A stretch of DNA of 53,415 nucleotides. It comes from Candidatus Zixiibacteriota bacterium (lineage in GTDB: Bacteria; Zixibacteria; MSB-5A5; RBG-16-43-9). The notes below the pieces were generated by a model. It was not told the origin of the DNA. It searched no databases and saw nothing but the letters and a program-made list of their open reading frames with translations. Positions within the stretch are counted from its first letter, which is position 1. Every line of letters starts with the position of its first letter. The stretch spans positions 1-53,415 of the forward strand of contig JALHSU010000261.1 in assembly GCA_022865345.1 (NCBI GenBank), read 5' to 3'. Positions 1 through 53,415 of the stretch are shown here, piece after piece. The position numbers and the translations under genes are program-made.

Positions 1-273
1 GAAAAGGTCATTCGAGACCAGTCTCCAGTTTCTCTTCTTCATAATAAGCTGGAGTTTGTGAAAATCGATACAGACAGTGAACAAAAGGGGAGCCCTGAAA
101 GGATTTTTCTTTTGATTCCGTGAGAGTAACAGACTATAAACCTGCGAAGAGAAAGGAGCCTGCTGTCCTGCCCGAACGATTGTCCTTATTATCTCATTCG
201 TGGGGGATTTCGGTTTAAACCGGCGAATAGATTTGTGATTGATTATGGCTTTGATTACCTGATTTTTCTTCAT
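1..273 (-). CDS. nitroreductase-family protein, N-terminal part (3' end lies beyond the window start)
   Basis: Absent from the ORF track because no stop codon lies inside the window. Hand translation of the minus strand from ATG 273-271 gives MKKNQVIKAIINHKSIRRFKPKSPTNEIIRTIVRAGQQAPFSSQVYSLLL... AAGGAG SD at 284-279. The SIRRF...AGQQAPS pattern is typical of the nitroreductase fold. Confidence 0.6.
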   Translation of the reverse strand, partial: MKKNQVIKAIINHKSIRRFKPKSPTNEIIRTIVRAGQQAPFSSQVYSLLLSRNQKKNPFRAPLLFTVCIDFHKLQLIMKKRNWRLVSNDLF

Positions 274-305
274 TGATTCTCCTTGTCTAAGAGTATAGTC
301 AAGCT

Positions 306-358
306 GTAGGGGCATCCCGCCGCAGAAGGTGATGGGTGGAGGCAAGCTCCACCCCTAC
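306..358. repeat. GTAG...CTAC-clamped hairpin element
   Basis: GTAGGGGCATCCCGCC...GGGTGGAG-GCAAG-CTCCACCCCTAC. Confidence 0.7.
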
Positions 359-564
359 GCGATATCTGTTTAAATAACAACACCTTCTTAAATATGATTG
401 CGATTTCATTGTTCTCCACCTTATTTCCAATTTCTTTCTTAGAGCATTTTTTATAATAAACCGTTACCGAAATACTGAAAAACTACACGCGCGGGACTGT
501 ACCCCTACAAATTTCTTCTCGTTCAGGTTATCAACGTACAAATTTTGTCAAGCAAAAATGCAGA

Positions 565-617
565 GGAAACCTTCAGGTTTCCCTGAGTCAGACAGGGCGA
601 GGGGACCTCGCCCCTAC
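565..617. repeat. hairpin pair: GGAAACCTTCAGGTTTCC plus GGGCGAGGGGACCTCGCCCCTAC
   Basis: The 23-mer at 595-617 is identical to 1574-1596. It is preceded by GTCAGACAGGG, which also occurs at 1599-1609. Confidence 0.8.
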
Positions 618-632
618 TGAGCCCTAATTGCG

Positions 633-1400
633 TTACCTGGCGGTATATCCGCCATCGATGACCAGTTCGCTGCCAGTGATAAATTTGGATTCATCTGATG
701 CCAGGTAGATAATCCCGTAGGCAATATCCTCCGGTTCGCCTATATGTCCAACCGGCTGTAAGCTGTCTAACATTTTTCTACCTGCTTCGAAATCTCCCTG
801 GGATTTTAGGTAGTTTTCTACCATTGGTGTCCAGATGAAACCGGGATGAATTGAATTTACCCTTATTTTATCCTGCGCATAAAGGAAAGCATCGGTTTTG
901 GTCATTATCCTGACCGCACCTTTGGAAGCATGATATGGCGGTACATCCGGTGCACTCACGATGCCGTAAATAGAGGAAAGATTGATTATGCTTCCGCCTC
1001 CGGCTTTTCTCATATAGGGTATTACGTGTTTGGTACAGAAGAATACTCCTTTGACATTGACAGCCATAACCCGATCCCACTCCTCTTCAGTGATCTCGTG
1101 GGTTGGCTTGCTTACTCCGGCTATGCCTGCATTATTAACTAAGACATCGATTTTCCCGAAGGTTTTCTGAATATCTGCAAAAACTTTCTGGATTTCTTTT
1201 TCATTTGAGACATCCAGATGCCAGAACTTCGCAATGCTGCCAGATTTTTTTATCTGGTCTGATACACCTTGTCCTTCTCTGTCTAAAATATCGGTCACTG
1301 CAACCTTTGCTCCCTCTTCTGCCAGGTAAATACAGGCTGATTTGCCGATTCCCAAAGCCCCACCGGTTACGATGGCAACCTTATTCTCTACTCTACCCAT
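633..1400 (-). CDS. short-chain dehydrogenase/reductase (SDR) family oxidoreductase
   Basis: ORF 633..1496. Start moved to ATG 1400-1398 (MGRVENK, AAGGAG SD upstream) because the 32 upstream codons run through a hairpin array. Motifs TGGALGIG, NNAG and YHASK. Confidence 0.9.
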   Translation of the reverse strand: MGRVENKVAIVTGGALGIGKSACIYLAEEGAKVAVTDILDREGQGVSDQIKKSGSIAKFWHLDVSNEKEIQKVFADIQKTFGKIDVLVNNAGIAGVSKPTHEITEEEWDRVMAVNVKGVFFCTKHVIPYMRKAGGGSIINLSSIYGIVSAPDVPPYHASKGAVRIMTKTDAFLYAQDKIRVNSIHPGFIWTPMVENYLKSQGDFEAGRKMLDSLQPVGHIGEPEDIAYGIIYLASDESKFITGSELVIDGGYTAR

Positions 1401-1514
1401 TTTTGTCTCCTTGAATTTTAGATTTTTTGTCAAGCAGTAGCCCCACCTTGCCCTCAAGGCGGGATATTCACCCACTTTGAGGCAACGTGGGTCCACCGGT
1501 TAGGAAAGATCATG

Positions 1515-1622
1515 GTAGGCGCAAGCTTCAGCTTGCGAAGTGTAGGGGCTGGGTTGCCCAGCCCAAAATCACTGGGCGAGGGGACCTCGCCCCTACAGGT
1601 CAGACAGGGATGTCTGGCCTAC
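1515..1622. repeat. array of four GTAG-family hairpins
   Basis: GTAGGCGCAAGCTTCAGCTTGCG (1515-1537), GTAGGGGCTGGGTTGCCCAGCCC (1542-1564), GGGCGAGGGGACCTCGCCCCTAC (1574-1596), GGTCAGACAGGGATGTCTGGCCTAC (1598-1622). Confidence 0.8.
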
Positions 1623-1634
1623 CGAATGTTATCT

Positions 1635-3800
1635 TTACTGTGACTGACCCATCCCGAATATCTTGAATAAAAAAGCATAGATATCGGACTGTTCATCAAT
1701 AACTTTTGACGTCGGTTTTCCACCGCCGTGCCCGGCTTTGGTTTCCACCCGTAGTAGAATTGGATTATTGCCTGCATTTACGGCTTGCAGGGCAGCGGCG
1801 AATTTCTTAGCATGCAAAGGTGCGACCCGGTCATCAGTATCTGCGGTGGTGATTAGAGTTGGAGGATAAACCGTTCCCTTTTTGACGTTTTGCAGAGGAG
1901 AATAAGCATAAATGTAGGTGAACTCCTCCGGGCTTCTGCTCGCATCCCCATATTCAGGTATCCAGTAGCGACCCACTGTGAATTTCTGATACTTTAACAT
2001 ATCGGTAAGTGGCACCTGACAGATGACTGCTCCGTATAATTCCGGGCGCTGGGTCATACAGGCAGCTACTAAAAGTCCGCCATTGCTTCCTCCAATGAGA
2101 GCTAACTTGTCAGTGCTGGTGAAACGGTTCTGAATCAGCCACTCGCCTGCGGAGATAAAATCATCAAACACATTCTGCTTTCGGTTAAGCATCCCTGCCT
2201 GATGCCAGGCTTCGCCATATTCGTTCCCCCCGCGCAGATTGGCTAAAGCAAACACACCGCCGTTTTCCAGCCAGACCAAACGGGAAATAGAGAAATAAGG
2301 TTGCATGCTCGCGTTAAAACCTCCATAACCAGTAAGCAGAACTGGATTGGAGTAGTCAAACTTCAGCCCTTTTTTATGAACGATGAACATCGGCACTTTG
2401 GTCCCGTCTTTTGAGTCATAGAATATCTGCTGGCTTTCATAAGCTGAGAAAATGAAATTGATCTCTGGCTGGTAAAAAGTCGAGACTTCCCCTTTCTCAA
2501 AGTCATAGCGTAAAATGGTTGTGGGATAAAGAAAAGAGGTAAACTCAAAAAACATCTCCTTATCAGTGCGTCTGCCAGAGATGTAGCCAACTGAGCCTAA
2601 ATCAGGCAAATCGATTTCCTTTTTGAATTTTCCGTTAAAGTCATACAGTTTAAGCTTGTCGTGTGCATCCTGCATGGAAACGACCACAAGCTGGCCATCC
2701 ACCATTCTGGCGTCTGAGAGTACCTCGGTTGTCTGAGGAATGACCTCCTTCCAGTTCTTCGGGTCTGGATTTTTGATATTGATCTGAATGATCTTGCCAT
2801 GCGGGGCATCTAAATCGGTGCGGAAATAGAAGAGAGTATCTAAATTACCAACAAAGGCATAATTGGCATCTGCTTTATCTAAGAGTTTGATAAAGGGGTT
2901 CTGACTCTCGACTTCACGATAGTAGACCCGGTTTTTCGGGTCTGTTCCAAGCTCCACATATAAGACCAGATATTTCCCATCCTCAGTGATGAAGGGTGTG
3001 AAGGAAAGCTCTTTGTGCTCTGGGTCTTCAGAGACTAACTGATCCTCGGCTTGAGAAGTGCCAAGCTTGTGGAAGTAGACTTTGTTGTAACTATACTGGT
3101 CCTCTTCCGGGACTGAGCCCGGCTCAGGATACCGGTTATAGAAAAAACCAGTGCTGTCATTTTTCCAGGCCACATTGGTGAACTTACACCATTTTATAGT
3201 CTCAGGAAATTCCTTCTTAGTGTCGATATTTAGAATCTTGATTTCCTGCCAGTCGCTTCCGCTTTTAGATATACCGTATGCCAAAAGGGTTCCGTCCTTA
3301 CTGTAAGCCAGAAGCGAAAGGGCAATGGTCCCATCCGGGCTAAGTTTATTCGGGTCCAGCACTACCTCCGGTTCACCAGTCAGAGTTTTCTGCATATAGA
3401 GGACTGACTGGTTCTGCAGTCCATCATTTTTGGAGAAAAAGTAGCGCCCGCCTTCTTTTTGGGGAGTAGAATATCTGGGAAAATTCATTAATTCGGTCAG
3501 CCGGGCTTTGATTTTCTCCCTTGCCGGGATAGCGCCAATATAAGTATGGGTAAGCTTATTCTCAGCCTCCACCCAGGCTTGCGTTTCAGGTGAATCAGGG
3601 TTTTCCAGCCAGCGATAAGGGTCAGGCACCTTGGTGCCAAAATAGTCATCCACGACATTGTCCATCCGGGCAGGTGGATATGTGAGCTTTTGGGCGTTGA
3701 TTATCCCAAAGAACAAAATTGTCAGAAGGCAAACTGCTAACGAAGTCAAAAGAAAATGAACTTTACTTACTTTTGTTAATTGGTTGAATCTTCTTTCCAT
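1635..3800 (-). CDS. prolyl oligopeptidase (S9A family serine endopeptidase) with N-terminal signal/anchor
   Basis: 721 aa. Hydrophobic N-terminus, propeller-like N-terminal half, C-terminal alpha/beta hydrolase with the GGSNGG nucleophile elbow. AAGGAG SD. Confidence 0.9.
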   Translation of the reverse strand: MERRFNQLTKVSKVHFLLTSLAVCLLTILFFGIINAQKLTYPPARMDNVVDDYFGTKVPDPYRWLENPDSPETQAWVEAENKLTHTYIGAIPAREKIKARLTELMNFPRYSTPQKEGGRYFFSKNDGLQNQSVLYMQKTLTGEPEVVLDPNKLSPDGTIALSLLAYSKDGTLLAYGISKSGSDWQEIKILNIDTKKEFPETIKWCKFTNVAWKNDSTGFFYNRYPEPGSVPEEDQYSYNKVYFHKLGTSQAEDQLVSEDPEHKELSFTPFITEDGKYLVLYVELGTDPKNRVYYREVESQNPFIKLLDKADANYAFVGNLDTLFYFRTDLDAPHGKIIQINIKNPDPKNWKEVIPQTTEVLSDARMVDGQLVVVSMQDAHDKLKLYDFNGKFKKEIDLPDLGSVGYISGRRTDKEMFFEFTSFLYPTTILRYDFEKGEVSTFYQPEINFIFSAYESQQIFYDSKDGTKVPMFIVHKKGLKFDYSNPVLLTGYGGFNASMQPYFSISRLVWLENGGVFALANLRGGNEYGEAWHQAGMLNRKQNVFDDFISAGEWLIQNRFTSTDKLALIGGSNGGLLVAACMTQRPELYGAVICQVPLTDMLKYQKFTVGRYWIPEYGDASRSPEEFTYIYAYSPLQNVKKGTVYPPTLITTADTDDRVAPLHAKKFAAALQAVNAGNNPILLRVETKAGHGGGKPTSKVIDEQSDIYAFLFKIFGMGQSQ

Positions 3801-3866
3801 GTAGATACTCCTTTCTTAAGTTTCTATTTTGAACTTATGACTAATACATATAATGAAAATCTTAAT

Positions 3867-4427
3867 TCACTCTTGAAGAATTTGGCTAATTACAGTTGAT
3901 AAAGTAAATATATACTCTGATAGGTCAAGAACAGTAGTAACAAAGTCATATTTTAATAAAGGTCTTTTAGATTCATTGAATCTATTTGAAATTACATTCT
4001 TCTTTTGTCCCGTATGGAATAGAAGTTCATTCAACCAATAGTGGAGGTTTTCTTCAGGATTAAATTCCTTATCAATAAAGGTCTGACCTATATAGGATTC
4101 TTCTAAGGCTGTTTTAAAAGATGCTCGTATCTCAGCTATTTGCTTTTTCAGTTCGTCACTTTCTAACTTTGTATGAAGAAGATTACATATAGAATAAAAA
4201 TGATTTGGCTCATCCTGTAGCAAAAAAGTTCGAAAATCGATTAACATTGAGCGGAAATCGTCTTCATCAGGGAAAATTGTTTTATATCCAATCTTTTTAC
4301 CAATGTAAACCTCTAGAAAATGTTTTGGATATCCATCTTTGAATAATCTTCTATTTTTTAATTCCTGAGCGCGGTACAAAAATACCTTTAGTTTTTGTTT
4401 CTCTTCTTCTATCAATTTCGCAGACAT
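3867..4427 (-). CDS. hypothetical protein (low-GC ORFan, 186 aa)
   Basis: Clean ORF that is visibly more AT-rich than its neighbours. I recognise no motif. Predicted helical and charged. Confidence 0.6.
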   Translation of the reverse strand: MSAKLIEEEKQKLKVFLYRAQELKNRRLFKDGYPKHFLEVYIGKKIGYKTIFPDEDDFRSMLIDFRTFLLQDEPNHFYSICNLLHTKLESDELKKQIAEIRASFKTALEESYIGQTFIDKEFNPEENLHYWLNELLFHTGQKKNVISNRFNESKRPLLKYDFVTTVLDLSEYIFTLSTVISQILQE

Positions 4428-4553
4428 GGTTTTCGGTTACGCTACTTTGAGTTTAATTGTTCATTTCTTAGTCCTCATCCTATTGTTCTTTTTGTCCTTA
4501 TTTTATTCATTATCTTCCAAAAGTCAAGTCATCTTTTATTTTCAAAAAAATAC

Positions 4554-4740
4554 ATAGAGACGCATTCTATGCGTCTCTACAAATGTAGGAGCAATTCATG
4601 TCCATTTGGATCCATCTGGAAATTGCCCCTACAAGAAAAAACTGGAGGTCTGAAGACCTCCGCTACAAAAAACCTGTAGGGGCGTATTGTGTAATACGCC
4701 CCTACGCAAAAAGACAAGGGCGGGGAAACCCCGCCCCTAC
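4554..4740. repeat. array of five GTAG/CTAC-clamped hairpins
   Basis: Modules at 4554-4580, 4585-4632, 4644-4666, 4676-4705 and 4718-4740 (sequences are given in the findings). Confidence 0.85.
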
Positions 4741-4746
4741 AGGAAA

Positions 4747-5229
4747 CTACATTCTTTTCTTGCCGATCAATTCCTTTATGTCCAATCTCAATATCCCTAC
4801 GTCTTGGTAGCTTTGTTCGCTTTTGATAGATTTTTCCTTTACCTTGCCCGGATTTTTTTCCAAATGGTTTATCAACACATCTATTCCATGCTTCTTTTCT
4901 CCCAGATTCTCCACAATAAACATCTCTCCCCAGAACACCACTGAACGATATTTCTGTTCGCATTCATCCGTTACATAGCCCAGGTCTTCTATTATAGTTC
5001 CGCACACCTGAGGATTTTCATTAATAAAATCAATCTTCAATCCCTTTTTTGCGCAATGGAAATAAAGAGCATTTTTGTCCTTGTCATAACCGTAATTCAA
5101 GGCAACGATGTAAGGTTCATTTTTCCGGCACATGGAAATCGTTGCATACTTCCCTCGTTTCAGAATTTCCATCAATTCATTTGAATCGGTTATCTCCCGG
5201 TCCTTTTTTTTCATATGGTATCTTGCCAT
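4747..5229 (-). CDS. pyridoxamine 5'-phosphate oxidase-like FMN-binding protein
   Basis: 160 aa. AGGAGG SD. The pattern ...ATISMCRKNEPYIVALNYGYD...LYFHCAKKGLKID... is typical of the Pyridox_ox_2-type split-barrel family. Confidence 0.75.
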   Translation of the reverse strand: MARYHMKKKDREITDSNELMEILKRGKYATISMCRKNEPYIVALNYGYDKDKNALYFHCAKKGLKIDFINENPQVCGTIIEDLGYVTDECEQKYRSVVFWGEMFIVENLGEKKHGIDVLINHLEKNPGKVKEKSIKSEQSYQDVGILRLDIKELIGKKRM

Positions 5230-5294
5230 TATCTATGTCCTCCTAAAATAATTTATATTTACCAAGTTTGAGATAGCGTGGATAACCGGTTTTT

Positions 5295-5389
5295 GTAGGG
5301 GCGAGGTTTCCTCGCCCTCCACCCTCGGGTTGGTAGCCGCAGACTTTAGTCTGCGCTTTTATGATTCGCAACCTGAAGGTTGCGGCTAC
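5295..5389. repeat. array of three GTAG-family hairpins
   Basis: GTAGGGGCGAGGTTTCCTCGCCC (5295-5317), GTAGCCGCAGACTTTAGTCTGCG (5333-5355), CGCAACCTGAAGGTTGCGGCTAC (5367-5389). Confidence 0.8.
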
Positions 5390-5420
5390 CAAGATAAGCA
5401 CGGACGATGTACTCCATATA

Positions 5421-6071
5421 TTAAAACCCTAACTCCTCCCCTACTAAAATCACGGTTATCCTTCCTTTTTCCCTTTCGCCCTCGATCACTAAAAGCTGAT
5501 TGCACATCCGGTCGAATTCTGGAGCACGGCACAGATCATAATCGCAAAAACCTGTTTCCCTGCAAGGGGTATTAAAATCCAGCCTTTTAGCATTCATCGG
5601 GGCAGATAGATTCCTGGTCCGGTCTATCCCCTCTTTTATATCTTTGACGATTTTGTTTACCCCGCAAACGATTATCACTTTTTTTCCATAGCAAAGCCCC
5701 GCGATCTTATTTCCCATACCGCTGATATTGACAAGCTCTCCGTTTAACGTAACCGCATTGGTTCCGGAAAGAAAATAGTCAGCGCTAACTCCTTCTTTTC
5801 TTATTTTCAAACTTTCTTCTTTAGAAAGGTCCGGGAGATATTGATTGTATAGTTTATAATTTCCTTTCATCAACTCATCTAATATCCCCAATTCTTTTAA
5901 GGTAACCGAGCCAGCTAAGCCAACAGATGCACCCTCTGGAATTAAACTCAAGACTTTTTCCCTCGCCTCTTTTCCGGTTTTGAAATAAAAGGCTTCGATG
6001 TTGTTTTTTTTCAAACTCTGCAGGACTTTAGCCGACAGCTTCTCATAATACCAGAGCTTGTCTTTATCCAT
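5421..6071 (-). CDS. LUD-domain (lactate utilization LutC/YkgG-like) protein
   Basis: ORF 5421..6122. Start set to ATG 6071-6069 (MDKDKLWYY), preceded by GGAGGT. Family-like layout ...IPEGASVGLAGSVTL...SGTNAVT..G.LVN. Confidence 0.75.
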   Translation of the reverse strand: MDKDKLWYYEKLSAKVLQSLKKNNIEAFYFKTGKEAREKVLSLIPEGASVGLAGSVTLKELGILDELMKGNYKLYNQYLPDLSKEESLKIRKEGVSADYFLSGTNAVTLNGELVNISGMGNKIAGLCYGKKVIIVCGVNKIVKDIKEGIDRTRNLSAPMNAKRLDFNTPCRETGFCDYDLCRAPEFDRMCNQLLVIEGEREKGRITVILVGEELGF

Positions 6072-6428
6072 TTTACCTCCATCTTTAAACTCCCAATAAA
6101 TGAATGTGGTTGATTTCGTCAAGCAGGTTTTTCAGGGGAATCAGATTAAAGGCTTGTGATTCTTATGAATCTTGAGCATTTGAATTTTTCCCTATACCTT
6201 TAATTCATTTCTGCCGATAAGTATAATAGTATTTTTTGAATTTTTTACTCGCTATTTTTATTTATTTACGTATAACAATAAGCAGTTGGCTTTTGAAGGA
6301 TTAAGTAAGTGGATTTTAGAGTAATATAGAAAAGAGCGTAATTGACCACGAAAGCCTCTGGTTTTTAGTGGGTTTCTTCGTGGTTTTTGTTTTTAACATT
6401 TTTTTCAACGGAAGGTGGTGAGAAAGTT

Positions 6429-6632
6429 TTGGCAGAAGGGAAAGTAAAGTGGTTTAACGAGGCTAAGGGTTTTGGCTTTATCGAGCCGAGCGATGGCGGA
6501 AAGGACGTCTTCGTGCATTTTTCAGCCATCAAGGCAGAGGGATATAAGTCCCTGCAGGAGGGAGACCAGGTTGGCTTCGATATCACCCCGGGTCCCAAAG
6601 GACCACAGGCAATTAATGTAGTTAAATTATAA
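6429..6632 (+). CDS. csp: cold-shock protein (CspA family)
   Basis: [17 protein letters not shown] (RNP1) and DVFVHFSAI (RNP2) motifs. The likely start is TTG 6429, 8 nt after GGAAGGTGGTGAG. The track start at 6387 would add an atypical 14-aa extension. Confidence 0.9.
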
Positions 6633-6656
6633 AATAAGATTTAACCGCATTATAAG

Positions 6657-6694
6657 CTCTCCCGCAGAAATGCGGGAGGGTTTTTTTATTTTTT
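6657..6694 (+). terminator. Rho-independent terminator after csp
   Basis: CTCCCGCA-GAAA-TGCGGGAG stem-loop followed by GGTTTTTTTATTTTTT. Confidence 0.85.
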
Positions 6695-7036
6695 GTAGGG
6701 GCGATCCGTCGAAGGCGGACTCGCTCTTGGTCTGCCAATATTCTAAAAATCGCTATCTGAAGACCTCCGCTACAAATGTGACAAAGGTCACCCTCAAACT
6801 CGTTTGAGGGTGCCACCCCATTAAGACAAAGTAATAGTAAAGGGTGCCATCCCCAATCAAGATTGGGGATGTTCTTATTTAAAAAAGCTGTGCGAACCGC
6901 AGGGGCGAGGTTCTCTCGACCTCATTGTTTGTTGACAGTAGCCTGAGTTGTCTTCGACATAGGTCTGTTATAGGGGCGTATTGCTCTTCGACTTCGCTCA
7001 GAGCAGTGAGCCGGTCGAACTGCAATACGCCCCTAC
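6695..7036. repeat. long hairpin array including a nested element
   Basis: GTAGGGGCGATCCGTCGAAGGCGGAC... (6695-), CTGAAGACCTCCGCTAC half-unit (6757-6773), CACCCTCAAACTCGTTTGAGGGTG (6789-6811), ATCCCCAATCAAGATTGGGGAT (6849-6870), GGGGCGAGGTTCTCTCGACC (6901-), split GTATTGC/TGCAATAC element (6970-7036). Confidence 0.8.
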
Positions 7037-7217
7037 ATGAAAATTGCATGCATAGTCCCGCAAAGACCTGATGTCCTTGCATGAATTCCATTAATGAAAT
7101 CATTTTTATTTTCAAATCATTCCAAACAGAACGGTAATCAAGGCTGTAATATTCAATAAAGGCTTTAGGTTTTTAACCTAAGGTCTTTTGTTTTAATCTG
7201 GATGTAGGAGATTTTCC

Positions 7218-7246
7218 TTGACAAGCGGGGTTTAATTTTTTATTTA
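7218..7246 (+). promoter_or_regulatory. sigma70-like promoter of the yceD-rpmF-pls-fab operon
   Basis: TTGACA (7218-7223), 17 nt spacer, TATTTA (7241-7246). The ATG at 7256 lies only about 10 nt downstream. Confidence 0.5.
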
Positions 7247-7255
7247 TCTTAGTTT

Positions 7256-7765
7256 ATGAAGATTGACCTGAAATCTCTCAGGGATGAGGTAAATTATTTA
7301 GACTTAGAAGGAACTGCTGACTCCCTGGGGCTTAAAATCGAATGGGTGGAGTTTCCCCACCCGGTCAAAGTGAACCTGAGGGTCTTACGCTCCTGGAAGA
7401 ATTATATCGGCGAGGGAAAGGTCGAAACCGTAGCCTTATTCGAGTGCTCCCGCTGTCTGAAAGAATACTCTCAGACCTTGAAAGCAGATATCAGATTCCT
7501 GCTCAAGGAAGAAAAAGACCAGATAATCCTGGAATCCGACGACCGGGAAAACCAGGTCCAGACTGGAAATTTCTTCAAGCTGGATGACCTGGTGAGAGAA
7601 AGCTTGATTTTATCCATACCTTTGAAGTCACTGTGCCAGGAGGACTGTAAGGGGCTTTGTCCGACCTGCGGAACAGATTTGAACGTAACAACCTGTGAAT
7701 GCAAGAAAGAACAGATCGACCCGCGCTGGGAGAAACTAAGGGATTTGAAAACTGAAAAGAAGTAA
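7256..7765 (+). CDS. yceD: YceD/DUF177 family protein
   Basis: 169 aa. C-terminal Cys cluster CPTCGTDLNVTTCEC. Conserved position directly upstream of rpmF-plsX. Confidence 0.85.
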   Translation: MKIDLKSLRDEVNYLDLEGTADSLGLKIEWVEFPHPVKVNLRVLRSWKNYIGEGKVETVALFECSRCLKEYSQTLKADIRFLLKEEKDQIILESDDRENQVQTGNFFKLDDLVRESLILSIPLKSLCQEDCKGLCPTCGTDLNVTTCECKKEQIDPRWEKLRDLKTEKK

Positions 7766-7825
7766 AAAGGGAGACGGAATACCTAAGAAGTATGACCATA
7801 AGAAAAGATAATTCAGGAGAAGAAA

Positions 7826-8011
7826 ATGCCACTGCCTAAAAGAAGACATTCCAAGACCAGAGGAGCCAAACGAAGAACTCACTGGAAACTCGACGCTCCG
7901 AATGTTACCAGATGTTCTCATTGTCACCAGCCAAAACTGCCCCATCATGTCTGCCCGCATTGCGGATATTATGATGGCAAGGAAATCATAACCCCAGAAG
8001 AGACAACCTGA
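7826..8011 (+). CDS. rpmF: 50S ribosomal protein L32
   Basis: 61 aa. MPLPKRRHSKTRGAKRR N-terminus and a CSHC...CPHCG zinc ribbon. Confidence 0.95.
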   Translation: MPLPKRRHSKTRGAKRRTHWKLDAPNVTRCSHCHQPKLPHHVCPHCGYYDGKEIITPEETT

Positions 8012-8062
8012 GCCGGGAGTCCCGCTTTTAGCGGGAATACGGCAAGCAGGGAGGAGTAAGCT

Positions 8063-9079
8063 TTGATCCGGATCGCCTTAGATGCCATGGGAGGAGATTA
8101 TGCACCTGGATCAGTAGTGGAAGGTGCATTTTTAGCCTACCAGAAGAAAACCGACGATTTCAAGATCACCCTGGTCGGGGAGAAAGAAAAAATCGAAAAG
8201 GAGCTTTTGAGGCTCAACCTGCACAACTCTTTTTTCACCATAGAAAACGCAACCGAAAATGTGCGGATGGAGGAAAGCCCGACTGAGGCACTTAAGGAAA
8301 AGAAGAACTCCTCCATCGCGGTTGGTACCAGGCTGCAGAAGGAGAACAAGGTGGATGCTTTTATCTCCAGCGGTAATACCGGCGCGGTGATGGCTACCTC
8401 TCTTTTAACCTTAGGCCGATTAGAAGGGGTTTCCCGGCCGGCGATTGCCACCTGCCTTCCCACTGAAAAAGGGGTGGTGGTCTTCTTAGACGTTGGAGCT
8501 AATGCAGAATGCAAAGCCATAAACCTTTACCAGTTCGGGGTGATGGGAAGCATCTATGCCTCCCATGTTTTGAAAAAGGAATCTCCCAAGGTAGGTCTGC
8601 TTTCCATCGGAGAGGAAAGCACCAAAGGGACTGACATAGTTCAGGAGGCGCACAAGCTTTTGGAAAAGGGCCCGGTTAATTTCGTAGGCAACGTTGAAGG
8701 GACAGACGTTTTAAAAGGGACCTGCGACGTGGTGGTCACGGATGGTTTCGTGGGTAACATCGTTTTGAAGTTTACGGAAAGCATTGACGGATTTTTAACT
8801 TCTTTGGTTCACAAAAGGGTTAAGCAGAGCCTGCTTTTCAGATTCGGAGCTTTTCTTTTGAAAATCTCTCTCCGGGATTTAAGAAAAGTTTTAGACTATG
8901 CTGAATATGGCGGAGCCCCCCTTTTAGGGGTGAATGGAGTTTCTATAATCTGCCACGGAAAGTCTTCTCCCAAAGCCATCCAGAATGCTGTAAAAGTCGG
9001 AGTCGATATGGTTAAGGAAAAGGTAAATGAGATGATCCAGGAGAAACTTGCGAATAATAATAATCTGATGAAGGGGTAA
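8063..9079 (+). CDS. plsX: phosphate acyltransferase PlsX
   Basis: TTG start after GGAGGAG. IALDAMGGDYAP N-terminus. Operon position. Confidence 0.95.
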   Translation: MIRIALDAMGGDYAPGSVVEGAFLAYQKKTDDFKITLVGEKEKIEKELLRLNLHNSFFTIENATENVRMEESPTEALKEKKNSSIAVGTRLQKENKVDAFISSGNTGAVMATSLLTLGRLEGVSRPAIATCLPTEKGVVVFLDVGANAECKAINLYQFGVMGSIYASHVLKKESPKVGLLSIGEESTKGTDIVQEAHKLLEKGPVNFVGNVEGTDVLKGTCDVVVTDGFVGNIVLKFTESIDGFLTSLVHKRVKQSLLFRFGAFLLKISLRDLRKVLDYAEYGGAPLLGVNGVSIICHGKSSPKAIQNAVKVGVDMVKEKVNEMIQEKLANNNNLMKG

Positions 9080-9081
9080 AG

Positions 9082-10074
9082 ATGTCTAACCGATATGATG
9101 CAGTTATCACCGGAACGGGCTCCTTTACTCCGGAGAAGGTTTTGACTAATGCGGATTTGGAGAAGATGGTCGAGACCACGGATGAATGGATAACCGCCCG
9201 CAGCGGGATCAAGGAAAGAAGGATTGCAGATAAAGAGACAGCTGCCTCCGATCTATGTCTCGAAGCTACAAAGAAAGCCATGGCAGAGGCAAAGATAAAA
9301 CCAGAGGAGCTCGATTTGATCCTGATCGGGACCGTTACTCCGGATTATCTTTTACCCTCGACTGCCTGCATCCTTCAGGATAGATTGGGGGCGAAAAATG
9401 CCGCGGTGATGGATATAGTTGCTGCCTGCAGTGGTTTCATTTACGGGCTTTCAGTGGCTCAGGCTTTCATCTATTCCGGGAAATACAAGACCATCCTGGT
9501 AATCGGGGTCGAAGTTTTATCCAAGATCACCAATTGGAATGACCGGAACACCTGTGTTCTTTTCGGTGACGGAGCTGGTGCAGCTATTGTTCAGAGGACT
9601 CAGGAAAATAATAAGGGCATATTAGCCACTTATATATGCGGAGATGGTTCCCTGGCTAATCTTTTGCATATTCCGGTTGGCGGAACAAGGACGCCTCTGA
9701 CCAAAGAGAATATCGATAAAGGGGATCAATACATCAAGATGGAAGGAAGCGAGGTTTTTAAATCAGCCGTTAGGTCGATGGGGGATGCAGCTTTGAAGGC
9801 TTTAAAAGAAGCCAATATCTCCTCGGAGCAGATTGACCTTCTAATTCCGCATCAGGCAAATATAAGGATTATCGAGGCAACTGCCAAAAGGTTAAAAATG
9901 CCTATGGAAAAGGTTTTCGTCAATATAGATAAATACGGGAACACCTCTGCTGCCTCTATCCCGATTGCCTTAGACGAGGCAAGGAAATCCGGCCGGATAA
10001 AACCAGGTGACATCACTCTTCTGGTGGCTTTCGGGGCAGGATTCACCTGGGGCTCAGCAGTGATTAGATGGTAA
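9082..10074 (+). CDS. fabH: 3-oxoacyl-ACP synthase III
   Basis: 330 aa. Active-site AACSGF, HQAN and GNTSAAS motifs. Confidence 0.95.
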   Translation: MSNRYDAVITGTGSFTPEKVLTNADLEKMVETTDEWITARSGIKERRIADKETAASDLCLEATKKAMAEAKIKPEELDLILIGTVTPDYLLPSTACILQDRLGAKNAAVMDIVAACSGFIYGLSVAQAFIYSGKYKTILVIGVEVLSKITNWNDRNTCVLFGDGAGAAIVQRTQENNKGILATYICGDGSLANLLHIPVGGTRTPLTKENIDKGDQYIKMEGSEVFKSAVRSMGDAALKALKEANISSEQIDLLIPHQANIRIIEATAKRLKMPMEKVFVNIDKYGNTSAASIPIALDEARKSGRIKPGDITLLVAFGAGFTWGSAVIRW

Positions 10075-10135
10075 GAAAAGCAGGTAGCTCGTAGCAAGGA
10101 GCATGTAGCAAAAGAAGAGAGAAGATTAAATTGCT

Positions 10136-10292
10136 CTCCGTTGGTGTCTTCACCAACGGAGCCTTGTTGGTCAGGAGACCAACAAGGAGCAAGAATGATA
10201 ACTGTCATTCTGAGCCCGTAGGGCGAAGAATCTGTTTTCAAGTAAAATTCAATTGATTCTTCAGTCGTCCATTTGGACCTCTTCAGAATGAC
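10136..10292. repeat. three hairpin modules inside the fabH-fabD spacer
   Basis: CTCCGTTGGTG-TCTT-CACCAACGGAG (10136-10161), CCTTGTTGGTC-AGGA-GACCAACAAGG (10162-10187), GTCATTCTGAG...CAGAATGAC element (10204-10292). Confidence 0.85.
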
Positions 10293-10318
10293 AAAGAGAA
10301 TGTCGCACAATAAAATTT

Positions 10319-11266
10319 ATGGATAAAAAATTTACCTTCGTCTTTCCCGGTCAGGGTTCCCAGTATGTGGGGATGGCTAAAGATTTGTATGAGTCCTCCT
10401 TTGAGGTAAAAGAGCTTTATGCTAAAGCCTCAGATGTTCTGGAATACGATTTAGCGAAAGTCAGCTTTGAAGGACCAGAAGAGCTTTTAGTTCAGACCAA
10501 ATATACCCAGCCAGCCATCTTTGTTCACAGTGTGTCTCTGTGGCAGTTTCTAAAAAAAGAAGGAATTCTCCCCTCTTTTGTAGCCGGACATAGTTTAGGT
10601 GAGTATTCAGCCGCAGTTTGTGCTGGATTTTTTTCGTTTGAAGACGGGCTCAAAGCAGTCAAACACCGGAGCCTTCTGATGCAAAAGGCATGTGATAAAG
10701 AAAAAGGGACTATGGCGGCAATTATCGGCTTGTCCAGAGAAAAGGTTCTGGAGTTGTGTAAACAGGCGTCTAATTATGGTATAGTTCAGCCAGCCAATTT
10801 CAATTCCCCTGACCAGGTAGCCATAACCGGTGATTTAAAAGGTGTGGAGAAAGGGGCTGAGTTAGCTAAGGAATTCGGTGCAAAAAGGGTTATGCTGCTC
10901 TCGGTAGGTGGTGCTTATCACTCCCCTTTGATGGCTTTGGCAAAAGAAGGGATGGCAGAGGTTCTGAACAGCATGAAAATCAATCCAGGACAAGCACCAT
11001 TGATTGCCAACGTCACTGCCACTCCAACCAAAGATCCGGTTGAGCTGAAATATCTTCTGATAGAGCAGATAACCAGCTCGGTTCTGTGGCAACAGTCGAT
11101 AGAATATCTTTACAGTCAGGGGATAAGAGATTTTGTTGAAATAGGTCCGGGGAAAGTCCTGCAAGGGCTTTTGAGGAGGTCTTTTAAAGAGGTCAACTTA
11201 TACGGGATAGATAAGCTTTCCGAGCTTGAGCAGTTCGTAAAGGAGTATAAGGCAGTTGAGGCCTAA
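10319..11266 (+). CDS. fabD: malonyl-CoA:ACP transacylase
   Basis: FVFPGQGSQ and GHSLGEYSA motifs. Confidence 0.95.
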   Translation: MDKKFTFVFPGQGSQYVGMAKDLYESSFEVKELYAKASDVLEYDLAKVSFEGPEELLVQTKYTQPAIFVHSVSLWQFLKKEGILPSFVAGHSLGEYSAAVCAGFFSFEDGLKAVKHRSLLMQKACDKEKGTMAAIIGLSREKVLELCKQASNYGIVQPANFNSPDQVAITGDLKGVEKGAELAKEFGAKRVMLLSVGGAYHSPLMALAKEGMAEVLNSMKINPGQAPLIANVTATPTKDPVELKYLLIEQITSSVLWQQSIEYLYSQGIRDFVEIGPGKVLQGLLRRSFKEVNLYGIDKLSELEQFVKEYKAVEA

Positions 11267-11269
11267 GAT

Positions 11270-12013
11270 ATGGGTTTAAAAGGGAAAGTTGCTTTAATCA
11301 CCGGTGCCGCACAAGGGATAGGAAAAGCTATCTCTGAAAAGCTTGCTTCATCCGGTGTAAATTTGATTCTCTGGGATGTAAACTTGGAGTTAGCTGAAAA
11401 AGTGGCATCTGAGCTGCAAACCGAGAAAAATATAAAAGCCCTGGCCCAAAAGGTGGACGTATCAAATTACTCTATGGTGGAAGCAGGTTTAAAAAAAGCG
11501 CTGGAGGAATTTTTGCAGATCGATATTTTAGTCAACAATGCTGGTATAACCCGGGATGAACTTTTGATACGAATGAGCGAGGAGGACTGGGATAAAGTTA
11601 TAGATGTGAATCTCAAAGGCACATTTAACTTAAGCAAGGCGGTTTCCAGGATTATGCTGAAACAAAAATCCGGAAGAATCGTAAACATAAGCTCGGTTGT
11701 GGGGTTAATGGGGAATATCGGGCAGGTGAACTATTCTGCCTCCAAAGCTGGGCTTTTGGGCCTGACCAAGTCTTTAGCTAAGGAGTTAGCTTCAAGGGAT
11801 ATAACAGTCAACGCAGTAGCACCTGGATATATCAAGACCGAGATGACGGAAAAGATTCCGGAAGAGGCGAAAAAGGCTTTTCTTTCTTCCATCCCTTTGA
11901 GAAGAGAAGGGTTGCCTGAAGACGTGGCAAATACTGTTGCATTTTTGGTTTCGGATGAAGCGAGTTATATTACCGGACAGGTGATGCAGGTGGATGGTGG
12001 ATTGCTGATGTAA
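11270..12013 (+). CDS. fabG: 3-oxoacyl-ACP reductase
   Basis: SDR motifs TGAAQGIG, NNAG and YSASK. Operon position. Confidence 0.95.
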   Translation: MGLKGKVALITGAAQGIGKAISEKLASSGVNLILWDVNLELAEKVASELQTEKNIKALAQKVDVSNYSMVEAGLKKALEEFLQIDILVNNAGITRDELLIRMSEEDWDKVIDVNLKGTFNLSKAVSRIMLKQKSGRIVNISSVVGLMGNIGQVNYSASKAGLLGLTKSLAKELASRDITVNAVAPGYIKTEMTEKIPEEAKKAFLSSIPLRREGLPEDVANTVAFLVSDEASYITGQVMQVDGGLLM

Positions 12014-12155
12014 AAAAGCTGGTAGCAGGGAGCGAAAAAACGTAGCGTCAGGCTTTACGCCCGACGTAAAAGAAAAGTTCAAAGGTTTAAAGGTTCAAGG
12101 GAAAAAAATAAAGAAAAGAATCAGGGATAACAATTAAAAAGGAGGAGGTGAAAAA

Positions 12156-12401
12156 ATGGCATCAGTGGATGAAAAGGTAAAGGAAATAATCGTGGAGCAG
12201 TTGGGAGTGGACCCGGCTCAGGTTACGCCGGAGGCTTCTTTTGTAAACGACTTAGGAGCTGATTCCTTAGATACGGTGGAGTTAGTAATGGCTTTAGAGG
12301 AGGAGTTCAACCTGGAGATACCGGACGAGGAGGCTGAGAAGATCACGACTGTGGGACAGGCGATTGAATATATCAAGCAGAACAGTTCCAAGGAAGCATA
12401 A
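12156..12401 (+). CDS. acpP: acyl carrier protein
   Basis: 81 aa. [13 protein letters not shown] phosphopantetheine site. AAAGGAGGAGG SD. Confidence 0.97.
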
Positions 12402-12460
12402 AAGCTCTATTTGAAAATGGTTTTTGCATTAGTAAGAAATCATAAAATCAGGTGAGTTAA

Positions 12461-13702
12461 ATGAAAAGGAGAGTAGTTCTCACCGGGTTGGGGGTTATCT
12501 CTCCGGTGGGTAACAGTGTGGAGGAGCTGTGGGAAGCTCTGAAAAGCGGCAAATCCGGAGCAGGTAAGATAACCAGGTTTGACGTTTCGAATTTTACCAC
12601 CCGGATTGCGGCTGAGGTAAAAGGGTTTGACCCTCTGCAGTATATCGACAAGAAGGAAGCCCGCAGAATGGGTTTGCACGAGCAGTACTCTATGTCCACT
12701 GCTTTTCAGGTAATGCAGGATGCGAAGCTGGACTCCAACTCATTCGACCCGGACAAAGCTGGAGCAGTTATCGGAAGCGGGATCGGAGGGGTAGACGTTA
12801 TGGAAACCCAGCATTCGGTCCTTCTAAAAGACGGGCCGGGAAGGGTAAGCCCTTTCTTTGTTCCTATGATGATCGTGGACATGTCTGCTGGCCTGGTTTC
12901 CATACGTTACAATCTGAAAGGTCCTAATTATGCCACAGTCTCTGCCTGTGCCTCCGGCGCGCATGCGATTGCAGATTCCTTCAAGATCATTCAGAGGGGG
13001 GATGCGGAGTTAATGGTTACCGGAGCAAGCGAAGCTTCCATCACCCCGCTTGCCTTGGCCGGGTTTTGCTCTGCCAGGGCCTTATCCACCAGAAATGAGG
13101 AGCCGGAAAAAGCTTCCAGACCCTTTGACAAATTAAGAGATGGCTTTGTTATGGGCGAAGGATCAGGAATGCTGATTCTGGAGAGTTTAGAGCATGCGCA
13201 AAAAAGAGGGGTTAAAATCTATGCGGAGATGGTGGGGGTCGGAATGACTGCAGATGCCTATCATATCACTGCCCCGGCCCCAGACGGGGATGGAGCTATT
13301 CGCTCGATGAAATTAGCTCTTCAGGATGCCGGGCTAAACCCGGAGGAAGTGGATTATATCAACACGCACGGCACCTCCACAGATTTAGGTGACATCGCCG
13401 AGACCAAGGCAATAAAAAATGTGTTTGGAGAAAGGGCTTACAAGATTCCGGCTAATTCCACCAAGTCGCTGGTCGGACACCTTTTGGGAGCAGCCGGCGC
13501 AGTTGAGCTGATTGCGACCATAAAATCTATGGAGCAGGGGATTTTGCATCCTACTATAAACCAGGAGGTGCCTGACCCGGAATGTGACTTGGACTATGTT
13601 CCGAACCAATTTCGAAAGCACCAGATCAGGGTGGCTTTAAGCAACTCCTTCGGATTTGGAGGGCATAACATAACCCTGGCCATAAAAAAATTCGAAGAAT
13701 AA
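12461..13702 (+). CDS. fabF: 3-oxoacyl-ACP synthase II
   Basis: 413 aa. [13 protein letters not shown] and GHLLGAAG motifs (Cys-His-His triad). Confidence 0.95.
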
Positions 13703-13721
13703 ACCCTTCTCTAATTTTCCT

Positions 13722-14471
13722 ATGAGATTTGAACCGGGCAGGTTTATCAGGAACTTATTTTTTAGATCAAAAGCTGGTTTAAAAGAAGGGTTAGAGCAAA
13801 GGCTGGGGTATAAGTTCAGAAACAAAGCTCTCTTAGAAGAGGCACTGATTCACCGCTCTTTCTTAAAAGAGGCTGGCAAAGAGAGAACTTCCTCTTATGA
13901 AAGACTGGAGTTTTTAGGTGATGCGGTCTTGGGACTTTCGGTCAGCCTGTATCTTTTTGAGAATTTCCCGGACAAAGATGAGGGGGAATTAACCAAGCTC
14001 AAAGCCACTTTGGTGAGCGAGGTAAATCTTTCCCGCCGGGCAAAACTGATCTCCTTAGGGAAATATCTTCATTTAAGCGCAGAGGAGGAAAAATCCGGAG
14101 GAAGGTCCAGGCCTTCTATCCTGTCTGATTCGTATGAAGCCCTGTTAGGTGCTATTTTTTTGGATGGTGGTCTGGCAGCAGCAGAACAGTTTATCCAGGC
14201 ACATCTCCTGAAAAATTTAAAGGAGACGGCTGAAGATAAATCTATGCATAACTACAAGGGTGAGCTTCTGGAACTGCTGCAGGCTGAAGGTGAGGGGATT
14301 CCCAAATATGAGGTTTTGGAGGAGGAGGGACCTGACCATCAGAAGATGTTCACCATCGGGGTTTATTCCAAGGGAAAACTTTTAGGAACAGGGAAAGGGT
14401 TAAGTAAAAAAGAGGCTGAGCAAAGTGCCGCCAAGATGGCTTTAGAGGAACTCGAAAAGGAGACAAATTAG
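13722..14471 (+). CDS. rnc: ribonuclease III
   Basis: ERLEFLGDAVL signature plus a C-terminal dsRBD (GPDHQKMFTIGV...GKGLSKKEAEQSAA). Confidence 0.95.
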   Translation: MRFEPGRFIRNLFFRSKAGLKEGLEQRLGYKFRNKALLEEALIHRSFLKEAGKERTSSYERLEFLGDAVLGLSVSLYLFENFPDKDEGELTKLKATLVSEVNLSRRAKLISLGKYLHLSAEEEKSGGRSRPSILSDSYEALLGAIFLDGGLAAAEQFIQAHLLKNLKETAEDKSMHNYKGELLELLQAEGEGIPKYEVLEEEGPDHQKMFTIGVYSKGKLLGTGKGLSKKEAEQSAAKMALEELEKETN

Positions 14472-14473
14472 AA

Positions 14474-15631
14474 ATGGATTTTCTGTTGACTGAAGAGCAG
14501 AAAAAGTTAAGAGAGCTGAGCAGGAAGATAGCTTTGGAAAAAATTCTCCCGAAGAGAGAATATTTTGATGAGACTGAGGAGTTCCCCTGGGAGATAGTAA
14601 AGGAGTTAGCTTCAGCCGGGCTGTTTGAGGTTTACATTTCTGAGGAATATGGAGGAAAAGGCGGTGGGGTTACTGAGCTTGCTGTGGTGGCTGAGGAGCT
14701 TTCCAGGGTCTGCGGTGGAATCGCGCTTTCCTTTGCCGGAACTGCTTTGGGAACTTATCCGATCCTGCTTTTCGGAAATGAAAAGCAGAAGAAAAAGTAC
14801 CTTCCACTTATAGCTAAAGGTGAAAAATTAGCCGCTTTCGGGTTGACCGAGCCGAATGCGGGTAGCGATGCCTCATCCATTCAGACCCAGGCAAAGAAAG
14901 TAGAGGGTGGGTATCTTTTGAACGGGACCAAACAGTGGATCACCAACGGAGGAGAAGCGGAAGTTTACACCATAGTCGCAGTCACAGATAAAAGCAAAGG
15001 AGCAAGAGGCGCATCTGCATTCATAGTGGAGAAAGGGTACGAGGGTTTTTCCTTTGGCAAAAAAGAAAAGAAAATGGGAATTAGGGCATCTGCCACCCGG
15101 GAGCTTAATTTTTCGGACTGTTTTGTGCCAGAGGAAAACCTTTTGGGAAAAGAAGGGGGCGGGTTTATCGTGGCGATGAGAACTTTTGACAAAACCAGAC
15201 CCGGTGTTGCAGCTCAATCCTTAGGTATTGCCCAGGGGGCTTTGGACGAAGCTCTGGTTTATTCCAGAAAAAGGGAACAGTTTGGACAGCAGATCTCCTC
15301 TTTTCAGGACATTCAGTTTAAGTTAGCGGATATGGCAACCCAGATCGAGGCAGCCAGAGCACTGGTCTATTCAGTTGCACTTCTCATCGACTCCGGAGCA
15401 GAAAAAGTCTCCAAGGAATCCTCTATGGCTAAGATATTCGCTTCAGACGTAGCAGTCAAAGTGACCAGTATGGCTGTGCAGATTTTTGGAGGATATGGTT
15501 ACCTGAGAAACTATCCAGTCGAAAAGATGATGCGGGATGCCAAGATAACCCAGATCTACGAAGGCACAAATGAGATCCAGAGGGGAATTATCGCGCTGAA
15601 CCTCATCAAAGAGATAGTTAGTAAGAAATAA
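14474..15631 (+). CDS. acyl-CoA dehydrogenase (short/medium-chain type)
   Basis: 385 aa. GLTEPNAGSD, QWITNG and IYEGTNEIQ motifs. Confidence 0.9.
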   Translation: MDFLLTEEQKKLRELSRKIALEKILPKREYFDETEEFPWEIVKELASAGLFEVYISEEYGGKGGGVTELAVVAEELSRVCGGIALSFAGTALGTYPILLFGNEKQKKKYLPLIAKGEKLAAFGLTEPNAGSDASSIQTQAKKVEGGYLLNGTKQWITNGGEAEVYTIVAVTDKSKGARGASAFIVEKGYEGFSFGKKEKKMGIRASATRELNFSDCFVPEENLLGKEGGGFIVAMRTFDKTRPGVAAQSLGIAQGALDEALVYSRKREQFGQQISSFQDIQFKLADMATQIEAARALVYSVALLIDSGAEKVSKESSMAKIFASDVAVKVTSMAVQIFGGYGYLRNYPVEKMMRDAKITQIYEGTNEIQRGIIALNLIKEIVSKK

Positions 15632-15635
15632 AAAT

Positions 15636-15783
15636 GTAGGGGCGGGGTTTCTCCGCCCCGAATTACGGATGCTGGGACAGGGGTTGTACCCCTGTCCCCT
15701 CTTTTTTACGGGCAGGAGTCCAACTCCTGCCCGAGCAACGAATAGTGTCATTGCGAGGAGGTCATTTGACCGACGAAGCAATC
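15636..15783. repeat. hairpin array downstream of the acyl-CoA dehydrogenase gene
   Basis: GTAGGGGCGGGGTTTCTCCGCCCC (15636-15659), terminator hairpin, GGGCAGGAGT-CCA-ACTCCTGCCC (15710-15732), GTCATTGCGAGGAGGTCATTTGACCGACGAAGCAATC (15747-15783). Confidence 0.85.
15674..15708 (+). terminator. Rho-independent terminator after the acyl-CoA dehydrogenase gene
   Basis: GGGACAGGGG-TTGTA-CCCCTGTCCC followed by CTCTTTTTT. Confidence 0.8.
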
Positions 15784-15876
15784 CTCTGTCAGAGATTGTG
15801 AGGGTCAGCACCAACACCTGCGTGATTCTTGTTTTAGATCTCCCCTATAATTTCGCCTTTTTTTCAAATTAAACAT

Positions 15877-15905
15877 TTGACTTGGGTTTTATAAAATTTA
15901 TATTA
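15877..15905 (+). promoter_or_regulatory. sigma70-like promoter of tRNA-Arg
   Basis: TTGACT (15877-15882), 16 nt spacer, TATATT (15899-15904). About 36 nt upstream of the tRNA 5' end. Confidence 0.55.
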
Positions 15906-15940
15906 GGGCTGAACATATTCTCATATTGTCTTAATTTTTT

Positions 15941-16014
15941 GCGCCCATAGCTCAAATGGATAGAGCGCCTGACTACGGATCAGACGGTTGGGGGTTCGAC
16001 TCCCTCTGGGCGCA
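15941..16014 (+). tRNA. tRNA-Arg (anticodon ACG)
   Basis: Cloverleaf folded by hand. Acceptor GCGCCCA/TGGGCGC, D arm GCTC-AAATGGATA-GAGC, anticodon stem CCTGA/TCAG(A) with loop CTACGGA, T arm GGGGG-TTCGACT-CCCTC. No CCA is encoded. Closely resembles E. coli tRNA-Arg(ICG) in the D arm. Confidence 0.9.
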
Positions 16015-16082
16015 AGAAAGACAGTGATTAGTGATTAGCAGAGAAAGTCGAGTTTTCTAGAGGCATGACCGGGAGGGCTAAG

Positions 16083-16424
16083 ATGTATAAGAAAAAACTC
16101 CTCTTGCTGATAGTCAGAATCATATTTCTGGTTTTACTGGTTAATTTTTCTTCCTTGGTCCTCAGTTGCGTCAACCCTCTTGGATTTGGCGATAAAGGCG
16201 GACTAATTATGGTAACCGGAAAAGTGCAAGCAGGAGTGGAGTCGGATTGCTGGATTTTGATTTCAAATGCAGGAAAATCTTATGAGCTTTACGGTGAAAG
16301 GTCTTCAGAAATTAAAAAGGAAGGTGTTAAGGTAAAGGTCGTGGGGAAAATATTGACAAATACAGTTAGTTTTTGTATGCAAGGCACCCCTTTAGAGGTT
16401 ATCAGTTATCAAAAACTGGATTGA
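16083..16424 (+). CDS. small putative lipoprotein, function unknown
   Basis: ORF 16065..16424. ATG 16083 follows GGGAGGG. MYKKKLLLLIV...LVLSC lipobox-like signal. Confidence 0.6.
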   Translation: MYKKKLLLLIVRIIFLVLLVNFSSLVLSCVNPLGFGDKGGLIMVTGKVQAGVESDCWILISNAGKSYELYGERSSEIKKEGVKVKVVGKILTNTVSFCMQGTPLEVISYQKLD

Positions 16425-16428
16425 GCAA

Positions 16429-16809
16429 ATGGGGACAGAGTCTGAGGAGTGTAGTTTTTTAGTATTTGGGACACGGTTTTTTTTGGCCCTCGCCCTGATC
16501 TTTTTGGTTTCAGTGACAAGCTGCACCAAACCAATCCCGATCTACGAAGTGCCGCCTCCGGTTCCAAGTAAGGTGAATATATATGACAATTTTTTTGATC
16601 CTCCTACCTTTACAGTTAGAGCAGGCACAAGAATAACCTTTACAAACCTTGGATACCACAATCATTCAGCCACCAGCGACCAGGGGGTTTTCGATTCCGG
16701 AACCTTAGCTCCAGGACAAAGCTTTTCTTTTACTTTTCAGGATAAAGGGGAATTTAGTTTCCACTGCAAGTTCCATCCAGAAATGCTTGCGGAAATAATA
16801 GTTCAATGA
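16429..16809 (+). CDS. cupredoxin-fold (plastocyanin/azurin-like) copper protein, putative lipoprotein
   Basis: 126 aa. Signal ending VTSC. Candidate type-1 Cu ligands: H in GYHNH and the C-terminal HCKFHPEM (C-x2-H-x2-M). Confidence 0.75.
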   Translation: MGTESEECSFLVFGTRFFLALALIFLVSVTSCTKPIPIYEVPPPVPSKVNIYDNFFDPPTFTVRAGTRITFTNLGYHNHSATSDQGVFDSGTLAPGQSFSFTFQDKGEFSFHCKFHPEMLAEIIVQ

Positions 16810-16850
16810 AATTGTCTACCCGGGTTGAGAACAGCTTGGGAATGCAAATT

Positions 16851-16878
16851 GTAGGGGCGTATTGCAATACGCCCCTAC
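16851..16878. repeat. perfect 28-nt palindrome GTAGGGGCGTATTGCAATACGCCCCTAC
   Basis: Read directly. It serves as the reference copy for the GTATTGCAATAC core class. Confidence 0.95.
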
Positions 16879-16932
16879 AATCAATTTTGATTATAATCCG
16901 TTGCTAAAATAATCGTATACTTTTGGATTTGA

Positions 16933-16986
16933 GTCATGAAGGGAGTCGATTGCTCTGTCATTCCTGCGGAAACTCCTCGCCATGAC
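16933..16986. repeat. GTCATG...CATGAC inverted-repeat element (relative of the GTCATT family)
   Basis: GTCATGAAGGGAGT...ACTCCTCGCCATGAC. Confidence 0.6.
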
Positions 16987-17012
16987 TGAGAAGATAGTTA
17001 CTTGTATCGAAT

Positions 17013-17840
17013 ATGAACCAGAAACTTAAGAAAGTCATCTCTGCCAGCCGGAGGGTCGATCTTCTAACTTTCTATCCGGATTATTTGATGAAAAGACTGG
17101 AGGAGATCGGGAAAGAAAACATCCATACCCTGGTCATCTGGACCAAAAATCCCCGTAATATTTTAGAGAACAAAAGTCTGAGGAAAAATCTTAAGTCGAT
17201 TGACCAAATCTATCTTTTATTGACCGTAACCGGCTTAGGCGGTACTCCTCTGGAGCCTGAAGCACCAGAACCAGACAGGGTGTTAAAAGCACTGCCTGAT
17301 TTAATAGAGTTTCTTGGCTCGCCTTTAAGAATTGCCATAAGATACGATCCGCTGATCGAAGTCTTTTATGCTAAGAAAATTCACCTCACCAATATAGACT
17401 CAAAACTTTTTCAAGATATTTTGAGCTCAGTTCATTCCTCAGGTATCAAAAGAGTGATCACCTCTTATGTCACCCTTTATCCAAAGGTAAAAAAACGCCT
17501 GGAAAAGTACGATTTCCAGATAGCGGAACATCCGTTAAACGAACTCAGGGATTTCGTCCTGAAGAAAATGATCCCACCAGCTGAAAAGCTGGGCATGGAA
17601 CTTTCCACCTGTGTTCTGCCAGAGATCACTAAAAAAGGGTGTATAGACGGTAATCTCTTCACGGAGCTTCATCCTCGAAAAAAGCCCTGCTCCAGAATTA
17701 AAGATAAAACCCAGAGGGAAAGTTGTCACTGCACAAAATCCGTAGATATTGGTATGTGGTTTCCCTGCTACCATAATTGTTTTTATTGCTATGGTAACCC
17801 TACTTTTCAAAGTCAAGATTCAGAGAAAAAAGATTCCTAA
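17013..17840 (+). CDS. DUF1848-family protein
   Basis: 275 aa. The N-terminal ISASRRVDLLTFYP, IWTKNP and RYDPLI blocks plus a C-terminal Cys cluster (CHC...CYHNCFYCY) match my memory of DUF1848. Confidence 0.7.
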   Translation: MNQKLKKVISASRRVDLLTFYPDYLMKRLEEIGKENIHTLVIWTKNPRNILENKSLRKNLKSIDQIYLLLTVTGLGGTPLEPEAPEPDRVLKALPDLIEFLGSPLRIAIRYDPLIEVFYAKKIHLTNIDSKLFQDILSSVHSSGIKRVITSYVTLYPKVKKRLEKYDFQIAEHPLNELRDFVLKKMIPPAEKLGMELSTCVLPEITKKGCIDGNLFTELHPRKKPCSRIKDKTQRESCHCTKSVDIGMWFPCYHNCFYCYGNPTFQSQDSEKKDS

Positions 17841-17887
17841 AACTGTTTTTGTAATTTCCGGTTAGTCCTCTGACCAACGGTCATCTC

Positions 17888-17952
17888 CTCTGTTGGTGAG
17901 GACACCAACAGAGAGCATTTGCCTGCTGGTGGCTGGTCTCCTGACCAGCCAC
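17888..17952. repeat. two hairpins of the TTGGTG/CACCAA and GGTC/GACC class
   Basis: CTCTGTTGGTG-AGGA-CACCAACAGAG (17888-17913), GTGGCTGGTC-TCCT-GACCAGCCAC (17929-17952). Compare 10136-10187 and 34836-34851. Confidence 0.8.
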
Positions 17953-18065
17953 AAATTCTTTTTACTGTTAAAGATAATCCTTTTAAAGTCGATAATAAAA
18001 TAGAAGATTTTTCTTGTATTATTAAGGATAGTCCCCAAAGCAAAAGTTTTTTAAAGAGGTGAGCT

Positions 18066-19982
18066 GTGAGCCAAGAAGAGAATAATTCTTTGGAAAATTC
18101 TCAGGAGATTAGGGACAACTCCGAATCGGCATCCTCAGGAAATGAGGAGACCAAAGTTGCCATCAAGGAAGAAATAGAAGAGACTCCTGCACCCCCTCAG
18201 GCTGCATCTGAACCTGCATCTTCCGGAGAAGAGAAGGTAGAGGATAAAACCGACAAGGTAAAAATCTCAGACATCGAGATACAATCGCCAATTGATGCCA
18301 TGATTGAAAAAACCCATCTCGATTCTCAATGCCCTGAAAATATGACAGGACAAAAATTGACGGAGAAAAAACCTAAAAGAACCAGAAATTCCAGAAAAAG
18401 ATCAAAGGCTGAATCTGCATCCACTGGATCAGATCCTGAAACCGGATACAGAATTCCAAGTGAACTAAACAAGCTTGAAGCTGAACCAACCAGGCCGGAT
18501 ACCCTGTCCAGGACTAGACCCTTGGAGGAGCAGAAGATCTCGTGCAAAGGGGTGGCTCATTTTAAGGACAACGTCATAAAGATCGCCGGCGGGTTCAGGC
18601 TGCATGCCGGGGATGAGATGAAAATCGGAGATCGGGAGTTCGAGCTAAAGCACCTCGAGCCCAGCAAAAAGCCCTTATACTGGGGGATCCTGGCTTTAGG
18701 GATAATCGTATTATTCTTCATTTTTCAGTCCAGCTTTACCGGGCCCAAGGATTCAGGCAAAATGGTAGGAGTGGTAGTGGAAAAAGGAACAGGCGTATTT
18801 CTCCCCAATGCCATGATAGAACTTAAAGAATTAGGTAAGAAGGTCCAGTCAAATGACCTGGGATTTTTCATAATTGATCTTTTGCCAGCAGGCACCTACC
18901 AGATGCAGGCACAACTCAAAGGTTATACCCCGGTGAGCGAGAATGCGGCGATAGTGAAGAAGCAGATCACCACTACTGTAGTGGAGCTTTCACCTCAAAC
19001 CGCCTTATCTTCTCCAGCCAAGGCTGAGCCTGAAAGATCCGAACCCAGGACCAGGCCGGTTGCTCCGAGCCAGCCCAGATCTACACTCGGCTCAGTTAAG
19101 ATAGAAACCAACGTACCGGGTGTGATTGTTTATTTAGATGGCAGATATTTAGGTGTAGGGAATAATTTGTATGCAGATATCGCACCCGGCACTCATTCTA
19201 TCAGGTTATCCAAAGACAGTTATCAGGACTGGACCGGTAGCGTGGCAGTCAGCGAAAGATCGACCTCCAGGATAAAGGTAAATCTTAACTCCATAGAGAG
19301 CACCTCCGGCTCCTCAAGCTCTACCAGGGGACAGACAGATTTCATGAGTTCAGCTCAGAAAGAATATGACATTGGTAACTATGCTGGAGCAGTGGAGAAC
19401 TACACTAAGGGACTGCTTTTGGATCCGGGTAACCCTGAAGCCTACCTGGGCCGGGGAAGCTCTTATGCGAAGATCGGTGAAAAAAGTAAAGCTATAGCAG
19501 ATCTCTCCCAGGGAGCCAAGCTTTTTGAAAATAAAGGAAACTATAATAAAGCGGTTCTCTGTTACTCTCAGGTTCTGAATCTGACTCCGGGAGATTTAAA
19601 TTACCTCTACTCCCGTGGCCAGGATTATGTCCATACAGGAGAATATGATAAAGCCACTGCAGACTTGAAGAAAGTTACTGAACAGAATCCGAAATATCTT
19701 AACGGCTTCATGGAATTAGGGAATGCCCAGTATAATGCTCAGGATTTTAAAGGAGCAGCAGAAAGTTACACCAAGGCAAGAAAGCTAAGCCCTAATTCCA
19801 GGCAGATTTATGTGAATTTAGCCATGACCTACACGGCACTGGAAAACAAGTCTGAAGCTAAGAAAAATTACGGGAAATTCAAAGAGCTAACCACCCTGGC
19901 AGACCGGGAAACAATGAAGGATGACCCGGAATGGATCAAGGTTTTGAAATTCTTAGGCGAGAGTACGGAAAAAGAATTCTAA
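18066..19982 (+). CDS. membrane protein with acidic N-terminal region, CarboxypepD_reg-like and PEGA-like domains, and C-terminal TPR repeats
   Basis: GTG start after AAAGAGGTGAG. One TM segment (LYWGILALGIIVLFFIF). GTYQMQAQLKGY (Ig-like regulatory domain), GSVKIETNVPGVIVYLDGRYLG (PEGA-like) and several TPR-like repeats. Confidence 0.7.
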   Translation: MSQEENNSLENSQEIRDNSESASSGNEETKVAIKEEIEETPAPPQAASEPASSGEEKVEDKTDKVKISDIEIQSPIDAMIEKTHLDSQCPENMTGQKLTEKKPKRTRNSRKRSKAESASTGSDPETGYRIPSELNKLEAEPTRPDTLSRTRPLEEQKISCKGVAHFKDNVIKIAGGFRLHAGDEMKIGDREFELKHLEPSKKPLYWGILALGIIVLFFIFQSSFTGPKDSGKMVGVVVEKGTGVFLPNAMIELKELGKKVQSNDLGFFIIDLLPAGTYQMQAQLKGYTPVSENAAIVKKQITTTVVELSPQTALSSPAKAEPERSEPRTRPVAPSQPRSTLGSVKIETNVPGVIVYLDGRYLGVGNNLYADIAPGTHSIRLSKDSYQDWTGSVAVSERSTSRIKVNLNSIESTSGSSSSTRGQTDFMSSAQKEYDIGNYAGAVENYTKGLLLDPGNPEAYLGRGSSYAKIGEKSKAIADLSQGAKLFENKGNYNKAVLCYSQVLNLTPGDLNYLYSRGQDYVHTGEYDKATADLKKVTEQNPKYLNGFMELGNAQYNAQDFKGAAESYTKARKLSPNSRQIYVNLAMTYTALENKSEAKKNYGKFKELTTLADRETMKDDPEWIKVLKFLGESTEKEF

Positions 19983-19995
19983 GAAGTCATATGAT

Positions 19996-20036
19996 TAAAA
20001 AAAGACCCTCGTCCTACGGACGGGGGTTTTTTGTTT
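19996..20036. terminator. bidirectional Rho-independent terminator between convergent genes
   Basis: AAAAAAAG-ACCCTCGTCC-TAC-GGACGGGGG-TTTTTTGTTTT. There is an A-run on one side and a T-run on the other. Confidence 0.8.
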
Positions 20037-20045
20037 TGCTTTTTT

Positions 20046-20115
20046 GTAGCGGAAACCTTCAGGTTTCCATCTTTTTTGAATAGAGAAAAGATGGAAGGCT
20101 GAAGCCTTCCGCTAC
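20046..20115. repeat. composite element: GTAGCGG/CCGCTAC clamp enclosing three hairpins
   Basis: GTAGCGG-AAACCTTCAGGTTT-CCATCTTTT..AAAAGATGG-AAGGCTGAAGCCTT-CCGCTAC. Confidence 0.85.
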
Positions 20116-20154
20116 CTACTTTTCCCCTGAGCTGTCGAATACAAAAACCTGAAA

Positions 20155-20988
20155 TTACTCTGGTTTTCTTCCTTTGATTACATAAAAGAAACTTGGTCCG
20201 CAAGCAGTATATTTACTTTCCTCAATTTGCTGTTGAAGAATGGGTTTGAGTCTTTCGGATATTTCCCGGAAACGCTCATACTCTTCCGGGTTACCGCCTC
20301 CTGCTAAGAATTCTTCTCCTGTCCTTTCCATCCAGAATTCGTGCTCATCTAACTGAGTTTTCTTAATCATTTTTAAAAGCTGCTGTTGCTTCGGATCTTC
20401 ATAGGGCGGGATCAGGAAATGGACTTTATCGTTCATCCGAGTGTCAATCCCGATAAGTCCCAGCTTTTTCATCATTGCAGGAACCTTAGAACCTATGCTA
20501 TTGTCACCCCGGCCCAGCTTAATGTGGCCCTTGTGGCAGATCAAATGGACTTTCTTGATTAATAGCTCCTCCTCGATGTCAAGTTCCGGCATTGACCAAT
20601 AGGGTTTTATCAGCATTACCGACAGGTTATCCGGCTCGTTGCACATGATCAGTCCTCCGGGTTCAGCTACCCGTATCATTTCAGCCAGAGCAAGCTCAGG
20701 TTTTTCCAGGTGCATTAGAAGAGTCTGGCACATAACCCAGTCCGCGAAGTTGTCTGAAAACGGTAATTTATAGGCATCGCCTACCATAAATTTTGCCTCC
20801 CCACCAACTGCCCATTCCTTAGCCGCATCTGCCGCTTCCCTGACCAATTCCTCAGAGACATCTACACCTAAATAACGTCCGCCTTTACCGAAATAGGTCC
20901 AGTAGGTGTAACCTAAATTACCCAGACCACATCCGACATCCACTGCGGTCATTCCGGGTCTTAGTTCCAGCCAGAGCTGTAGGGGCAC
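20155..20988 (-). CDS. class I SAM-dependent methyltransferase (N-terminus unusually short and uncertain)
   Basis: Motif I VDVGCGLGNLG begins at residue 16. The GTG start in the track lies inside a 28-nt palindrome (20979-21006). Alternative ATG at 20952-20950. Confidence 0.7.
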   Translation of the reverse strand: MPLQLWLELRPGMTAVDVGCGLGNLGYTYWTYFGKGGRYLGVDVSEELVREAADAAKEWAVGGEAKFMVGDAYKLPFSDNFADWVMCQTLLMHLEKPELALAEMIRVAEPGGLIMCNEPDNLSVMLIKPYWSMPELDIEEELLIKKVHLICHKGHIKLGRGDNSIGSKVPAMMKKLGLIGIDTRMNDKVHFLIPPYEDPKQQQLLKMIKKTQLDEHEFWMERTGEEFLAGGGNPEEYERFREISERLKPILQQQIEESKYTACGPSFFYVIKGRKPE

Positions 20989-21006
20989 GGCACGCCGTGC
21001 CCCTAC
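20979..21006. repeat. 28-nt palindrome GTAGGGGCACGGCACGCCGTGCCCCTAC
   Basis: Read directly. It sits in the 27-nt gap between two minus-strand genes and contains the track start codon of the methyltransferase. Confidence 0.95.
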
Positions 21007-21015
21007 TAAAAATTT

Positions 21016-21453
21016 CTAATTTTCCATCACCTTTTGTTTGCAGTAAGCATATAGTGCATCGTAAACGATGAACTCTTTGGCTAAAACCTCATGATCATCT
21101 TTCAAACCTAAATGCCCGAAACCTTCAGATATGGCTTTCAATCCTACTGCCTCGGGCTGGAGATTGAGATCTTTAGAGACATCTGTGCTGTGAACAATTT
21201 TAGCCATGAGTTGGATGGCTGGGTCTTCGATCTTATATTTTGACACAATAGCTTCAAAACTGCATTTCCCCTCGTTATGGCCTAATTCCACTCCCGGAGC
21301 GTCAAATGGTATTGCTTTTTCACGCTCGGCTATCTTCATAACCTTATCAGCCGGTACAAAAATAAACTCCGCATGCGGGTCGATGAATTTTTTTATCAGC
21401 CAGGGGCATGCCACCCGGTCGACTTTTATTTTTTCGCGGGTGATCCATTTCAT
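21016..21453 (-). CDS. ChrB C-terminal-domain-like (chromate resistance family) protein
   Basis: 145 aa. MKWITREKIKVDRVACPWLIKKFIDPHAEFIFVP matches the conserved start of the Chrome_Resist domain as I recall it. Confidence 0.65.
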   Translation of the reverse strand: MKWITREKIKVDRVACPWLIKKFIDPHAEFIFVPADKVMKIAEREKAIPFDAPGVELGHNEGKCSFEAIVSKYKIEDPAIQLMAKIVHSTDVSKDLNLQPEAVGLKAISEGFGHLGLKDDHEVLAKEFIVYDALYAYCKQKVMEN

Positions 21454-21496
21454 TTTTTTATCTCCCTGATTAGACGCGGTGAACTATGTATCTTTT

Positions 21497-21595
21497 GTCA
21501 TTCTGAGGGAGTTCCCTACGGGGACGACCGAAGAATCTCTCGAATCTGATTTTGAAGTTGATTCTCCTCCACGCCAGAGACGGGCTCAGAATGAT
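21497..21595. repeat. GTCATTCTGAG-type inverted-repeat element (inverted relative to 28881)
   Basis: GTCATTCTGAGGGAGTTCCCTACGGGGACGACCGAAGAATC ... GATTCTCCTCCACGCCAGAGACGGGCTCAGAATGAT. Confidence 0.85.
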
Positions 21596-21867
21596 AATTC
21601 TCGTTCTGTGCTGGGAGGGGGATTGTATATCTCTTCCCTATATCGGGAGGGAGTACAACTCCCGCCTTAGCAAGAGTAATCAATCTACTTCGAAGATGTC
21701 AAGGTTTTTTTATGAAAATTTGCCCTTCTCTCCATAAGCAGATTACATTTGACGCACGATCCTGGAGGGTGCAGTCGAGGACAGAGAGGTAGAGTTACCA
21801 CAGCCTGAGGGCGACTGACTACTCCCTTAACTTTCCTTGATCATTTCATCAAACTTAACGATTTTTC

Positions 21868-21896
21868 TTGACTGAACCTTGTCATTATGCTTTAAT
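21868..21896 (+). promoter_or_regulatory. sigma70-like promoter of usp
   Basis: TTGACT (21868-21873), 17 nt spacer, TTTAAT (21891-21896). Confidence 0.55.
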
Positions 21897-21981
21897 TGTC
21901 CAGATAAACTGCAGAATAAATTTTACTTTTTGATAGGATTTCAGAACTGTTTAGAAAATTTACTCGAAGGAGGGAAAACAA

Positions 21982-22455
21982 ATGCTGCCTTTTAAAAAAA
22001 TTCTCTGTCCTACTGATTTCAGCCAGCCTTCTTATGAGTCTCTGAAAATGGCAGGGGAACTGGCATTACACTTCTCATCTGAGCTTTATCTTGTTCATGT
22101 GCTTGCTCCGATTCCGGTAATAACTGCTGCGACTACTCCGATGAGCGCAGGAGCTCCGACCACCAGTTTTGACGTTGTTTTATATGAGAAAGAGCTGAAA
22201 GGCTCGGCAGAGAAAAAGCTTGAAGAGATAACTGATCAGAGACTATCAAAAGAACTCAAAGTCCAGTCATTTCTGGCATACGGAAAAGCCGCAGATGAGA
22301 TCGTGCGGATTGCCGAGAAAGAGAAAATCGATCTCATAGTCATATCAACCCACGGCGAGACTGGCTTCAGGCATCTCATTTTCGGCTCGGTGGCTGAGAG
22401 AGTGGTAAGGCATGCTCCCTGTCCGGTGCTCACTATCCGGGCAGCTCAAAAATGA
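21982..22455 (+). CDS. universal stress protein (UspA family)
   Basis: 157 aa. ...DLIVISTHGETGFRHLIFGSVAERVVRHAPCPVLTIR. GAAGGAGGG SD. Confidence 0.9.
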   Translation: MLPFKKILCPTDFSQPSYESLKMAGELALHFSSELYLVHVLAPIPVITAATTPMSAGAPTTSFDVVLYEKELKGSAEKKLEEITDQRLSKELKVQSFLAYGKAADEIVRIAEKEKIDLIVISTHGETGFRHLIFGSVAERVVRHAPCPVLTIRAAQK

Positions 22456-22475
22456 AGGAGAACTGGGTTCTGACT

Positions 22476-22648
22476 GTCATTGCGAGGAGGTCATTTGACC
22501 GACGAAGCAATCCGTCAGGTCACACGACACTCGACAGGGCTGGCACCCTCAAACTCGTTTGAGGGTGATACCGGAGTATTTTTCAATGAGTAGACCCATC
22601 TTGCCCTCAAGATGGGTTTCCATTCCCGCCTTGCGGGCAAGGCGGGAA
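22476..22648. repeat. four-module hairpin cassette
   Basis: 37-mer identical to 15747-15783 (22476-22512), CACCCTCAAACTCGTTTGAGGGTG (22544-22567), GTAGACCCATCTTGCCCTCAAGATGGGT (22590-22617), perfect 26-nt palindrome TTCCCGCCTTGCGGGCAAGGCGGGAA (22623-22648). Confidence 0.9.
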
Positions 22649-22690
22649 TACCAGATTTGCTTTTTTTCTTCTGAATGAGGACTTTTTAAA

Positions 22691-23326
22691 ATGAGCCCCT
22701 GGTTTATTCTAATTTTAGCACCGGTTTTCATACTCTTGTGGATATTGTTTTTCTCGCACATCTTTGTCCATCTGACGCTGAATGACAAAACAAGAAAGTT
22801 TTCCCTTAACTGGTTAGGTTGTGGTTTCTATCTGGACTGGTCTGCTCAGAAGATTGGCTTTTACCTATTTAACCAGAAGGTCTTGACAAGCTCCGTTAGA
22901 AAGAACCCGGTCAAGGTAAAAAAAGCTGGAAAAACAGGAAAAGTAAATTATATTATCCTCTGGCAGAAAAAAGATACTGTCATTAAGACTTTGAAAATAA
23001 CCCTGCGATCTTTTGTCGATATGCTCAGAAAAACTAAACTTGAGAGATTCTCGTTGAGCTTGAGAGTAGCCACTCCTGATCCAGCCTTGACCGGGATACT
23101 ATATGGAGGGCTTTCAAGCCTGAGTTATTCGCTCGACTCTTATCTACCAGCCGGGTCAGTTTACTTTTATCCTGATTTTCAAGCTGAGACTCCAAGAACG
23201 GATCTGGAGATATCTTTAAAGACCAGGTTTTTCTATATGCTCTGGGTTGGGGTAAAAACTTTTTTGCTTTTGCCAAAAATATCCCTGGTAAAAACTATGA
23301 GAAAACTTTTCATTAAAGGGAGGTGA
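22691..23326 (+). CDS. DUF2953 (YtfI-like) membrane protein
   Basis: 211 aa with an N-terminal TM segment. Translationally coupled to a YtfJ/GerW-like gene as in the Bacillus ytfI-ytfJ pair. The assignment rests partly on that context. Confidence 0.55.
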   Translation: MSPWFILILAPVFILLWILFFSHIFVHLTLNDKTRKFSLNWLGCGFYLDWSAQKIGFYLFNQKVLTSSVRKNPVKVKKAGKTGKVNYIILWQKKDTVIKTLKITLRSFVDMLRKTKLERFSLSLRVATPDPALTGILYGGLSSLSYSLDSYLPAGSVYFYPDFQAETPRTDLEISLKTRFFYMLWVGVKTFLLLPKISLVKTMRKLFIKGR

Positions 23327-23331
23327 AAAAT

Positions 23332-23709
23332 ATGGAGAATCCAGCACAGGAGCTTATAAAATCGATCCTGGATGAGCTGAAAGCGATTGCCAAAACCGAG
23401 ACCATCGTGGGAGAGCCGATCACCATCGGGGATAAAACCATCGTTCCGGTCTGCAAGATAACCTTAGGGTTTGGAGCAGGCGGTGGGACTGGAGGAGCAA
23501 AGGATAAAGGAGAGGGAACTGGAAGCGGAGGCGGGGGCGGCGTAGCCATTTTCCCTGCTGCCTTTATCGTGATCAAGGGTGACGAAGTATCGGTATTAGG
23601 GGTAAAACCCGGTAAATGGGAATATATTCTGGAGGCTATTCCCGGAATCATCGAGAAATTCAGGGAAGGGAAAAAAGGTAAAAAGGAAAAAGAGGAGAAA
23701 ACTGAGTAA
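23332..23709 (+). CDS. GerW/YtfJ family protein
   Basis: ORF 23323..23709. ATG 23332 sits 8 nt after AAGGGAGG. TIVGEPITIGDKTIVPV...GFGAGGG...GGGGGVAIFPAAFIVI pattern with a central Gly-rich loop. Confidence 0.8.
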   Translation: MENPAQELIKSILDELKAIAKTETIVGEPITIGDKTIVPVCKITLGFGAGGGTGGAKDKGEGTGSGGGGGVAIFPAAFIVIKGDEVSVLGVKPGKWEYILEAIPGIIEKFREGKKGKKEKEEKTE

Positions 23710-23860
23710 GTTCTGAACTGATGCCCAAAACAGTTTTTGGAGTATAAACCTTTAGGTTTATCTGTTAAGCCCTGTTATTTTTTCTATGCATTCAGGTAAA
23801 GCTGAAGTCACCAGGATCTTGAGACTTTACACTCCGACCAAACATTAAAAAAGAGATGAA

Positions 23861-24778
23861 ATGATGAAAGTTATTACCTATCGGGAATTAGAACCCAAGG
23901 ACCGGTTCATGCTTTTGATGGACCAGGCTTTCTGGTGGCCCCTCTCCCCTGCTCAATTAGAGAGATTGATCAATCTGGATATCAGGCTAAAAAATAGTCC
24001 AGTGGGATTCTGTGCCGTAGAAAATGGAACACTTGCTGGTTATGTTGGAGTTATGGACATTCCCACAAAGACAGTTTCTGGAAATGTAGAGACCGTCGGC
24101 GGGATCTGGTGCGTTGCAACCAATCCCCGTTTTGCCAAAAGAGGGATATGCAAAACCTTAATGGATAAAGCTCACCAGTACTTCCAGCAGAAGAAATACC
24201 CCTTCTCTTTTCTGTGCACCAGCCGAACCATAATCGCCTATGCCATTTATGTGAGAATGGGATACGTTGAGGTGGAGAAAGTAAATAGCTATGCGGAAGC
24301 ATACAAAGTTTTAGGTGAAGCGAAACCTGAAAAAAAATCTGAGACAGAGTTAGACCAGAATAAAATCTTCAATCTCTATCAGGAATTCGTCAAAGATAAA
24401 ACTGGACTTGCAGTCAGGCAGAAGAATTTTCTTGAAGTCTTGTCTGAGCGAAAGAAATTCGACGATAAAAAGTCAGTTCTTATGCAAAAGGGATATGCCC
24501 TGGTCTCAGGACCAAGAGAGGTTTCCAGAATAATGGAGCTAATAAGCTCGGATGAGCAAACCTATCACCAGCTACTTGACCAGGTTGAATCTTTTTCCCC
24601 CAACGGTGTAATCGACCGGATGATCACAGATGAGGAACTCCATCAGGTATATAAAGACAGAGGATACTGTATCGAAGAAGCCGATCATGGAGTGGTGATG
24701 GTCAAAAAATTAGCCCGGTCTGAATTTGAAGAGAAATACGGAAGTGCCTTTCATATAGGGATGATGGATATGTTTTAG
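23861..24778 (+). CDS. GNAT-family N-acetyltransferase with C-terminal extension
   Basis: 305 aa. Acetyl-CoA site-like VATNPRFAKRGICKTLM. Its stop codon TAG (24776-24778) overlaps the first base of a GTCATTGCGAG repeat. Confidence 0.7.
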   Translation: MMKVITYRELEPKDRFMLLMDQAFWWPLSPAQLERLINLDIRLKNSPVGFCAVENGTLAGYVGVMDIPTKTVSGNVETVGGIWCVATNPRFAKRGICKTLMDKAHQYFQQKKYPFSFLCTSRTIIAYAIYVRMGYVEVEKVNSYAEAYKVLGEAKPEKKSETELDQNKIFNLYQEFVKDKTGLAVRQKNFLEVLSERKKFDDKKSVLMQKGYALVSGPREVSRIMELISSDEQTYHQLLDQVESFSPNGVIDRMITDEELHQVYKDRGYCIEEADHGVVMVKKLARSEFEEKYGSAFHIGMMDMF

Positions 24779-24938
24779 TCATTGCGAGGTATGGACCTAA
24801 GTGGTGCATACCGAGAATGTCATTTGACCGACGAAGCAATCCACTGAAAGTGAGTAGGTTCTGTTCAAACTGACTTTAGTCAGGTTTGTTTTTCCCTCTC
24901 CTTTTTAAGGAGAGGGTCAGGGTGAGGTCTCCTCATCA
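24778..24938. repeat. hairpin cassette downstream of the GNAT gene
   Basis: GTCATTGCGAGG half-unit with a 29-nt insertion (24778-24841), CTGACTTTAGTCAG (24870-24883), CCCTCTCCTTTTTAAGGAGAGGG (24894-24916), GGTGAGGTCTCCTCATC. Confidence 0.85.
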
Positions 24939-24978
24939 AGCTATCTGCAGATTTTTCATCCTTTCGCAGGAGGTATTT

Positions 24979-25125
24979 GTGTCAACTTTTAAAAACTTCA
25001 AACTTGCCATCATATTTTTCCTCCTTCTCTTTTTGCCTCTCCCCTGTTTTGCCTTACCTGGCTCACCAGTAAAGGTTCATTTCTTGGACAATGGGATGCA
25101 GGTAATCACCAAGGAGGAGAAATGA
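24979..25125 (+). pseudogene. duplicated 5' fragment (SD, signal peptide and first ~20 mature residues) of the downstream M16 peptidase gene
   Basis: GTG 24979 after GGAGGT. VSTFKNFKLAIIFFLLLFLPLPCFALPGSPVKVHFLDNGMQVITKEEK* aligns with residues 1-47 of the 25923 gene. The stop TGA overlaps the ATG of the next gene. Confidence 0.75.
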
Positions 25126-25739
25126 AAAAGATAGTTTTACTGCTCGCCTGTCTAATGCTTTTGTTTTCTCAGGCTGAGGCGAAAAAGGGGATCAACCTCT
25201 CGCTTGGCCTGGGACACACATGGGCTATTGGAGAGATGGATAAAGCTACTCGTGGCAAAAACAATTTTAATCTGAGTGGTGATTACGAATTCGCTTCAGC
25301 GGGTGCTAATCAATATTTTGCCTTTTTGGTCGGATTAAAATTTAGCTTGCCACGTTTTGATGGCGAAGGAATTTATTACGCCGTTGATCCAGGTGGCCCT
25401 AAGACAATCACCAGCGATTGGCGTTGGGTCGCACTGACTCCATACTTCAAAATATTGATTGACAAAAATGATAAGCCGTTAGTCCCGTATTTCAAATTCG
25501 GGGTTGGGCTATATCATCTGTCGATCAAGTATAATCCAACTACATACCTTGGAGATATTTCCAAGAATTATCTTGGTTATGTAGTAGGTTTTGGCGTGGA
25601 ATACAATATCGGTCGCCTGGCTTTTACCGGCGAGCTTGAAGGAAATTTCGTGCCGCATACTAATCTTGAGTTGTTAACTCATAAAGTGCGGAATTGCAAT
25701 TTCATCAACCCCATGGCTGGAATGACTTTCAGGTTTTAA
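25122..25739 (+). CDS. small outer-membrane beta-barrel protein
   Basis: 205 aa. Signal peptide ...SQAEA, alternating beta-strand pattern, aromatic-rich, C-terminal ...GMTFRF (terminal Phe). Confidence 0.65.
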   Translation: MKKIVLLLACLMLLFSQAEAKKGINLSLGLGHTWAIGEMDKATRGKNNFNLSGDYEFASAGANQYFAFLVGLKFSLPRFDGEGIYYAVDPGGPKTITSDWRWVALTPYFKILIDKNDKPLVPYFKFGVGLYHLSIKYNPTTYLGDISKNYLGYVVGFGVEYNIGRLAFTGELEGNFVPHTNLELLTHKVRNCNFINPMAGMTFRF

Positions 25740-25782
25740 GTAATTTTTAGGCAAAGGTGGCGAGTCGCAGCTTGTTACTGTT

Positions 25783-25861
25783 GTCATTCTGGGCACGCAG
25801 GGCGAAGAATCCCTACAGATTCTTCGGTCGTCTCGCCTCCGGCGGACTCCCTCAGAATGAC
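25783..25861. repeat. GTCATTCTG-type inverted-repeat element (79 nt)
   Basis: GTCATTCTGGGCACGCAGGGCGAAGAATC-CCTACA-GATTCTTCGGTCGTCTCGCCTCCGGCGGACTCCCTCAGAATGAC. Confidence 0.9.
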
Positions 25862-25922
25862 TCGAGGAAATAGAACCTGCTGATAACGTCGGTAATGAAT
25901 AAAGATTCCAAAGGAGGTTTTC

Positions 25923-28547
25923 GTGCCAACTCTCAAAAATTATAAACCGTTAATCCTGTTTCTCCTCCTCCTCTTTTTACCTCTCCCCTGTTTTGCCCTA
26001 CCCGGCTCACCAGCAAGGGTTCATTTCTTGGATAACGGGATGCAGGTAATCACCAAGGAGGAGCATTCCAAAAATTTGATTGCTCTTAATATCTATGTAA
26101 AAGGGGGAAGCAGGACTGAGACACCGGAATTGAGCGGGTTGAGCCATTATTATGAGCATCTCATTTTTAGAGGAGGGACTGATAAGCAGAAGGAGCTGGA
26201 GACCAGGAAGGTTTTCCAGAGCCTGGGACAGTTTTTCGGATTCACCAGTGAGGATGTGACCTGTTATTATATGGTCGCTCCAAAGGAGAACCTGGATGAG
26301 GCTTTGTGGAGATATGCAGATGCAGTGATGAATCTCAAGGTTACCCAGGAGAGGATTGAATCTGAAAGACAGGTGGTCTTAGAAGAGTTCAATATGGATG
26401 AAGACCAGCCGGGTTATGCAGTCTGGCTACTTCTGGAGAAGAATGCTTATCGGACTCACCCGTATGGACAGACGGTTTTGGGCTCAAGAGAAGTTATCAA
26501 AAATGCCGATTTGGACCGGTTCAAAACCTTTTATCAGGAAAGGTATGTGCCCAACCAGATGGTGATGGCAATAGTGGGAGATTTCAACACGGATGAGATG
26601 ATGACGAAAATCAACTCCCTTTTTGGAAAATATCCCAGGGGAAAAGAATCGTTCGAATTAGAAAGACCTGAACCAGAACAAACAAAATTCTGGCAGGCTT
26701 TTAAAAGGATGAAATCCAGCTCCAGCTATCTTAACATCGGTTTCCACATCCCGGAGGCAACGCATCCGGATATCCCGGTTTTAGACGTGCTGAACGTGAT
26801 CTTAGGCCAGGGCGAAAGCTCCCGGCTTTACCAGGCATTGAAAAAAGAAGATAATCTGGCATATTCTGTAGGCTCTTCAGTTGACCAGAGGAAAGATCCC
26901 GGTCTTTTTGAAATCTATACTCAGTTAGACCCGAAAAATGAAACAAAGGTTGTGAATATTGTCTTTAAGGAGTTGAGCAAATTGTGGCAGAAAGAGGTTT
27001 TGCCAGAGGAAATAGATAAAGCTAAGTCCAAGATCGAGAATTCATATTATTTCGATAACCAGACCTATCTAAGCCAGGCACAGCGTTTATCTTATTATGC
27101 GGCAAATAGCGACCTGTTGCTTGAGTCTTCATATTTAGACCGGATCCGAAGCACCACACCTTCTGATATAAAAAGGGTAGCTTTGAAGTATCTGAAACCC
27201 TCGAATGCAACTTTAGCTGTAGTCGAACCAGAGGATGCTCCAGAAAACTCTTTTATTGACATAGCGGAAAAATATGATTCTCTTTTACCTGCTCAGGCAA
27301 AAGAGGAGATAAAAGCCAAACCTGAGAAGATCGTCCTTCCAAACGGCTTGACACTGCTTCTAAAAGAAGACCATTCCTCAAAAACCATTGCCCTGGAAGG
27401 TTATATCAAAGGAGGATTATGGTTGGAAGATGCGAAAAATGCCGGCATCTGCAATTTTGTAACCGAGATGCTTCTCAAGGGAACAAAAGAATATTCCTTA
27501 GACCAGATTGCCCAAAAGATCGACAGTCTGGGAATCGAGCTTTATGCCCAGAGCACTCCTGACTATGCCCGGGTTTCCCTTTTGGCTACTCCGGAGACAT
27601 TTAAACCTGGACTGGACCTTTTCTCTCAAGCCCTGTTTTATCCTGTTTTTCCGGAAAAAGAAATGGAGAACACCAGAACCGACATCATCGCTCAAATCCA
27701 GAAAGTCAAAGACTCAAGTTATGATCTGACCAACCAGGAGTTTGCCAGAGATATCTACATCAAATCACCTTACAAAAGGCCAGTGTTAGGGTATGAGGAA
27801 ACCGTGAGCAAGCTCTCCCCTGAAGAACTCAGGAGTTTTCATAAACGGGTTTTCGTCCCTTCTAATATTATTTTATCTGTAGTCGGAGATTTCAATTCAG
27901 AAGAGATAAAAAATCTTCTTAAATCCGAATTCGAAAAAGTCCCGGCCGCTCCTGCTCAGAAGTTTTCGTTGATAGATGAGCCAGCCCAGGAAAAGGGAAA
28001 ATCGCGGATAATTACCCAGGAAAAGCTTCAGACCACTTTCAACCTGGGAAGAATGGGGGTTAAAATAACCAGCCCTGACTATTTATCTTTGAAATTAGTG
28101 GAAAGGATTTTAAGCTCCCGGCTGTTTTTCAAATACGTTTATGAGGAGGGCATGGCTTACCGGATGTGGACTTATATGCAGCCCCACCTGGGCTCAGCCC
28201 CTTTCACTTTTGAGATGGGTGTATCCCCGGAGAATTTCACCAAAGCCAGAACCGGAATTTTGAGTGAAGTCCAGACCTTGCTGAAGTCTCCATTGTCTGA
28301 AAGTGAGGTGCAAACTGCAAAAGCCAACCTGATCTCCGGATTCTATCTTTCCCAGCAGACCAATACTGACCAGGCAAGGACCATGGCTTTCTACGAGATG
28401 GCAGGTTTAGGGTATCTGTATGCTGAGAGCTATCCGGACCTGGTAAATCGGGTGAAAACCTCAGAGATAGCCTCTGCGGCGAAAAAATACTTGGAACCAG
28501 ATAAATTCACTCTGGTGGCAGTTGGTAAAACCGAAGAGAAAAAATAA
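25923..28547 (+). CDS. M16 (pitrilysin) family zinc peptidase, two tandem M16 units, secreted
   Basis: 874 aa. GTG start after AAAGGAGG. Signal peptide. HYYEH (HxxEH) zinc motif in the first unit only; the second unit is non-catalytic. Confidence 0.9.
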   Translation: MPTLKNYKPLILFLLLLFLPLPCFALPGSPARVHFLDNGMQVITKEEHSKNLIALNIYVKGGSRTETPELSGLSHYYEHLIFRGGTDKQKELETRKVFQSLGQFFGFTSEDVTCYYMVAPKENLDEALWRYADAVMNLKVTQERIESERQVVLEEFNMDEDQPGYAVWLLLEKNAYRTHPYGQTVLGSREVIKNADLDRFKTFYQERYVPNQMVMAIVGDFNTDEMMTKINSLFGKYPRGKESFELERPEPEQTKFWQAFKRMKSSSSYLNIGFHIPEATHPDIPVLDVLNVILGQGESSRLYQALKKEDNLAYSVGSSVDQRKDPGLFEIYTQLDPKNETKVVNIVFKELSKLWQKEVLPEEIDKAKSKIENSYYFDNQTYLSQAQRLSYYAANSDLLLESSYLDRIRSTTPSDIKRVALKYLKPSNATLAVVEPEDAPENSFIDIAEKYDSLLPAQAKEEIKAKPEKIVLPNGLTLLLKEDHSSKTIALEGYIKGGLWLEDAKNAGICNFVTEMLLKGTKEYSLDQIAQKIDSLGIELYAQSTPDYARVSLLATPETFKPGLDLFSQALFYPVFPEKEMENTRTDIIAQIQKVKDSSYDLTNQEFARDIYIKSPYKRPVLGYEETVSKLSPEELRSFHKRVFVPSNIILSVVGDFNSEEIKNLLKSEFEKVPAAPAQKFSLIDEPAQEKGKSRIITQEKLQTTFNLGRMGVKITSPDYLSLKLVERILSSRLFFKYVYEEGMAYRMWTYMQPHLGSAPFTFEMGVSPENFTKARTGILSEVQTLLKSPLSESEVQTAKANLISGFYLSQQTNTDQARTMAFYEMAGLGYLYAESYPDLVNRVKTSEIASAAKKYLEPDKFTLVAVGKTEEKK

Positions 28548-28570
28548 ACTCTTAAATCAAGGAGGAGCAG

Positions 28571-28792
28571 ATGAAAACCAATGAAAGCGGTGCTGACCGG
28601 CTGATCCGCATAATAGTCGGCATCCTTCTTTTCATATTAGGCTGGCTGGTCTTAAAAAACCGCGTTCTGGGGATAATCTTTGATATCCTCGGTATAATCC
28701 TTTTTATCACCGGCATAACCGGCTTTTGCGGGTTGTATAAGCTCTTTTGCATCAATACCAAAAAGGAGGAGACGCCGCAAAAACCTGCTTGA
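28571..28792 (+). CDS. DUF2892 (YgaP-like) small membrane protein
   Basis: 73 aa. ADRLIRIIVGILLFILG...GITGFCGLYKLF pattern. AAGGAGGAG SD. Confidence 0.8.
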   Translation: MKTNESGADRLIRIIVGILLFILGWLVLKNRVLGIIFDILGIILFITGITGFCGLYKLFCINTKKEETPQKPA

Positions 28793-28810
28793 GATTATGC
28801 TCTGTGCTCT

Positions 28811-29132
28811 TGGCGGATGTTATCATCCACCAAGGAGGTCAGAGAGGATGATAACATCCTCGCTGATTGAGCAGACAAATGTCATTCTGAGCCCGCAGGG
28901 CGAAGAATCTGTAGATTCTTCGGTCGTCCATTTGGACTCCCTCAGAATGACAACAGTCGGGTGACACCCTCAAACTTGTTTGAGGGTGATGCAGATGTGT
29001 CGTTCTGAGCCCGAAGAGGCGAAGAATCTATAGTCAACCTGTACACCCAGGTTGCCCTCAACCTGGGTTCATATTCCCACCTTGCGGGCAAGGTGGGAAT
29101 ACCACTGACGTTCGAACTGACTTCAGTCAGGT
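28811..29132. repeat. array of seven hairpin modules between DUF2892 and EamA genes
   Basis: GGATGTTATCATCC...GGATGATAACATCC (28811-28866), GTCATTCTGAG element (28881-28951), CACCCTCAAACTTGTTTGAGGGTG (28965-28988), GTCGTTCTGAG half-unit (28999-29028), ACCCAGGTTGCCCTCAACCTGGGT (29044-29067), TTCCCACCTTGCGGGCAAGGTGGGAA (29074-29099), AACTGACTTCAGTCAGGT (29115-29132). Confidence 0.9.
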
Positions 29133-29221
29133 AATGCTTACGCAGTGAAAATCTTTTGAGCCTTTGAGCAATTAAACCAACGAGGGTTCCACCGTTATAC
29201 CTTTCAAATAGACAAAGCCTG

Positions 29222-30133
29222 ATGAATTCTTCTTCTGCCAGAAGCAGTAATTTTCTCCCCTCTTTTTTGTTTGCCGTTTTATGCCTGATCTGGGGCTCAA
29301 CCTGGTTGGGCATAAAGATAGGATTGGAGGACTCTCCTCCATTTTTGTCTGCTGGCTTCAGGTTTCTCATTGCTACGCTCTTCCTCTTTTTCTGGGCGAA
29401 GAAAAAAGGGATAAAATTTTCTGATTATAAAAGCCAGGCATTCAAAATCCTCATCCCTGGCTTTTTTATGTATTATCTTTCCTATTCCCTGGTTTACTGG
29501 GGTGAGCAGTATATAAATTCGGGGTTGACCGCAGTTCTATTTGCCACCCTTCCCTTTTTTGTGTCTATCTTTGCCACCCTGTTTTTAAAAGAAGAAAAGC
29601 TCACCTGGTTCAGATTGTTCGGGCTTGTAGTAGGATTCTCCGGCATTCTTTTAATCTTCCGGGATAGCCTAAGCCTTGAAGGAGAAAACCTGCTTCACGG
29701 AATGATTGGGATTATATTGAGTGCTGGTTTTTCAGCCTACGCTTCGGTCAGGGTTAAAAGAGACCTGCATTCAGTCGAGCCGGTAGTCATCTCAGTCTTT
29801 CAGATGGGATTGGGAACCATGCTCCTGTTAGGTTCAGGATTTCTATTTGAGAAAATCACCGATTTCAAGCTAACTTATAAATCCATCGGCGCATTGTTTT
29901 ATCTATCCTTTTTTGGCTCAGCTTTCGCTTTTATGTCTTATTACTGGCTTCTGAAGAGAATAGAGGTTACCAAACTGTCCCTGATAGCTTTCATCACCCC
30001 GATCGTGGCTTTGATCTTAGGCTGGCTGGTCCTGGGAGAGAGTATCAGCGGATACTTGATTTCCGGAACGGTTTTAGTTATAATAGGTATTTGGCTGGTC
30101 TCAAGATATGGCATAGCCGGACGGAAAAAGTAA
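29222..30133 (+). CDS. EamA/DMT-superfamily transporter
   Basis: 303 aa, about 10 TM segments, two EamA-like halves. The start is uncertain because its 5' end abuts a hairpin array. Confidence 0.85.
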   Translation: MNSSSARSSNFLPSFLFAVLCLIWGSTWLGIKIGLEDSPPFLSAGFRFLIATLFLFFWAKKKGIKFSDYKSQAFKILIPGFFMYYLSYSLVYWGEQYINSGLTAVLFATLPFFVSIFATLFLKEEKLTWFRLFGLVVGFSGILLIFRDSLSLEGENLLHGMIGIILSAGFSAYASVRVKRDLHSVEPVVISVFQMGLGTMLLLGSGFLFEKITDFKLTYKSIGALFYLSFFGSAFAFMSYYWLLKRIEVTKLSLIAFITPIVALILGWLVLGESISGYLISGTVLVIIGIWLVSRYGIAGRKK

Positions 30134-30157
30134 AAGGTATCATGCTTGCGAGGGTGG

Positions 30158-30242
30158 CACCCTCAAACTTGTTTGAGGGTGATGCAGGAGATTTATACAA
30201 ATGCCTTTGATTTATATTCCCGCCCTGTGGCAAAGGTGGGAA
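30158..30242. repeat. hairpin cassette upstream of cysK
   Basis: CACCCTCAAACTTGTTTGAGGGTG (30158-30181) and the degenerate TTCCCGCCCTGTGGCAAAGGTGGGAA (30217-30242). Confidence 0.85.
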
Positions 30243-30278
30243 TACCGATTGACAACCAAGAAAACGGAAAGGTAAAAT

Positions 30279-31199
30279 ATGAGAATGGCAAAAAGCATTC
30301 TGGAACTGATCGGGCAAACTCCGATAGTCAGATTAAACCGGGTTACCAGTGAAGTCAAGCCAGAGATCTGGGCTAAATTAGAGATGTTTAACCCTACCGG
30401 AAGCGTTAAGGACCGGATTGCCCTTTATATGATTGAACAGGCAGAAAAAAAGGGGATCTTAAAAAAAGGCGGAGTTATTGTAGAGCCTACTACTGGAAAT
30501 ACTGGCATAGCTCTGGCGGCTGTAGCAGCCATTAAGGGGTACAGGATGATAGCGGTTATGTCCGAGGCGATGAGCCTGGAAAGAAGAAGGATCATCAAAG
30601 CTTTTGGAGGAGAGGTGGTCTTAACCCCGGCTATAGAGGATGCTGCCGGAGCTATTAGTAAAGCCCGGGAAATAGTAAGAACTACTCCTAACTCCTTTAT
30701 GCCGGATCAGTTCACCAATTTCGACAATATCCAGGCACATAAAGAGACTACTGCCCGGGAGATCCTCGAACAGACTGAAGGTAAATTAGATGTTGTGGTA
30801 ATTGCGGCTGGAACCGGCGGGACTTTTTCTGGGGTAGCCGAGGTTTTGAAGAAAGAGATACCAGAGATCAAATGCGTAGTAGTGGAGCCGGCTGGCTCTG
30901 CAGTCCTTTCCGGATGTGACCCGGGACTGCACAAGATCCAGGGAATCGGAGAAGGGTTTATTCCAGAATGTCTCAAGACCCATCTGTGCGATGAGGTCAT
31001 TCCGGTTGGAGATGATGAGGCAATCAACATGGCAAGAAGATTGGCTAAAGAGGAGGGAATCTTGGCCGGGATATCATCCGGTGCCAATGTGTTTGCCGCT
31101 CTACAAGTAGCCACCAAAATGGAAAAGGGGAAAATCCTGACTTTCATCCCGGACAGTGGCCAGCGTTATTTGACTAATGAGTTATTCGCCAATATATAG
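30279..31199 (+). CDS. cysK: cysteine synthase (O-acetylserine sulfhydrylase)
   Basis: NPTGSVKDR PLP-lysine motif, GTGGT loop and SSGAN motif. Confidence 0.92.
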   Translation: MRMAKSILELIGQTPIVRLNRVTSEVKPEIWAKLEMFNPTGSVKDRIALYMIEQAEKKGILKKGGVIVEPTTGNTGIALAAVAAIKGYRMIAVMSEAMSLERRRIIKAFGGEVVLTPAIEDAAGAISKAREIVRTTPNSFMPDQFTNFDNIQAHKETTAREILEQTEGKLDVVVIAAGTGGTFSGVAEVLKKEIPEIKCVVVEPAGSAVLSGCDPGLHKIQGIGEGFIPECLKTHLCDEVIPVGDDEAINMARRLAKEEGILAGISSGANVFAALQVATKMEKGKILTFIPDSGQRYLTNELFANI

Positions 31200-31214
31200 G
31201 TCAAACTTTGTTCT

Positions 31215-31545
31215 AACTGACTTTAGTCAGGTCTCTCCTTCTCCTTTTTAAGGAGAGGGATTAAGGGTGAGGTTATTGTCCTGACTGACTAAGCTCCTGG
31301 TGGATGTTATCATCCATCAGAAAAGAGTCAGCGAGGATGATAACATCCTCGCTGAGCAAGGTTCCCCTCTCCTTACAGGAGAGGGTTAGGATGAGGTCAC
31401 CGTTCTAATTTCGGCAAACCCATCTTGCCCTAAAGATGGATTTATAAGACCCCGCCTTGAGGGCAAGGCGGGGCTACGTGGGTTATTCTGATTTAGACGG
31501 TAAACCCACAGCCTGCCCGTAGGGCTACCCTCAACCTGGGTAGCG
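31215..31545. repeat. largest hairpin array in the window (nine or more modules)
   Basis: AACTGACTTTAGTCAGGT, CCTTCTCCTTTTTAAGGAGAGGG, GGTGGATGTTATCATCCATCA...GAGGATGATAACATCCTC (31298-31354), CCCTCTCCTTACAGGAGAGGG, ACCCATCTTGCCCTAAAGATGGAT, CCCCGCCTTGAGGGCAAGGCGGGG, GTGGGTT...AACCCAC, CTACCCTCAACCTGGGTAG. Confidence 0.85.
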
Positions 31546-31591
31546 GGCGGGATTACCTTCAACAGGAGAACTCAACTCTTCAGGAGACAAA

Positions 31592-32287
31592 ATGACTAAC
31601 TTAGAAAATATAATCGACCGCCAGATAAAAAGATGGGAATTAGAGAAAAAGAAGAGAGAGGAAGAGCAAAAAGCTCAGGTTAAAGAGATTTTCCCGGGAC
31701 CTGTGATAACCGTATCCAGAGAAAGGGGGAGTCGAGGGAGTTATCTGGCAAGGATTTTGGCTGAGAAACTCAACTATCAGCTTGTTCACCGGGAGATAAT
31801 AGATTATATGGTCAAGGATACCGGAGTAAGACGCAGGTTGATAGAATCCTTGGATGAAAAGGTTAAATCTGAAATAGAGCTGTGGGTGGAGGGACTTTTG
31901 AAAGGAAAATATTTAGGCAAAAGCGATTACCTTTATCATTTAATGAAATCGATTTTAGCTATAGCCCAGCATGGCGAAACTGTAATTATCGGTAGAGGCG
32001 CAAATTTCGTCCTGGGCTTGGAAAAAGGTTTTCATATCAGGATTGTCGCTCCAATTGAAAAAAGAATCGAAAACCTGATTGTCTACAAGCATTTCAATGC
32101 AGCCCAAGCCAAAAAGGAAATCGAGCGTGGAGATAAAGAGCGAAAAGAATTTATTCATACCTTTTTTGGGAAAAATATTGATGACCCTTCTTCTTATGAC
32201 CTCATCTTAAACACAGCTAATTTCCAGATCGAAGAAGCTTTGGACTTGATATTAAAAGCTTTTGATTCAAAATTCAAAAAAACGTAG
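31592..32287 (+). CDS. cytidylate kinase-like family protein
   Basis: 231 aa. VITVSRERGSRGSYLARILAEKL P-loop-like block typical of the Cytidylate_kin2 family. Confidence 0.7.
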   Translation: MTNLENIIDRQIKRWELEKKKREEEQKAQVKEIFPGPVITVSRERGSRGSYLARILAEKLNYQLVHREIIDYMVKDTGVRRRLIESLDEKVKSEIELWVEGLLKGKYLGKSDYLYHLMKSILAIAQHGETVIIGRGANFVLGLEKGFHIRIVAPIEKRIENLIVYKHFNAAQAKKEIERGDKERKEFIHTFFGKNIDDPSSYDLILNTANFQIEEALDLILKAFDSKFKKT

Positions 32288-32354
32288 AGACGCATCGTCT
32301 GCATCTTTCTTTTGTCATTCTGAAGGAGTCCCCTACGGGGACAACTGAAGAATC
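32284..32354. repeat. degenerate GTAGAGACGCAT hairpin plus GTCATTCTGAAGGAG half-unit
   Basis: GTAGAGACGCATCGTCTGCATC (32284-) and GTCATTCTGAAGGAGTCCCCTACGGGGACAACTGAAGAATC (32314-32354). Confidence 0.75.
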
Positions 32355-32502
32355 TGGTTTTCCTTCACGACCAGATGCTTCGCTAAGCTCAGCCTGACAC
32401 CGACCGCTACACTTCACTTCGGCATCATCACGGATTATGCATTCATATTCCAGTAAACTAACTTCCCTTTTTCCATCTTTCGTTTTTCACCCCATTTTCT
32501 CC

Positions 32503-32531
32503 TTGACAACTCCTACAAATACCTTAATATT
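32503..32531 (+). promoter_or_regulatory. sigma70-like promoter of lpxC/fabZ-lpxA
   Basis: TTGACA (32503-32508), 16 nt spacer, TAATAT (32525-32530). Confidence 0.55.
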
Positions 32532-32571
32532 ACTCAAAAATTTTGAAGCAGATCTCAACTAAGATAGATAT

Positions 32572-33972
32572 ATGGAAAAATATCAGAAAACCATCAAGAA
32601 ACCAGCCACTTACACCGGCGTGGGACTACATACCGGAAACAAAACCACTGTGACCTTTAAGCCTGCTCCGGTTAATCACTGGATCAGCTTTGTCCGCAAG
32701 GATCTGCCTGATTCTCCGGAAATTCCGGCTGACATTGAACACGTGGTCGATATGACCAGGGGAACCACACTGGGCAAAGGAAATGTAAAAGTCTACACGG
32801 TGGAGCACGTCCTGGCCGCAGTAGTGGGACTGGAAATTGACAATCTGACAATCGAGTTAGATAACGATGAGCCTCCAGTAGGAGACGGCAGTTCACTCCC
32901 CTTTGTCCAGGCACTGAACTCAGCTGGCATACAGGAACAGGATGTTCCGAAAAATTTCATCCAGGTTGATACTCCCTTGATCCACTCTGATAAGGAAAGA
33001 GGAGTTGATATAGCCGCCTTCCCGGCGGATGATTTACGAATTACCTTTATGATTGATTATCGCAACCCTGCTTTGGGTACCCAGTATACTTCCCTGATTT
33101 CCCTGAAAGATGAGTTCGTCAAGGAGTTTGCCCCGGCCAGGACCTTTTGTTTTCTGCACGAGTTGGAGATGCTCAAAGAAAAAGGGTTGATCAAAGGCGG
33201 GGGATTAGAAAGCTCCATAGTGATCTGTGATAATGATATGGGTCAGGAGGACCTGGAAAAGCTTAAGGCACTGTTTGGTTTGAAAGATAAGGTTTTCGTG
33301 GGCAAAACCGGCATCCTGAATGACGTTCCCCTGAGATTTTATAACGAGCCTGCCAGGCATAAGGCTTTAGACCTTTTAGGTGATCTCTCCCTGATCGGCG
33401 TTCCATTAAAAGCCCATATCTTGGCTGCCAGATCAGGCCATGCAGCTAATGTGGCTTTAGTCAAGAAACTGCACCAGCTTTATGAGAAGAAACTTATAGC
33501 CAGCAAATATCAGGAGAAAATAAAGAAAGGGGATTATCTTTTAGATGCCAGGGCTATCCAGAAAATAATGCCTCACCGTTATCCCTTCCTCCTGGTGGAC
33601 AGGGTCATAGATTTAATCCCCAAGGAAAGAGTGGTGGCAATCAAGAACGTTACCCTGAATGAGCCTTTTTTTGCGGGACATTTTCCGGATCATCCTATTA
33701 TGCCTGGGGTGTTGATAATCGAGGCGATGGCTCAGGCAGGTGGAATCCTTTTATTGAACACAGTTGATAACCCGGAAGAAAAAGTGGTCTACTTTATGGG
33801 AATGGATGAGGTTAGGTTCAGAAAGCCGGTCCTACCTGGGGACCAGTTGCGTTTTGAGCTGGATATGATTCAATATAGAAAAGGAGGAGCCTGTAAGATG
33901 CAGGGAAAAGCCTTCTTAGGCGAGGATCTGGCAGCAGAGGCAATCCTTTTAGCAACCATAATGGATAAATAG
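32572..33972 (+). CDS. lpxC/fabZ: bifunctional UDP-3-O-acyl-GlcNAc deacetylase / 3-hydroxyacyl-ACP dehydratase (LpxC-FabZ fusion)
   Basis: 466 aa. The N-terminal part is LpxC-like (TGVGLHTG, TVEHVLAA, HKALDLLGDL). The C-terminal part is FabZ hotdog (LPHRYPFLLVDRV, FFAGHFP, PGVLIIEAMAQ). Confidence 0.93.
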   Translation: MEKYQKTIKKPATYTGVGLHTGNKTTVTFKPAPVNHWISFVRKDLPDSPEIPADIEHVVDMTRGTTLGKGNVKVYTVEHVLAAVVGLEIDNLTIELDNDEPPVGDGSSLPFVQALNSAGIQEQDVPKNFIQVDTPLIHSDKERGVDIAAFPADDLRITFMIDYRNPALGTQYTSLISLKDEFVKEFAPARTFCFLHELEMLKEKGLIKGGGLESSIVICDNDMGQEDLEKLKALFGLKDKVFVGKTGILNDVPLRFYNEPARHKALDLLGDLSLIGVPLKAHILAARSGHAANVALVKKLHQLYEKKLIASKYQEKIKKGDYLLDARAIQKIMPHRYPFLLVDRVIDLIPKERVVAIKNVTLNEPFFAGHFPDHPIMPGVLIIEAMAQAGGILLLNTVDNPEEKVVYFMGMDEVRFRKPVLPGDQLRFELDMIQYRKGGACKMQGKAFLGEDLAAEAILLATIMDK

Positions 33973-34009
33973 CCTTTAAGCTTAACCCTTCTTCCTTTTT
34001 TCATCTCTA

Positions 34010-34780
34010 ATGAATATTCATCCAACCGCTATAGTCGACCCTAAAGCCGAATTAGGCAAAAATATCTCCATTGGTCCTTATACCATAATCAATGAAGGCG
34101 TCCGGATCGGGGATAATGTGCAGATAGGCTCTAATGTTCTGATCGACTCAGGCGCGATTATAGGAAGAAACTGCAAGATTCATCACGGCGCTGTTTTAGG
34201 GACCCCGCCTCAGGATTTGAAATTTGGAGGAGAAAAAACTATTCTGGAGATTGGTGAAAATACCGTGATCCGGGAATATGCCACCATAAATCGCGGGACC
34301 AGACATCGGGGTAAGGTCACTGTTGGCTCTAATTGTTTCATAATGATGTATGCTCACATAGCTCACGACTGCATAATCGGAAACAATGTTATCTTAGCTA
34401 ACTCGGTCAATTTAGCAGGTCACGTGGAGGTTGAGGATTACGCCATCATCGGCGGAGTGGTTCCGGTTCACCAGTTCACCCGAATCGGAGCCCACTCCAT
34501 CATCGGGGGAGGGTTCCGGGTTCCCAAGGACGTTCCTCCTTATATCTTAGCTGGAGGGTATCCTTTACGCTATATAGGACTAAATATCATCGGTCTAAAA
34601 AGGAGAAATTTCTCCGCAGATACCATTCTGGCTTTGAAGAAAGCTTGCAGGATCCTGTTTCAATCACAGTATAATACAACCCAGGCAGTAGAGAAAATCA
34701 AATCCGAAATCGAGCCTCTTCCTGAGATAAAACACCTCTTGGAATTTATTGAAAAAAGCGAAAGAGGAATTATAAAATAA
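34010..34780 (+). CDS. lpxA: acyl-ACP:UDP-GlcNAc O-acyltransferase
   Basis: 256 aa. IHPTAIVDP start, hexapeptide repeats, C-terminal helical domain. Confidence 0.93.
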   Translation: MNIHPTAIVDPKAELGKNISIGPYTIINEGVRIGDNVQIGSNVLIDSGAIIGRNCKIHHGAVLGTPPQDLKFGGEKTILEIGENTVIREYATINRGTRHRGKVTVGSNCFIMMYAHIAHDCIIGNNVILANSVNLAGHVEVEDYAIIGGVVPVHQFTRIGAHSIIGGGFRVPKDVPPYILAGGYPLRYIGLNIIGLKRRNFSADTILALKKACRILFQSQYNTTQAVEKIKSEIEPLPEIKHLLEFIEKSERGIIK

Positions 34781-34785
34781 CCATG

Positions 34786-34822
34786 TAGGAGCGGGGTTTC
34801 CCCGCCCCTTAGGTTTTTTTTA
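34786..34822 (+). terminator. Rho-independent terminator after lpxA (also a member of the GTAG hairpin family)
   Basis: GTAGGAGCGGGG-TTTC-CCCGCCCCTTAGG followed by TTTTTTTT. Confidence 0.75.
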
Positions 34823-34835
34823 TATCTGCTTTCGG

Positions 34836-34891
34836 TTGGTCTCCAGACCAATTGAGGGCTTTGGTAGGGGCAATTCATGAATTGCCCCTAC
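34836..34891. repeat. TTGGTCTCCAGACCAA hairpin plus perfect 28-nt palindrome GTAGGGGCAATTCATGAATTGCCCCTAC
   Basis: 34836-34851 and 34864-34891, read directly. Confidence 0.9.
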
Positions 34892-34969
34892 ACTGAAAAT
34901 TCAACTTCATCGAAGCCATTTTAGAATCACCTGTTCATTCTCCTCCATACAAAATTTTTACAAAACTTC

Positions 34970-34998
34970 TTGACAATCGGGATCTCTTTGTTTATAAA
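34970..34998 (+). promoter_or_regulatory. sigma70-like promoter of the ccp / heme-barrel pair
   Basis: TTGACA (34970-34975), 17 nt spacer, TATAAA (34993-34998). Confidence 0.6.
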
Positions 34999-35043
34999 TA
35001 GATAAGTTGAACACCATTTAAACTTATATCAAAAGGAGGTTAT

Positions 35044-36111
35044 ATGAACAAATTTATATTTATTTTGTTTGTTCTCATCCTGTTTCTCCCATCTTTTGCT
35101 ACAGCTGAAAACTCTTCCCCTACACCCGTAACCGCAGTAAACGTTCATCTTCTCGGCCCTGAAAAAATAGGCAACCTTATGCCTGTTCCTGTTCCGGTCA
35201 ATAATCCGCAAACCAGTATGAAGATTCTCCTTGGTAAACAGCTTTATTTCGATGCCCGCTTATCTGCAAACAATACCATAAGTTGTGCCTCCTGTCATAA
35301 TCCGGCTATGGGCTGGTCAGATGAAGGACCTACCAGCGTGGGGCATGAGGGAAAAAGGGGCGGAAGAAGAGCACCTCCTGTCTCCAATGCAGCTTATGCC
35401 CCGCTTCAGTTCTGGGATGGCAGAGCACCTACTTTAGAAGAACAGGCAAAAGGACCAATCGAGAATCCGGTGGAGATGGCAAATACTCATACTGCTATGG
35501 TCAGAACATTAAACGACGTTCCCGGATATGTTGAGGAGTTCAAGAAAGTGTTCGGAACAACTCCCATCACGGTTGACCAGGTAGCAGAGGCAATTGCCGC
35601 TTTTGAGCGCACAGTCGTGACCACAGACTCTCCTTTTGACCGTTTTGTAAGAGGAGACAGAAATGCTCTTACCGCGCAGGAGAAAGAGGGGCTGGAAATT
35701 TTTAATGGAAAAGGGCATTGTACTGCCTGTCACTGGGGAGGCTATTTGAGCGATGGAAGATTTCACAACCTCGGAGTAAAACCAACTGACCCTCAAAAAC
35801 CGGACGATGGAAGGTATGTTATAACCAACAATCCTGAAGATAAGGGCGCATTCAAGACCCCGACTGTAAGGGATGCGGCACTCCGTGCTCCATACATGCA
35901 TAACGGCTCCGAAAAGACCTTAGAGGCAGTAGTGGAATTTTACAACCGAGGCGGCGGAAATGACCCGAACCTTGACCCCCTGATAGTCCCGCTTGGGCTT
36001 TCTAAAGAAGAGGTCAAGGCACTGGTTGCCTTTATGAAACGGGCAATGGTCAGCACTAACCCCGAAGTGGCGGATGTAAAACCGATACCATCAAATGAGC
36101 TACCTAAATGA
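35044..36111 (+). CDS. di-heme cytochrome c peroxidase (CCP/MauG family), secreted
   Basis: 355 aa. Signal peptide. Two CxxCH motifs (CASCH, CTACH) and the FKTPTVRD and PYMHNGS blocks. Confidence 0.9.
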   Translation: MNKFIFILFVLILFLPSFATAENSSPTPVTAVNVHLLGPEKIGNLMPVPVPVNNPQTSMKILLGKQLYFDARLSANNTISCASCHNPAMGWSDEGPTSVGHEGKRGGRRAPPVSNAAYAPLQFWDGRAPTLEEQAKGPIENPVEMANTHTAMVRTLNDVPGYVEEFKKVFGTTPITVDQVAEAIAAFERTVVTTDSPFDRFVRGDRNALTAQEKEGLEIFNGKGHCTACHWGGYLSDGRFHNLGVKPTDPQKPDDGRYVITNNPEDKGAFKTPTVRDAALRAPYMHNGSEKTLEAVVEFYNRGGGNDPNLDPLIVPLGLSKEEVKALVAFMKRAMVSTNPEVADVKPIPSNELPK

Positions 36112-36122
36112 AGGAGGGTGAT

Positions 36123-37397
36123 ATGAAAAAGTTCTGCTTGAGCATAACCATTTTAATCGGATTGTTTTTTATCCTCCCTGAGAAGGGTCATTCAATCCCA
36201 GCCTTTGCCAGGAAGTATGGTTTTAACTGTAATATGTGCCATACCTCCTTCACCAAGTTAAACGACTTCGGTCAAATATATAGAGACAATGGCTATCAGA
36301 TACCAGGCCAGCAGGGATTGGAGAAGAACGTGTTTGAAATAGCACCACCTGTATCCATCCGGACTTCAACTGGATCATCAATTTATCACACGGATGACCG
36401 CACCACCTTCGGTGCCAATATCTATGGGTTTGATTTCCTTTCAGCCGGAGTTCTGCATAAGAACGTTTCGTTCCTCTTAATCTACAAACCCAGAGTGGAT
36501 GAACCAGCAGCAGATTTCACCGGTCCTGGTCTTTATGGGTGGAAAGGAAGGAATCCCTCTCAACTAGGCTCTCTGGAATCGGTCAATATCGTCTTCAGCA
36601 ATCTCATCAGGGACAAATTAAGTGTAAGAATAGGTCGATTCGAACCAGCGTATCAAGCGTTCAGCTCCAAACGCTCCTTTTATTTTTTCGAGCCTTATGA
36701 GGTCTATGCTTTCACGACTCCGGTGAATACCTTTACTTTCGAGGATAATCAAATAGGCCTGGAGATGACAGGTCATCTGAGAACTGGTTTCAAATATGCG
36801 TTGGGTGCCATAAATGGCACCGGAGCAAATCCAGATAACAACACCTATAAAGATTATTATATCAATCTTCTTCAGGTTCTTGGTAAAGGTGAAGGTCAGA
36901 GTGCTGGTCAGAGGATAGGGGCGTTTGGCTACTTAGGGTATATGCCTGTGTCAGGGCCACCTTCTTTCATTTCTCCGACAGGCGAAACTGACGGGTACCG
37001 GAATCAGCCTTTCTACAGATTTGGGGGAGATTTAAGCCTGAACTGGAAGACGCTCAACCTCCAAGCTTTCTTCTTGGCTGGAATAGATGACAAGGCTTTG
37101 AATTATCTGCACGACCGTACGAAGGATTACAAATACACCGGCGGGTTAGCCCAGCTTGATTGTGCTGCTTTGTTCAACAACCGGTTTATTGCTTCGGTAT
37201 TATACAACTGGGTTACGCCACCCTCTTATGATGATGACAGAACAATCAACGCTTATTCAGCCCTGGTGCGATATTATCTTGGTGACTGGACCGCGGTGAA
37301 CGTGGCTTTGCATGCGGAGTTCACTCACAAACGTACAGGGAAAACTGACCCGTTGAAGGAAAACCTGTTCTCCTTGCTGGTCGATTTTGATTTCTGA
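36123..37397 (+). CDS. putative outer-membrane beta-barrel protein with an N-terminal single CxxCH heme-binding motif
   Basis: ORF 36108..37397. ATG 36123 follows AAGGAGG (36111-36117). Signal peptide, then IPAFARKYGFNCNMCHTSFTKLNDFGQ. The remainder is beta-rich and ends ...LLVDFDF (terminal Phe). Confidence 0.6.
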   Translation: MKKFCLSITILIGLFFILPEKGHSIPAFARKYGFNCNMCHTSFTKLNDFGQIYRDNGYQIPGQQGLEKNVFEIAPPVSIRTSTGSSIYHTDDRTTFGANIYGFDFLSAGVLHKNVSFLLIYKPRVDEPAADFTGPGLYGWKGRNPSQLGSLESVNIVFSNLIRDKLSVRIGRFEPAYQAFSSKRSFYFFEPYEVYAFTTPVNTFTFEDNQIGLEMTGHLRTGFKYALGAINGTGANPDNNTYKDYYINLLQVLGKGEGQSAGQRIGAFGYLGYMPVSGPPSFISPTGETDGYRNQPFYRFGGDLSLNWKTLNLQAFFLAGIDDKALNYLHDRTKDYKYTGGLAQLDCAALFNNRFIASVLYNWVTPPSYDDDRTINAYSALVRYYLGDWTAVNVALHAEFTHKRTGKTDPLKENLFSLLVDFDF

Positions 37398-37400
37398 CAA

Positions 37401-37713
37401 GTAGGGGCACGGCGTGCCGTCCCCCTACAAAATTCGTAGACCCATCTTGCCCTCAAGATGGGTCTTGTTTTTTTGTAGCGGAAGGCCGTCAAGTTCTTGT
37501 CCACAGGATCCTGGCGAAGACTTCAGCCTTCCATTTCTTTATTGTAGTTGCCCAATTTATTGGGCAAAGCTCGATAAATCGAGCAACTACAATTTCGTAG
37601 ATGGTAGACTCACGCTGCCCTCAACATTGGTCTGGTCATAAGTTCTTGAGAAATGAAAGGTGGATCAGGCATTCTTGCCTGACTAAAGGAACAGGCAGGA
37701 TGCCTGTTCCACC
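37401..37713. repeat. hairpin array of about 310 nt downstream of the heme-barrel gene
   Basis: GTAGGGGCACGGCGTGCCGTCCCCCTAC (37401-37428), GTAGACCCATCTTG... (37436-37464), GTAGCGGAAGGC...GCCTTCC with a loop insertion (37475-37532), GTAGTTGC[CCCAATTTATTGGG][CTCGATAAATCGAG]GCAACTAC (37544-37590), degenerate GTAGATGGTAGAC... (37597-37635), GGTGGA[TCAGGCATTCTTGCCTGA]..[GGAACAGGCAGGATGCCTGTTCC]ACC (37659-37713). Confidence 0.85.
37436..37475 (+). terminator. Rho-independent terminator after the heme-barrel gene (GTAGACCCATCTTG family hairpin)
   Basis: GACCCATCTTG-CCCT-CAAGATGGGTC followed by TTGTTTTTTT. Confidence 0.75.
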
Positions 37714-37796
37714 AATCCTGTGAAGCTGAGGACTTTTAGCTTTCGACTTTTTAAAGGGATGGAAACCTAAGGTCTCCGCCACTACCTGAAAGTTAA

Positions 37797-37825
37797 TTGA
37801 CTAATCCACATAGATTTGTTATATA
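37797..37825 (+). promoter_or_regulatory. sigma70-like promoter upstream of the Gfo/Idh/MocA-lpxB-waaA-lpxK genes
   Basis: TTGACT (37797-37802), 17 nt spacer, TATATA (37820-37825). A 93-nt GTCATTGCGAG hairpin element lies between it and the ATG at 37982. Confidence 0.5.
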
Positions 37826-37855
37826 TTAGCAACTTGTGATGAAGACATCGTCCGT

Positions 37856-37948
37856 CATTGCGAGGAGTTCCGCTTCTGGCGGAACGACGAAGCAATCCCT
37901 ATACAATAAGCAGATTGCTTCGCTCCCTACGGGAGCTCGCAATGACGG
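37856..37948. repeat. full GTCATTGCGAG-type inverted-repeat element (93 nt) in the 5' leader of the lpxB operon
   Basis: GTCATTGCGAGGAGTTCCGCTTCTGGCGGAACGACGAAGCAATC - 16-nt loop - GATTGCTTCGCTCCCTACGGGAGCTCGCAATGAC. Confidence 0.9.
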
Positions 37949-37981
37949 ATGATCTATAGTTTTCCTTTTTGAGGAATAGAG

Positions 37982-38980
37982 ATGCCAAAGATAAAGGTCG
38001 GAGTCATCGGAGTAGGTCATCTTGGCGAGCATCACGCCCGGATATATTCTGAACTTCCCCAGGCTGAGCTTGTGGGGATATTTGACCTGGACTTAGAAAA
38101 AGCCAAAAGCAAGGCAGAAAAATACAAGACCACAAGTTTTGATGATTTGAATCAGCTTCTTGAAAAAATGGATGCAGCCAGCCTGGTGGTTCCCACTTCC
38201 TCCCATTATGAGGTCGCCGGAAAAATCTTGGATAGAAATATCCACCTCTTAATCGAGAAACCGATCACCGAAACAGTTGAACAGGCTGAAGAGCTTATCC
38301 GGATAGCCGAAAAGAAAAAACTAACCCTGCAGGTGGGACACATCGAGAGGTTCAACCCGGCACTACGGGCCATAGAGAATATCAGGCTGGAGCCAAAATT
38401 CATCGAGTCCCATCGTCTGTCTTCGTTCAAAGAAAGAGGAACTGATGTGGCGGTCATTCTGGATTTGATGATTCATGATCTGGATTTAGTCCTTTATCTG
38501 GTTAAAGATAAAATAAAATCCGTGGAAGCTTCCGGGGTGTCAGTTATCGCGGAGACTGAGGATATCGCCAATGCGCGGATAACTTTTGAAAAAGGATGCG
38601 TGGCTAATATCACTGCCAGCCGCATCTCAGCCCGGCCTATGCGTAAGCTGAGGATATTTCAGAAAAACGCCTATCTTTCCCTGGATTTTTTAGAGAAATC
38701 CGCGGAGATTTATAAATTAGTCGAAGTCCCCAGAGCAGAATTACCCATCCAGAAAACTTTGGTTGGAGAAATCCCCATAGAGAAGCTCGGAAAAACCATA
38801 GTTTATGAAAAACTGGAGACTAAAAAAGAGGATATGCTAACCTCTGAGCTTTCCTCTTTTCTTCGGGCAGTAGCTGAAAAAACTCCTCCTCTGGTCACGG
38901 GCGAACAGGCAAAACAGGCTTTAGAATTAGCTCTGCTCATCAGGGAAAAAGCAGCTCTTCATCTCCAGAGCACAAGATGA
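37982..38980 (+). CDS. Gfo/Idh/MocA-family NAD-dependent oxidoreductase embedded in the lipid A cluster
   Basis: 332 aa. N-terminal Rossmann VGVIGVGHLG and the EKP motif (LIEKPIT). Confidence 0.85.
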   Translation: MPKIKVGVIGVGHLGEHHARIYSELPQAELVGIFDLDLEKAKSKAEKYKTTSFDDLNQLLEKMDAASLVVPTSSHYEVAGKILDRNIHLLIEKPITETVEQAEELIRIAEKKKLTLQVGHIERFNPALRAIENIRLEPKFIESHRLSSFKERGTDVAVILDLMIHDLDLVLYLVKDKIKSVEASGVSVIAETEDIANARITFEKGCVANITASRISARPMRKLRIFQKNAYLSLDFLEKSAEIYKLVEVPRAELPIQKTLVGEIPIEKLGKTIVYEKLETKKEDMLTSELSSFLRAVAEKTPPLVTGEQAKQALELALLIREKAALHLQSTR

Positions 38981-40110
38981 AGAAAAAGGTCTTGATAATA
39001 GCTGGCGAGCCTTCTGGAGACCTACATGGGGCTGGCATGGTAAGGGAACTTAAGAGAATAAATCCGGACATAGAATACTCCGGAGTCGGAGGAACCAAGT
39101 TAAACCAGGAAGGAATGAACCTCTTATTCAGTATAGAAAAACTTTCTTTTATGGGATTTTACGAGGTTTTGAAAAATCTAAAAGTCATCCGGGAGCTCAA
39201 AAAAAAACTGCTTGATTTTATAGACCGGGACAAGCCTGATTTAGCGATACTGATAGATTATCCCGGCTTCAACCTACGCTTTGCCAAGGAGATCAAAAAG
39301 AGGGAGATTCCAATCCTGTATTATATCAGCCCACAGGTCTGGGCCTGGGGGGGAAAAAGGATTGAAACCATAAAAAAATTAGTTGACAGAATGGTGGTCT
39401 TCTTCCCTTTTGAGGAGAAGCTGTACAAAGATGCAGACGTTGAGGTAGATTTGATAGGTCATCCTCTTTTAGACCTGGTCAAGCCTTCTCTTTCAAAAGA
39501 GGAATTTCAGAGAAAATTAAAGCTGACTGGCAAAGAAACTCTTGTCGGGCTGCTACCTGGCTCAAGATGGCAGGAGATTGAGAAGGTATTGCCAGTGATG
39601 GTACGGGCCTGCCTTATCTTGAAAAAAAGATTTCCAGACTTGAAAATCGCCATTGGTTTGGCACCTAATATTAACCAGGAAAGGTTGCAGATTTTCTTGA
39701 AGAAGATGAACTTAGAAGCAATTATCCTGGAAGATTTGACTTATGACCTGATGTGCTATTCAGACCTTCTATTAGCCACCTCAGGCACGGCTACCTTAGA
39801 ATCTGCAATCTCCGGCACGCCTTTGATTGTCTTGTATAAAACCAGTCTTTTCACTTATCTTTTAGCAAAAACTCTGGTAAAAATACCTAATATCGGGATG
39901 GTAAACATTGTGGCTGAAAAAAAAATAGTTCCGGAGTTTATACAATCTGAAGCTAAACCTGAGAGAATCGCACGAGAGATGGAAAGGATTTTGACGGACG
40001 AGGGTGAATATGAAAGGATAAAAAACGACCTAACCAGAGTCAGAGATAAATTAGGCGAAAAAGGAGCATACCATAGAGGAGCACAGATTGTGAACCAGAT
40101 GTTGTCATAG
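38977..40110 (+). CDS. lpxB: lipid-A-disaccharide synthase
   Basis: 377 aa. AGEPSGDLHGA N-terminus. Overlaps the upstream stop by 4 nt. Confidence 0.92.
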   Translation: MKKKVLIIAGEPSGDLHGAGMVRELKRINPDIEYSGVGGTKLNQEGMNLLFSIEKLSFMGFYEVLKNLKVIRELKKKLLDFIDRDKPDLAILIDYPGFNLRFAKEIKKREIPILYYISPQVWAWGGKRIETIKKLVDRMVVFFPFEEKLYKDADVEVDLIGHPLLDLVKPSLSKEEFQRKLKLTGKETLVGLLPGSRWQEIEKVLPVMVRACLILKKRFPDLKIAIGLAPNINQERLQIFLKKMNLEAIILEDLTYDLMCYSDLLLATSGTATLESAISGTPLIVLYKTSLFTYLLAKTLVKIPNIGMVNIVAEKKIVPEFIQSEAKPERIAREMERILTDEGEYERIKNDLTRVRDKLGEKGAYHRGAQIVNQMLS

Positions 40111-40118
40111 GTTTTCCT

Positions 40119-40775
40119 ATGAGTTTAAAAGAAAAATTTTATATATTTTTAATCTCGCTTTTAGGATCCGCTCTTATTTTACTTTTAGGGAAAAGTTTGA
40201 AAATAGAATGGGTCGGGGTTGAAAATCTTAATGAGATCCGGGAGAGAAAAGGAAAAGTCCTTTATGCCTTCTGGCATGGACGAATGCTGATCTTAGCCTA
40301 TACTCACCGGGGACAGAAAAACCAGGTATTGTCAAGCCGGCATCGGGATGGACAGATAAGCGCCCACATCATCCAGAGGCTTGGCTTCGGAACAGTATGG
40401 GGGTCAACTACTCACGGAGGAGTTGAGGCTCTCTTGCAGATGGCTAACAAGGTCAGGGAAGGGTATGACATAGCTATCACTCCGGACGGTCCCAAAGGAC
40501 CGGCTTTCAAAGCTCAGCCCGGTGCGGTTTTCGTTGCTCGGAAAAGCGGAGTTCCCATAATCCCTATTACCAACTCGGCCCGGAGAAGATGGACCCTCAA
40601 AAGCTGGGATGGGTTTATCATCCCCAAACCGTTCTCCAGGGCAGTGATCTTCATCGGGAAGCCGATCTACGTTCCGGCAGAACTGTCGAAGGAAGAGCTC
40701 GATTTGAAAAGCAAGGAACTGGAAGAAAACCTGAACCTGCTGACCGAAGAAGCAGACAACTATTTGAAGGAATAG
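40119..40775 (+). CDS. DUF374 (lysophospholipid acyltransferase-like) protein
   Basis: 218 aa. FWHGRML...SRHRDGQI...TPDGPKGP blocks. Typical position next to waaA. Confidence 0.8.
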   Translation: MSLKEKFYIFLISLLGSALILLLGKSLKIEWVGVENLNEIRERKGKVLYAFWHGRMLILAYTHRGQKNQVLSSRHRDGQISAHIIQRLGFGTVWGSTTHGGVEALLQMANKVREGYDIAITPDGPKGPAFKAQPGAVFVARKSGVPIIPITNSARRRWTLKSWDGFIIPKPFSRAVIFIGKPIYVPAELSKEELDLKSKELEENLNLLTEEADNYLKE

Positions 40776-40776
40776 G

Positions 40777-42054
40777 ATGTATTTCGCTTACAGTCTCTTA
40801 TACTCCATAGCTTTTATTCTGCTTTTCCCTTATCTTTTCTTAAGGGGATTATTCGGACGGCATGGCATTTTAGAGCGCCTGGGGAAAATCCGCATACCTG
40901 AAAAAATATCCTCTCCCCTGCTCTGGTTTCACGCGGCTTCAGTCGGTGAGATCAAAGCCCTATCTACGATCCTGCCCAGGCTGAAAAGCTTGAGGCCTGA
41001 TTTCTCCATAGCCGTTTCAGTGGTTACCAAAACCGGCAAAAAAGAGGCTTCAGGAACCCTTTCCCATGTGGATTTGATTTTCTATTTTCCCCTGGATTTT
41101 CCTTTTATCTGGAGAAGGGTATTCAGGAAACTAAATCCCTCGTTTCTGGCCTTAGTGGAAACCGAGTTCTGGCCCAACCTTATCCGGGAAGCCAGGAATT
41201 ACGGTTGCAAACTCTGTCTGATCAATGGCCGCCTTTCCAAAACATCTTTCAAAAGATACCGCAGGATAAAAAGCTTCAGCAGTTTGGTTTTATCTAAGTT
41301 TGACCTTTTCTGTATGCAGTCCTTAGAAGATGCTGAAAAGCTCTGGAATTTAGGAGCAGACAAAAGCAAAACCGAGATTGTGGGGAATCTGAAGTTCGAC
41401 CGTGCGCTATTGGGTATCAATGGATTGAATAAGACTGCTTTGCGCAGAAGGCTTGGTCTTTCAAAAGATGATCGGCTGATAATAGCAGGGAGCACGCACC
41501 AGGAGGAGGAAAGGATGGTTCTCTCCGTTTTCAAAAGGCTGAAGCAAGAACAAACATGTCTGGTTCTCCTCTTAGCCCCCAGGCATCTTTCTCGCCTGAG
41601 TGAAATTCAGGAACTCCTCTCAGAGCTAACGCTAAAATATGTTAAGAAAAGCGCACCTAAAAAAGGTCAAGGGGCTGAAGTAATTCTTCTGGATACTATG
41701 GGTGAGCTGGAAAACCTTTACAGCATCAGCGAAATAGCTTTTGTCGGAGGAAGTTTAGTTCCCACTGGTGGTCATAACATACTGGAGCCGGCAAGCTATG
41801 GGATACCTGTGCTGTTCGGTCCTTACATCGACAATTTCAAGCCTTCTTCTGACCTGCTCTTGAAATTCGAAGGCGGAATAATGGTAAAAGACCAGGAGGA
41901 GCTTTATCAGAAAATGTCAGAGCTTTTGGAAGACGATGCCCTGCGCAAAAAGATTGGGGAAAATGGGAAACAGGCGCTCCTTTCACAGACCGGAACGTCT
42001 GATAAAACCGTGCAGCTCCTCTTAAAGCTTCTATCCGGAGATGAAAAAAAATAG
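40777..42054 (+). CDS. waaA: 3-deoxy-D-manno-octulosonic acid (Kdo) transferase
   Basis: 425 aa. WFHAASVGE motif and the C-terminal GGSLVPTGGHNILEPA block. Confidence 0.92.
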   Translation: MYFAYSLLYSIAFILLFPYLFLRGLFGRHGILERLGKIRIPEKISSPLLWFHAASVGEIKALSTILPRLKSLRPDFSIAVSVVTKTGKKEASGTLSHVDLIFYFPLDFPFIWRRVFRKLNPSFLALVETEFWPNLIREARNYGCKLCLINGRLSKTSFKRYRRIKSFSSLVLSKFDLFCMQSLEDAEKLWNLGADKSKTEIVGNLKFDRALLGINGLNKTALRRRLGLSKDDRLIIAGSTHQEEERMVLSVFKRLKQEQTCLVLLLAPRHLSRLSEIQELLSELTLKYVKKSAPKKGQGAEVILLDTMGELENLYSISEIAFVGGSLVPTGGHNILEPASYGIPVLFGPYIDNFKPSSDLLLKFEGGIMVKDQEELYQKMSELLEDDALRKKIGENGKQALLSQTGTSDKTVQLLLKLLSGDEKK

Positions 42055-43114
42055 ACTTTTCCATTACTGGGAGAAAGAAGATAAGAGGAGCATCATCTCC
42101 TTTTTCTTGCGATTCCTTTCGCTTCTATACCTTACAGGATACCTAATCCGGAAATCTCTTTACGGCCTGGGGTTAATAAAGCCAAAAAAGTTAAGCGCAA
42201 AGGTCATAAGTGTCGGTAACATCACTGTTGGAGGCTCTGGAAAAACACCTTTTGTCCTCTACCTAGCAAAAAAGCTTCAAGAGAAAGGAATAATTTTTAC
42301 CATCTTAACCAGAGGATACAAAAGGTTATCAAAAGAAACTTTGGAACTAAAAAAAAGTGACTCTTTGCATATGAAATGGGAACAGGCTGGTGACGAACCT
42401 TATCTTTTAAGCAACCATCTGCCTGGAGTCCCGATAATTGTTGACAAGGACAGATTTCATTCTGGAACAATAGCTCAGGATAAATATAAAGCTGATTTTT
42501 TGCTCTTGGATGATGGTTTCCAACACTGGAGATTGAAACGAGATCTGGATATCGTGATGATCGATTCCTCAATTGATCTGAAAAAAGAAAAACTGTTGCC
42601 CGCTGGCAGGCTCAGAGAGCCTCTATCCTCTCTCAATAGAGCAAACCTCTTCGTTCTCACCAGAGTCGATCAATCTGAACACAGGGATAAAGTGAAGAAG
42701 TTATTGCAGAAATACAACCCCCAGGCTCCGATTGTAGAAAGTATCCTGCAGACAAGTTCAATCCAGAACTGGAAAGACAAAACTGAAATCAGCCTAATCC
42801 AGTTCAACGGGAAGAAAGGTTTAGCTTTCTGCGGCATCGGAAACCCTTTTTCCTTTGAGAGGACCTTGAAATCTCTGGGTCTGGAGATTTTGAATGCTTT
42901 TTTCTTTTTAGACCATTATATTTACACCCGAAAAGACCTTTTATTACTGCAAGAGGAAGCAAGAAAATCAGGAGCTGAATACCTTATCACTACTGAAAAA
43001 GATTCGATAAGGCTTCCGGATACAGGCGAATTGACTATCCCTCTGCTGGTGGTAAAAGTAGAATTAAAAATAATCTCCGGAGAAGAAAAGCTCTGGGAGG
43101 TATTGAATATTTAA
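42041..43114 (+). CDS. lpxK: tetraacyldisaccharide 4'-kinase
   Basis: 357 aa. VGNITVGGSGKTP P-loop and the DDGFQH motif. 14-nt overlap with waaA. Confidence 0.92.
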   Translation: MKKNRLFHYWEKEDKRSIISFFLRFLSLLYLTGYLIRKSLYGLGLIKPKKLSAKVISVGNITVGGSGKTPFVLYLAKKLQEKGIIFTILTRGYKRLSKETLELKKSDSLHMKWEQAGDEPYLLSNHLPGVPIIVDKDRFHSGTIAQDKYKADFLLLDDGFQHWRLKRDLDIVMIDSSIDLKKEKLLPAGRLREPLSSLNRANLFVLTRVDQSEHRDKVKKLLQKYNPQAPIVESILQTSSIQNWKDKTEISLIQFNGKKGLAFCGIGNPFSFERTLKSLGLEILNAFFFLDHYIYTRKDLLLLQEEARKSGAEYLITTEKDSIRLPDTGELTIPLLVVKVELKIISGEEKLWEVLNI

Positions 43115-43117
43115 AAG

Positions 43118-43146
43118 TTGACATGCGGGGAAGTTTGTAATAAAAT
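43118..43146 (+). promoter_or_regulatory. sigma70-like promoter of the low-GC two-gene islet
   Basis: TTGACA (43118-43123), 17 nt spacer, TAAAAT (43141-43146), directly after the lpxK stop. Confidence 0.6.
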
Positions 43147-43191
43147 AAGGTCAAAGATAAAAGGAAAAATAATTCAATAGGAACTTTTAAG

Positions 43192-43923
43192 ATGCAGCAT
43201 AAAGAGGACTTGACGTATTCAGAAGCGATTGAGCAAGTAATGTTACATAATGGATATTTTGCACCATTAAAATTGCTTTACAAAGAAATCTGGAAGTATA
43301 AAGACCAATCAAAAATTGTTGGAAAGACACCGCATATGACAATACAAGAAAGAGTTCAGAGAGATGCAAGATTTACAAGAATTGGACTTGGAGTATATGC
43401 ACTTGCCAAATTTCTTGATAAATTACCAAAAATAACTTTACCAAAAACCGAATCCGAGAAGAAAGAACGACTACATGCAAGAATTCAAGGAATGCTTATT
43501 GAAATTGGTAATAACAGAAATGAAGTCGAAAACACTTATACAAATGATAAGAAATGGATTTTTGATAATAAGACTTTGGGAAGTTTAGCAACCCTTGCAG
43601 AAGTCCCGCCTTTTACTTTCGAAAACATTATAAATGAAACTGTTCGTTTCTTTGACGTAATTTGGTTCAATCGTAGAAATTTTCCAATTCAGATTTTTGA
43701 AATAGAACGTTCTACTAATTTTAGAGATGCCCTTGTAAAGTTTATGGAGTTACAAGATTTCAGAACTACATTCTGTTGTATTTCAAATGAAGATAAAAAA
43801 CAAAAGTTTCAAAGGGAATTAAGTAAAACTGCTTTTGAGGCATTAAGAAATATATGTAAATTCTTTTCTTATGACCAAGTTGAAAGTGATTATAAAATAG
43901 CATTGAGTGAAACATATTTGTGA
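43192..43923 (+). CDS. hypothetical protein: N-terminal HARE-HTH-like winged helix plus C-terminal PD-(D/E)xK-like nuclease candidate
   Basis: 243 aa, low GC, own promoter. GKTPHMTIQERVQRDARFTRIGLGVYAL resembles the HARE-HTH signature. The C-terminal H..IQGMLIEIG ... FFDVIWF ... IQIFEIERS layout resembles restriction-endonuclease-fold cores (D155, E170, E172 by my numbering). Pattern recognition only; no search was run. Confidence 0.5.
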   Translation: MQHKEDLTYSEAIEQVMLHNGYFAPLKLLYKEIWKYKDQSKIVGKTPHMTIQERVQRDARFTRIGLGVYALAKFLDKLPKITLPKTESEKKERLHARIQGMLIEIGNNRNEVENTYTNDKKWIFDNKTLGSLATLAEVPPFTFENIINETVRFFDVIWFNRRNFPIQIFEIERSTNFRDALVKFMELQDFRTTFCCISNEDKKQKFQRELSKTAFEALRNICKFFSYDQVESDYKIALSETYL

Positions 43924-44192
43924 TGATAATTGATGGCTATGAAATAACTGCTTTTACCAATCTGAGCGAAGAAATTTGCACAAAGATTCTTGACATTGTA
44001 CAAAGAGAATTTGGCGAAATTGGAGATTTCTTAATTCAGGATGATGAAGTCGGTTTTCGAGTCTACAGAGGTTATTTTGAAAACGCACCTAAACTGATTA
44101 CAGCAGAGGAAATAAAATTAAAATTGATTGAAAAATCCGATTACCATTTCGCGCTTGGTTATGAAATTTATATAAGGAATGTAAAGGATTAA
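43923..44192 (+). CDS. hypothetical small protein (about 89 aa) coupled to the upstream gene
   Basis: ATG 43923 overlaps the upstream TGA (TGATG); a GTG at 43920 is also possible. Low GC. No recognisable motif. Confidence 0.5.
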   Translation: MIIDGYEITAFTNLSEEICTKILDIVQREFGEIGDFLIQDDEVGFRVYRGYFENAPKLITAEEIKLKLIEKSDYHFALGYEIYIRNVKD

Positions 44193-44372
44193 GCTGCTTT
44201 TTCTTGCATAAAAAACATTCAAAAGTAATTTCAGCAGTTGAATGGAAAGCCATTGGAAAAAGCCTGGTGTAAATTATCCAAATTCAAAGATATATTGAGT
44301 ATGAGTTGCAAAACGATAATTTGAAGTTCGATGAAATAAAATACTAATAATCTACAAGCCTTTAAGAATCAG

Positions 44373-46004
44373 ATGTTTCACTCCGCACAAACAGACATAG
44401 TAGACTTTTTGATCATCGGCTCAGGCATAGCTGGACTTTCCTATGCTTTGAAGGTCTCAGAGTTAGGAAGCGTTGCCATAATCACCAAGAAAAAGGACTC
44501 AGAATCTAACACCAATTATGCCCAGGGAGGGATTGCTGCGGTTTTATCGCCGGATGATTCTTTTGAGCTTCATATTCAGGACACTCTGAAGGCTGGAGAC
44601 GGGATTTGTAATCCAGAAGTGGTCAAGAAAGTGGTACAAGCAGGTCCTTTGGAAGTGCAGGAGCTCCTTAATATCGGTGTGAATTTCTCCAAAACGAAAG
44701 ACCAGTTTGACCTGGGAAGAGAGGGCGGGCATTCACGCAAGCGGGTGGCTCATGCGGCTGACCTGACCGGAAGAGAGATCGAAACTGCACTTATCCAGTC
44801 TGTAAAGACCAGAAAAAACATAAAAATCTATGAAGACCACATAGCTGTTGACTTAATCACCCAACATCATCTCAAAGATTACCGGAGAAAACCGGGAGAT
44901 AGAATAATATGCTGGGGGGCTTATGTGCTGGATGTGAAAAAAGGGAGAGTGGATAAATTACTGAGCCGGATTACCCTTTTAGCTACAGGAGGTGCCGGCA
45001 GGATCTACCAGCATACCACTAACCCGGATATTGCCACAGGGGATGGCCTTGCTATGGCTTACCGTGCAGGCGCCCGGGTGGCAAATTTAGAATTCATCCA
45101 GTTCCATCCCACTTCTTTATTTCATCCTAAAGGCGACTCTTTTCTCATTTCCGAGACGGTTCGGGGAGAAGGAGGAAAATTGAAATTGAAGTCCGGAAAA
45201 ACCTTTATGGAGAGCTACCATCCTCAAAAAGAGCTTGCTCCCAGGGACGTGGTTGCCAGGGCAATAGATGCGGAGCTTAAGAAAAGCGGAGACTCCTGCG
45301 TATATCTGGACATCACTCATCTGGACAAGGAATTCATCCTGCGAAGATTCCCCAATATCTTTGGCCGCTGCCTGGCTCTGGGGATAGACATTACCAGGGA
45401 CTGGATACCGGTAGTTCCGGCAGCCCATTATATGTGTGGAGGAGTCGTCACCAATCTGGATGCGGAAACTGACATTGACAACCTCTATGCCTGCGGTGAA
45501 GTGGCGATGACCGGAATGCACGGTGCCAACCGGCTGGCATCCAATTCCCTGCTGGAAGCAGTTGCTTTTGCGAATTTTGCCGCTGAAGCCTCAAGAAGGA
45601 AATTTGAATCTGACAGGAGTTTTGATTTTCCCCGGATACCTGAATGGAGCACCAAAGGAGTTTTTGACCAGAAGGAATGGGTGATAATCTCCCATGCCAG
45701 GCAGGAGATACAGTCTTTTATGTGGAATTTGGTGGGTATTGTCAGATCAAACAGCCGTCTGGAGATGGCTAAAGCGAGGATCGACATTCTGCTTGAGGAG
45801 ATAACCGAATTCTATCATAAAAATCCAGTGACCTATGAGGTCATAGAGTTGAGAAACATCTCTCAGGTGGCAGAGCTTGTCATCCGCTCCGCTCTTTTGC
45901 GTAAAGAAAGCAGAGGCTTGCATTATAATCAGGATTACCCGAAAAAGGATGACCAGAACTGGAAAAAGGATACGGTTCTCCTTGAAGTTGAATCTGAGGA
46001 GTAA
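44373..46004 (+). CDS. nadB: L-aspartate oxidase
   Basis: 543 aa. DFLIIGSGIAGLS FAD motif and the HYMCGG and RGLHYN blocks. Confidence 0.93.
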   Translation: MFHSAQTDIVDFLIIGSGIAGLSYALKVSELGSVAIITKKKDSESNTNYAQGGIAAVLSPDDSFELHIQDTLKAGDGICNPEVVKKVVQAGPLEVQELLNIGVNFSKTKDQFDLGREGGHSRKRVAHAADLTGREIETALIQSVKTRKNIKIYEDHIAVDLITQHHLKDYRRKPGDRIICWGAYVLDVKKGRVDKLLSRITLLATGGAGRIYQHTTNPDIATGDGLAMAYRAGARVANLEFIQFHPTSLFHPKGDSFLISETVRGEGGKLKLKSGKTFMESYHPQKELAPRDVVARAIDAELKKSGDSCVYLDITHLDKEFILRRFPNIFGRCLALGIDITRDWIPVVPAAHYMCGGVVTNLDAETDIDNLYACGEVAMTGMHGANRLASNSLLEAVAFANFAAEASRRKFESDRSFDFPRIPEWSTKGVFDQKEWVIISHARQEIQSFMWNLVGIVRSNSRLEMAKARIDILLEEITEFYHKNPVTYEVIELRNISQVAELVIRSALLRKESRGLHYNQDYPKKDDQNWKKDTVLLEVESEE

Positions 46005-46019
46005 AAGGAGTTGATCTGA

Positions 46020-47561
46020 ATGCTAAAAAAAGAAGAGACCATCGTCATTCTCGATTTCGGGTCACAGTACACCCAGCTTATTGCCCGGCGAGTCAGGGAA
46101 AGCAAAGTCTATTGTGAGATTTTACCTTTTAACGCCAATCCTGATTCGTTCAATGATAAAAATCTCAAAGGGATAATCCTTTCCGGCGGACCATCCAGCG
46201 TCTTTGATGAAGGAGCTCCAGTCTGCGATATAAAAGTATTTGAATTGAATGTCCCGATCTTAGGCATCTGCTATGGACTTCAGCTACTGGCATATCTATT
46301 TGGTGGGAAAGTGGAGAAAAGTAAAAGCCGGGAGTACGGAAAAGCAATAATCAGAATCGAGGAGCATAAAGACCTTTTCAAAGGTTTCAAAAAAAAGCTG
46401 CAGGTCTGGATGAGCCATGGGGATTTCGTATCTAAACTTCCTAAAGGATATAGAAAATTAGCCTCATCTGAGAATATCCCTTTTGCCGCAGTTAAAAATC
46501 CAAAAAAGAAAATCTTCGGTGTGCAGTTCCATCCTGAAGTTGCTCATACCCAGAACGGAATAAGGATAATTCAAAATTTCCTCTATGACATCTGTGAATG
46601 TCACGGCGAATGGACCCCCAAATCGTTTATCCAATCAACGGTAAAAGAGATAAAAGTAAAAGTCGGAAATGAAAAAGTCGTCCTGGGATTAAGCGGAGGA
46701 GTTGATTCCTCTGTTTGTGCGCTCCTGGTGAATAAAGCACTTGGAAAACAGCTCAACTGTATCTTCGTGGATAATGGCCTGTTGAGAAAAAACGAAGCCC
46801 AGCAGGTTAAGGAGGCTTTTAAAGATTTTGATATGAACATAATCTTCGTGGATGCTTCGGAGAAGTTCCTATCACGCTTAAAAGAAGTAATCGACCCGGA
46901 AGAGAAAAGAAGAATCATCGGCAGGATATTTATTGAAGTTTTTGAAGAGGAAGCCAATAAGATAGGTGAGGTGAGATTTTTAACCCAGGGTACTTTATAT
47001 CCGGACGTGATCGAATCAACTTCTTTTAAAGGACCTTCTGCTACCATCAAGAGTCATCATAATGTTGGAGGTCTGCCTGCAGAGATGAATTTAAAATTGA
47101 TTGAACCCTTAAGAGAGCTGTTCAAAGACGAGGTGCGCAGAATCGGAAAGGAGCTAAAACTGCCGGATAATATTATTGGAAGGCACCCCTTCCCTGGTCC
47201 CGGCTTAGCCGTGAGGATTTTAGGCGAGATCACCAGAGAAAGGTTAGATATTCTGAGAGAAGCGGACGACATTTTTATTCAGGAGCTAAAAAGCTCAAAA
47301 CATTACCAAAAAGTCTGGCAGGCTTTCTGCGTTCTTTTGCCAGTCCAGTCAGTTGGGGTGATGGGGGATGAAAGAACTTACGAGAATGTCGTTGCCTTAA
47401 GAGCTGTTACCAGCTTAGACGGGATGACTGCAGACTGGGCACATCTCCCTTATGATTTAATAGGAAAAATCTCCAATCGAATAATTAACGAGGTCAAGGG
47501 AATAAACCGAGTAGTCTACGACGTCAGCTCCAAACCCCCAGCCACAATCGAGTGGGAATAA
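46020..47561 (+). CDS. guaA: GMP synthase (glutamine-hydrolysing)
   Basis: 513 aa. GATase GICYG...HPE, ATP-PPase SGGVDSS, C-terminal ...PPATIEWE. Confidence 0.96.
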
Positions 47562-47564
47562 TCA

Positions 47565-47591
47565 GTAGAGACGCATCGCATGCGTCTCTAC
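47565..47591. repeat. GTAGAGACGCAT-CGC-ATGCGTCTCTAC palindrome between convergent guaA and kinase genes
   Basis: Read directly. Relatives at 4554-4580 and 32284-. Confidence 0.9.
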
Positions 47592-47612
47592 CCAGCAGTT
47601 CGCCTTTTTCCC

Positions 47613-47640
47613 TGTCTACTGTCTGCTGTCTACTGTCTAC
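47613..47640. repeat. four tandem heptamers TGTCTAC/TGTCTGC (GTAGACA on the kinase sense strand)
   Basis: tgtctac tgtctgc tgtctac tgtctac. The kinase stop codon lies in the last unit. A degenerate three-unit copy lies at 50580-50600 at the 3' end of the paralog. Confidence 0.85.
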
Positions 47641-50561
47641 TTTTTTAGTTTTTTTAGCCTTTCCTTCGCATCTGCAACTTCTGGAATCCCCGGGTCAGCA
47701 TTCTTCCAGATATCCAGAAACTCCTCATATTTCTCAATCGCTTTGTTGTTCCAGCCCGATTTCTCATAAGCCAAACCCAGAAGATAATAAGCTTTCACTG
47801 CTTCTGTACGCCATACCCTGTCATTATCATATCTCGAAAGTGCCTTTTCTAATTCAGCTACTGCTTCGTCCAGTCTGCCTATCTTTAAGTAAATTTCCGC
47901 AAGATGAGTACGCCTGTAAAAAGATGGGGTCGGGGCATCTTTCTCTGCCTTTTCAAAATAATCTATTGCCGTCTTAATGTTTCCTTTAGCCTGTTCAATG
48001 TCACCTAAGGTCCACCAATAAATATACATCAGGGTTGGATTCTTTTGCTCAATATCCTTTTTGAAAGCCCGGGTGAGTTCTTCAGCTTCACTGATTTTTC
48101 CACTCTTTGCCAGAAGACTGGCATAATAATCCTTCCCATTGTCCGGGTCGTTAGGTGTTACCTTTTTAAGAATTTCTATGCCAATTTCTGCTTCTTTTAG
48201 TGCTAAACTCCACTTTTTCTTATCCTCATAGATTGATGCCTTCATGAGATGTTTATATGCATTCGCCTCTTCCTCAACCTGTTCCATTCTGTCTGCTGCA
48301 ATACCATCGTCTAAAGTCCTAAGGGCTTCTTCGAGCTTTCCCTGGTATAGGGGAATCAAAGCTAAGCAGAGCCTGCCTCCTGACCTGTAAACCTTCTCGT
48401 TGCTGGAAGAAAGTGCCTCATAACAGCTTTCCGCATGAGCATAATCCCTTTTGAAAAGATACATATCCCCCAGTTTGAACCGAGACATATAGAAGTCCGG
48501 TTTTATCTCTAAAGCTTTTTTGTAAGATTCAATTGCCTGGTCGAGCTTACCATTCCAGGCATATAAATCAGCTCTTGAATCGTAGGGATTAGGTTCATCC
48601 GGGGCTAATTCTATATACTTATTTATAGCCCAGATGGATTTATCAAAATCCCCGATTTCATTGTAAGCATAGGCAAGGGCATTATATGCAACCTTATAGA
48701 GAGGATCTATCTGAATGGCTTTGTTAAGGTAATAAATTGCCTCTTTGAACTCGTGGAGCTTATCAGCATACATGTAAGCCCCTAAAATATAAAATGCCTC
48801 TTTTTCGTCGGGATAGCGTTCCACGATCTTTTGTAGTTCTTTAATCGACTCACTGTAATTCAGTGATACATACGCGGCCCAGGATTTTATTTGATATTTT
48901 TCCTTCTGACTGGCTTTGTCCGAATATTTCACTGCTTTAGCCGTTAATCTTTTCTTCTCCTCACCCCTTTTTGAGGAAGCCAACCTGTAATATGCCATCG
49001 CAAACGTGGAATCATATTCCAGAGCTTTCATAAAACTTTTCTCCGCCTCTGTAAAGTAATATTTATTAAAGTTATCCATCCCCTCCAGATAGTAACGATA
49101 TGCCTGCTGTGAATGAGTGGTAACATCTGCTACTGGTTTTTCCAGTTCTTTTTTCGCCTGTTCCGGCAAAGTTAAAGCATTTGCTATCTGTGCACTTAAC
49201 TTGTCAACAACTGAGAATAGGTCCTCACCTGCTGCGCTGCTGACCTGTTTGGTAGCTAACAGCTTACCACTTGTGGCCTCGGATATCTCCGAGATCAAAA
49301 CCATATTCGGTTTAGTCTGAAGTACCGTTCCGGTCACAATCCATTTCACCCCCGCTTTTCTTGCAACCTCTGAGGCAACGGTTTTATCTATTACATTCAA
49401 ATTCTCTTTGCCTAAAAGCTTTAAAATGTCATATAATCTTTGACTGCTCACCACTTGCAGATATTGAGGTGATTCAGAGAGACCTGCTATCAATAGATGG
49501 GTAATCATCCGTGCAATTTTATCTTTGTCCTCAGGATCTTTCAAATTTTCAAAATACATTATGGCTAAGGAGTTCTCTTTGGCTACTGCACCTTTTTCCG
49601 GACCAATCTCAAATTTGAAAGGTCTGAGAATTAAGAAAAGTAAAACTAAGATAAAAACAACTGATGCAGGAATTGCAATCGGAAGAAATCTCCTTTTAGG
49701 CTTGGGTACTGTTACCTCTTTAGGAATCTGTCCAGTTTTCAGATATTCCAGAGTCTTCTTTTCGTGCCTCAAATCTGCTAATAAATCATCAATATGCTGG
49801 TATCTTTCCTCTTTATCTTTTGCCAGTGCTTTGAAAACTGTCCGCTCCAACTCTGATGAAACTTTATTGTTATATCTGGCTACTTGCTGGGGCTCTTCGT
49901 TGATTATAGAATAAACAATAGCAGCTTGATGTTCTCCTCCAAAAGGAAGTTTCCCGGTCAAAAGCTCATATAAAACCACTCCAAAAGAGAATATATCACT
50001 TCTGGAATCTACTTCCTCGCCTTGAGCTTGTTCTGGCGACATATAGGCAAGGGTACCTATGGTTGAACGAGTCTTGGTTAGCTTGGTGGCTCCTTTCAGT
50101 TTAGCTAAACCAAAGTCCATTATCTTAACCTGTCCCTCTTTGGTAACCATTATATTGTCTGATTTTATATCCCGATGAACTATCTCCTTCTTGTGAGCGG
50201 CGGTTAAACCTTCACAGATCTGAATTCCGATGTCTAAAACCTTTTTTATAGAAAGGGGCTCTTTTTCGATTATCTGCTTTAAAGTCTTACCCTCGCAGTA
50301 TTCCATCACTATAAACATCTGCCCCTCAAATTCATCAATCTCGTGGATGGTAGTGATGTTAGGATGATTCAGGGCAGAAGCAGACTGCGCCTCGTGGATA
50401 AAACGTTCTTTTTCTTCTCCACTTTCAGAAATGTGAGGAGGCAGAAATTTCAAAGCCACGGTGCGTTTGAGCTTAGTGTCCTCTGCTTTGTACACCACGC
50501 CCATCCCACCTTCGCCAAGCTTTTCTAAAATCTTGTAATGAGAAATTATTCTGCCGATCAT
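47637..50561 (-). CDS. Ser/Thr protein kinase with TM segment, periplasmic domain and long TPR array
   Basis: 974 aa. GEGGMGVVYKA, HRDIKSDN, DFG and SPEQ motifs. TM segment LPIAIPASVVFILVLLFLIL. At least 8 TPR-like repeats. Confidence 0.9.
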   Translation of the reverse strand: MIGRIISHYKILEKLGEGGMGVVYKAEDTKLKRTVALKFLPPHISESGEEKERFIHEAQSASALNHPNITTIHEIDEFEGQMFIVMEYCEGKTLKQIIEKEPLSIKKVLDIGIQICEGLTAAHKKEIVHRDIKSDNIMVTKEGQVKIMDFGLAKLKGATKLTKTRSTIGTLAYMSPEQAQGEEVDSRSDIFSFGVVLYELLTGKLPFGGEHQAAIVYSIINEEPQQVARYNNKVSSELERTVFKALAKDKEERYQHIDDLLADLRHEKKTLEYLKTGQIPKEVTVPKPKRRFLPIAIPASVVFILVLLFLILRPFKFEIGPEKGAVAKENSLAIMYFENLKDPEDKDKIARMITHLLIAGLSESPQYLQVVSSQRLYDILKLLGKENLNVIDKTVASEVARKAGVKWIVTGTVLQTKPNMVLISEISEATSGKLLATKQVSSAAGEDLFSVVDKLSAQIANALTLPEQAKKELEKPVADVTTHSQQAYRYYLEGMDNFNKYYFTEAEKSFMKALEYDSTFAMAYYRLASSKRGEEKKRLTAKAVKYSDKASQKEKYQIKSWAAYVSLNYSESIKELQKIVERYPDEKEAFYILGAYMYADKLHEFKEAIYYLNKAIQIDPLYKVAYNALAYAYNEIGDFDKSIWAINKYIELAPDEPNPYDSRADLYAWNGKLDQAIESYKKALEIKPDFYMSRFKLGDMYLFKRDYAHAESCYEALSSSNEKVYRSGGRLCLALIPLYQGKLEEALRTLDDGIAADRMEQVEEEANAYKHLMKASIYEDKKKWSLALKEAEIGIEILKKVTPNDPDNGKDYYASLLAKSGKISEAEELTRAFKKDIEQKNPTLMYIYWWTLGDIEQAKGNIKTAIDYFEKAEKDAPTPSFYRRTHLAEIYLKIGRLDEAVAELEKALSRYDNDRVWRTEAVKAYYLLGLAYEKSGWNNKAIEKYEEFLDIWKNADPGIPEVADAKERLKKLKK

Positions 50562-50582
50562 TTTTTTTACCCTATATACTGT

Positions 50583-53415
50583 CTACTGCCTACTGTTTGC
50601 TTTCAGTTTCTTCAGTCTTTCCTTTGCATCCGCAATTTCCGGTATCCCAGGGTCAGCATTTTTCCAGATATCCAGAAACTGCTCATATTGCTCAATTGCT
50701 TTTTTAGTCCAGCCTGATTTCTCATAAGCCAAGCCTAAAAGATAATATGCTTTCACTGCCCTGGAAGACCATACTCTGTCATCATCATATCTTGAAAGTG
50801 CTTTTTCTAATTGAGATACTGCCTCGTCCAGTCTGCCTTTATTCAAGTAAATTTCTGCCAGATGACAACGGAGATCAAAAGACGGAGTTGGTGAGTCCTT
50901 ATACGCCCTTTCTAAATAGCTCAATGCCATGTTTGTGTCCCTTTTGATTAACTCAATGTCGCCCAATGTCCACCAGTAAGAAAACATCAGCTTTGGATTC
51001 TTCTCCTCAATATCCTTTTTTAAAGCCTTTGCTAATTCCTCAGCTTCAGCGATTTTTCCACTCTTAGTGAGAAGAAAAGCGTAACCATCCCTCCCATATA
51101 TTGGATCATCAGGTTTGGCTTTTTTGTATATTTCCATGCCTATCTCTGCTTCCTTTAACGCTAAACCCATCTTTTTCTGCCTTTCACAGAGAAGAAATGC
51201 CTTATCGAAATGTTTATAGGCGTTCAATTCTGATTCAAACTGTTCCATTCTGTCTGCGGCAATGCCATCGTCCAGAACCTTGAGGGCATCTTCAAATTTC
51301 CCCTGATAAAAAGGAATATGTTTTAAGTATAACCTTCCCATCGACCTGTAGAACTTTTCACTGCTGGATGAGAGTGCCTGAAAACAGCTTTCCGCTTTAG
51401 CATAATCCTTCTTGAAAACATACATATCCCCCAGTTTCCAGCGAGATAGATAAAAATCTGGTTTTTTCTCTAAAGCTTTTTTGTAAGATTCAATTGCCTG
51501 GTCGAGTTTTCCGTTCCGGGCATAAAGGTCACCTCTGGTATCATAGGGATTAGGTTCATCCGGGGCTAATTCTATATACTTGTTTATAGCCCAGATGGAT
51601 TTATCAAAATCCCCCATTGCATCGTAGGCATAGGCAAGAAGATTGTAAACCATCTTGTAGAGAGGGTCTATCTGGATGGCTTTGTTAAGGTAATGAATTG
51701 CTTCTTCGGACTGGTGTAGATTGCGATAATAAATATGCCCTAAGGTAAAAAATGCCTGTTTTTCATCAGGATAACTTTCCACTATCTTTTTTAGTACCTT
51801 TATAGCTTGAGGATAATCACCTGTTACATATGCCTCAAAGCCTTCAATATAGAGTTTCTCCTTGTGGGTTATCTTATCTGTGTATTTTGCAGCTTTGGTA
51901 ATAGACTCTCTTGCTGCCCGAGTATCGCCTTCATAGTTTTTAGTCACTGCCAGCCAATAATAAGCCATAGCAAAGGTAGAATCAAGTTCCAGAGCTTTAT
52001 TGAAACTTCTCTCTGCCTCTGCAAAGTAAAGTTTATAACAGTAATCAGTGCCTTCGAGATAGTAACGATATGCTTCTTGGGAATGGGTGGTAACCTTAGC
52101 TACTGATGGTTCCTTCTCCTGCTGGGCTGAGACAGGAAGCGAGAAATCTTTTTTTAATGCTACGGTTAGTTTATCAACCAAAGAAAAGATGTCTTGTTCC
52201 TTCTCTCCGGTGATTCGCTGGGATGCTTTTATTTCACCGGTTCCGACATCAACTAACTGGGTCGTTATTTCGATTCTTGGCTTAACTTGAAGTATACTCC
52301 CCAGAAGCATCCACTTAACCCCGGCTTTTGTAGCAACCTGGGTTGCCATATTCTTATCTATCCTTTTCTCTCCTTCCCTGCCTAAAAGCTTGAGGATATC
52401 ATACAATCTCTGGCTGGATACTACCTTGAGATATTGTGACTCCGATAAACCAGTGATAAGCAGGTTAGTAACAATTTCGCCAAGCTTTTGCTTGTCCTCC
52501 GGATCAACCAGATTGTCAAAATACATCACTGCCAGGGAGTTCTCCTTAGCTATTGCCCCTTTTTCCGGAGCTATTTCAAATTTGAAAGGTTTAAGAATCA
52601 AGAAAAGTAAAACCAGGATGACCACAACTGAGGCAGGAATTGCAATCGGAAGAACTTTCCTTTTAGGCTTGGGAAGAATAACCTCTTTAGGAATCTGTCC
52701 GGTCTTCAGATAATCCAAGCTCTTTCTTTCCCTTCTTAAATCTGCCAGAAGATCATCTATGTGCTGGTACCTCTCATCTTTTTCTTTTACCAATGCCTTG
52801 TAAACCATGTCTTCTAATTTAGCTGAGACCTGATTGTTGAAACGGGCTATTGGTTGTGGCTCCTCGTTGATTATTGAGTAGATAACAGCGGCTTGATGCT
52901 CTCCAGCAAAAGGAAGCTTACCGGTCAAAAGCTCATATAAGACCACTCCAAAAGAGAAAATATCGCTTCTCTGGTCAACTTCCTCACCTTGTGCTTGCTC
53001 TGGTGACATATAGGCAAGAGTCCCTAAGGTCGAGCGGGTCTTGGTAAGCTTGGTAGCTCCCTTTAGTTTTGCCAGTCCAAAGTCCATTATCTTAACCTGA
53101 CCGCTAGGAGTAAGCATTATGTTGTCTGATTTGATATCCCTATGCACTATACCCTTCTCATGAGCCATCGCCAGACCTTCGCATATCTGTATCCCGATAT
53201 CTAAAACCTTCTTTATAGAAAGAGCTTCTTTCTCAATCGCCTGCTTTAAAGTCTTACCTTCTACATATTCCATCACTATAAACATCTGCCCTTCAAACTC
53301 ATCTATCTCATAAATGGTGGTGATATTGGTATGATTCAAAGCTGATGCGGCTTTGGCTTCGTGGATGAATCTTTCTTTCTCCTCAAACTCAGAGGTCAGG
53401 TGAGGTGGCAAAAAC
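50583..53415 (-). CDS. paralogous Ser/Thr protein kinase/TPR protein (5' end beyond the window end)
   Basis: Same architecture as 47637..50561 and roughly four-fifths identical by eye. The reading frame is open to the window edge, and the track's M at 53411 is internal. Confidence 0.9.
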   Translation of the reverse strand, partial: FLPPHLTSEFEEKERFIHEAKAASALNHTNITTIYEIDEFEGQMFIVMEYVEGKTLKQAIEKEALSIKKVLDIGIQICEGLAMAHEKGIVHRDIKSDNIMLTPSGQVKIMDFGLAKLKGATKLTKTRSTLGTLAYMSPEQAQGEEVDQRSDIFSFGVVLYELLTGKLPFAGEHQAAVIYSIINEEPQPIARFNNQVSAKLEDMVYKALVKEKDERYQHIDDLLADLRRERKSLDYLKTGQIPKEVILPKPKRKVLPIAIPASVVVILVLLFLILKPFKFEIAPEKGAIAKENSLAVMYFDNLVDPEDKQKLGEIVTNLLITGLSESQYLKVVSSQRLYDILKLLGREGEKRIDKNMATQVATKAGVKWMLLGSILQVKPRIEITTQLVDVGTGEIKASQRITGEKEQDIFSLVDKLTVALKKDFSLPVSAQQEKEPSVAKVTTHSQEAYRYYLEGTDYCYKLYFAEAERSFNKALELDSTFAMAYYWLAVTKNYEGDTRAARESITKAAKYTDKITHKEKLYIEGFEAYVTGDYPQAIKVLKKIVESYPDEKQAFFTLGHIYYRNLHQSEEAIHYLNKAIQIDPLYKMVYNLLAYAYDAMGDFDKSIWAINKYIELAPDEPNPYDTRGDLYARNGKLDQAIESYKKALEKKPDFYLSRWKLGDMYVFKKDYAKAESCFQALSSSSEKFYRSMGRLYLKHIPFYQGKFEDALKVLDDGIAADRMEQFESELNAYKHFDKAFLLCERQKKMGLALKEAEIGMEIYKKAKPDDPIYGRDGYAFLLTKSGKIAEAEELAKALKKDIEEKNPKLMFSYWWTLGDIELIKRDTNMALSYLERAYKDSPTPSFDLRCHLAEIYLNKGRLDEAVSQLEKALSRYDDDRVWSSRAVKAYYLLGLAYEKSGWTKKAIEQYEQFLDIWKNADPGIPEIADAKERLKKLKANSRQ

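Follow-up and report, generated by a model that had tools for sequence, protein, structure and literature searches.

The five hairpins at positions 4554–4740 very probably form a BIME-like array of GTAG-superfamily REP elements. Both 'canonical long' units, with a single GTAG foot and a GGG/CCC stem base, and double-foot units (GTAG...CTAC) are represented, and sequence comparison ties the array to TnpA-REP/RAYT subclass 2.4. In the classification of Bertels et al. (2017) this subclass is RAYT group 4 (Quentin, Siguier, Chandler & Fichant, 2018, BMC Genomics 19:475, PMC6006769). The window is the whole 53,415-nucleotide stretch of contig JALHSU010000261.1 (Candidatus Zixiibacteriota bacterium) that was analysed. 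An initial annotation of the window had proposed RAYT-type REP elements on the strength of the GTAG foot, and this identification is borne out by a window 28-mer and other units that recur inside RAYT ORFs elsewhere. It had also taken the hairpins for a non-classical modular superfamily. That part was not upheld: the class is already described (PMC6006769; PMC3733652), and at least 49 cores were found in 88 of 150 RAYT genes. 'One clamp, many cores' thus describes the usual build of this REP class and does not define a new superfamily.

For TnpAY1 subclass 2.4, the published description covers REPs called 'canonical long', whose stem foot has three G–C pairs, and REPs called 'double foot', which have GT[AG]G on the 5' side and C[TC]AC on the 3' side. 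It also gives more than one REP subfamily at a locus, and REPs inserted in frame into the tnpA-REP gene itself (PMC6006769). The same work tabulates the protein motifs NH[IFV]H, WQ and YIxNNP and reports conserved GTAG-contacting residues (WQ...R). The GTAG REP superfamily as a whole comprises 24 families; some of the genomes concerned have more than one REP type, and some REPs lie within other palindromes (Di Nocera, De Gregorio & Rocco, 2013, BMC Genomics 14:522, PMC3733652).

Hairpins of the array and of the window

All five hairpins that had been reported at 4554–4740 are present (Table 1). The units have stems of 7–13 bp, loops of 3–4 nt and lengths of 23–30 nt, and are thus short GC-rich stem-loops. 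E1 is of the double-foot type; its left foot on the plus strand has decayed to ATAG, so that the GTAG foot is readable on the minus strand. It has a perfect sister copy at 47565–47591. An intact copy of the E2 core is found at 34864–34891. The 211-nt minus-strand transcript of the array was predicted to fold as five separate hairpins, with a minimum free energy of −98.5 kcal/mol compared with −55.2 ± 4.3 in shuffles (z = −10). A σ70-like promoter (4527→4500) lies between the array and the low-GC gene.

Perfect hairpins were counted with a stem of at least 7 and a loop of 3–8. The GTAG/CTAC foot was present on 24 of 68, against about 6% expected from noncoding 10-mers, and GTAG was the top foot tag among the 256 tetramers (24 versus 13 for the runner-up). 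With one mismatch allowed, GTAG was found at 30 sites (median of 7 over all tetramers) and only AAAA scored higher. Within the window the foot is thus far above chance. The initial annotation had put the number of GTAG/CTAC sites at about 30 by hand; 33 distinct GTAG-footed hairpins were counted, seven of them double-foot (six by a strict count, 11 double-foot palindromes per 100 kb). Approximately 28 of the 33 are intergenic in a window with a noncoding share of only 17%, an enrichment that agrees with a dispersed, extragenic repeat on the scale of the 53-kb window, which, rather than the genome, is what the copy count covers.

The double-foot REPs of the window have the 5' GT[AG]G, the 3' C[TC]AC and the three G–C pairs at the stem base of subclass 2.4. 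Five of the seven carry the full GTAG-GGGC...GCCC-CTAC clamp, and E2 has the same clamp with one G>A. None lies in the two low-GC stretches of the window, and for double-foot elements the absence from these insertions that had been claimed therefore holds. Most of the core classes listed in the initial annotation were checked and hold; three listed sites are not intact copies, namely the disrupted element at 6970 and those at 32284 and 6757, which are half-elements only. Inverted pairs (1542/1574, 5333/5367, 20046/20093 and 37544/37569) and clusters (1437–1622, 4554–4740, 5295–5389 and 37401–37590) give the BIME/REPIN arrangement. The 1437 copy falls within ORF 633–1496, at its 5' end, which probably extends too far, and the 5295 unit has an exact match in the Nitrospira RAYT locus L368. 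By hand count, the single-foot REPs of the window favour the sense strand of neighbouring genes (17 versus 6). GC skew in the window simply tracks gene orientation.

Table 1. Coordinates of the REP elements of the window and of the genes next to the array.
Feature	Position	Strand	Description
Two single-foot REPs	332..617	-	332-358 and 595-617
Cluster of five single-foot REPs	1437..1622		At 1437, 1515, 1542, 1574 and 1597
Downstream low-GC gene	3867..4427	-	No family match
E1	4554..4580	-	REP, core GAGACGCAT-nnn-ATGCGTCTC; stem 11, loop 3
E2	4585..4632		Double-foot REP, core AATTCATGAATT; loop interrupted, one G>A in clamp (GGAGC)
E2 loop insert	4601..4620		20-nt imperfect palindrome TCCATTTGGATCCATCTGGA; basis: intact copy at 34864 and L123
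E3	4644..4666	-	Single-foot REP, 4644-4666 followed by GCTAC; on the minus strand GTAGC-GGAGGTC-ttca-GACCTCC; stem 7, loop 4
E4	4676..4705		30-nt double-foot REP, perfect 13-bp; variant of GTATTGCAATAC 28-mer, GTGT loop
E5	4716..4740	-	Single-foot REP, 4718-4740 followed by CTAC; on the minus strand GTAG-GGGCGGGG-ttt-CCCCGCCC; stem 8, loop 3
Gene 3' of which the array sits	4747..5229	-	Pyridox_ox_2 / PNPOx-like; array just past stop codon
Second cluster	5295..5389		GTAG-GGGCGAGGtttCCTCGCCC unit and inverted pair (REPIN-like) GTAGCCGCAGAC..../....GGTTGCGGCTAC
Disrupted GTATTGCAATAC-core REP	6970..7036		Left foot ATAG; 36-nt loop insert, ~6985-7020
Single-foot REP	15636..15661	+	GTAGGGGCGGGG-tttct-CCGCCCC
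Canonical 28-nt double-foot REP	16851..16878		GTAGGGGCGTATTGCAATACGCCCCTAC
Inverted pair, single-foot REPs	20046..20115		GTAGCGGAAACC-ttca-GGTTTCC and GTAGCGGAAGGC-ttca-GCCTTCC; between convergent genes, T-run after each unit
Double-foot REP	20979..21006		Core ACGGCACGCCGT
Single-foot REP	22590..22619	+	GTAG-ACCCATCTTG-ccct-CAAGATGGGT
Two single-foot REPs	31450..31544		31450-31477 (minus), 31519-31544 (plus)
Single-foot and double-foot REP	34785..34891		Single-foot 34785-34809; intact AATTCATGAATT double-foot 34864-34891
REP cluster	37401..37590		Double-foot 37401-37428; single-foot 37436-37465; single-foot 37475-37532 with 35-nt loop insert (37487-37521); inverted pair 37544-37590
Perfect double-foot REP	47565..47591		GTAGAGACGCAT-cgc-ATGCGTCTCTAC; between convergent genes

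REPs in RAYT genes and in other genomes

The window 28-mer GTAGGGGCGTATTGCAATACGCCCCTAC has exact matches with unrelated flanks in at least 120 stretches of other genomes, and more than 15 phyla are represented among them. Its identity across these phyla is 28/28 beside coding DNA that is near saturation (59% identity overall and 38% at third positions). No conserved target was found in the flanks of 131 copies. At seven of 120 loci the 28-mer lies in frame within an ORF of about 190 residues of the HuH/Y1 type, directly after the HuH motif. A full-text search of the literature for the 28-mer and its peptide translations gave no match. Among 72,556 plasmid records only seven had RAYT-like genes, and these plasmids were without exception large and non-mobilizable; the 28-mer was on only five IMG/VR contigs. 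Neither source pointed to a clear vector for cross-phylum spread. Double-foot palindromes were absent from 1.23 Mb of control loci, compared with 11–21 per 100 kb near RAYTs.

RAYT genes and their REPs were surveyed in sampled loci and not in whole genomes. In 59% of the RAYT ORFs (the 88 of 150 given above) an internal GTAG-GGGC-N12-GCCC-CTAC palindrome of 26–30 nt was found. The internal REPs have a median position nine codons past the HuH motif, use two stop-free frames (47:43) and are exactly 28 nt long in 75 of 90 elements. In subclass 2.4 REPs, as a rule, the GTAG-GGGC clamp is constant and the 12-nt core that it encloses varies. The internal REP equalled a flanking REP at 11 of 23 loci (1.8 expected by permutation), and at the remaining 12 the internal and flanking cores were unlike. 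At L291 two tandem RAYTs each have their own core both ahead of and within the gene.

The RAYT protein scored 23–26 bits against Pfam Y1_Tnp (cutoff 23) and 68–72 bits against NCBIfam REP_Tyr_transpos, under the curated cutoff of 80. The only PDB match was the E. coli TnpA-REP (PDB entry 4ER8, E = 1e-4), a distant relative. The subclass 2.4 motifs NH[IFV]H, WQ and YIxNNP are present in the protein alignment.

Several cores of the window were located in or beside such genes. The GTATTGCAATAC core lies inside the RAYT gene of L203 (Zixibacteria), with a AATTCATGAATT copy just downstream, and the AATTCATGAATT 28-mer is in frame inside the RAYT genes of L220 (Zixibacteria) and L291; L203 and L220 show that other Zixibacteria encode RAYTs with window cores. 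Cores near-identical to ACGGCACGCCGT were found inside RAYT genes such as that of L264 (VGARHAVPLQ). Two single-foot hairpins of the window also recur inside RAYT genes elsewhere: the E5 23-mer is identical in the RAYT ORF of L288, which also holds the GGGCGAGG type. This locus proved to be Nitrospira-like and not Zixibacteria. Several single-foot classes (e.g. E3 and GTAGACCCATCTTG) had no carrier among the RAYTs found. E3 is exact in three close Zixibacteria relatives (L123–L125) and was not found in approximately 3.4 Mb of other loci.

No RAYT gene or remnant was detected in the 53 kb by regular-expression and tblastn searches, in which only REP-coded peptides matched, in agreement with the initial annotation, which had seen no transposase in the window. 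Even the closest genomes of the collection reach no more than 89–90% identity in protein sequence. Scans with RAYT profiles listed 80 loci each, and none of the matches listed, nor of the best 80 of 410 relatives, came from the closest MAGs (MEWM01, JAUYBY01 and DATKKH01). One RAYT match from the same JGI sample in a metagenome scan (L330) was assigned to another organism from its GC content of 57%. The window REPs are thus tied to a RAYT by repeat homology and not by co-occurrence, since no RAYT was present in the window or retrieved for the genome.

Relatives, strains and alternative explanations

Orthologous spacers were compared with those of a sister species (L123). E1–E3 are kept there, E1 as a degenerate copy in the same place and E2 uninterrupted, so that the E2 loop insert is window-specific; other REPs stand in place of E4 and E5. 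The L123 spacer between the LUD-domain and PNPOx-like genes has a different REP set, as has the spacer orthologous to 5295..5389. As read from these alignments, REPs in the same spacers of the sister species have been gained, lost or inserted into other elements. Strain-level presence/absence variants were also sought, and the array was without polymorphism in two near-identical strain contigs (L121 and L122; 98.7% and 99.96% identity); the two strains thus speak neither for nor against recent mobility.

We consider it unlikely that the elements are relic or domesticated REPs, of RAYT-mobilised origin, with no active cognate RAYT now, and kept for termination, mRNA 3'-end protection or DNA structuring. 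The unvarying array of the two strains and the conservation of E1–E3 in place in L123 are in line with such a history, as are the decayed feet or clamps of E1 (ATAG), E2 (GGAGC) and the 6970 copy, the half-elements at 6757 and 32284, and the lack of a RAYT in the window and, among the best matches listed, from the closest MAGs. Perfect copies nevertheless persist at 16851, 34864, 47565 and 20979, and perfection decays quickly without renewal. Moreover, REP content differs in the same spacers between sister species, RAYTs with the same cores are encoded by other Zixibacteria (L203 and L220), and the absence of RAYTs in relatives refers to the matches listed or the best 80 of 410.

Spread by another route, with RAYT genes merely a favoured landing site, appears very unlikely. 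The agent would be an IS200/IS605 TnpA acting in trans, or the copying of hairpins during replication or repair (template switching). Such replication/repair copying of hairpins was reportedly proposed by Elhai and co-workers in 2008 for very small dispersed repeats in cyanobacteria. Tandem half-copies do adjoin full copies (inside the ORF at L291, and at L085 and L071), small palindromes of unrelated sequence sit within REP loops, and internal and flanking cores are unlike at 12 of 23 loci. Against this, insertion is at one position in one protein subfamily and in 59% of its genes, and matches between internal and flanking REPs are far above chance (11/23 versus 1.8). The GTAG-contacting residues (WQ...R) are conserved in the subclass (PMC6006769), direct biochemistry exists for related RAYTs of groups 2 and 3 (PMC8266576), and no IS200/IS605 ends or tnpB were found nearby.

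Four of the five array hairpins (E1, E3, E4 and E5) are terminator-like on the minus strand, with a T-run after the hairpin, and T-rich tails follow approximately 8–10 of the roughly 28 intergenic copies; many copies are without T-runs, upstream of genes or antisense. Most copies lack the terminator form of a GC-rich hairpin followed directly by a U-tract at the 3' end of a transcription unit. That the hairpins are ordinary intrinsic terminators or locally evolved RNA hairpins with an incidental GTAG foot is largely refuted and hardly credible: the T-runs on the transcribed strand and the position of the array 3' of a gene would suit it, but the same 23–28-nt sequences recur identically in phyla that are not related and within RAYT ORFs, the enrichment of GTAG at the feet is strong, double-foot palindromes are absent from the 1.23 Mb of control loci, many copies lack the T-run or the orientation, termination does not need five stacked hairpins, and Rfam gave no match. 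From the placement of the units directly 3' of a gene and the hairpin-plus-U-tract form of four of the five, the array REPs probably act as stacked terminators or 3'-end stabilizers, as a secondary role and not as their identity.

Known systems, proposed mechanism and meaning

The window elements resemble subclass 2.4 REPs in the 5' GTAG with or without a 3' CTAC, the three G–C pairs at the stem base, the several REP subfamilies per genome and the patchy distribution over many phyla. They differ in that Zixibacteria is not among the phyla named in Quentin et al. (2018) and RAYTs with window cores were seen in other genomes only. The 28-nt format with a 12-nt core, the diversity of at least 49 cores and a 28-mer that stays 28/28 identical over more than 15 phyla were seen in the present survey and not in those texts. 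According to Di Nocera et al. (2013), members of the GTAG superfamily are likewise short GC-rich GTAG-tagged stem-loops, occurring singly, as inverted dimers or in clusters, mostly between unidirectional or convergent genes, with some nested in palindromes; they are known there from Cyanobacteria, Chloroflexi, PVC bacteria and Proteobacteria. Their tag is described as unpaired at one end, whereas seven window elements are tagged at both ends and form a perfect palindrome.

With the E. coli REP/BIME system (REPtron, group 2) and the Pseudomonas/Stenotrophomonas REPIN–RAYT system (group 3) the elements share a GTAG-footed hairpin, the substrate of a HuH/Y1 enzyme, as well as intergenic clusters of alternating orientation and secondary functions in termination and mRNA stability. 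In E. coli the REPs are bulged, imperfect palindromes and form one sequence family per RAYT, in contrast to the perfect palindromes, GGGC clamp, many cores and REP inside the RAYT ORF described here. Subterminal hairpins of IS200/IS605 and their miniature derivatives (PATEs) are also single-stranded DNA hairpins read by a Y1 HuH transposase, and a tetranucleotide at the hairpin foot guides cleavage; the window units, unlike IS200/IS605, have no distinct left and right ends, and each is a single 23–30-nt hairpin. IS200/IS605 or derived miniature elements were rejected from this single-hairpin form, the lack of tnpA/tnpB in the window and the lack of a flank target in 131 copies. Also rejected were a known RNA family (no Rfam match to the hairpins; the sole match at the gathering score within the window is tRNA-Arg), a CRISPR array (no regular spacing and no repeated unit), integron attC sites (no R'/R'' core sites) and DNA uptake sequences (the elements are palindromic, clustered and intergenic).

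In vitro work on groups 2 and 3 has described how single-stranded REPs are cleaved at CT and what GTAG, loop and stem each contribute (PMC8266576). By analogy with these groups, each REP unit would fold into a hairpin in single-stranded DNA, for example at the replication fork, and a HuH/Y1 RAYT would bind it, with the stem and loop core giving specificity. The GTAG at the foot would position cleavage at a nearby CT, and cutting and rejoining by the RAYT would spread or rearrange copies. Copies would land preferentially beside or inside other hairpins, giving clusters and nested elements. Each core class would correspond to a cognate RAYT paralogue, which would typically hold that REP in frame, in a surface loop past the HuH motif. 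With one core per RAYT paralogue, the many cores of the window would stem from several RAYTs that the lineage has or once had.

We tentatively raise the possibility, on balance a doubtful one, that the in-frame REP of most subclass 2.4 RAYT genes is not a chance insertion and is instead a built-in master copy, in which the 12-nt core would be the address that the enzyme reads and the GTAG-GGGC clamp the common handle. If true, the enzyme would carry its own substrate, and gene and repeat would always travel and evolve together. A master copy would then explain the 28/28 conservation of the 28-mer beside near-saturated coding DNA, and dozens of cores on one clamp with many core classes per genome. 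It would also amount to a naturally re-addressable system for recognition of single-stranded DNA.

For the window the result is mainly one of annotation: its GC-rich spacer hairpins are very probably REP elements and not unidentified regulators or a new repeat superfamily. They would mark the genome as having, now or formerly, subclass 2.4 RAYTs, and would extend this REP class to Zixibacteria. Beyond the cited papers, the sampled loci add a uniform 28-nt clamp-plus-core format, a repertoire of at least 49 cores, paired in part one to one with RAYTs, and one 28-mer perfectly conserved across phyla. The survey could aid the study of how Y1 enzymes read hairpin sequences.

The GTAG-footed hairpins of the window

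The array, comprising five hairpins (E1-E5) at 4554-4740, lies within a 319 nt spacer between two minus-strand genes, and all five hairpins listed in the initial annotation were found, exactly as listed. The minus-strand transcript of the array is predicted to fold into five separate hairpins, with an MFE of -98.5 kcal/mol versus -55 kcal/mol for shuffled sequences (z = -10). The coordinates of the array and of other repeats are given in the table.

Features of the array, its flanks and other repeats in the window
Feature	Position	Strand	Description
Low-GC gene	3867-4427	-	No family match; other flank of array spacer
E1	4554-4580		11 bp stem; left foot degraded to ATAG
E2	4585-4632		GTAGGAGCAATTCATG + 20 nt insert + AATTGCCCCTAC
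E3	4644-4666		7 bp stem, then GCTAC
E4	4676-4705		Perfect 30 nt palindrome, GTAG...CTAC; loop variant of the 28-mer GTAGGGGCGTATTGCAATACGCCCCTAC
E5	4718-4740		8 bp stem, then CTAC
PNPOx-like gene	4747-5229	-	Upstream neighbour of array
Half-elements	6757; 32284
Damaged REP copy	6970-7036		36 nt insert in loop
REP loop inserts	4601-4620; 6985-7020; 37487-37521		20, 36 and 35 nt; mutually unrelated, each partly palindromic
MITE-like repeat, ~75 nt	10199-10290; 25787-25870; 28880-28955		Palindromic, 3 copies; TGTCATTCTGAG...CGAAGAATC-loop-GATTCTTCG...CTCAGAATGACA
Repeat GTCATTGCGAGGAGGTCATTTGACCGACGAAGCAATCC	15745-15785; 22479-22517; 24779-24845		3 intergenic copies, one interrupted
Recurring module	22544-22649; 28965-29101; 30158-30250; 31420-31477; 6789-6812		Up to 3 hairpins
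Hairpin family	10136-10187; 17888-17913		No GTAG foot; CTCYGTTGGTG...CACCAACRGAG
Hairpin family	24894-24916; 31233-31257; 31365-31385		No GTAG foot; CCCTCTCCTT-ttt-AAGGAGAGGG
Hairpin family	28844-28861; 31328-31355		No GTAG foot; (TCAGC)GAGGATG-ataa-CATCCTC(GCTGA)

GTAG is enriched at palindrome feet beyond expectation, as had been proposed: the GTAG/CTAC foot is present on 24 of the 68 perfect hairpins in the window versus approximately 6% expected, and GTAG is the commonest foot tetramer among all 256. With one stem mismatch permitted, it tags 30 sites versus a median of seven. Distinct hairpins with a GTAG foot number 33; seven are double-footed (GTAG...CTAC), and the single-foot copies favour the sense strand by 17 to 6 (hand count). 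Approximately 28 of the 33 are in noncoding DNA, which makes up 17% of the window. Most of the core classes assigned previously were correct, with the exception of sites 6970, 6757 and 32284, which are damaged copies. The Pfam match of a short-chain dehydrogenase ORF (633-1496, minus strand) starts at residue 39, so its GTG start is probably too far upstream; with a start further downstream, the REP copy at 1437-1463 would be intergenic.

Double-foot palindromes occur at 11 per 100 kb in the window and at 11-21 per 100 kb near genes for RAYT (TnpA-REP, a HuH/Y1 enzyme), and none was found in a 1.23 Mb control of unrelated loci from other phyla. They are missing from both low-GC stretches (3867-4427 and ~43100-44400). 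These stretches have 32-37% GC versus 44% for the window and carry genes without a family match, which, together with the absence of double-foot REPs, is consistent with recent acquisition.

The window is chromosomal and carries the housekeeping genes plsX, fabH, fabD and tRNA-Arg. In L123 and L124, both Zixibacteria MAGs, the prolyl oligopeptidase matches that of the window at 89-90% identity; in a third MAG, which bears the label Terriglobales and has the 28-mer as well, the figure is 82%. These identities place the window in a Zixibacteria genome. The Terriglobales-labelled MAG (L125/L080; DATKKH01) has the gene order of the window, 80-83% nucleotide identity to it, and E3 in addition to the 28-mer; probably it is mislabelled, or the bin is mixed.

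Occurrence of the elements in RAYT genes

The window's perfect double-foot REP of 28 nt at 16851-16878, GTAGGGGCGTATTGCAATACGCCCCTAC, was found exactly in at least 120 genome stretches from more than 15 phyla (L001-L120). Among the matches listed, its hosts include cyanobacteria, Planctomycetes (including anammox bacteria), Omnitrophota, Atribacterota, Patescibacteria, Zixibacteria, Sumerlaeota, Chloroflexota, Nitrospirota, Ignavibacteria, Salinibacteraceae and Trueperaceae, with other phyla also represented. Comparison of 131 copies showed unrelated flanks, which sets the limits of the unit at exactly GTAG and CTAC. A full-text literature search with the 28-mer and with the peptides it encodes matched no paper, and plasmids and viral contigs gave no obvious vector for spread of the 28-mer or RAYT.

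Seven of the 120 loci have the 28-mer in frame within an ORF of ~190 residues, immediately following a PNH[VIF]H motif, where it is translated as RGVLQYAPT or VGAYCNTPL. The protein carries the motifs NH[IFV]H, WQ and YIxNNP; it matches Pfam Y1_Tnp just above the cutoff and NCBIfam REP_Tyr_transpos below it, and its sole PDB match is E. coli TnpA-REP (4ER8). A survey of 240 RAYT-encoding loci (sampled from among the matches listed) gave 150 intact HuH-to-Y ORFs. At least one internal double-foot palindrome is present in 88 of these (59%), a median of nine codons past the HuH motif, with the two stop-free frames used almost equally (47 and 43). Exactly 28 nt long in 75 of 90 cases, the internal elements follow the design GTAG-GGGC, a 12 nt palindromic core and GCCC-CTAC, and the different cores number at least 49. 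One clamp with interchangeable cores, which the initial annotation took for an unusual new superfamily, is thus the normal architecture of the class.

The core is in part enzyme-specific: the internal REP equals a flanking REP in 11 of the 23 loci having both (1.8 expected; maximum of six in 1000 permutations), and two tandem RAYT genes in L291 each contain, and are preceded by, their own core (GACCGGCCGGTC and AATTCATGAATT). An identical internal 28-mer (28/28) is shared by eight RAYT genes (L203, L204, L206, L209, L213, L236, L255 and L270) that come from different phyla, whereas the most conserved adjoining coding block of these genes shows only 59% DNA identity (38% at third positions); the 28-mer is therefore either kept invariant as DNA or restored again and again from copies elsewhere in the genome. 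This constancy supports, and does not prove, a role of the in-gene REP as a carried master copy, which we consider rather unlikely.

Other window units also recur in RAYT genes: GTATTGCAATAC in L203 (Zixibacteria SM23_73_2) and others, the E2 core AATTCATGAATT in L220 (another Zixibacteria) and L291, a near-match to the core ACGGCACGCCGT in L264, and the single-foot E5 23-mer with a GGGCGAGG...CCTCGCCC unit in L288, the nearest relatives of which are Nitrospira. E3 differs in this respect: an exact match occurs only in the three close Zixibacteria relatives, and none was found in ~3.4 Mb of other loci. At 1600-1760 of L291 (metagenome contig Ga0315298_1000003), a RAYT ORF has four tandem REP half-copies followed by one full copy, read NVGAVQNVGAVQNVGAIQNVGAIQNVGAIHELPLQ; L064, L071 and L085 have similar layouts. 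Abortive strand transfer or hairpin slippage may have left such arrays behind.

Turnover, nested insertions and other repeats

The array is unchanged in two near-identical strain contigs. In the sister species L123, the flanking genes of which are ~87-93% identical to those of the window, E3 is exact, the E1 and E2 orthologues are degenerate (E2 lacking the 20 nt loop insert), and a different double-foot REP, broken by a nested hairpin, occupies the place of E4 and E5. The spacer that separates the PNPOx-like gene from the LUD-domain gene has a wholly different REP set in L123. REP content thus turns over at the species scale, with hairpin loops as insertion sites. The other two loop inserts in the window reside in the copies at 6970-7036 and 37475-37532, and in cyanobacterial loci the 28-mer itself is placed in loops of other hairpins; other small elements appear to land in REP loops. 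The sole sizeable indel relative to the 98.7%-identical strain contig L121 (6705-6719) is in a spacer, adjoining a half-REP (6757-6773) and a GTAGGGGCG... stub at 6695.

Short palindromic repeats are unusually abundant in this genome. The MITE-like repeat has no GTAG foot, although one copy reads GTAGGGCGAAGAATC. The recurring module consists of CACCCTCAAA-nnnn-TTTGAGGGTG, a middle hairpin (ACCCATCTTG-ccct-CAAGATGGGT or ACCCAGGTTG-ccct-CAACCTGGGT), the only one that sometimes has a GTAG foot, and ATTCCCRCCTTG-cggg-CAAGGYGGGAAT; its stems show compensatory changes between copies, and it had no Rfam match.

Identity and role of the elements

TnpAY1 subclass 2.4 (Bertels group 4) has the motifs NH[IFV]H, WQ and YIxNNP; its 'canonical long' REPs have three G-C pairs at the stem base, its 'double foot' REPs have 5' GT[AG]G and 3' C[TC]AC, and in-frame REPs between HuH and Y within the tnpA-REP gene are unique to it (Quentin et al., 2018; PMC6006769). 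Earlier still, 24 families had been grouped into a GTAG REP superfamily (Di Nocera et al., 2013; PMC3733652), which extends to Cyanobacteria, Chloroflexi and PVC bacteria; it covers genomes with multiple REP types, and REPs inserted within other palindromes. On the basis of these matching motifs and REP types, the window elements are, as judged from sequence, subclass 2.4 RAYT-associated GTAG REPs, new for Zixibacteria and of a kind already known. Their earlier identification as REP-like was correct; as also stated, the 53 kb window has no RAYT or RAYT remnant.

Terminators restricted to 3' ends do not account for the elements, as the majority of copies have no T-run and some are antisense or located upstream of genes. 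In RAYTs of groups 2 and 3 the stem and loop are bound and GTAG is needed for cleavage at CT (PMC8266576). By analogy, the hairpin would form on single-stranded DNA and be bound by RAYT through stem and loop, cleavage at a nearby CT would need GTAG, and strand transfer would then spread or rearrange copies. Four of the five array hairpins are followed by a T-run on the transcribed strand, and the array separates the upstream gene's stop codon from a promoter-like site of the next gene; from these features, a secondary role of the array as stacked terminators or 3'-end protectors is predicted and plausible.

Follow-up and report, generated by a model that had tools for sequence, protein, structure and literature searches.

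Intergenic hairpin doublets of a Zixibacteria genome as probable relatives of the Ssn-associated single-stranded DNA repeats

The element at positions 28881-28951 of a Zixibacteria contig consists of two hairpin arms that are inverted around a spacer of four bases, and similar arms recur between the genes on either side. This raises the question of what kind of element it is. A preliminary description, made on basis of the sequence of the window (the whole stretch of 53,415 nucleotides analyzed here), called the element MITE-like, listed its copies in the window and took the changes between its subfamilies as a sign of selection on structure.

Half-units and doublets in the window

Read directly, the element consists of GTCATTCTGAG-CCCGCAGGG-CGAAGAATC, the spacer TGTA and GATTCTTCGGTCGTCCATTTGGACTCCCTCAGAATGAC, in which the part that follows TGTA is the reverse complement of GTCATTCTGAGGGAGTCCAAATGGACGACCGAAGAATC; the order of arm, spacer and arm is exactly as described before. 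Folded as a single strand it reaches -18.7 kcal/mol as DNA (z -5.1) and -34.9 kcal/mol as RNA (z -5.4). Using a two-box regular expression in which a few mismatches were allowed, 16 half-units of 25-64 nt were recovered from the 53 kb window, forming six inverted doublets and four singles (Table 1). Markov-shuffled sequence yielded 0.82 half-units on average and never more than 4, which corroborates that the half-units, single or in inverted doublets, make up a true family. Extrapolated from the window, the genome would contain around 1,000 copies. The bare 11-mer with two mismatches gave 26 matches against 17 expected and is not significant alone; it is the paired boxes that give the repeat signal.

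All copies that had been listed earlier were found to exist, but some needed to be redefined. The GC-type full copy runs from 37854 to 37946 and not from 37856 to 37948, the presumed half-unit 32314-32354 was found to be part of a doublet, its degenerate partner lying at 32374-32398 in inverted orientation, and the presumed half-unit 24778-24841 is a composite with an extra inserted hairpin. The 'GTCATG relative' at 16933-16986 is at best decayed and rearranged, and was matched by none of the unit regular expressions.

Table 1. Units of the repeat family in the window, in order of position
Position	Type	Half-units and strand	Remarks
10204-10292	doublet	S 10204-10232 (+), L 10255-10292 (-)	between fabH and fabD
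15747-15783	single GC-type L half-unit	+	family D14
16933-16986	doubtful decayed relative		GTCATG...CATGAC inverted repeat; two facing 5' boxes without clean 3' boxes; judged by eye
21497-21595	doublet	L 21497-21537 (+), degenerate S 21560-21595 (-)	adjoins ChrB_C gene
22476-22512	single GC-type L half-unit	+	downstream of Usp gene; identical to 15747-15783
24778-24841	composite GC-type unit, 64 nt	+	extra hairpin inserted
25783-25861	doublet	S 25783-25811 (+), L 25818-25861 (-)	61 nt upstream of M16 peptidase gene
28881-28951	focal doublet	S 28881-28909 (+), TGTA spacer, L 28914-28951 (-)	GTCATT heads outward
28999-29028	single S-like half-unit, slightly degenerate	+	GTCGTTCTGAG...GAAGAATC
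32314-32398	doublet	L 32314-32354 (+), degenerate minimal unit 32374-32398 (-)	L with A-T middle-pair variant
37854-37946	GC-type doublet	L 37854-37897 (+), S 37913-37946 (-)	36 nt upstream of GFO_IDH_MocA gene

All copies in the window are intergenic, on what is a housekeeping Zixibacteria chromosome with genes like plsX-fabH-fabD, an lpxC-fabZ fusion, lpxB and the M16 peptidase gene. The genome stems from a sediment metagenome. Logan contigs of the source metagenomes break exactly at 37854/37897 and at 22512, with dozens of different flanks; such sharp breaks at the unit borders indicate that the repeated unit is the half-unit, GTCATT...AATC. When the metagenome contigs were mapped on positions 20000-39500 in search of insertion/excision polymorphism, only repeat-induced joints and contig breaks were encountered. 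A full-text literature search with sequence strings of the element returned primers only, and no record was found for a protein of the window that was looked up by exact match.

Folding of the units and covariation of the stems

The half-units share one order of parts, starting with the 5' tag (T/C/A)GTC and a basal helix of 5 bp; then come an internal loop of tandem G·A, an apical hairpin that varies between units, and a final C. The basal helix is either ATTCT/AGAAT or ATTGC/GCAAT, the latter defining the GC subfamily, which carries one extra A. Basically two forms can be discerned: the S form reads GTC / ATTCT / GA / G-stem-loop-stem-C / GA / AGAAT / C, and the L form GTC / ATTCT / GA / GG / GA / G-hairpin-C / GA / CC / GA / AGAAT / C, with two tandem G·A loops that are separated by two G-C pairs. 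All six doublets in the window are S/L heterodimers with their heads outward (tail-to-tail), which as a single strand fold into a four-way junction or, alternatively, into two hairpins. GTC precedes the helix in all units and, over 15 units, the base before it was T (11), C (2) or A (2) and never G.

The opposed GA/GA positions form tandem G·A/A·G in a Y-GA-R context. As the complementary strand would have C·T/T·C instead, the compact fold should be confined to the GTCATT strand. The commonest member of the family is GTCATTGCGAGCGAAGCGAAGCAATC, i.e. GTCATTGC-GA-GCGAAGC-GAA-GCAATC. Among the apical hairpins, GNA accounted for 32 of 68 triloops where around 4 were expected, while GNRA was not enriched (3 of 72 tetraloops), and a C-G pair closed the loop in 130 of 210 cases. 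These features resemble the d(GCGAAGC)-type DNA mini-hairpins and the Y-GA-R motifs with tandem sheared G·A pairs that Hirao and co-workers reportedly described in the 1990s, both in the GCGAAGC core of the commonest unit and in the strong enrichment of C-G-closed GNA triloops. The latter are biophysical motifs and no genetic elements, and the geometry of the units described here is a presumed one.

The preliminary description had connected the CT and GC subfamilies via a double compensatory change in the basal helix. The subfamilies are indeed related and the change is both real and general: within loci collected with a pairing-neutral pattern, a 5' CT box went with a 3' AGAAT in 118 of 118 units, and a 5' GC box with a 3' GCAAT in 208 of 215. 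In another set of loci, chosen on basis of a protein (see below), the basal helix was fully Watson-Crick at the four free positions in 128 of 162 unique units (permuted mean 28, maximum 44), and eight fully paired types were found (TTGC, TTCT, TCCT, CCCT, CTCT, TGCT, TTCC and TGTT). The two middle pairs of the L form behaved likewise. The first was G-C in 33 and A-T in 10 units and Watson-Crick in 44 of 56 (permuted mean 27.5, maximum 38), the A-T variant being represented in the window by 10255-10292 and 32314-32354; the second was G-C in 28 and C-G in 16 units and Watson-Crick in 45 of 56 (permuted mean 23.8, maximum 33). For the apical segment a comparison of minimum free energy with shuffled sequence put 31% of the segments at p<=0.05 and had low power for inserts of 5-9 nt, and it was replaced by a permutation test from the outside in. 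This yielded on average 2.48 consecutive Watson-Crick pairs (permuted mean 1.00, maximum 1.12) and at least 4 bp in 24% of the segments (0.8% permuted), the 76 units with at least 4 apical bp having 26 different 4-nt stems. Every helix thus covaries by permutation, in tests that do not take the tree into account, and given the many independent pair types a constraint on structure is the straightforward reading. The covariation itself is real, in line with what had been proposed.

An associated GIY-YIG gene and the spread of the family

An autonomous-looking parent with the same termini, for which the preliminary description proposed to search, was found in the form of a unit-ssn-unit cassette. 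Inspection of the ORFs near the units in pattern-fetched loci revealed small GIY-YIG ORFs bracketed by inverted units (L228, L130 and L190). Five of the GIY-YIG proteins, all with a match to Pfam PF01541, were aligned, and the alignment was used to collect 80 metagenome loci by protein alone. A half-unit was present within 300 nt of the GIY-YIG gene in 63 of these (79%) and on both sides in 43 (54%). Close to the ORF (up to 50 nt away) there were 7.8-9.9 units per kb, as against 0.04-0.07 at distances of more than 1.6 kb, a local enrichment of roughly 100- to 250-fold. The recurrent cassette consists of a unit (+), 4-27 nt, the ORF, 10-40 nt and a unit (-); the orientation of the nearest units around ssn is mixed and the head-outward arrangement is not constant.

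The nature of the protein follows from a comparison with Neisseria. SsnA is a GIY-YIG protein of 94 amino acids (CDD family cd10448) whose target is the oriented hairpin NTS (CGTCATTCCCGCGMAVGCGGGAATCYRG); SsnA binds this hairpin and makes its cut on the upstream side. It acts on ssDNA only and not on dsDNA, RNA or the reverse strand, and ssDNA-only binding and cutting was reported for four Ssn proteins (Chenal et al. 2025, PMC11893778). Searching plasmid records with tblastn, we came across a gonococcal chromosome filed as plasmid, in which a 94-aa ORF lies amid 12 NTS repeats in 1.46 kb. Our alignment matched this ORF with an hhalign probability of 99.6% (E 9e-24), which is much stronger than the match to the closest solved structures, the UPF0213 proteins 1ZG2 (E 4e-15) and 1YWL (E 4e-12). 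Considering this homology, the small GIY-YIG proteins probably belong to the Ssn family (cd10448) and not to UPF0213/YhbQ. An Ssn-specific model or label was encountered neither in NCBIfam nor in the PDB, and Pfam gives PF01541 alone.

No ssn gene is located within the 53-kb window. Two other contigs (L334, 96 kb in length, and L317) carry an ssn gene that has CT-type units at its flanks and an S/L doublet before it; the L unit of this doublet is 1 nt off that at 28914-28951. Zixibacteria-labelled Ssn homologs (P0150 and P0221) were recovered with 78-82% identity. Coverage of L317 in the source metagenome was uneven, with a depth of 31-40 for the flanks, like the window genome, and of 0-10 for the ssn ORF. 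The low depth suggests that the dominant strain may lack that copy, which would then be absent or polymorphic.

The idea of a local family had to be abandoned. The pairing-neutral pattern recovered at least 120 stretches in IMG/VR and at least 120 in the GTDB species genomes, and around 20 phyla as well as viral contigs occur among the matches listed, going by record titles. These listed matches include Nitrospirota, Nitrospinota, Alpha-, Gamma- and 'Delta'-proteobacteria, Chloroflexota, several CPR lineages, Bacteroidota, Ignavibacteria, Acidobacteriota, Cloacimonadota, Zixibacteria, Cyanobacteria, Melainabacteria, Omnitrophota, Verrucomicrobiota, Deferribacterota, Planctomycetota, Fermentibacteria, Campylobacterota and Bacillota, and those from outlying phyla proved to be true hairpin units. 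Combinations of an oriented ssDNA hairpin and a small GIY-YIG nuclease hence extend to around 20 phyla, with a motif architecture that differs from the published one.

Stems would also covary if a transcript had to fold, and the preliminary description implied such a reading, in which the units act as a structured RNA (3'-UTR stabiliser, attenuator, terminator or small RNA). Folding of the units as RNA is indeed good (half-units z -2.7 to -5.0, the doublet z -5.4 to -7.6), those in the window lie between co-directional genes, relatives have doublets at the same place directly upstream of the M16 and GFO_IDH_MocA genes, and 7 of 9 single units in Zixibacteria loci are co-oriented with the flanking genes. 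This last preference disappears over 71 single units in tandem-gene contexts, of which 35 are co-oriented (19 of 42 on viral contigs and 16 of 29 in genomes), and doublets put one unit on each strand anyhow. Moreover, no Rfam 15 family matched the units, even at E up to 10; on the window only a tRNA-Arg reached the gathering score, and near the element there were chance C/D-box matches with E>1. The triloops are of the GNA type and not GNRA or UUCG, the tandem G·A loops occur on the GTCATT strand only, whatever the direction of transcription, and the family tracks the gene of a DNA nuclease whose relative SsnA, acting on the sister motif, does not bind RNA (PMC11893778). Orientation, loop type, the Rfam result and the SsnA biochemistry together favor an ssDNA structure, and we consider a structured RNA unlikely, though the units may have a secondary effect on transcripts. 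A hammerhead, considered on basis of CUGA...GAA beside GUC, was rejected as it lacks the core G8/A9 and stem I and has no Rfam match.

The same gene association bears on the possibility that the units are a REP/REPIN family mobilized by a RAYT, i.e. an IS200/IS605-like Y1 HUH transposase. The short extragenic palindromes, their inverted doublets and the BIME-like mosaics with other hairpin families would all fit, as would the presence of GTAG-headed hairpins in the same window. The head of the units is (H)GTC and not GTAG, however, and the gene that tracks them encodes a GIY-YIG nuclease: among around 2,160 ORFs from 240 unit-bearing loci the only enriched neighbor clusters, as judged by sequence clustering of the ORFs, were phage, unit-read-through and GIY-YIG ones. 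For the related CGTC-tagged class, too, Di Nocera et al. (2013, PMC3733652) found no transposase. Mobilization by a RAYT is therefore very improbable.

Turnover and the proposed mechanism

The units turn over at short evolutionary distance. Syntenic relatives were ranked by identity of the M16 protein (L249 94%, L241 91%, L244 86%, L245 78% and L247 77%). The focal doublet is common to the window and L249 and absent from L241, L244, L245, L247 and L251, while the single unit at 28999-29028 is unique to the window, being absent from L249 and L241 and part of a three-module insertion relative to both. Other sites are shared with more relatives. Orthologous doublets of 21497-21595 are found in L241, L249 and L250, and a unit identical to 22476-22512 occupies the same site in these three. 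The doublet upstream of the M16 gene has orthologs in L241, L245, L247 and L249 and none in L244 and L250, and the L-S-gene order at the GFO_IDH_MocA gene is kept in L241 and, despite inverted synteny, in L245. Within the orthologous M16 and GFO_IDH_MocA doublets the boxes and termini are unchanged and the apical hairpins quite different, and at 32314-32398 a CT-type doublet in the window and L241 corresponds to a GC-type doublet in L244. Orthologous doublets that keep their boxes and swap their apical hairpins constitute a natural dataset on what the nuclease requires. As a whole, the spacers combine six or more hairpin families into BIME-like mosaics that vary between strains. GTAG-headed hairpins (RAYT type) co-occur in the window.

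Doublets are thus gained and lost between close relatives, and differences between these relatives involve several hairpin modules together. At the filled and empty sites that were compared, no target-site duplication was detected, and none of the empty sites was a clean one with such a duplication. A classical MITE, that is an insertion sequence with terminal inverted repeats and an internally deleted DDE transposase gene, would account for the inverted termini, the small size, the intergenic location and the presence/absence pattern, but no target-site duplication was seen. Furthermore, single half-units behave as repeats with sharp borders of their own, the same termini are shared by around 20 phyla among the matches listed, and the only recurrent internal gene is that of a 95-aa nuclease, all of which makes a classical MITE extremely improbable. 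The term MITE-like nevertheless was partly right, because the unit-ssn-unit cassette shares the termini of the doublets: a same-termini parent with the order unit (+), gene, unit (-) and a turnover of doublets are there, but the gene encodes a GIY-YIG ssDNA nuclease instead of a transposase. Side observations that hint at a long target duplication are an ssn cassette in pheT (L228) and, possibly, the duplicated 5' end of the M16 gene (24968-25129 and 25912-26073).

On balance, the 71-base element is likely to consist of two Ssn-related hairpin repeats joined tail-to-tail, which act as a REP-like DNA element in the single-stranded state. The family is no new kind of element but a structural variant, distinct and very widespread, of the Ssn-associated ssDNA hairpin repeats described in 2025. 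Mechanistically, the GTCATT strand of a half-unit would fold such that an unpaired (H)GTC tag precedes the basal helix, the G·A loop or loops and the apical hairpin, the latter often closed by C-G around a GNA triloop. A cognate Ssn nuclease (a single-domain GIY-YIG protein of around 95-100 aa) would recognize tag and hairpin and, by analogy with SsnA and NTS in Neisseria, nick the single strand a few bases upstream of the unit. By the same analogy, the tandem-G·A class is presumably cut by its own Ssn. As the heads of a doublet point outward, it would offer one site per strand and be cut immediately beyond its ends. A pair of units with this same outward arrangement is found around ssn genes, which makes the doublet look like a gene-less, MITE-like derivative of the cassette, and we infer that doublets were derived from unit-ssn-unit cassettes. 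Possible roles in the Zixibacteria genome are the restriction of incoming ssDNA, the modulation of recombination, or selfish spread; alternatively the doublets might be regulatory, in view of the conserved position of those at the M16 and GFO_IDH_MocA genes in relatives with a protein identity of 77-94%.

A more far-reaching proposal, which we put forward tentatively and hold to be somewhat doubtful, is that unit-ssn-unit cassettes are a new IS-like type of autonomous mobile element that moves without a transposase, by means of a GIY-YIG ssDNA nuclease and host repair. The S/L doublets would then be non-autonomous derivatives, some insertions would duplicate around 100-160 bp of the 5' end of the target gene, and no Ssn motif would be more widespread than the tandem-G·A class, which extends to CPR bacteria and phage contigs.

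Apart from its mechanism, the family has practical consequences. It explains a very common intergenic repeat that ORF callers read through (yielding tails like ...VIARSKATKQS... and ...SELRMTG) and that breaks short-read assemblies, and each pair of motif and nuclease is a candidate new specificity for ssDNA-cutting tools.

Comparison with known systems

The units share with REPIN-RAYT and IS200/IS605 systems that ssDNA hairpins are recognized by a small nuclease-type protein, a likeness that here depends on the proposed mechanism, that a gene is bracketed by inverted repeats, and that gene-less doublets are spread through intergenic DNA. They differ in that the protein is of the GIY-YIG type, without HUH/Y1 motif or known strand transfer, and that the head is GTC and not GTAG. 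The 'CGTC-tagged REPs', a superfamily in which dRS3 and similar repeats were brought together by Di Nocera et al. (2013, PMC3733652), come closer. This class (Neisseria dRS3, Rickettsia RPE-4/6) and the units here share a CGTC, often TGTC, tag, a stem that starts with A-T and then T-A, a short 3' tail, frequent dimers that often are heterodimers, and an occurrence in several phyla, and no transposase was found. The CGTC-tagged REPs were defined by uninterrupted stems of 8-9 bp, loops of 4-5 nt and a tail of 3 nt, whereas the stems here are interrupted and the loops variable; the present family also occurs in far more phyla and has an associated gene.

The closest system is that of NTS, the 'Ssn-related motifs' (SRM) and Ssn, which has been known only since 2025 and for the most part from NTS-like motifs. 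In N. meningitidis SsnA has a modulating effect on natural transformation, and it was pointed out that NTS-ssnA-NTS resembles an insertion sequence (PMC11893778). The stem of NTS is a continuous 8 bp (ATTCCCGC/GCGGGAAT), as opposed to the units studied here, in which a 5-bp stem is followed by a single or double tandem G·A loop and an apical hairpin of free sequence, and which also come in short and long forms that pair as heterodimers. The published search sequence, HGTCWYN(0-2)YYVSBRHN(0-5)WNVSBRGN(0-2)RNCYNB (PMC11893778), gave no match in the window, none in the 80 Ssn loci and one in 138 kb of relatives, against 7 in the gonococcal positive control (L332). Membership of the Ssn repeats therefore rests on tag, hairpin and gene association and not on the published descriptor, and surveys based on the latter, which misses the class entirely, will undercount. 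The likeness itself is considerable. Both systems have many intergenic copies of an oriented hairpin that is unpaired at its HGTC-AT head and ends in a C tail, and both flank the genes of small single-domain GIY-YIG proteins to a similar extent, with motifs on at least one side and on both sides of 79% and 54% of the loci here and of 71% and 42% of the ssnA-homolog regions in the published survey (PMC11893778).

Hairpin families and mosaics in the window

Besides the GTCATT units (Ssn-related hairpin half-units), the window contains GTAG-headed REP-like palindromes (GTAGGGGCGGGGTTTCCCCGCCCC, TGTAGGGGCACGGCACGCCGTGCCCCTAC and GTAGAGACGCATCGCATGCGTCTCTAC), which are families distinct from the GTCATT family, and three further hairpin families (CACCCTCAAACTYGTTTGAGGGTG, ACCCATCTTGCCCTCAAGATGGGT and TTCCCGCCTTGCGGGCAAGGCGGGAATACC). 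The latter three are combined with GTCATT units into BIME-like mosaics, and a composite of two hairpins, 71 nt in length, is found at both 22583-22653 and 29034-29104. Immediately upstream of the focal doublet (28881-28951) lies a palindromic module of 28 nt, TCAGMGAGGATGATAACATCCTCGCTGA, of which the window holds two copies (28839-28866 and 31328-31355). Among the syntenic loci of relatives, the module is present in L244 and L249 and absent from L241. At the end of the window, two tandem paralogous genes share 75-82% DNA identity, and runs of CTGTCTACTGTCTAC (family D16) are located between and after them.

Coordinates of repeat families and open reading frames
Feature	Locus	Coordinates	Strand	Remark
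GTAG-headed REP-like palindromes	window	5297-5319, 6901-6923, 15638-15660, 34787-34809; 20978-21007, 37400-37429; 4555-4580, 47565-47590
Further hairpin families, group 1	window	6788-6818, 22544-22572, 28966-28989, 30159-30182
Further hairpin families, group 2	window	22594-22619, 29045-29070, 31418-31443, 37440-37465
Further hairpin families, group 3	window	22617-22652, 29068-29103, 30211-30246
Tandem paralogous genes	window	47637-50561, 50583-53411	-	~950-975 aa; repeat families D1-D7
ORF called across units	L008	1889-2350
ORF called across units	L011	8669-9043
ORF called across units	L190	6272-6601
GIY-YIG ORFs	L247	666-968, 1134-1478	-	YhbQ/UPF0213-like by eye

Duplicated gene starts

The start of the M16 peptidase gene (~160 nt), comprising the RBS, the signal peptide and 48 codons, occurs twice in the window (upstream copy 24968-25129, second copy 25912-26073; 83-88% identity). 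The two copies are separated by an OMP beta-barrel gene (25122-25739), whose start codon overlaps the stop codon of the truncated M16 copy, and by the doublet 25783-25861. In those relatives in which the interval at this position is readable, the OMP gene is absent. At about 4870-5560 of L228, a locus of a Planctomycetota MAG, an ssn cassette bounded by inverted GC-type units is enclosed by two 116-nt copies (99% identical) of the 5' end of one gene, which reads as pheT when the beginning of these copies is translated. This arrangement looks like an insertion accompanied by a long target duplication leaving the gene intact.

Open reading frames within and near repeats

ORF calls that cross units gain typical peptide tails, such as ...VIARSKATKQS..., ...SELRMTG and ...DSSLRSE, and hypothetical-protein calls are therefore inflated by GTCATT repeats. 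At the gonococcal locus L332 (NZ_CP119140.1, 1881687-1883150), which is part of a 2.17 Mb Neisseria gonorrhoeae chromosome filed in PLSDB as a plasmid, the ssnA-like ORF (589-873 of the locus) carries no annotation in the PLSDB table. Two GIY-YIG ORFs of the Zixibacteria relative L247 have no GTCATT units near them and adjoin a duplicated tRNA-like sequence; they may represent a different GIY-YIG element with a tRNA gene as its target.

Follow-up and report, generated by a model that had tools for sequence, protein, structure and literature searches.

What is the short AT-rich islet that separates lpxK from nadB in a genome of Candidatus Zixiibacteriota, and what might its genes do? The islet occupies 1.26 kb (positions 43115-44372) of the 53,415-nucleotide stretch analysed here, hereafter the window, and is flanked by the genes for LpxK (Pfam, 4e-88) and for a NadB-type FAD_binding_2 flavoprotein (2e-96). 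A preliminary description, made from the sequence, had presented it as a foreign two-gene defence module. Our analysis leads us to read it as the surviving core of a horizontally acquired and decayed type II (type IIS-like) restriction-modification (R-M) cassette, consisting of a modular nuclease and a partner with a likely role in defence, a reading to which we give a probability of roughly 0.55.

The unusual composition of the islet and its foreign acquisition, both claimed earlier, hold. The GC content is 31% (0.310) in the islet versus 44% (0.437) in the whole window; it stays at 0.29-0.33 over positions 43100-44300 and is 0.40-0.52 in the flanks. The islet is also hairpin-free as described, with no copy of the many hairpin-repeat families of the window (D8-D20) and no inverted repeat of 10 nt or more found in 43000-44450. 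Moreover, the lpxK-nadB junction is empty in two related genomes, with a gap of 62 bp in one (L011) and 3 bp in the other (L012). LpxK of L011 is 90% identical to that of the islet carrier, and the window is collinear with the empty site of L011 to just past the lpxK stop and divergent beyond. Since the islet is absent from this junction in both relatives, sequence comparison indicates that it is an insertion, horizontally acquired. The exact hairpin of the L011 empty site was absent from the window with up to 3 mismatches allowed; a related family, D13, does occur there. A phage origin is not supported by the sequence searches, because no homolog was found in the phage database and viral contigs gave one match, at 32% identity.

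The near-consensus promoter reported upstream of the two genes was confirmed. The sequence TTGACA-17-TAAAAT at 43118-43146 is sigma-70-like at 11 of 12 consensus positions and is the sole strong site in the region, where the promoter-like sites in total (7) are not above the 5.8 expected from shuffling. The leader is common only to other lpxK-nadB islets (L001, L013 and L022). The idea of a mobile unit in which the two genes travel with their own promoter was ruled out, given that the leader is specific to this lineage. The features of the islet are listed in Table 1.

Table 1. Features of the lpxK-nadB islet, in window positions, with the evidence for each
Feature	Positions	Strand	Basis
Left junction and leader of the inserted islet	43115-43191	+	Collinearity break versus L011; promoter
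Gene 1, 243 aa, predicted winged helix plus NmeDI-type endonuclease, solitary R gene	43192-43923	+	Homologs; PADLOC; AF2
Gene 1 residues 9-71, predicted winged-helix DNA-binding module (H1-S1-H2-H3-S2-S3)	43216-43404	+	Model; Foldseek
Gene 1 residues 87-239, predicted NmeDI_C cleavage domain	43450-43908	+	Invariant residues; PADLOC; model
Gene 2, 89-90 aa, acidic small partner; ATG at 43923 (89 aa) or GTG at 43920 (90 aa)	43920-44192	+	Homologs; AF2
Decayed third-gene remnant (c5 family) and right junction	44193-44372	+	tblastn

The islet is more than a two-gene unit, as it had first been called. The 180 bp between gene 2 and nadB, rather than being a spacer, include the final 19 codons of a third gene that has been lost (RYIEYELQNDNLKFDEIKY, at 44288-44344, with its stop at 44345-44347). 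This gene belongs to a family (c5) whose full-length members have 241-251 aa and are weakly NucS_C/PDDEXK_15-like (weak Pfam matches). In a tblastn search with full-length c5, these 19 codons are what the window retains (E 8e-4), about 165 bp having been deleted; in L001 and L013 about 100 codons of the C-terminus survive, broken by stops (E 6e-38). Since the end of a third gene persists after gene 2, the islet would be the remainder of a larger cassette.

Gene 1 had been described as a DNA-binding module joined to a restriction-type nuclease of no named family. The fusion itself is borne out, and the nuclease does fall in a named family, NmeDI_C (PF27126), as well as in REase_II of PADLOC (PDLC03534). 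Among the 748 homologs of gene 1, all those listed carry the PF27126 tag (precomputed, E <= 1e-5 class), a 94% identical relative included. The PADLOC profile matches the window protein with an E of 2e-4 and 34 of 36 family members, with a best E of 6.8e-11. Together, the tags and the PADLOC match point to homology between the C-terminus of gene 1 and the NmeDI cleavage domain. Indeed, the alignment pairs residues 95-238 with profile positions 178-328 of 351, which correspond to the C-terminal half of the 351-aa NmeDI; as it starts at position 178, the NmeDI-type N-terminal recognition region of about 177 aa has no counterpart in gene 1. Plasmids carry distant homologs whose annotation is type II restriction endonuclease. 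Scans of both islet proteins against Pfam (a set without the PF27126 model), NCBIfam and PHROGs gave nothing significant, and gene 1 gave chance matches only against PDB sequences, both as a single sequence and as a profile.

E104 and K183, each in a helix, D155, in a strand, and E170 and E172, both in the next strand, do not vary among 36 homologs, and all invariant residues are present in gene 1 of the window; D155, E170 and E172 had already been singled out. The AF2 model (pLDDT 76, pTM 0.70) places helices at residues 87-108 and 177-186 and strands at 114-117, 156-159, 165-171 and 193-198, so that the C-terminal half has a predicted alpha-beta-beta-beta-alpha-beta core, the confidence of the model being low at residues 121-151. 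A Foldseek search with the whole model matched the winged-helix domain only, and the nuclease half found no significant match (1xmx was weak, with an rmsd of 15). The PD-(D/E)xK core proposed earlier is therefore supported by predicted topology, invariant residues and family links, and not by a significant three-dimensional nuclease match. On these grounds, gene 1 is predicted to be a winged helix fused to an NmeDI-type restriction-endonuclease cleavage domain.

In the predicted structure, the winged-helix module has TPHMTIQERVQRD as recognition helix and ARFTRIGLGVYAL as wing, and its invariant residues are T46, P47, T50, V55, Q56, R57, F61, G65, L66, G67, Y69 and L71. Foldseek matched it to forkhead domains and to RNA polymerase delta/RpoE (probability 0.85-1.0, TMt 0.30-0.67, E ~0.03-0.2), for example 8x6g_E (probability 0.96, TMt 0.60) and 9a6y_A (RPOE; probability 0.85, TMt 0.30), forkhead domains scoring slightly above the delta-type matches. 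The module had been likened to HARE-HTH (PF05066; Aravind and Iyer 2012, cited in PMC11037411). The fold does resemble the N-terminal domain of RNA polymerase delta, and gene 1 shares with HARE-HTH the signature TP...RF.R.G.G.Y.L in helix 3 and the wing as well as the delta/RpoE fold matches. Membership of the family did not stand, however: the window protein has no Pfam match to PF05066 at E <= 1, only 2 of 36 members match, below threshold (best E 0.034), and the model lacks the extra helix inserted in the HTH, with just a loop at residues 36-46.

Gene 2 lies in the same direction as gene 1, and its start overlaps the gene-1 stop as GTGATG, which is consistent with translational coupling. 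As first noted, it has no recognisable domain: Pfam, NCBIfam and PHROGs gave no significant match, nor did a Foldseek search of its AF2 model (pLDDT 94.7) against PDB and BFVD. It has 34 close homologs, and an exhaustive profile search of 1.84 billion proteins returned only 27 representatives; the longer matches carried no informative fused domains, and one candidate relative (P0163) was rejected as a repeat artefact. Co-occurrence of the pair holds in one direction. Gene 2 occurs solely directly 3' of gene 1, in all 30 of its loci and with a 4-nt overlap in most, but these are 30 of 91 gene-1 loci, the same slot holding a zinc-ribbon family (c3) in 25, other small ORFs in 24 and nothing in 12. 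Thus, coupling is present, and gene 2 is not the obligatory, tightly linked partner of a toxin-antitoxin pair. The small proteins in this slot, which also include families of 126 aa and 77-80 aa, are mutually unrelated, and homology of gene 2 to c3 was ruled out (hhalign probability 0.1). Because the slot holds unrelated small ORFs or nothing in other clades, gene 2 is not essential to the nuclease.

No methyltransferase (MTase) adjoins the islet genes, as previously stated, and no relative of the cassette MTases was found anywhere in the window. The pair is thus alone here, as the idea of a novel stand-alone system supposed, but relatives of gene 1 lie in R-M operons with one or two MTases and the islet itself keeps its third-gene remnant. 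At 28 loci the start of gene 1 abuts or overlaps an N6_N4 MTase, and 15 loci have a D12 MTase downstream, the order in complete cassettes being MTase, R gene, small ORF(s), MTase. Counted over 31 distinct loci, a full-length MTase is present in 6, MTase fragments are present in 7, and 18 have no MTase. Two MTases suit an asymmetric type IIS site, and the arrangement in relatives is, by gene content and order, type IIS-like. Compared with PDB sequences for a clue to specificity, the N6_N4 MTase gave only weak matches, the best being to an adenine MTase annotated as DpnA (E 4.5e-9) and to M.MboIIA (E 3.6e-7); the D12 MTase has no match among PDB sequences. Since MTase-linked and MTase-less gene-1 proteins show no fixed residue differences and the recognition helix is conserved, specificity would be the same in both contexts. 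The avoidance of 4-mer palindromes in the host window was uninformative on the recognition site: every 4-mer palindrome occurs at least once, and depletion is shared by CTAG, GGCC, GATC and CATG.

Known systems help to place this cassette. R.NmeDI of Neisseria meningitidis ("symmetric type IIS"; PF27126; PDLC03534) has a C-terminal cleavage domain homologous to that of gene 1 and is a characterised type IIS-like enzyme in which this domain is separate (PMC2095814; PMC4081073). In both proteins a recognition domain precedes the cleavage domain, in a modular layout (PMC4081073). In NmeDI as in the relatives of gene 1, the R gene overlaps the 3' end of the upstream MTase. NmeDI is larger (351 aa against 243), and in place of the winged helix of gene 1, about 75 aa long, it has a different N-terminal region of about 177 aa. 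It also has a single MTase partner (M.NmeDI, presumably a C5 enzyme) in contrast to the N6_N4 and D12 MTases of gene-1 relatives, and gene 1 of the window has no MTase and is followed by a small partner not described for NmeDI. Two-MTase type IIS systems such as MboII and FokI are similar in the cassette order of the relatives and in an R protein built of a recognition and a cleavage module, and M.MboIIA is among the PDB matches of the N6_N4 MTase; on the other hand, the recognition module of gene 1 is far smaller and both MTases have been lost in the window.

Both islet genes are still under purifying selection. In a comparison with L001, which like the window islet has no MTase, dN/dS came to 0.088 (gene 1) and 0.16 (gene 2), over a dS of 0.24-0.29, which suggests that the two genes still function, as a nuclease module on its own. 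A restriction enzyme would normally be expected to disappear no later than its methylase; here gene 1 is intact though the MTases are lost, so that R-M decay has run opposite to its usual order.

In the mechanism that we propose, a cassette would have inserted between lpxK and nadB in one Candidatus Zixiibacteriota lineage, after which the MTases seen in relatives were lost and the third gene decayed to its 19 codons. The small N-terminal winged helix of gene 1 would read DNA, and the NmeDI-type, PD-(D/E)xK-like domain would cut nearby, probably as a dimer as in NmeDI or FokI, with E104, D155, E170 and E172, together with K183, as candidate metal-binding residues. The most likely role of the gene-2 protein is that of a subunit which attaches to the nuclease and regulates or restrains it. 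The pair would most plausibly act in defence against foreign DNA. A classical restriction enzyme without its methylase should be lethal. This expectation weighs against our reading, given that gene 1 is intact and a full-length MTase is found in just 6 of the 31 loci; protection of the host could come from an unlinked MTase of the same specificity, from restraint by gene 2, or from low intrinsic toxicity.

Other explanations deal with this difficulty differently. Gene 1 might be a type IV, modification-dependent enzyme whose winged helix reads a methylated base (e.g. 6mA) and which cuts modified invader DNA, so that no methylase is needed. For winged-helix-nuclease fusions of about 240-250 aa (DpnI, FcyTI and HhiV4I among others), a type IV activity dependent on 6mA has been demonstrated, and most of these genes are alone: 13% have a neighbouring MTase and 87% do not, MTase remnants, some of them frameshifted, sometimes adjoining (Helbrecht et al. 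2024, PMC11037411). The 18 MTase-less loci and 7 loci with fragments only, and the window with none, would fit this pattern; over the family, an MTase or a remnant is present in 13 of the 31 loci, 6 of these being intact operons. Nevertheless, at least six divergent members lie in operons with full-length MTases abutting or overlapping gene 1, an arrangement in which a methyl-dependent enzyme with the corresponding specificity would kill its own host. The lack of fixed differences between MTase-linked and MTase-less proteins and the unchanged recognition helix also argue against it, as do a domain order (winged helix, then PD-(D/E)xK) and an NmeDI_C nuclease unlike the families in that study, and the top 50 fold matches include no DpnI-type winged helix. 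We therefore consider a type IV enzyme unlikely. An addiction module, in which gene 1 is a DNase toxin and gene 2 a stoichiometric inhibitor that replaces methylation as self-protection, is less likely again. The overlapping genes run in one direction, an acidic gene-2 product (pI 4.55, net charge -8) is paired with a basic gene-1 product (pI 8.8), and gene 2 is confined to its place behind gene 1; furthermore, a full-length MTase is present in 1 of 10 gene-2 loci versus 5 of 8 c3 loci (Fisher p = 0.04, phylogeny not corrected). However, gene 2 and c3 are both missing from 13 of the 31 distinct loci, all of them without a full-length MTase and some even lacking any downstream ORF. Unrelated small proteins beside a highly conserved nuclease are unlike the co-variation of immunity proteins, and in L022 a 76%-identical allele has taken the place of gene 1, next to a gene-2 start that is still about 95% identical. 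The type IV-like or toxin/immunity-like reading first offered may hold but is not favoured.

A role outside defence, for instance as a methyl-directed nicking or repair endonuclease or as a DNA-binding regulator, would explain both the tolerance of gene 1 without a methylase and its high conservation, with 63-94% identity across Zixiibacteriota, Planctomycetes, Treponema and an apparently archaeal contig, often among housekeeping genes. We hold this to be improbable, since the distribution is patchy, insertion sites vary, the site is empty in the 90% relative, and the family includes a proven restriction enzyme and keeps its catalytic residues invariant. We give least credence to a dead R-M cassette of which the islet would be an inert, functionless relic. 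In favour are the disappearance of the MTases, the reduction of the third gene to a remnant, and an AT-rich composition that has not moved closer to the host's. On the other side, both ORFs are intact with their invariant residues, the dN/dS values are low (0.09-0.16) and the strong promoter is kept in the islets of the lpxK-nadB lineage.

If the islet is the core of a decayed type IIS-like cassette, the repeated survival of this winged-helix-NmeDI_C nuclease beyond its MTases might further mean that self-protection is independent of methylation, either through small variable partners, gene 2 among them, that restrain the nuclease until a trigger or through an intrinsic selectivity for foreign DNA. 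The pair would then be an MTase-independent restriction module derived from a type IIS cassette, an idea that we put forward as possible and rather doubtful.

To conclude, our results point to a conserved nuclease of a restriction-enzyme family that is kept under selection in many phyla after decay or loss of its methylases. Were this confirmed biochemically, a class of modular nucleases would emerge that hosts tolerate in the absence of cognate methylation, and the uncharacterised small-protein family of gene 2 would gain a function. Compact enzymes made of a winged helix and a cleavage domain may also prove useful in practice, as type IIS-like reagents. In annotation terms, the 240-aa PF27126 proteins now labelled "hypothetical" would be restriction-type nucleases.

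The islet at 43115-44372 is flanked by genes encoding LpxK (Pfam, 4e-88) and a NadB-type flavoprotein (2e-96), and its two ORFs overlap at the stop of gene 1 and the start of gene 2 (GTGATG). Its GC content of 0.310 lies below the 0.437 of the whole window (0.29-0.33 over 43100-44300, with both flanks at 0.40-0.52), and a TTGACA-17-TAAAAT element matching at 11/12 positions is the sole strong promoter-like site nearby. The short hairpin-repeat families D8-D20, abundant across the window, have zero copies inside the islet, and no inverted repeats of at least 10 nt were found within 43000-44450. These GC, repeat and promoter scans show that the preliminary description of an AT-rich, hairpin-free islet with two ORFs, a promoter and lpxK/nadB flanks was accurate. 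D8-D20 represent at least a dozen short GC-rich families in intergenic positions (e.g. 22475-22653, 28874-29141, 37401-37468 and 10197-10235).

Features of the window and of gene-1 loci in other contigs
Feature	Position	Strand	Content
Promoter-like element	43118-43146		TTGACA-17-TAAAAT
Gene 1	43192-43923	+	ORF, 243 aa
Gene 2	43920/43923-44192	+	ORF, 90/89 aa; co-directional with gene 1
c5 remnant	44288-44344		last 19 codons of c5
SPPF-motif ORF	29222-30133	+	303 aa
Tandem copies, ~2.9 kb	47643-50417; 50601-53384		75-82% identical; repeat families D1-D7
Locus L102 (GCA_017973855.1, JAEMOG010000272.1)	6786-7961		gene 1 between isoleucyl- and histidyl-tRNA synthetase genes
Locus L103			112-aa methyltransferase remnant, then gene 1, gene 2
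Locus L096			both methyltransferases truncated

The islet is an insertion between lpxK and nadB. A genome scan using the LpxK of the window retrieved two relatives, L011 (a Candidatus Zixiibacteriota MAG, LpxK identity 90%) and L012 (69%), in which 62 bp and 3 bp, respectively, lie between the stop of lpxK and the start of nadB; these islet-free junctions agree with the earlier proposal of an acquired islet. The L011 gap (about 7075-7136) holds a hairpin of the D13 type, a family of the window (GTCATTCTGAG...GAAGAATC). This islet also occupies the lpxK-nadB junction of three metagenome contigs (L001, L013 and L022). In the alignment, the islet starts just past the lpxK stop and ends ~20 bp short of the nadB ATG, and no evident target duplication accompanies it. 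A related hairpin persists in L001, where it separates lpxK from the islet promoter; the window, L013 and L022 have lost it. In L022 (6001-7001, compared with window 43151-44200), identity falls to 0.67-0.79 within the gene-1 body only (43301-43900), the flanks and the gene-2 start being 0.92-0.95 identical; from the sequence, this looks like an in-situ allele replacement via recombination. L012 (CAZMZF010000003.1) is labelled "uncultured Ignavibacteria" and entirely shares the kdtA-lpxK-nadB-guaA order with the Zixiibacteriota-like window, and its taxonomic label or binning may be unreliable. Elsewhere in the window, the tandem ~2.9 kb copies coincide with large minus-strand ORFs, one of which (47637-50498) clusters with neighbours in L001, L003 and L083. 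The copies probably represent large paralogs, similar to an 832-aa ORF of L011 that was judged kinase/TPR-like from sequence alone.

The preliminary description could not assign the pair to a named family, yet the nuclease domain of gene 1 belongs to one. Gene 1 has 748 homologs in a large protein collection, and the best 120 of these (63-94% identity across the entire protein) have PF27126 (NmeDI_C) as their precomputed Pfam tag, without exception. The PADLOC REase_II model PDLC03534, whose 351 positions equal R.NmeDI in length, supports this independently: it matches 34/36 gene-1 family members (best E 6.8e-11), with residues 95-238 of gene 1 aligned to profile positions 178-328. Moreover, annotations of distant plasmid homologs with the same C-terminal domain name them type II restriction endonucleases. 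In the AlphaFold model (pLDDT 76, pTM 0.70), the part beyond the winged helix forms an alpha-beta-beta-beta-alpha-beta core (H87-108, E114-117, E156-159, E165-171, H177-186, E193-198). E104, D155, E170, E172 and K183 are invariant across 36 homologs and, in this model, would occupy the positions expected for PD-(D/E)xK catalytic residues. The suggested PD-(D/E)xK-like core is a candidate that fits the predicted topology, the invariant acidic residues and K183, and the family links, but the fold search gave no significant match for the nuclease half, of which stretch 121-151 is of low confidence. That search matched the winged helix alone (residues 9-71, H-S-H-H-S-S), to forkhead domains and RNA polymerase delta/RpoE (the latter with probability 0.85-0.96; all matches E ~0.03-0.2). 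A winged helix at the N-terminus is therefore supported; the proposed HARE-HTH membership is not established, PF05066 giving a sub-threshold match in 2/36 family members.

Clustering of gene-1 neighbours over 89 loci revealed two kinds of methyltransferase: an N6_N4 enzyme directly upstream in 28 loci, co-directional and adjoining or overlapping the start of gene 1, and a D12-class adenine methyltransferase downstream in 15. Complete cassettes, identified by Pfam-labelled look-ups, comprise N6_N4 methyltransferase, gene 1, small ORF(s) and D12 methyltransferase, at differing chromosomal sites. The best PDB relatives of the N6_N4 enzyme are a DpnA-annotated adenine methyltransferase and M.MboIIA, and one R gene flanked by two methyltransferases is usual for type IIS systems with an asymmetric site (PMC2095814). 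In the clade nearest the window, the order is N6_N4 methyltransferase, gene 1, gene 2 and then c5 (241-251 aa; L018:7013-7768, L003:9031-9756), possibly the second nuclease-like member of the ancestral cassette in view of its weak NucS_C/PDDEXK_15 similarity (E 0.004-0.016). L001 and L013 retain ~100 stop-interrupted C-terminal c5 codons after gene 2; in the window, a deletion of about 165 bp has left only the c5 remnant. Given this remnant and the methyltransferase operons of relatives, the islet is by origin not the stand-alone pair first proposed but what is left of a larger restriction-modification cassette.

R.NmeDI has been experimentally characterised and cuts 12/7 nt either side of RCCGGY (PMC2095814). 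It counts among the symmetric type IIS enzymes, in which recognition belongs to one domain and non-specific cleavage to another, C-terminal one (PMC4081073). Since the cleavage domain of gene 1 falls in this known, experimentally anchored family, it is not categorically new. In contrast to R.NmeDI, the compact winged helix-NmeDI_C architecture, the adenine/N4-type methyltransferase partners of relatives, the frequent absence of methyltransferases under selection and the uncharacterised gene-2 family are new.

Gene 2 has 34 close homologs, which mark it as a genuine conserved protein; a collection of 1.84 billion proteins contains only 27 representatives. It lies directly 3' of gene 1 in 30/30 loci having it, usually with a 4-nt overlap. 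It was described as lacking a recognisable domain, which held: Pfam, NCBIfam, PADLOC and PHROGs gave no match, its very confident alpha+beta model (pLDDT 94.7) gave nothing significant against PDB and BFVD, and longer proteins with this domain offered no informative fusion. The slot after gene 1 is occupied by gene 2 (30 loci), the zinc-ribbon family c3 (25), other small ORF families (24) or no ORF (12). c3, unrelated to gene 2 and without family match, occupies this slot in the methyltransferase-linked clade (L034:1809-2102, L094:8737-8916 and 23 other loci); its 97-aa and 60-aa forms have a common C-terminal four-cysteine CxxC...CxxC zinc-ribbon-like motif. Other clades have 126-aa or 77-80-aa ORFs there, so the small-partner slot is variable.

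The earlier remark that no methyltransferase is adjacent extends further, as no relative of either cassette methyltransferase is encoded in the 53-kb window. The SPPF-motif ORF, flagged by a crude motif screen, matches neither cassette-methyltransferase profile. Of 31 distinct gene-1 loci whose flanks sufficed for scoring, 6 have at least one full-length cassette methyltransferase, 7 fragments only and 18 none; screening for motifs of further N6/N4 and C5 methyltransferases yielded a single additional candidate. Methyltransferase-less copies of gene 1 are dispersed over the tree, retain every catalytic residue and show zero fixed differences from linked copies. Together with L103, L102 and L096, these loci indicate that the R gene regularly survives the M genes, the reverse of the usual decay order. 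In L102, gene 1 is 75% identical and overlaps at its start with a 72-aa ORF, and a methyltransferase-like sequence (GNFIPQIPNQF) is still encoded upstream; the contig is apparently archaeal (archaeal or eukaryote-type markers NMD3, eIF-5/eIF-2B), which indicates a putative transfer between domains of life.

Between the methyltransferase-less islets of the window and L001, both genes are under purifying selection (dN/dS 0.088 for gene 1, with dS 0.285, and 0.16 for gene 2), which contradicts an inert relic of a restriction-modification cassette. Gene 1 might instead be a modification-dependent, type IV enzyme, given that winged helix-nuclease fusions are proven 6mA-dependent enzymes, mostly stand-alone (PMC11037411). 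We consider this unlikely, since its relatives occur in intact methyltransferase operons and the recognition helix (TPxxT[IV][QM]E[RK]VQRD) is identical, with no fixed difference, in methyltransferase-linked and methyltransferase-less copies. Somewhat less probable still is a toxin/immunity pair: the overlap of the genes and their opposite charges (gene 2 acidic, pI 4.55, net charge -8; gene 1 basic) would fit, but the downstream slot can be filled by several unrelated ORFs besides gene 2, and in many methyltransferase-less copies gene 1 has no partner at all.

In the best-supported reading, to which we give a probability of about 0.55, gene 1 acts as a solitary restriction nuclease of the type IIS-like kind. 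The winged helix would read DNA and the NmeDI-type domain would cleave it, and the gene-2 product would bind the nuclease to regulate or restrain it. Defence would be the reason why both genes are kept, and the host may be protected by an unlinked methyltransferase, by restraint or by low toxicity.
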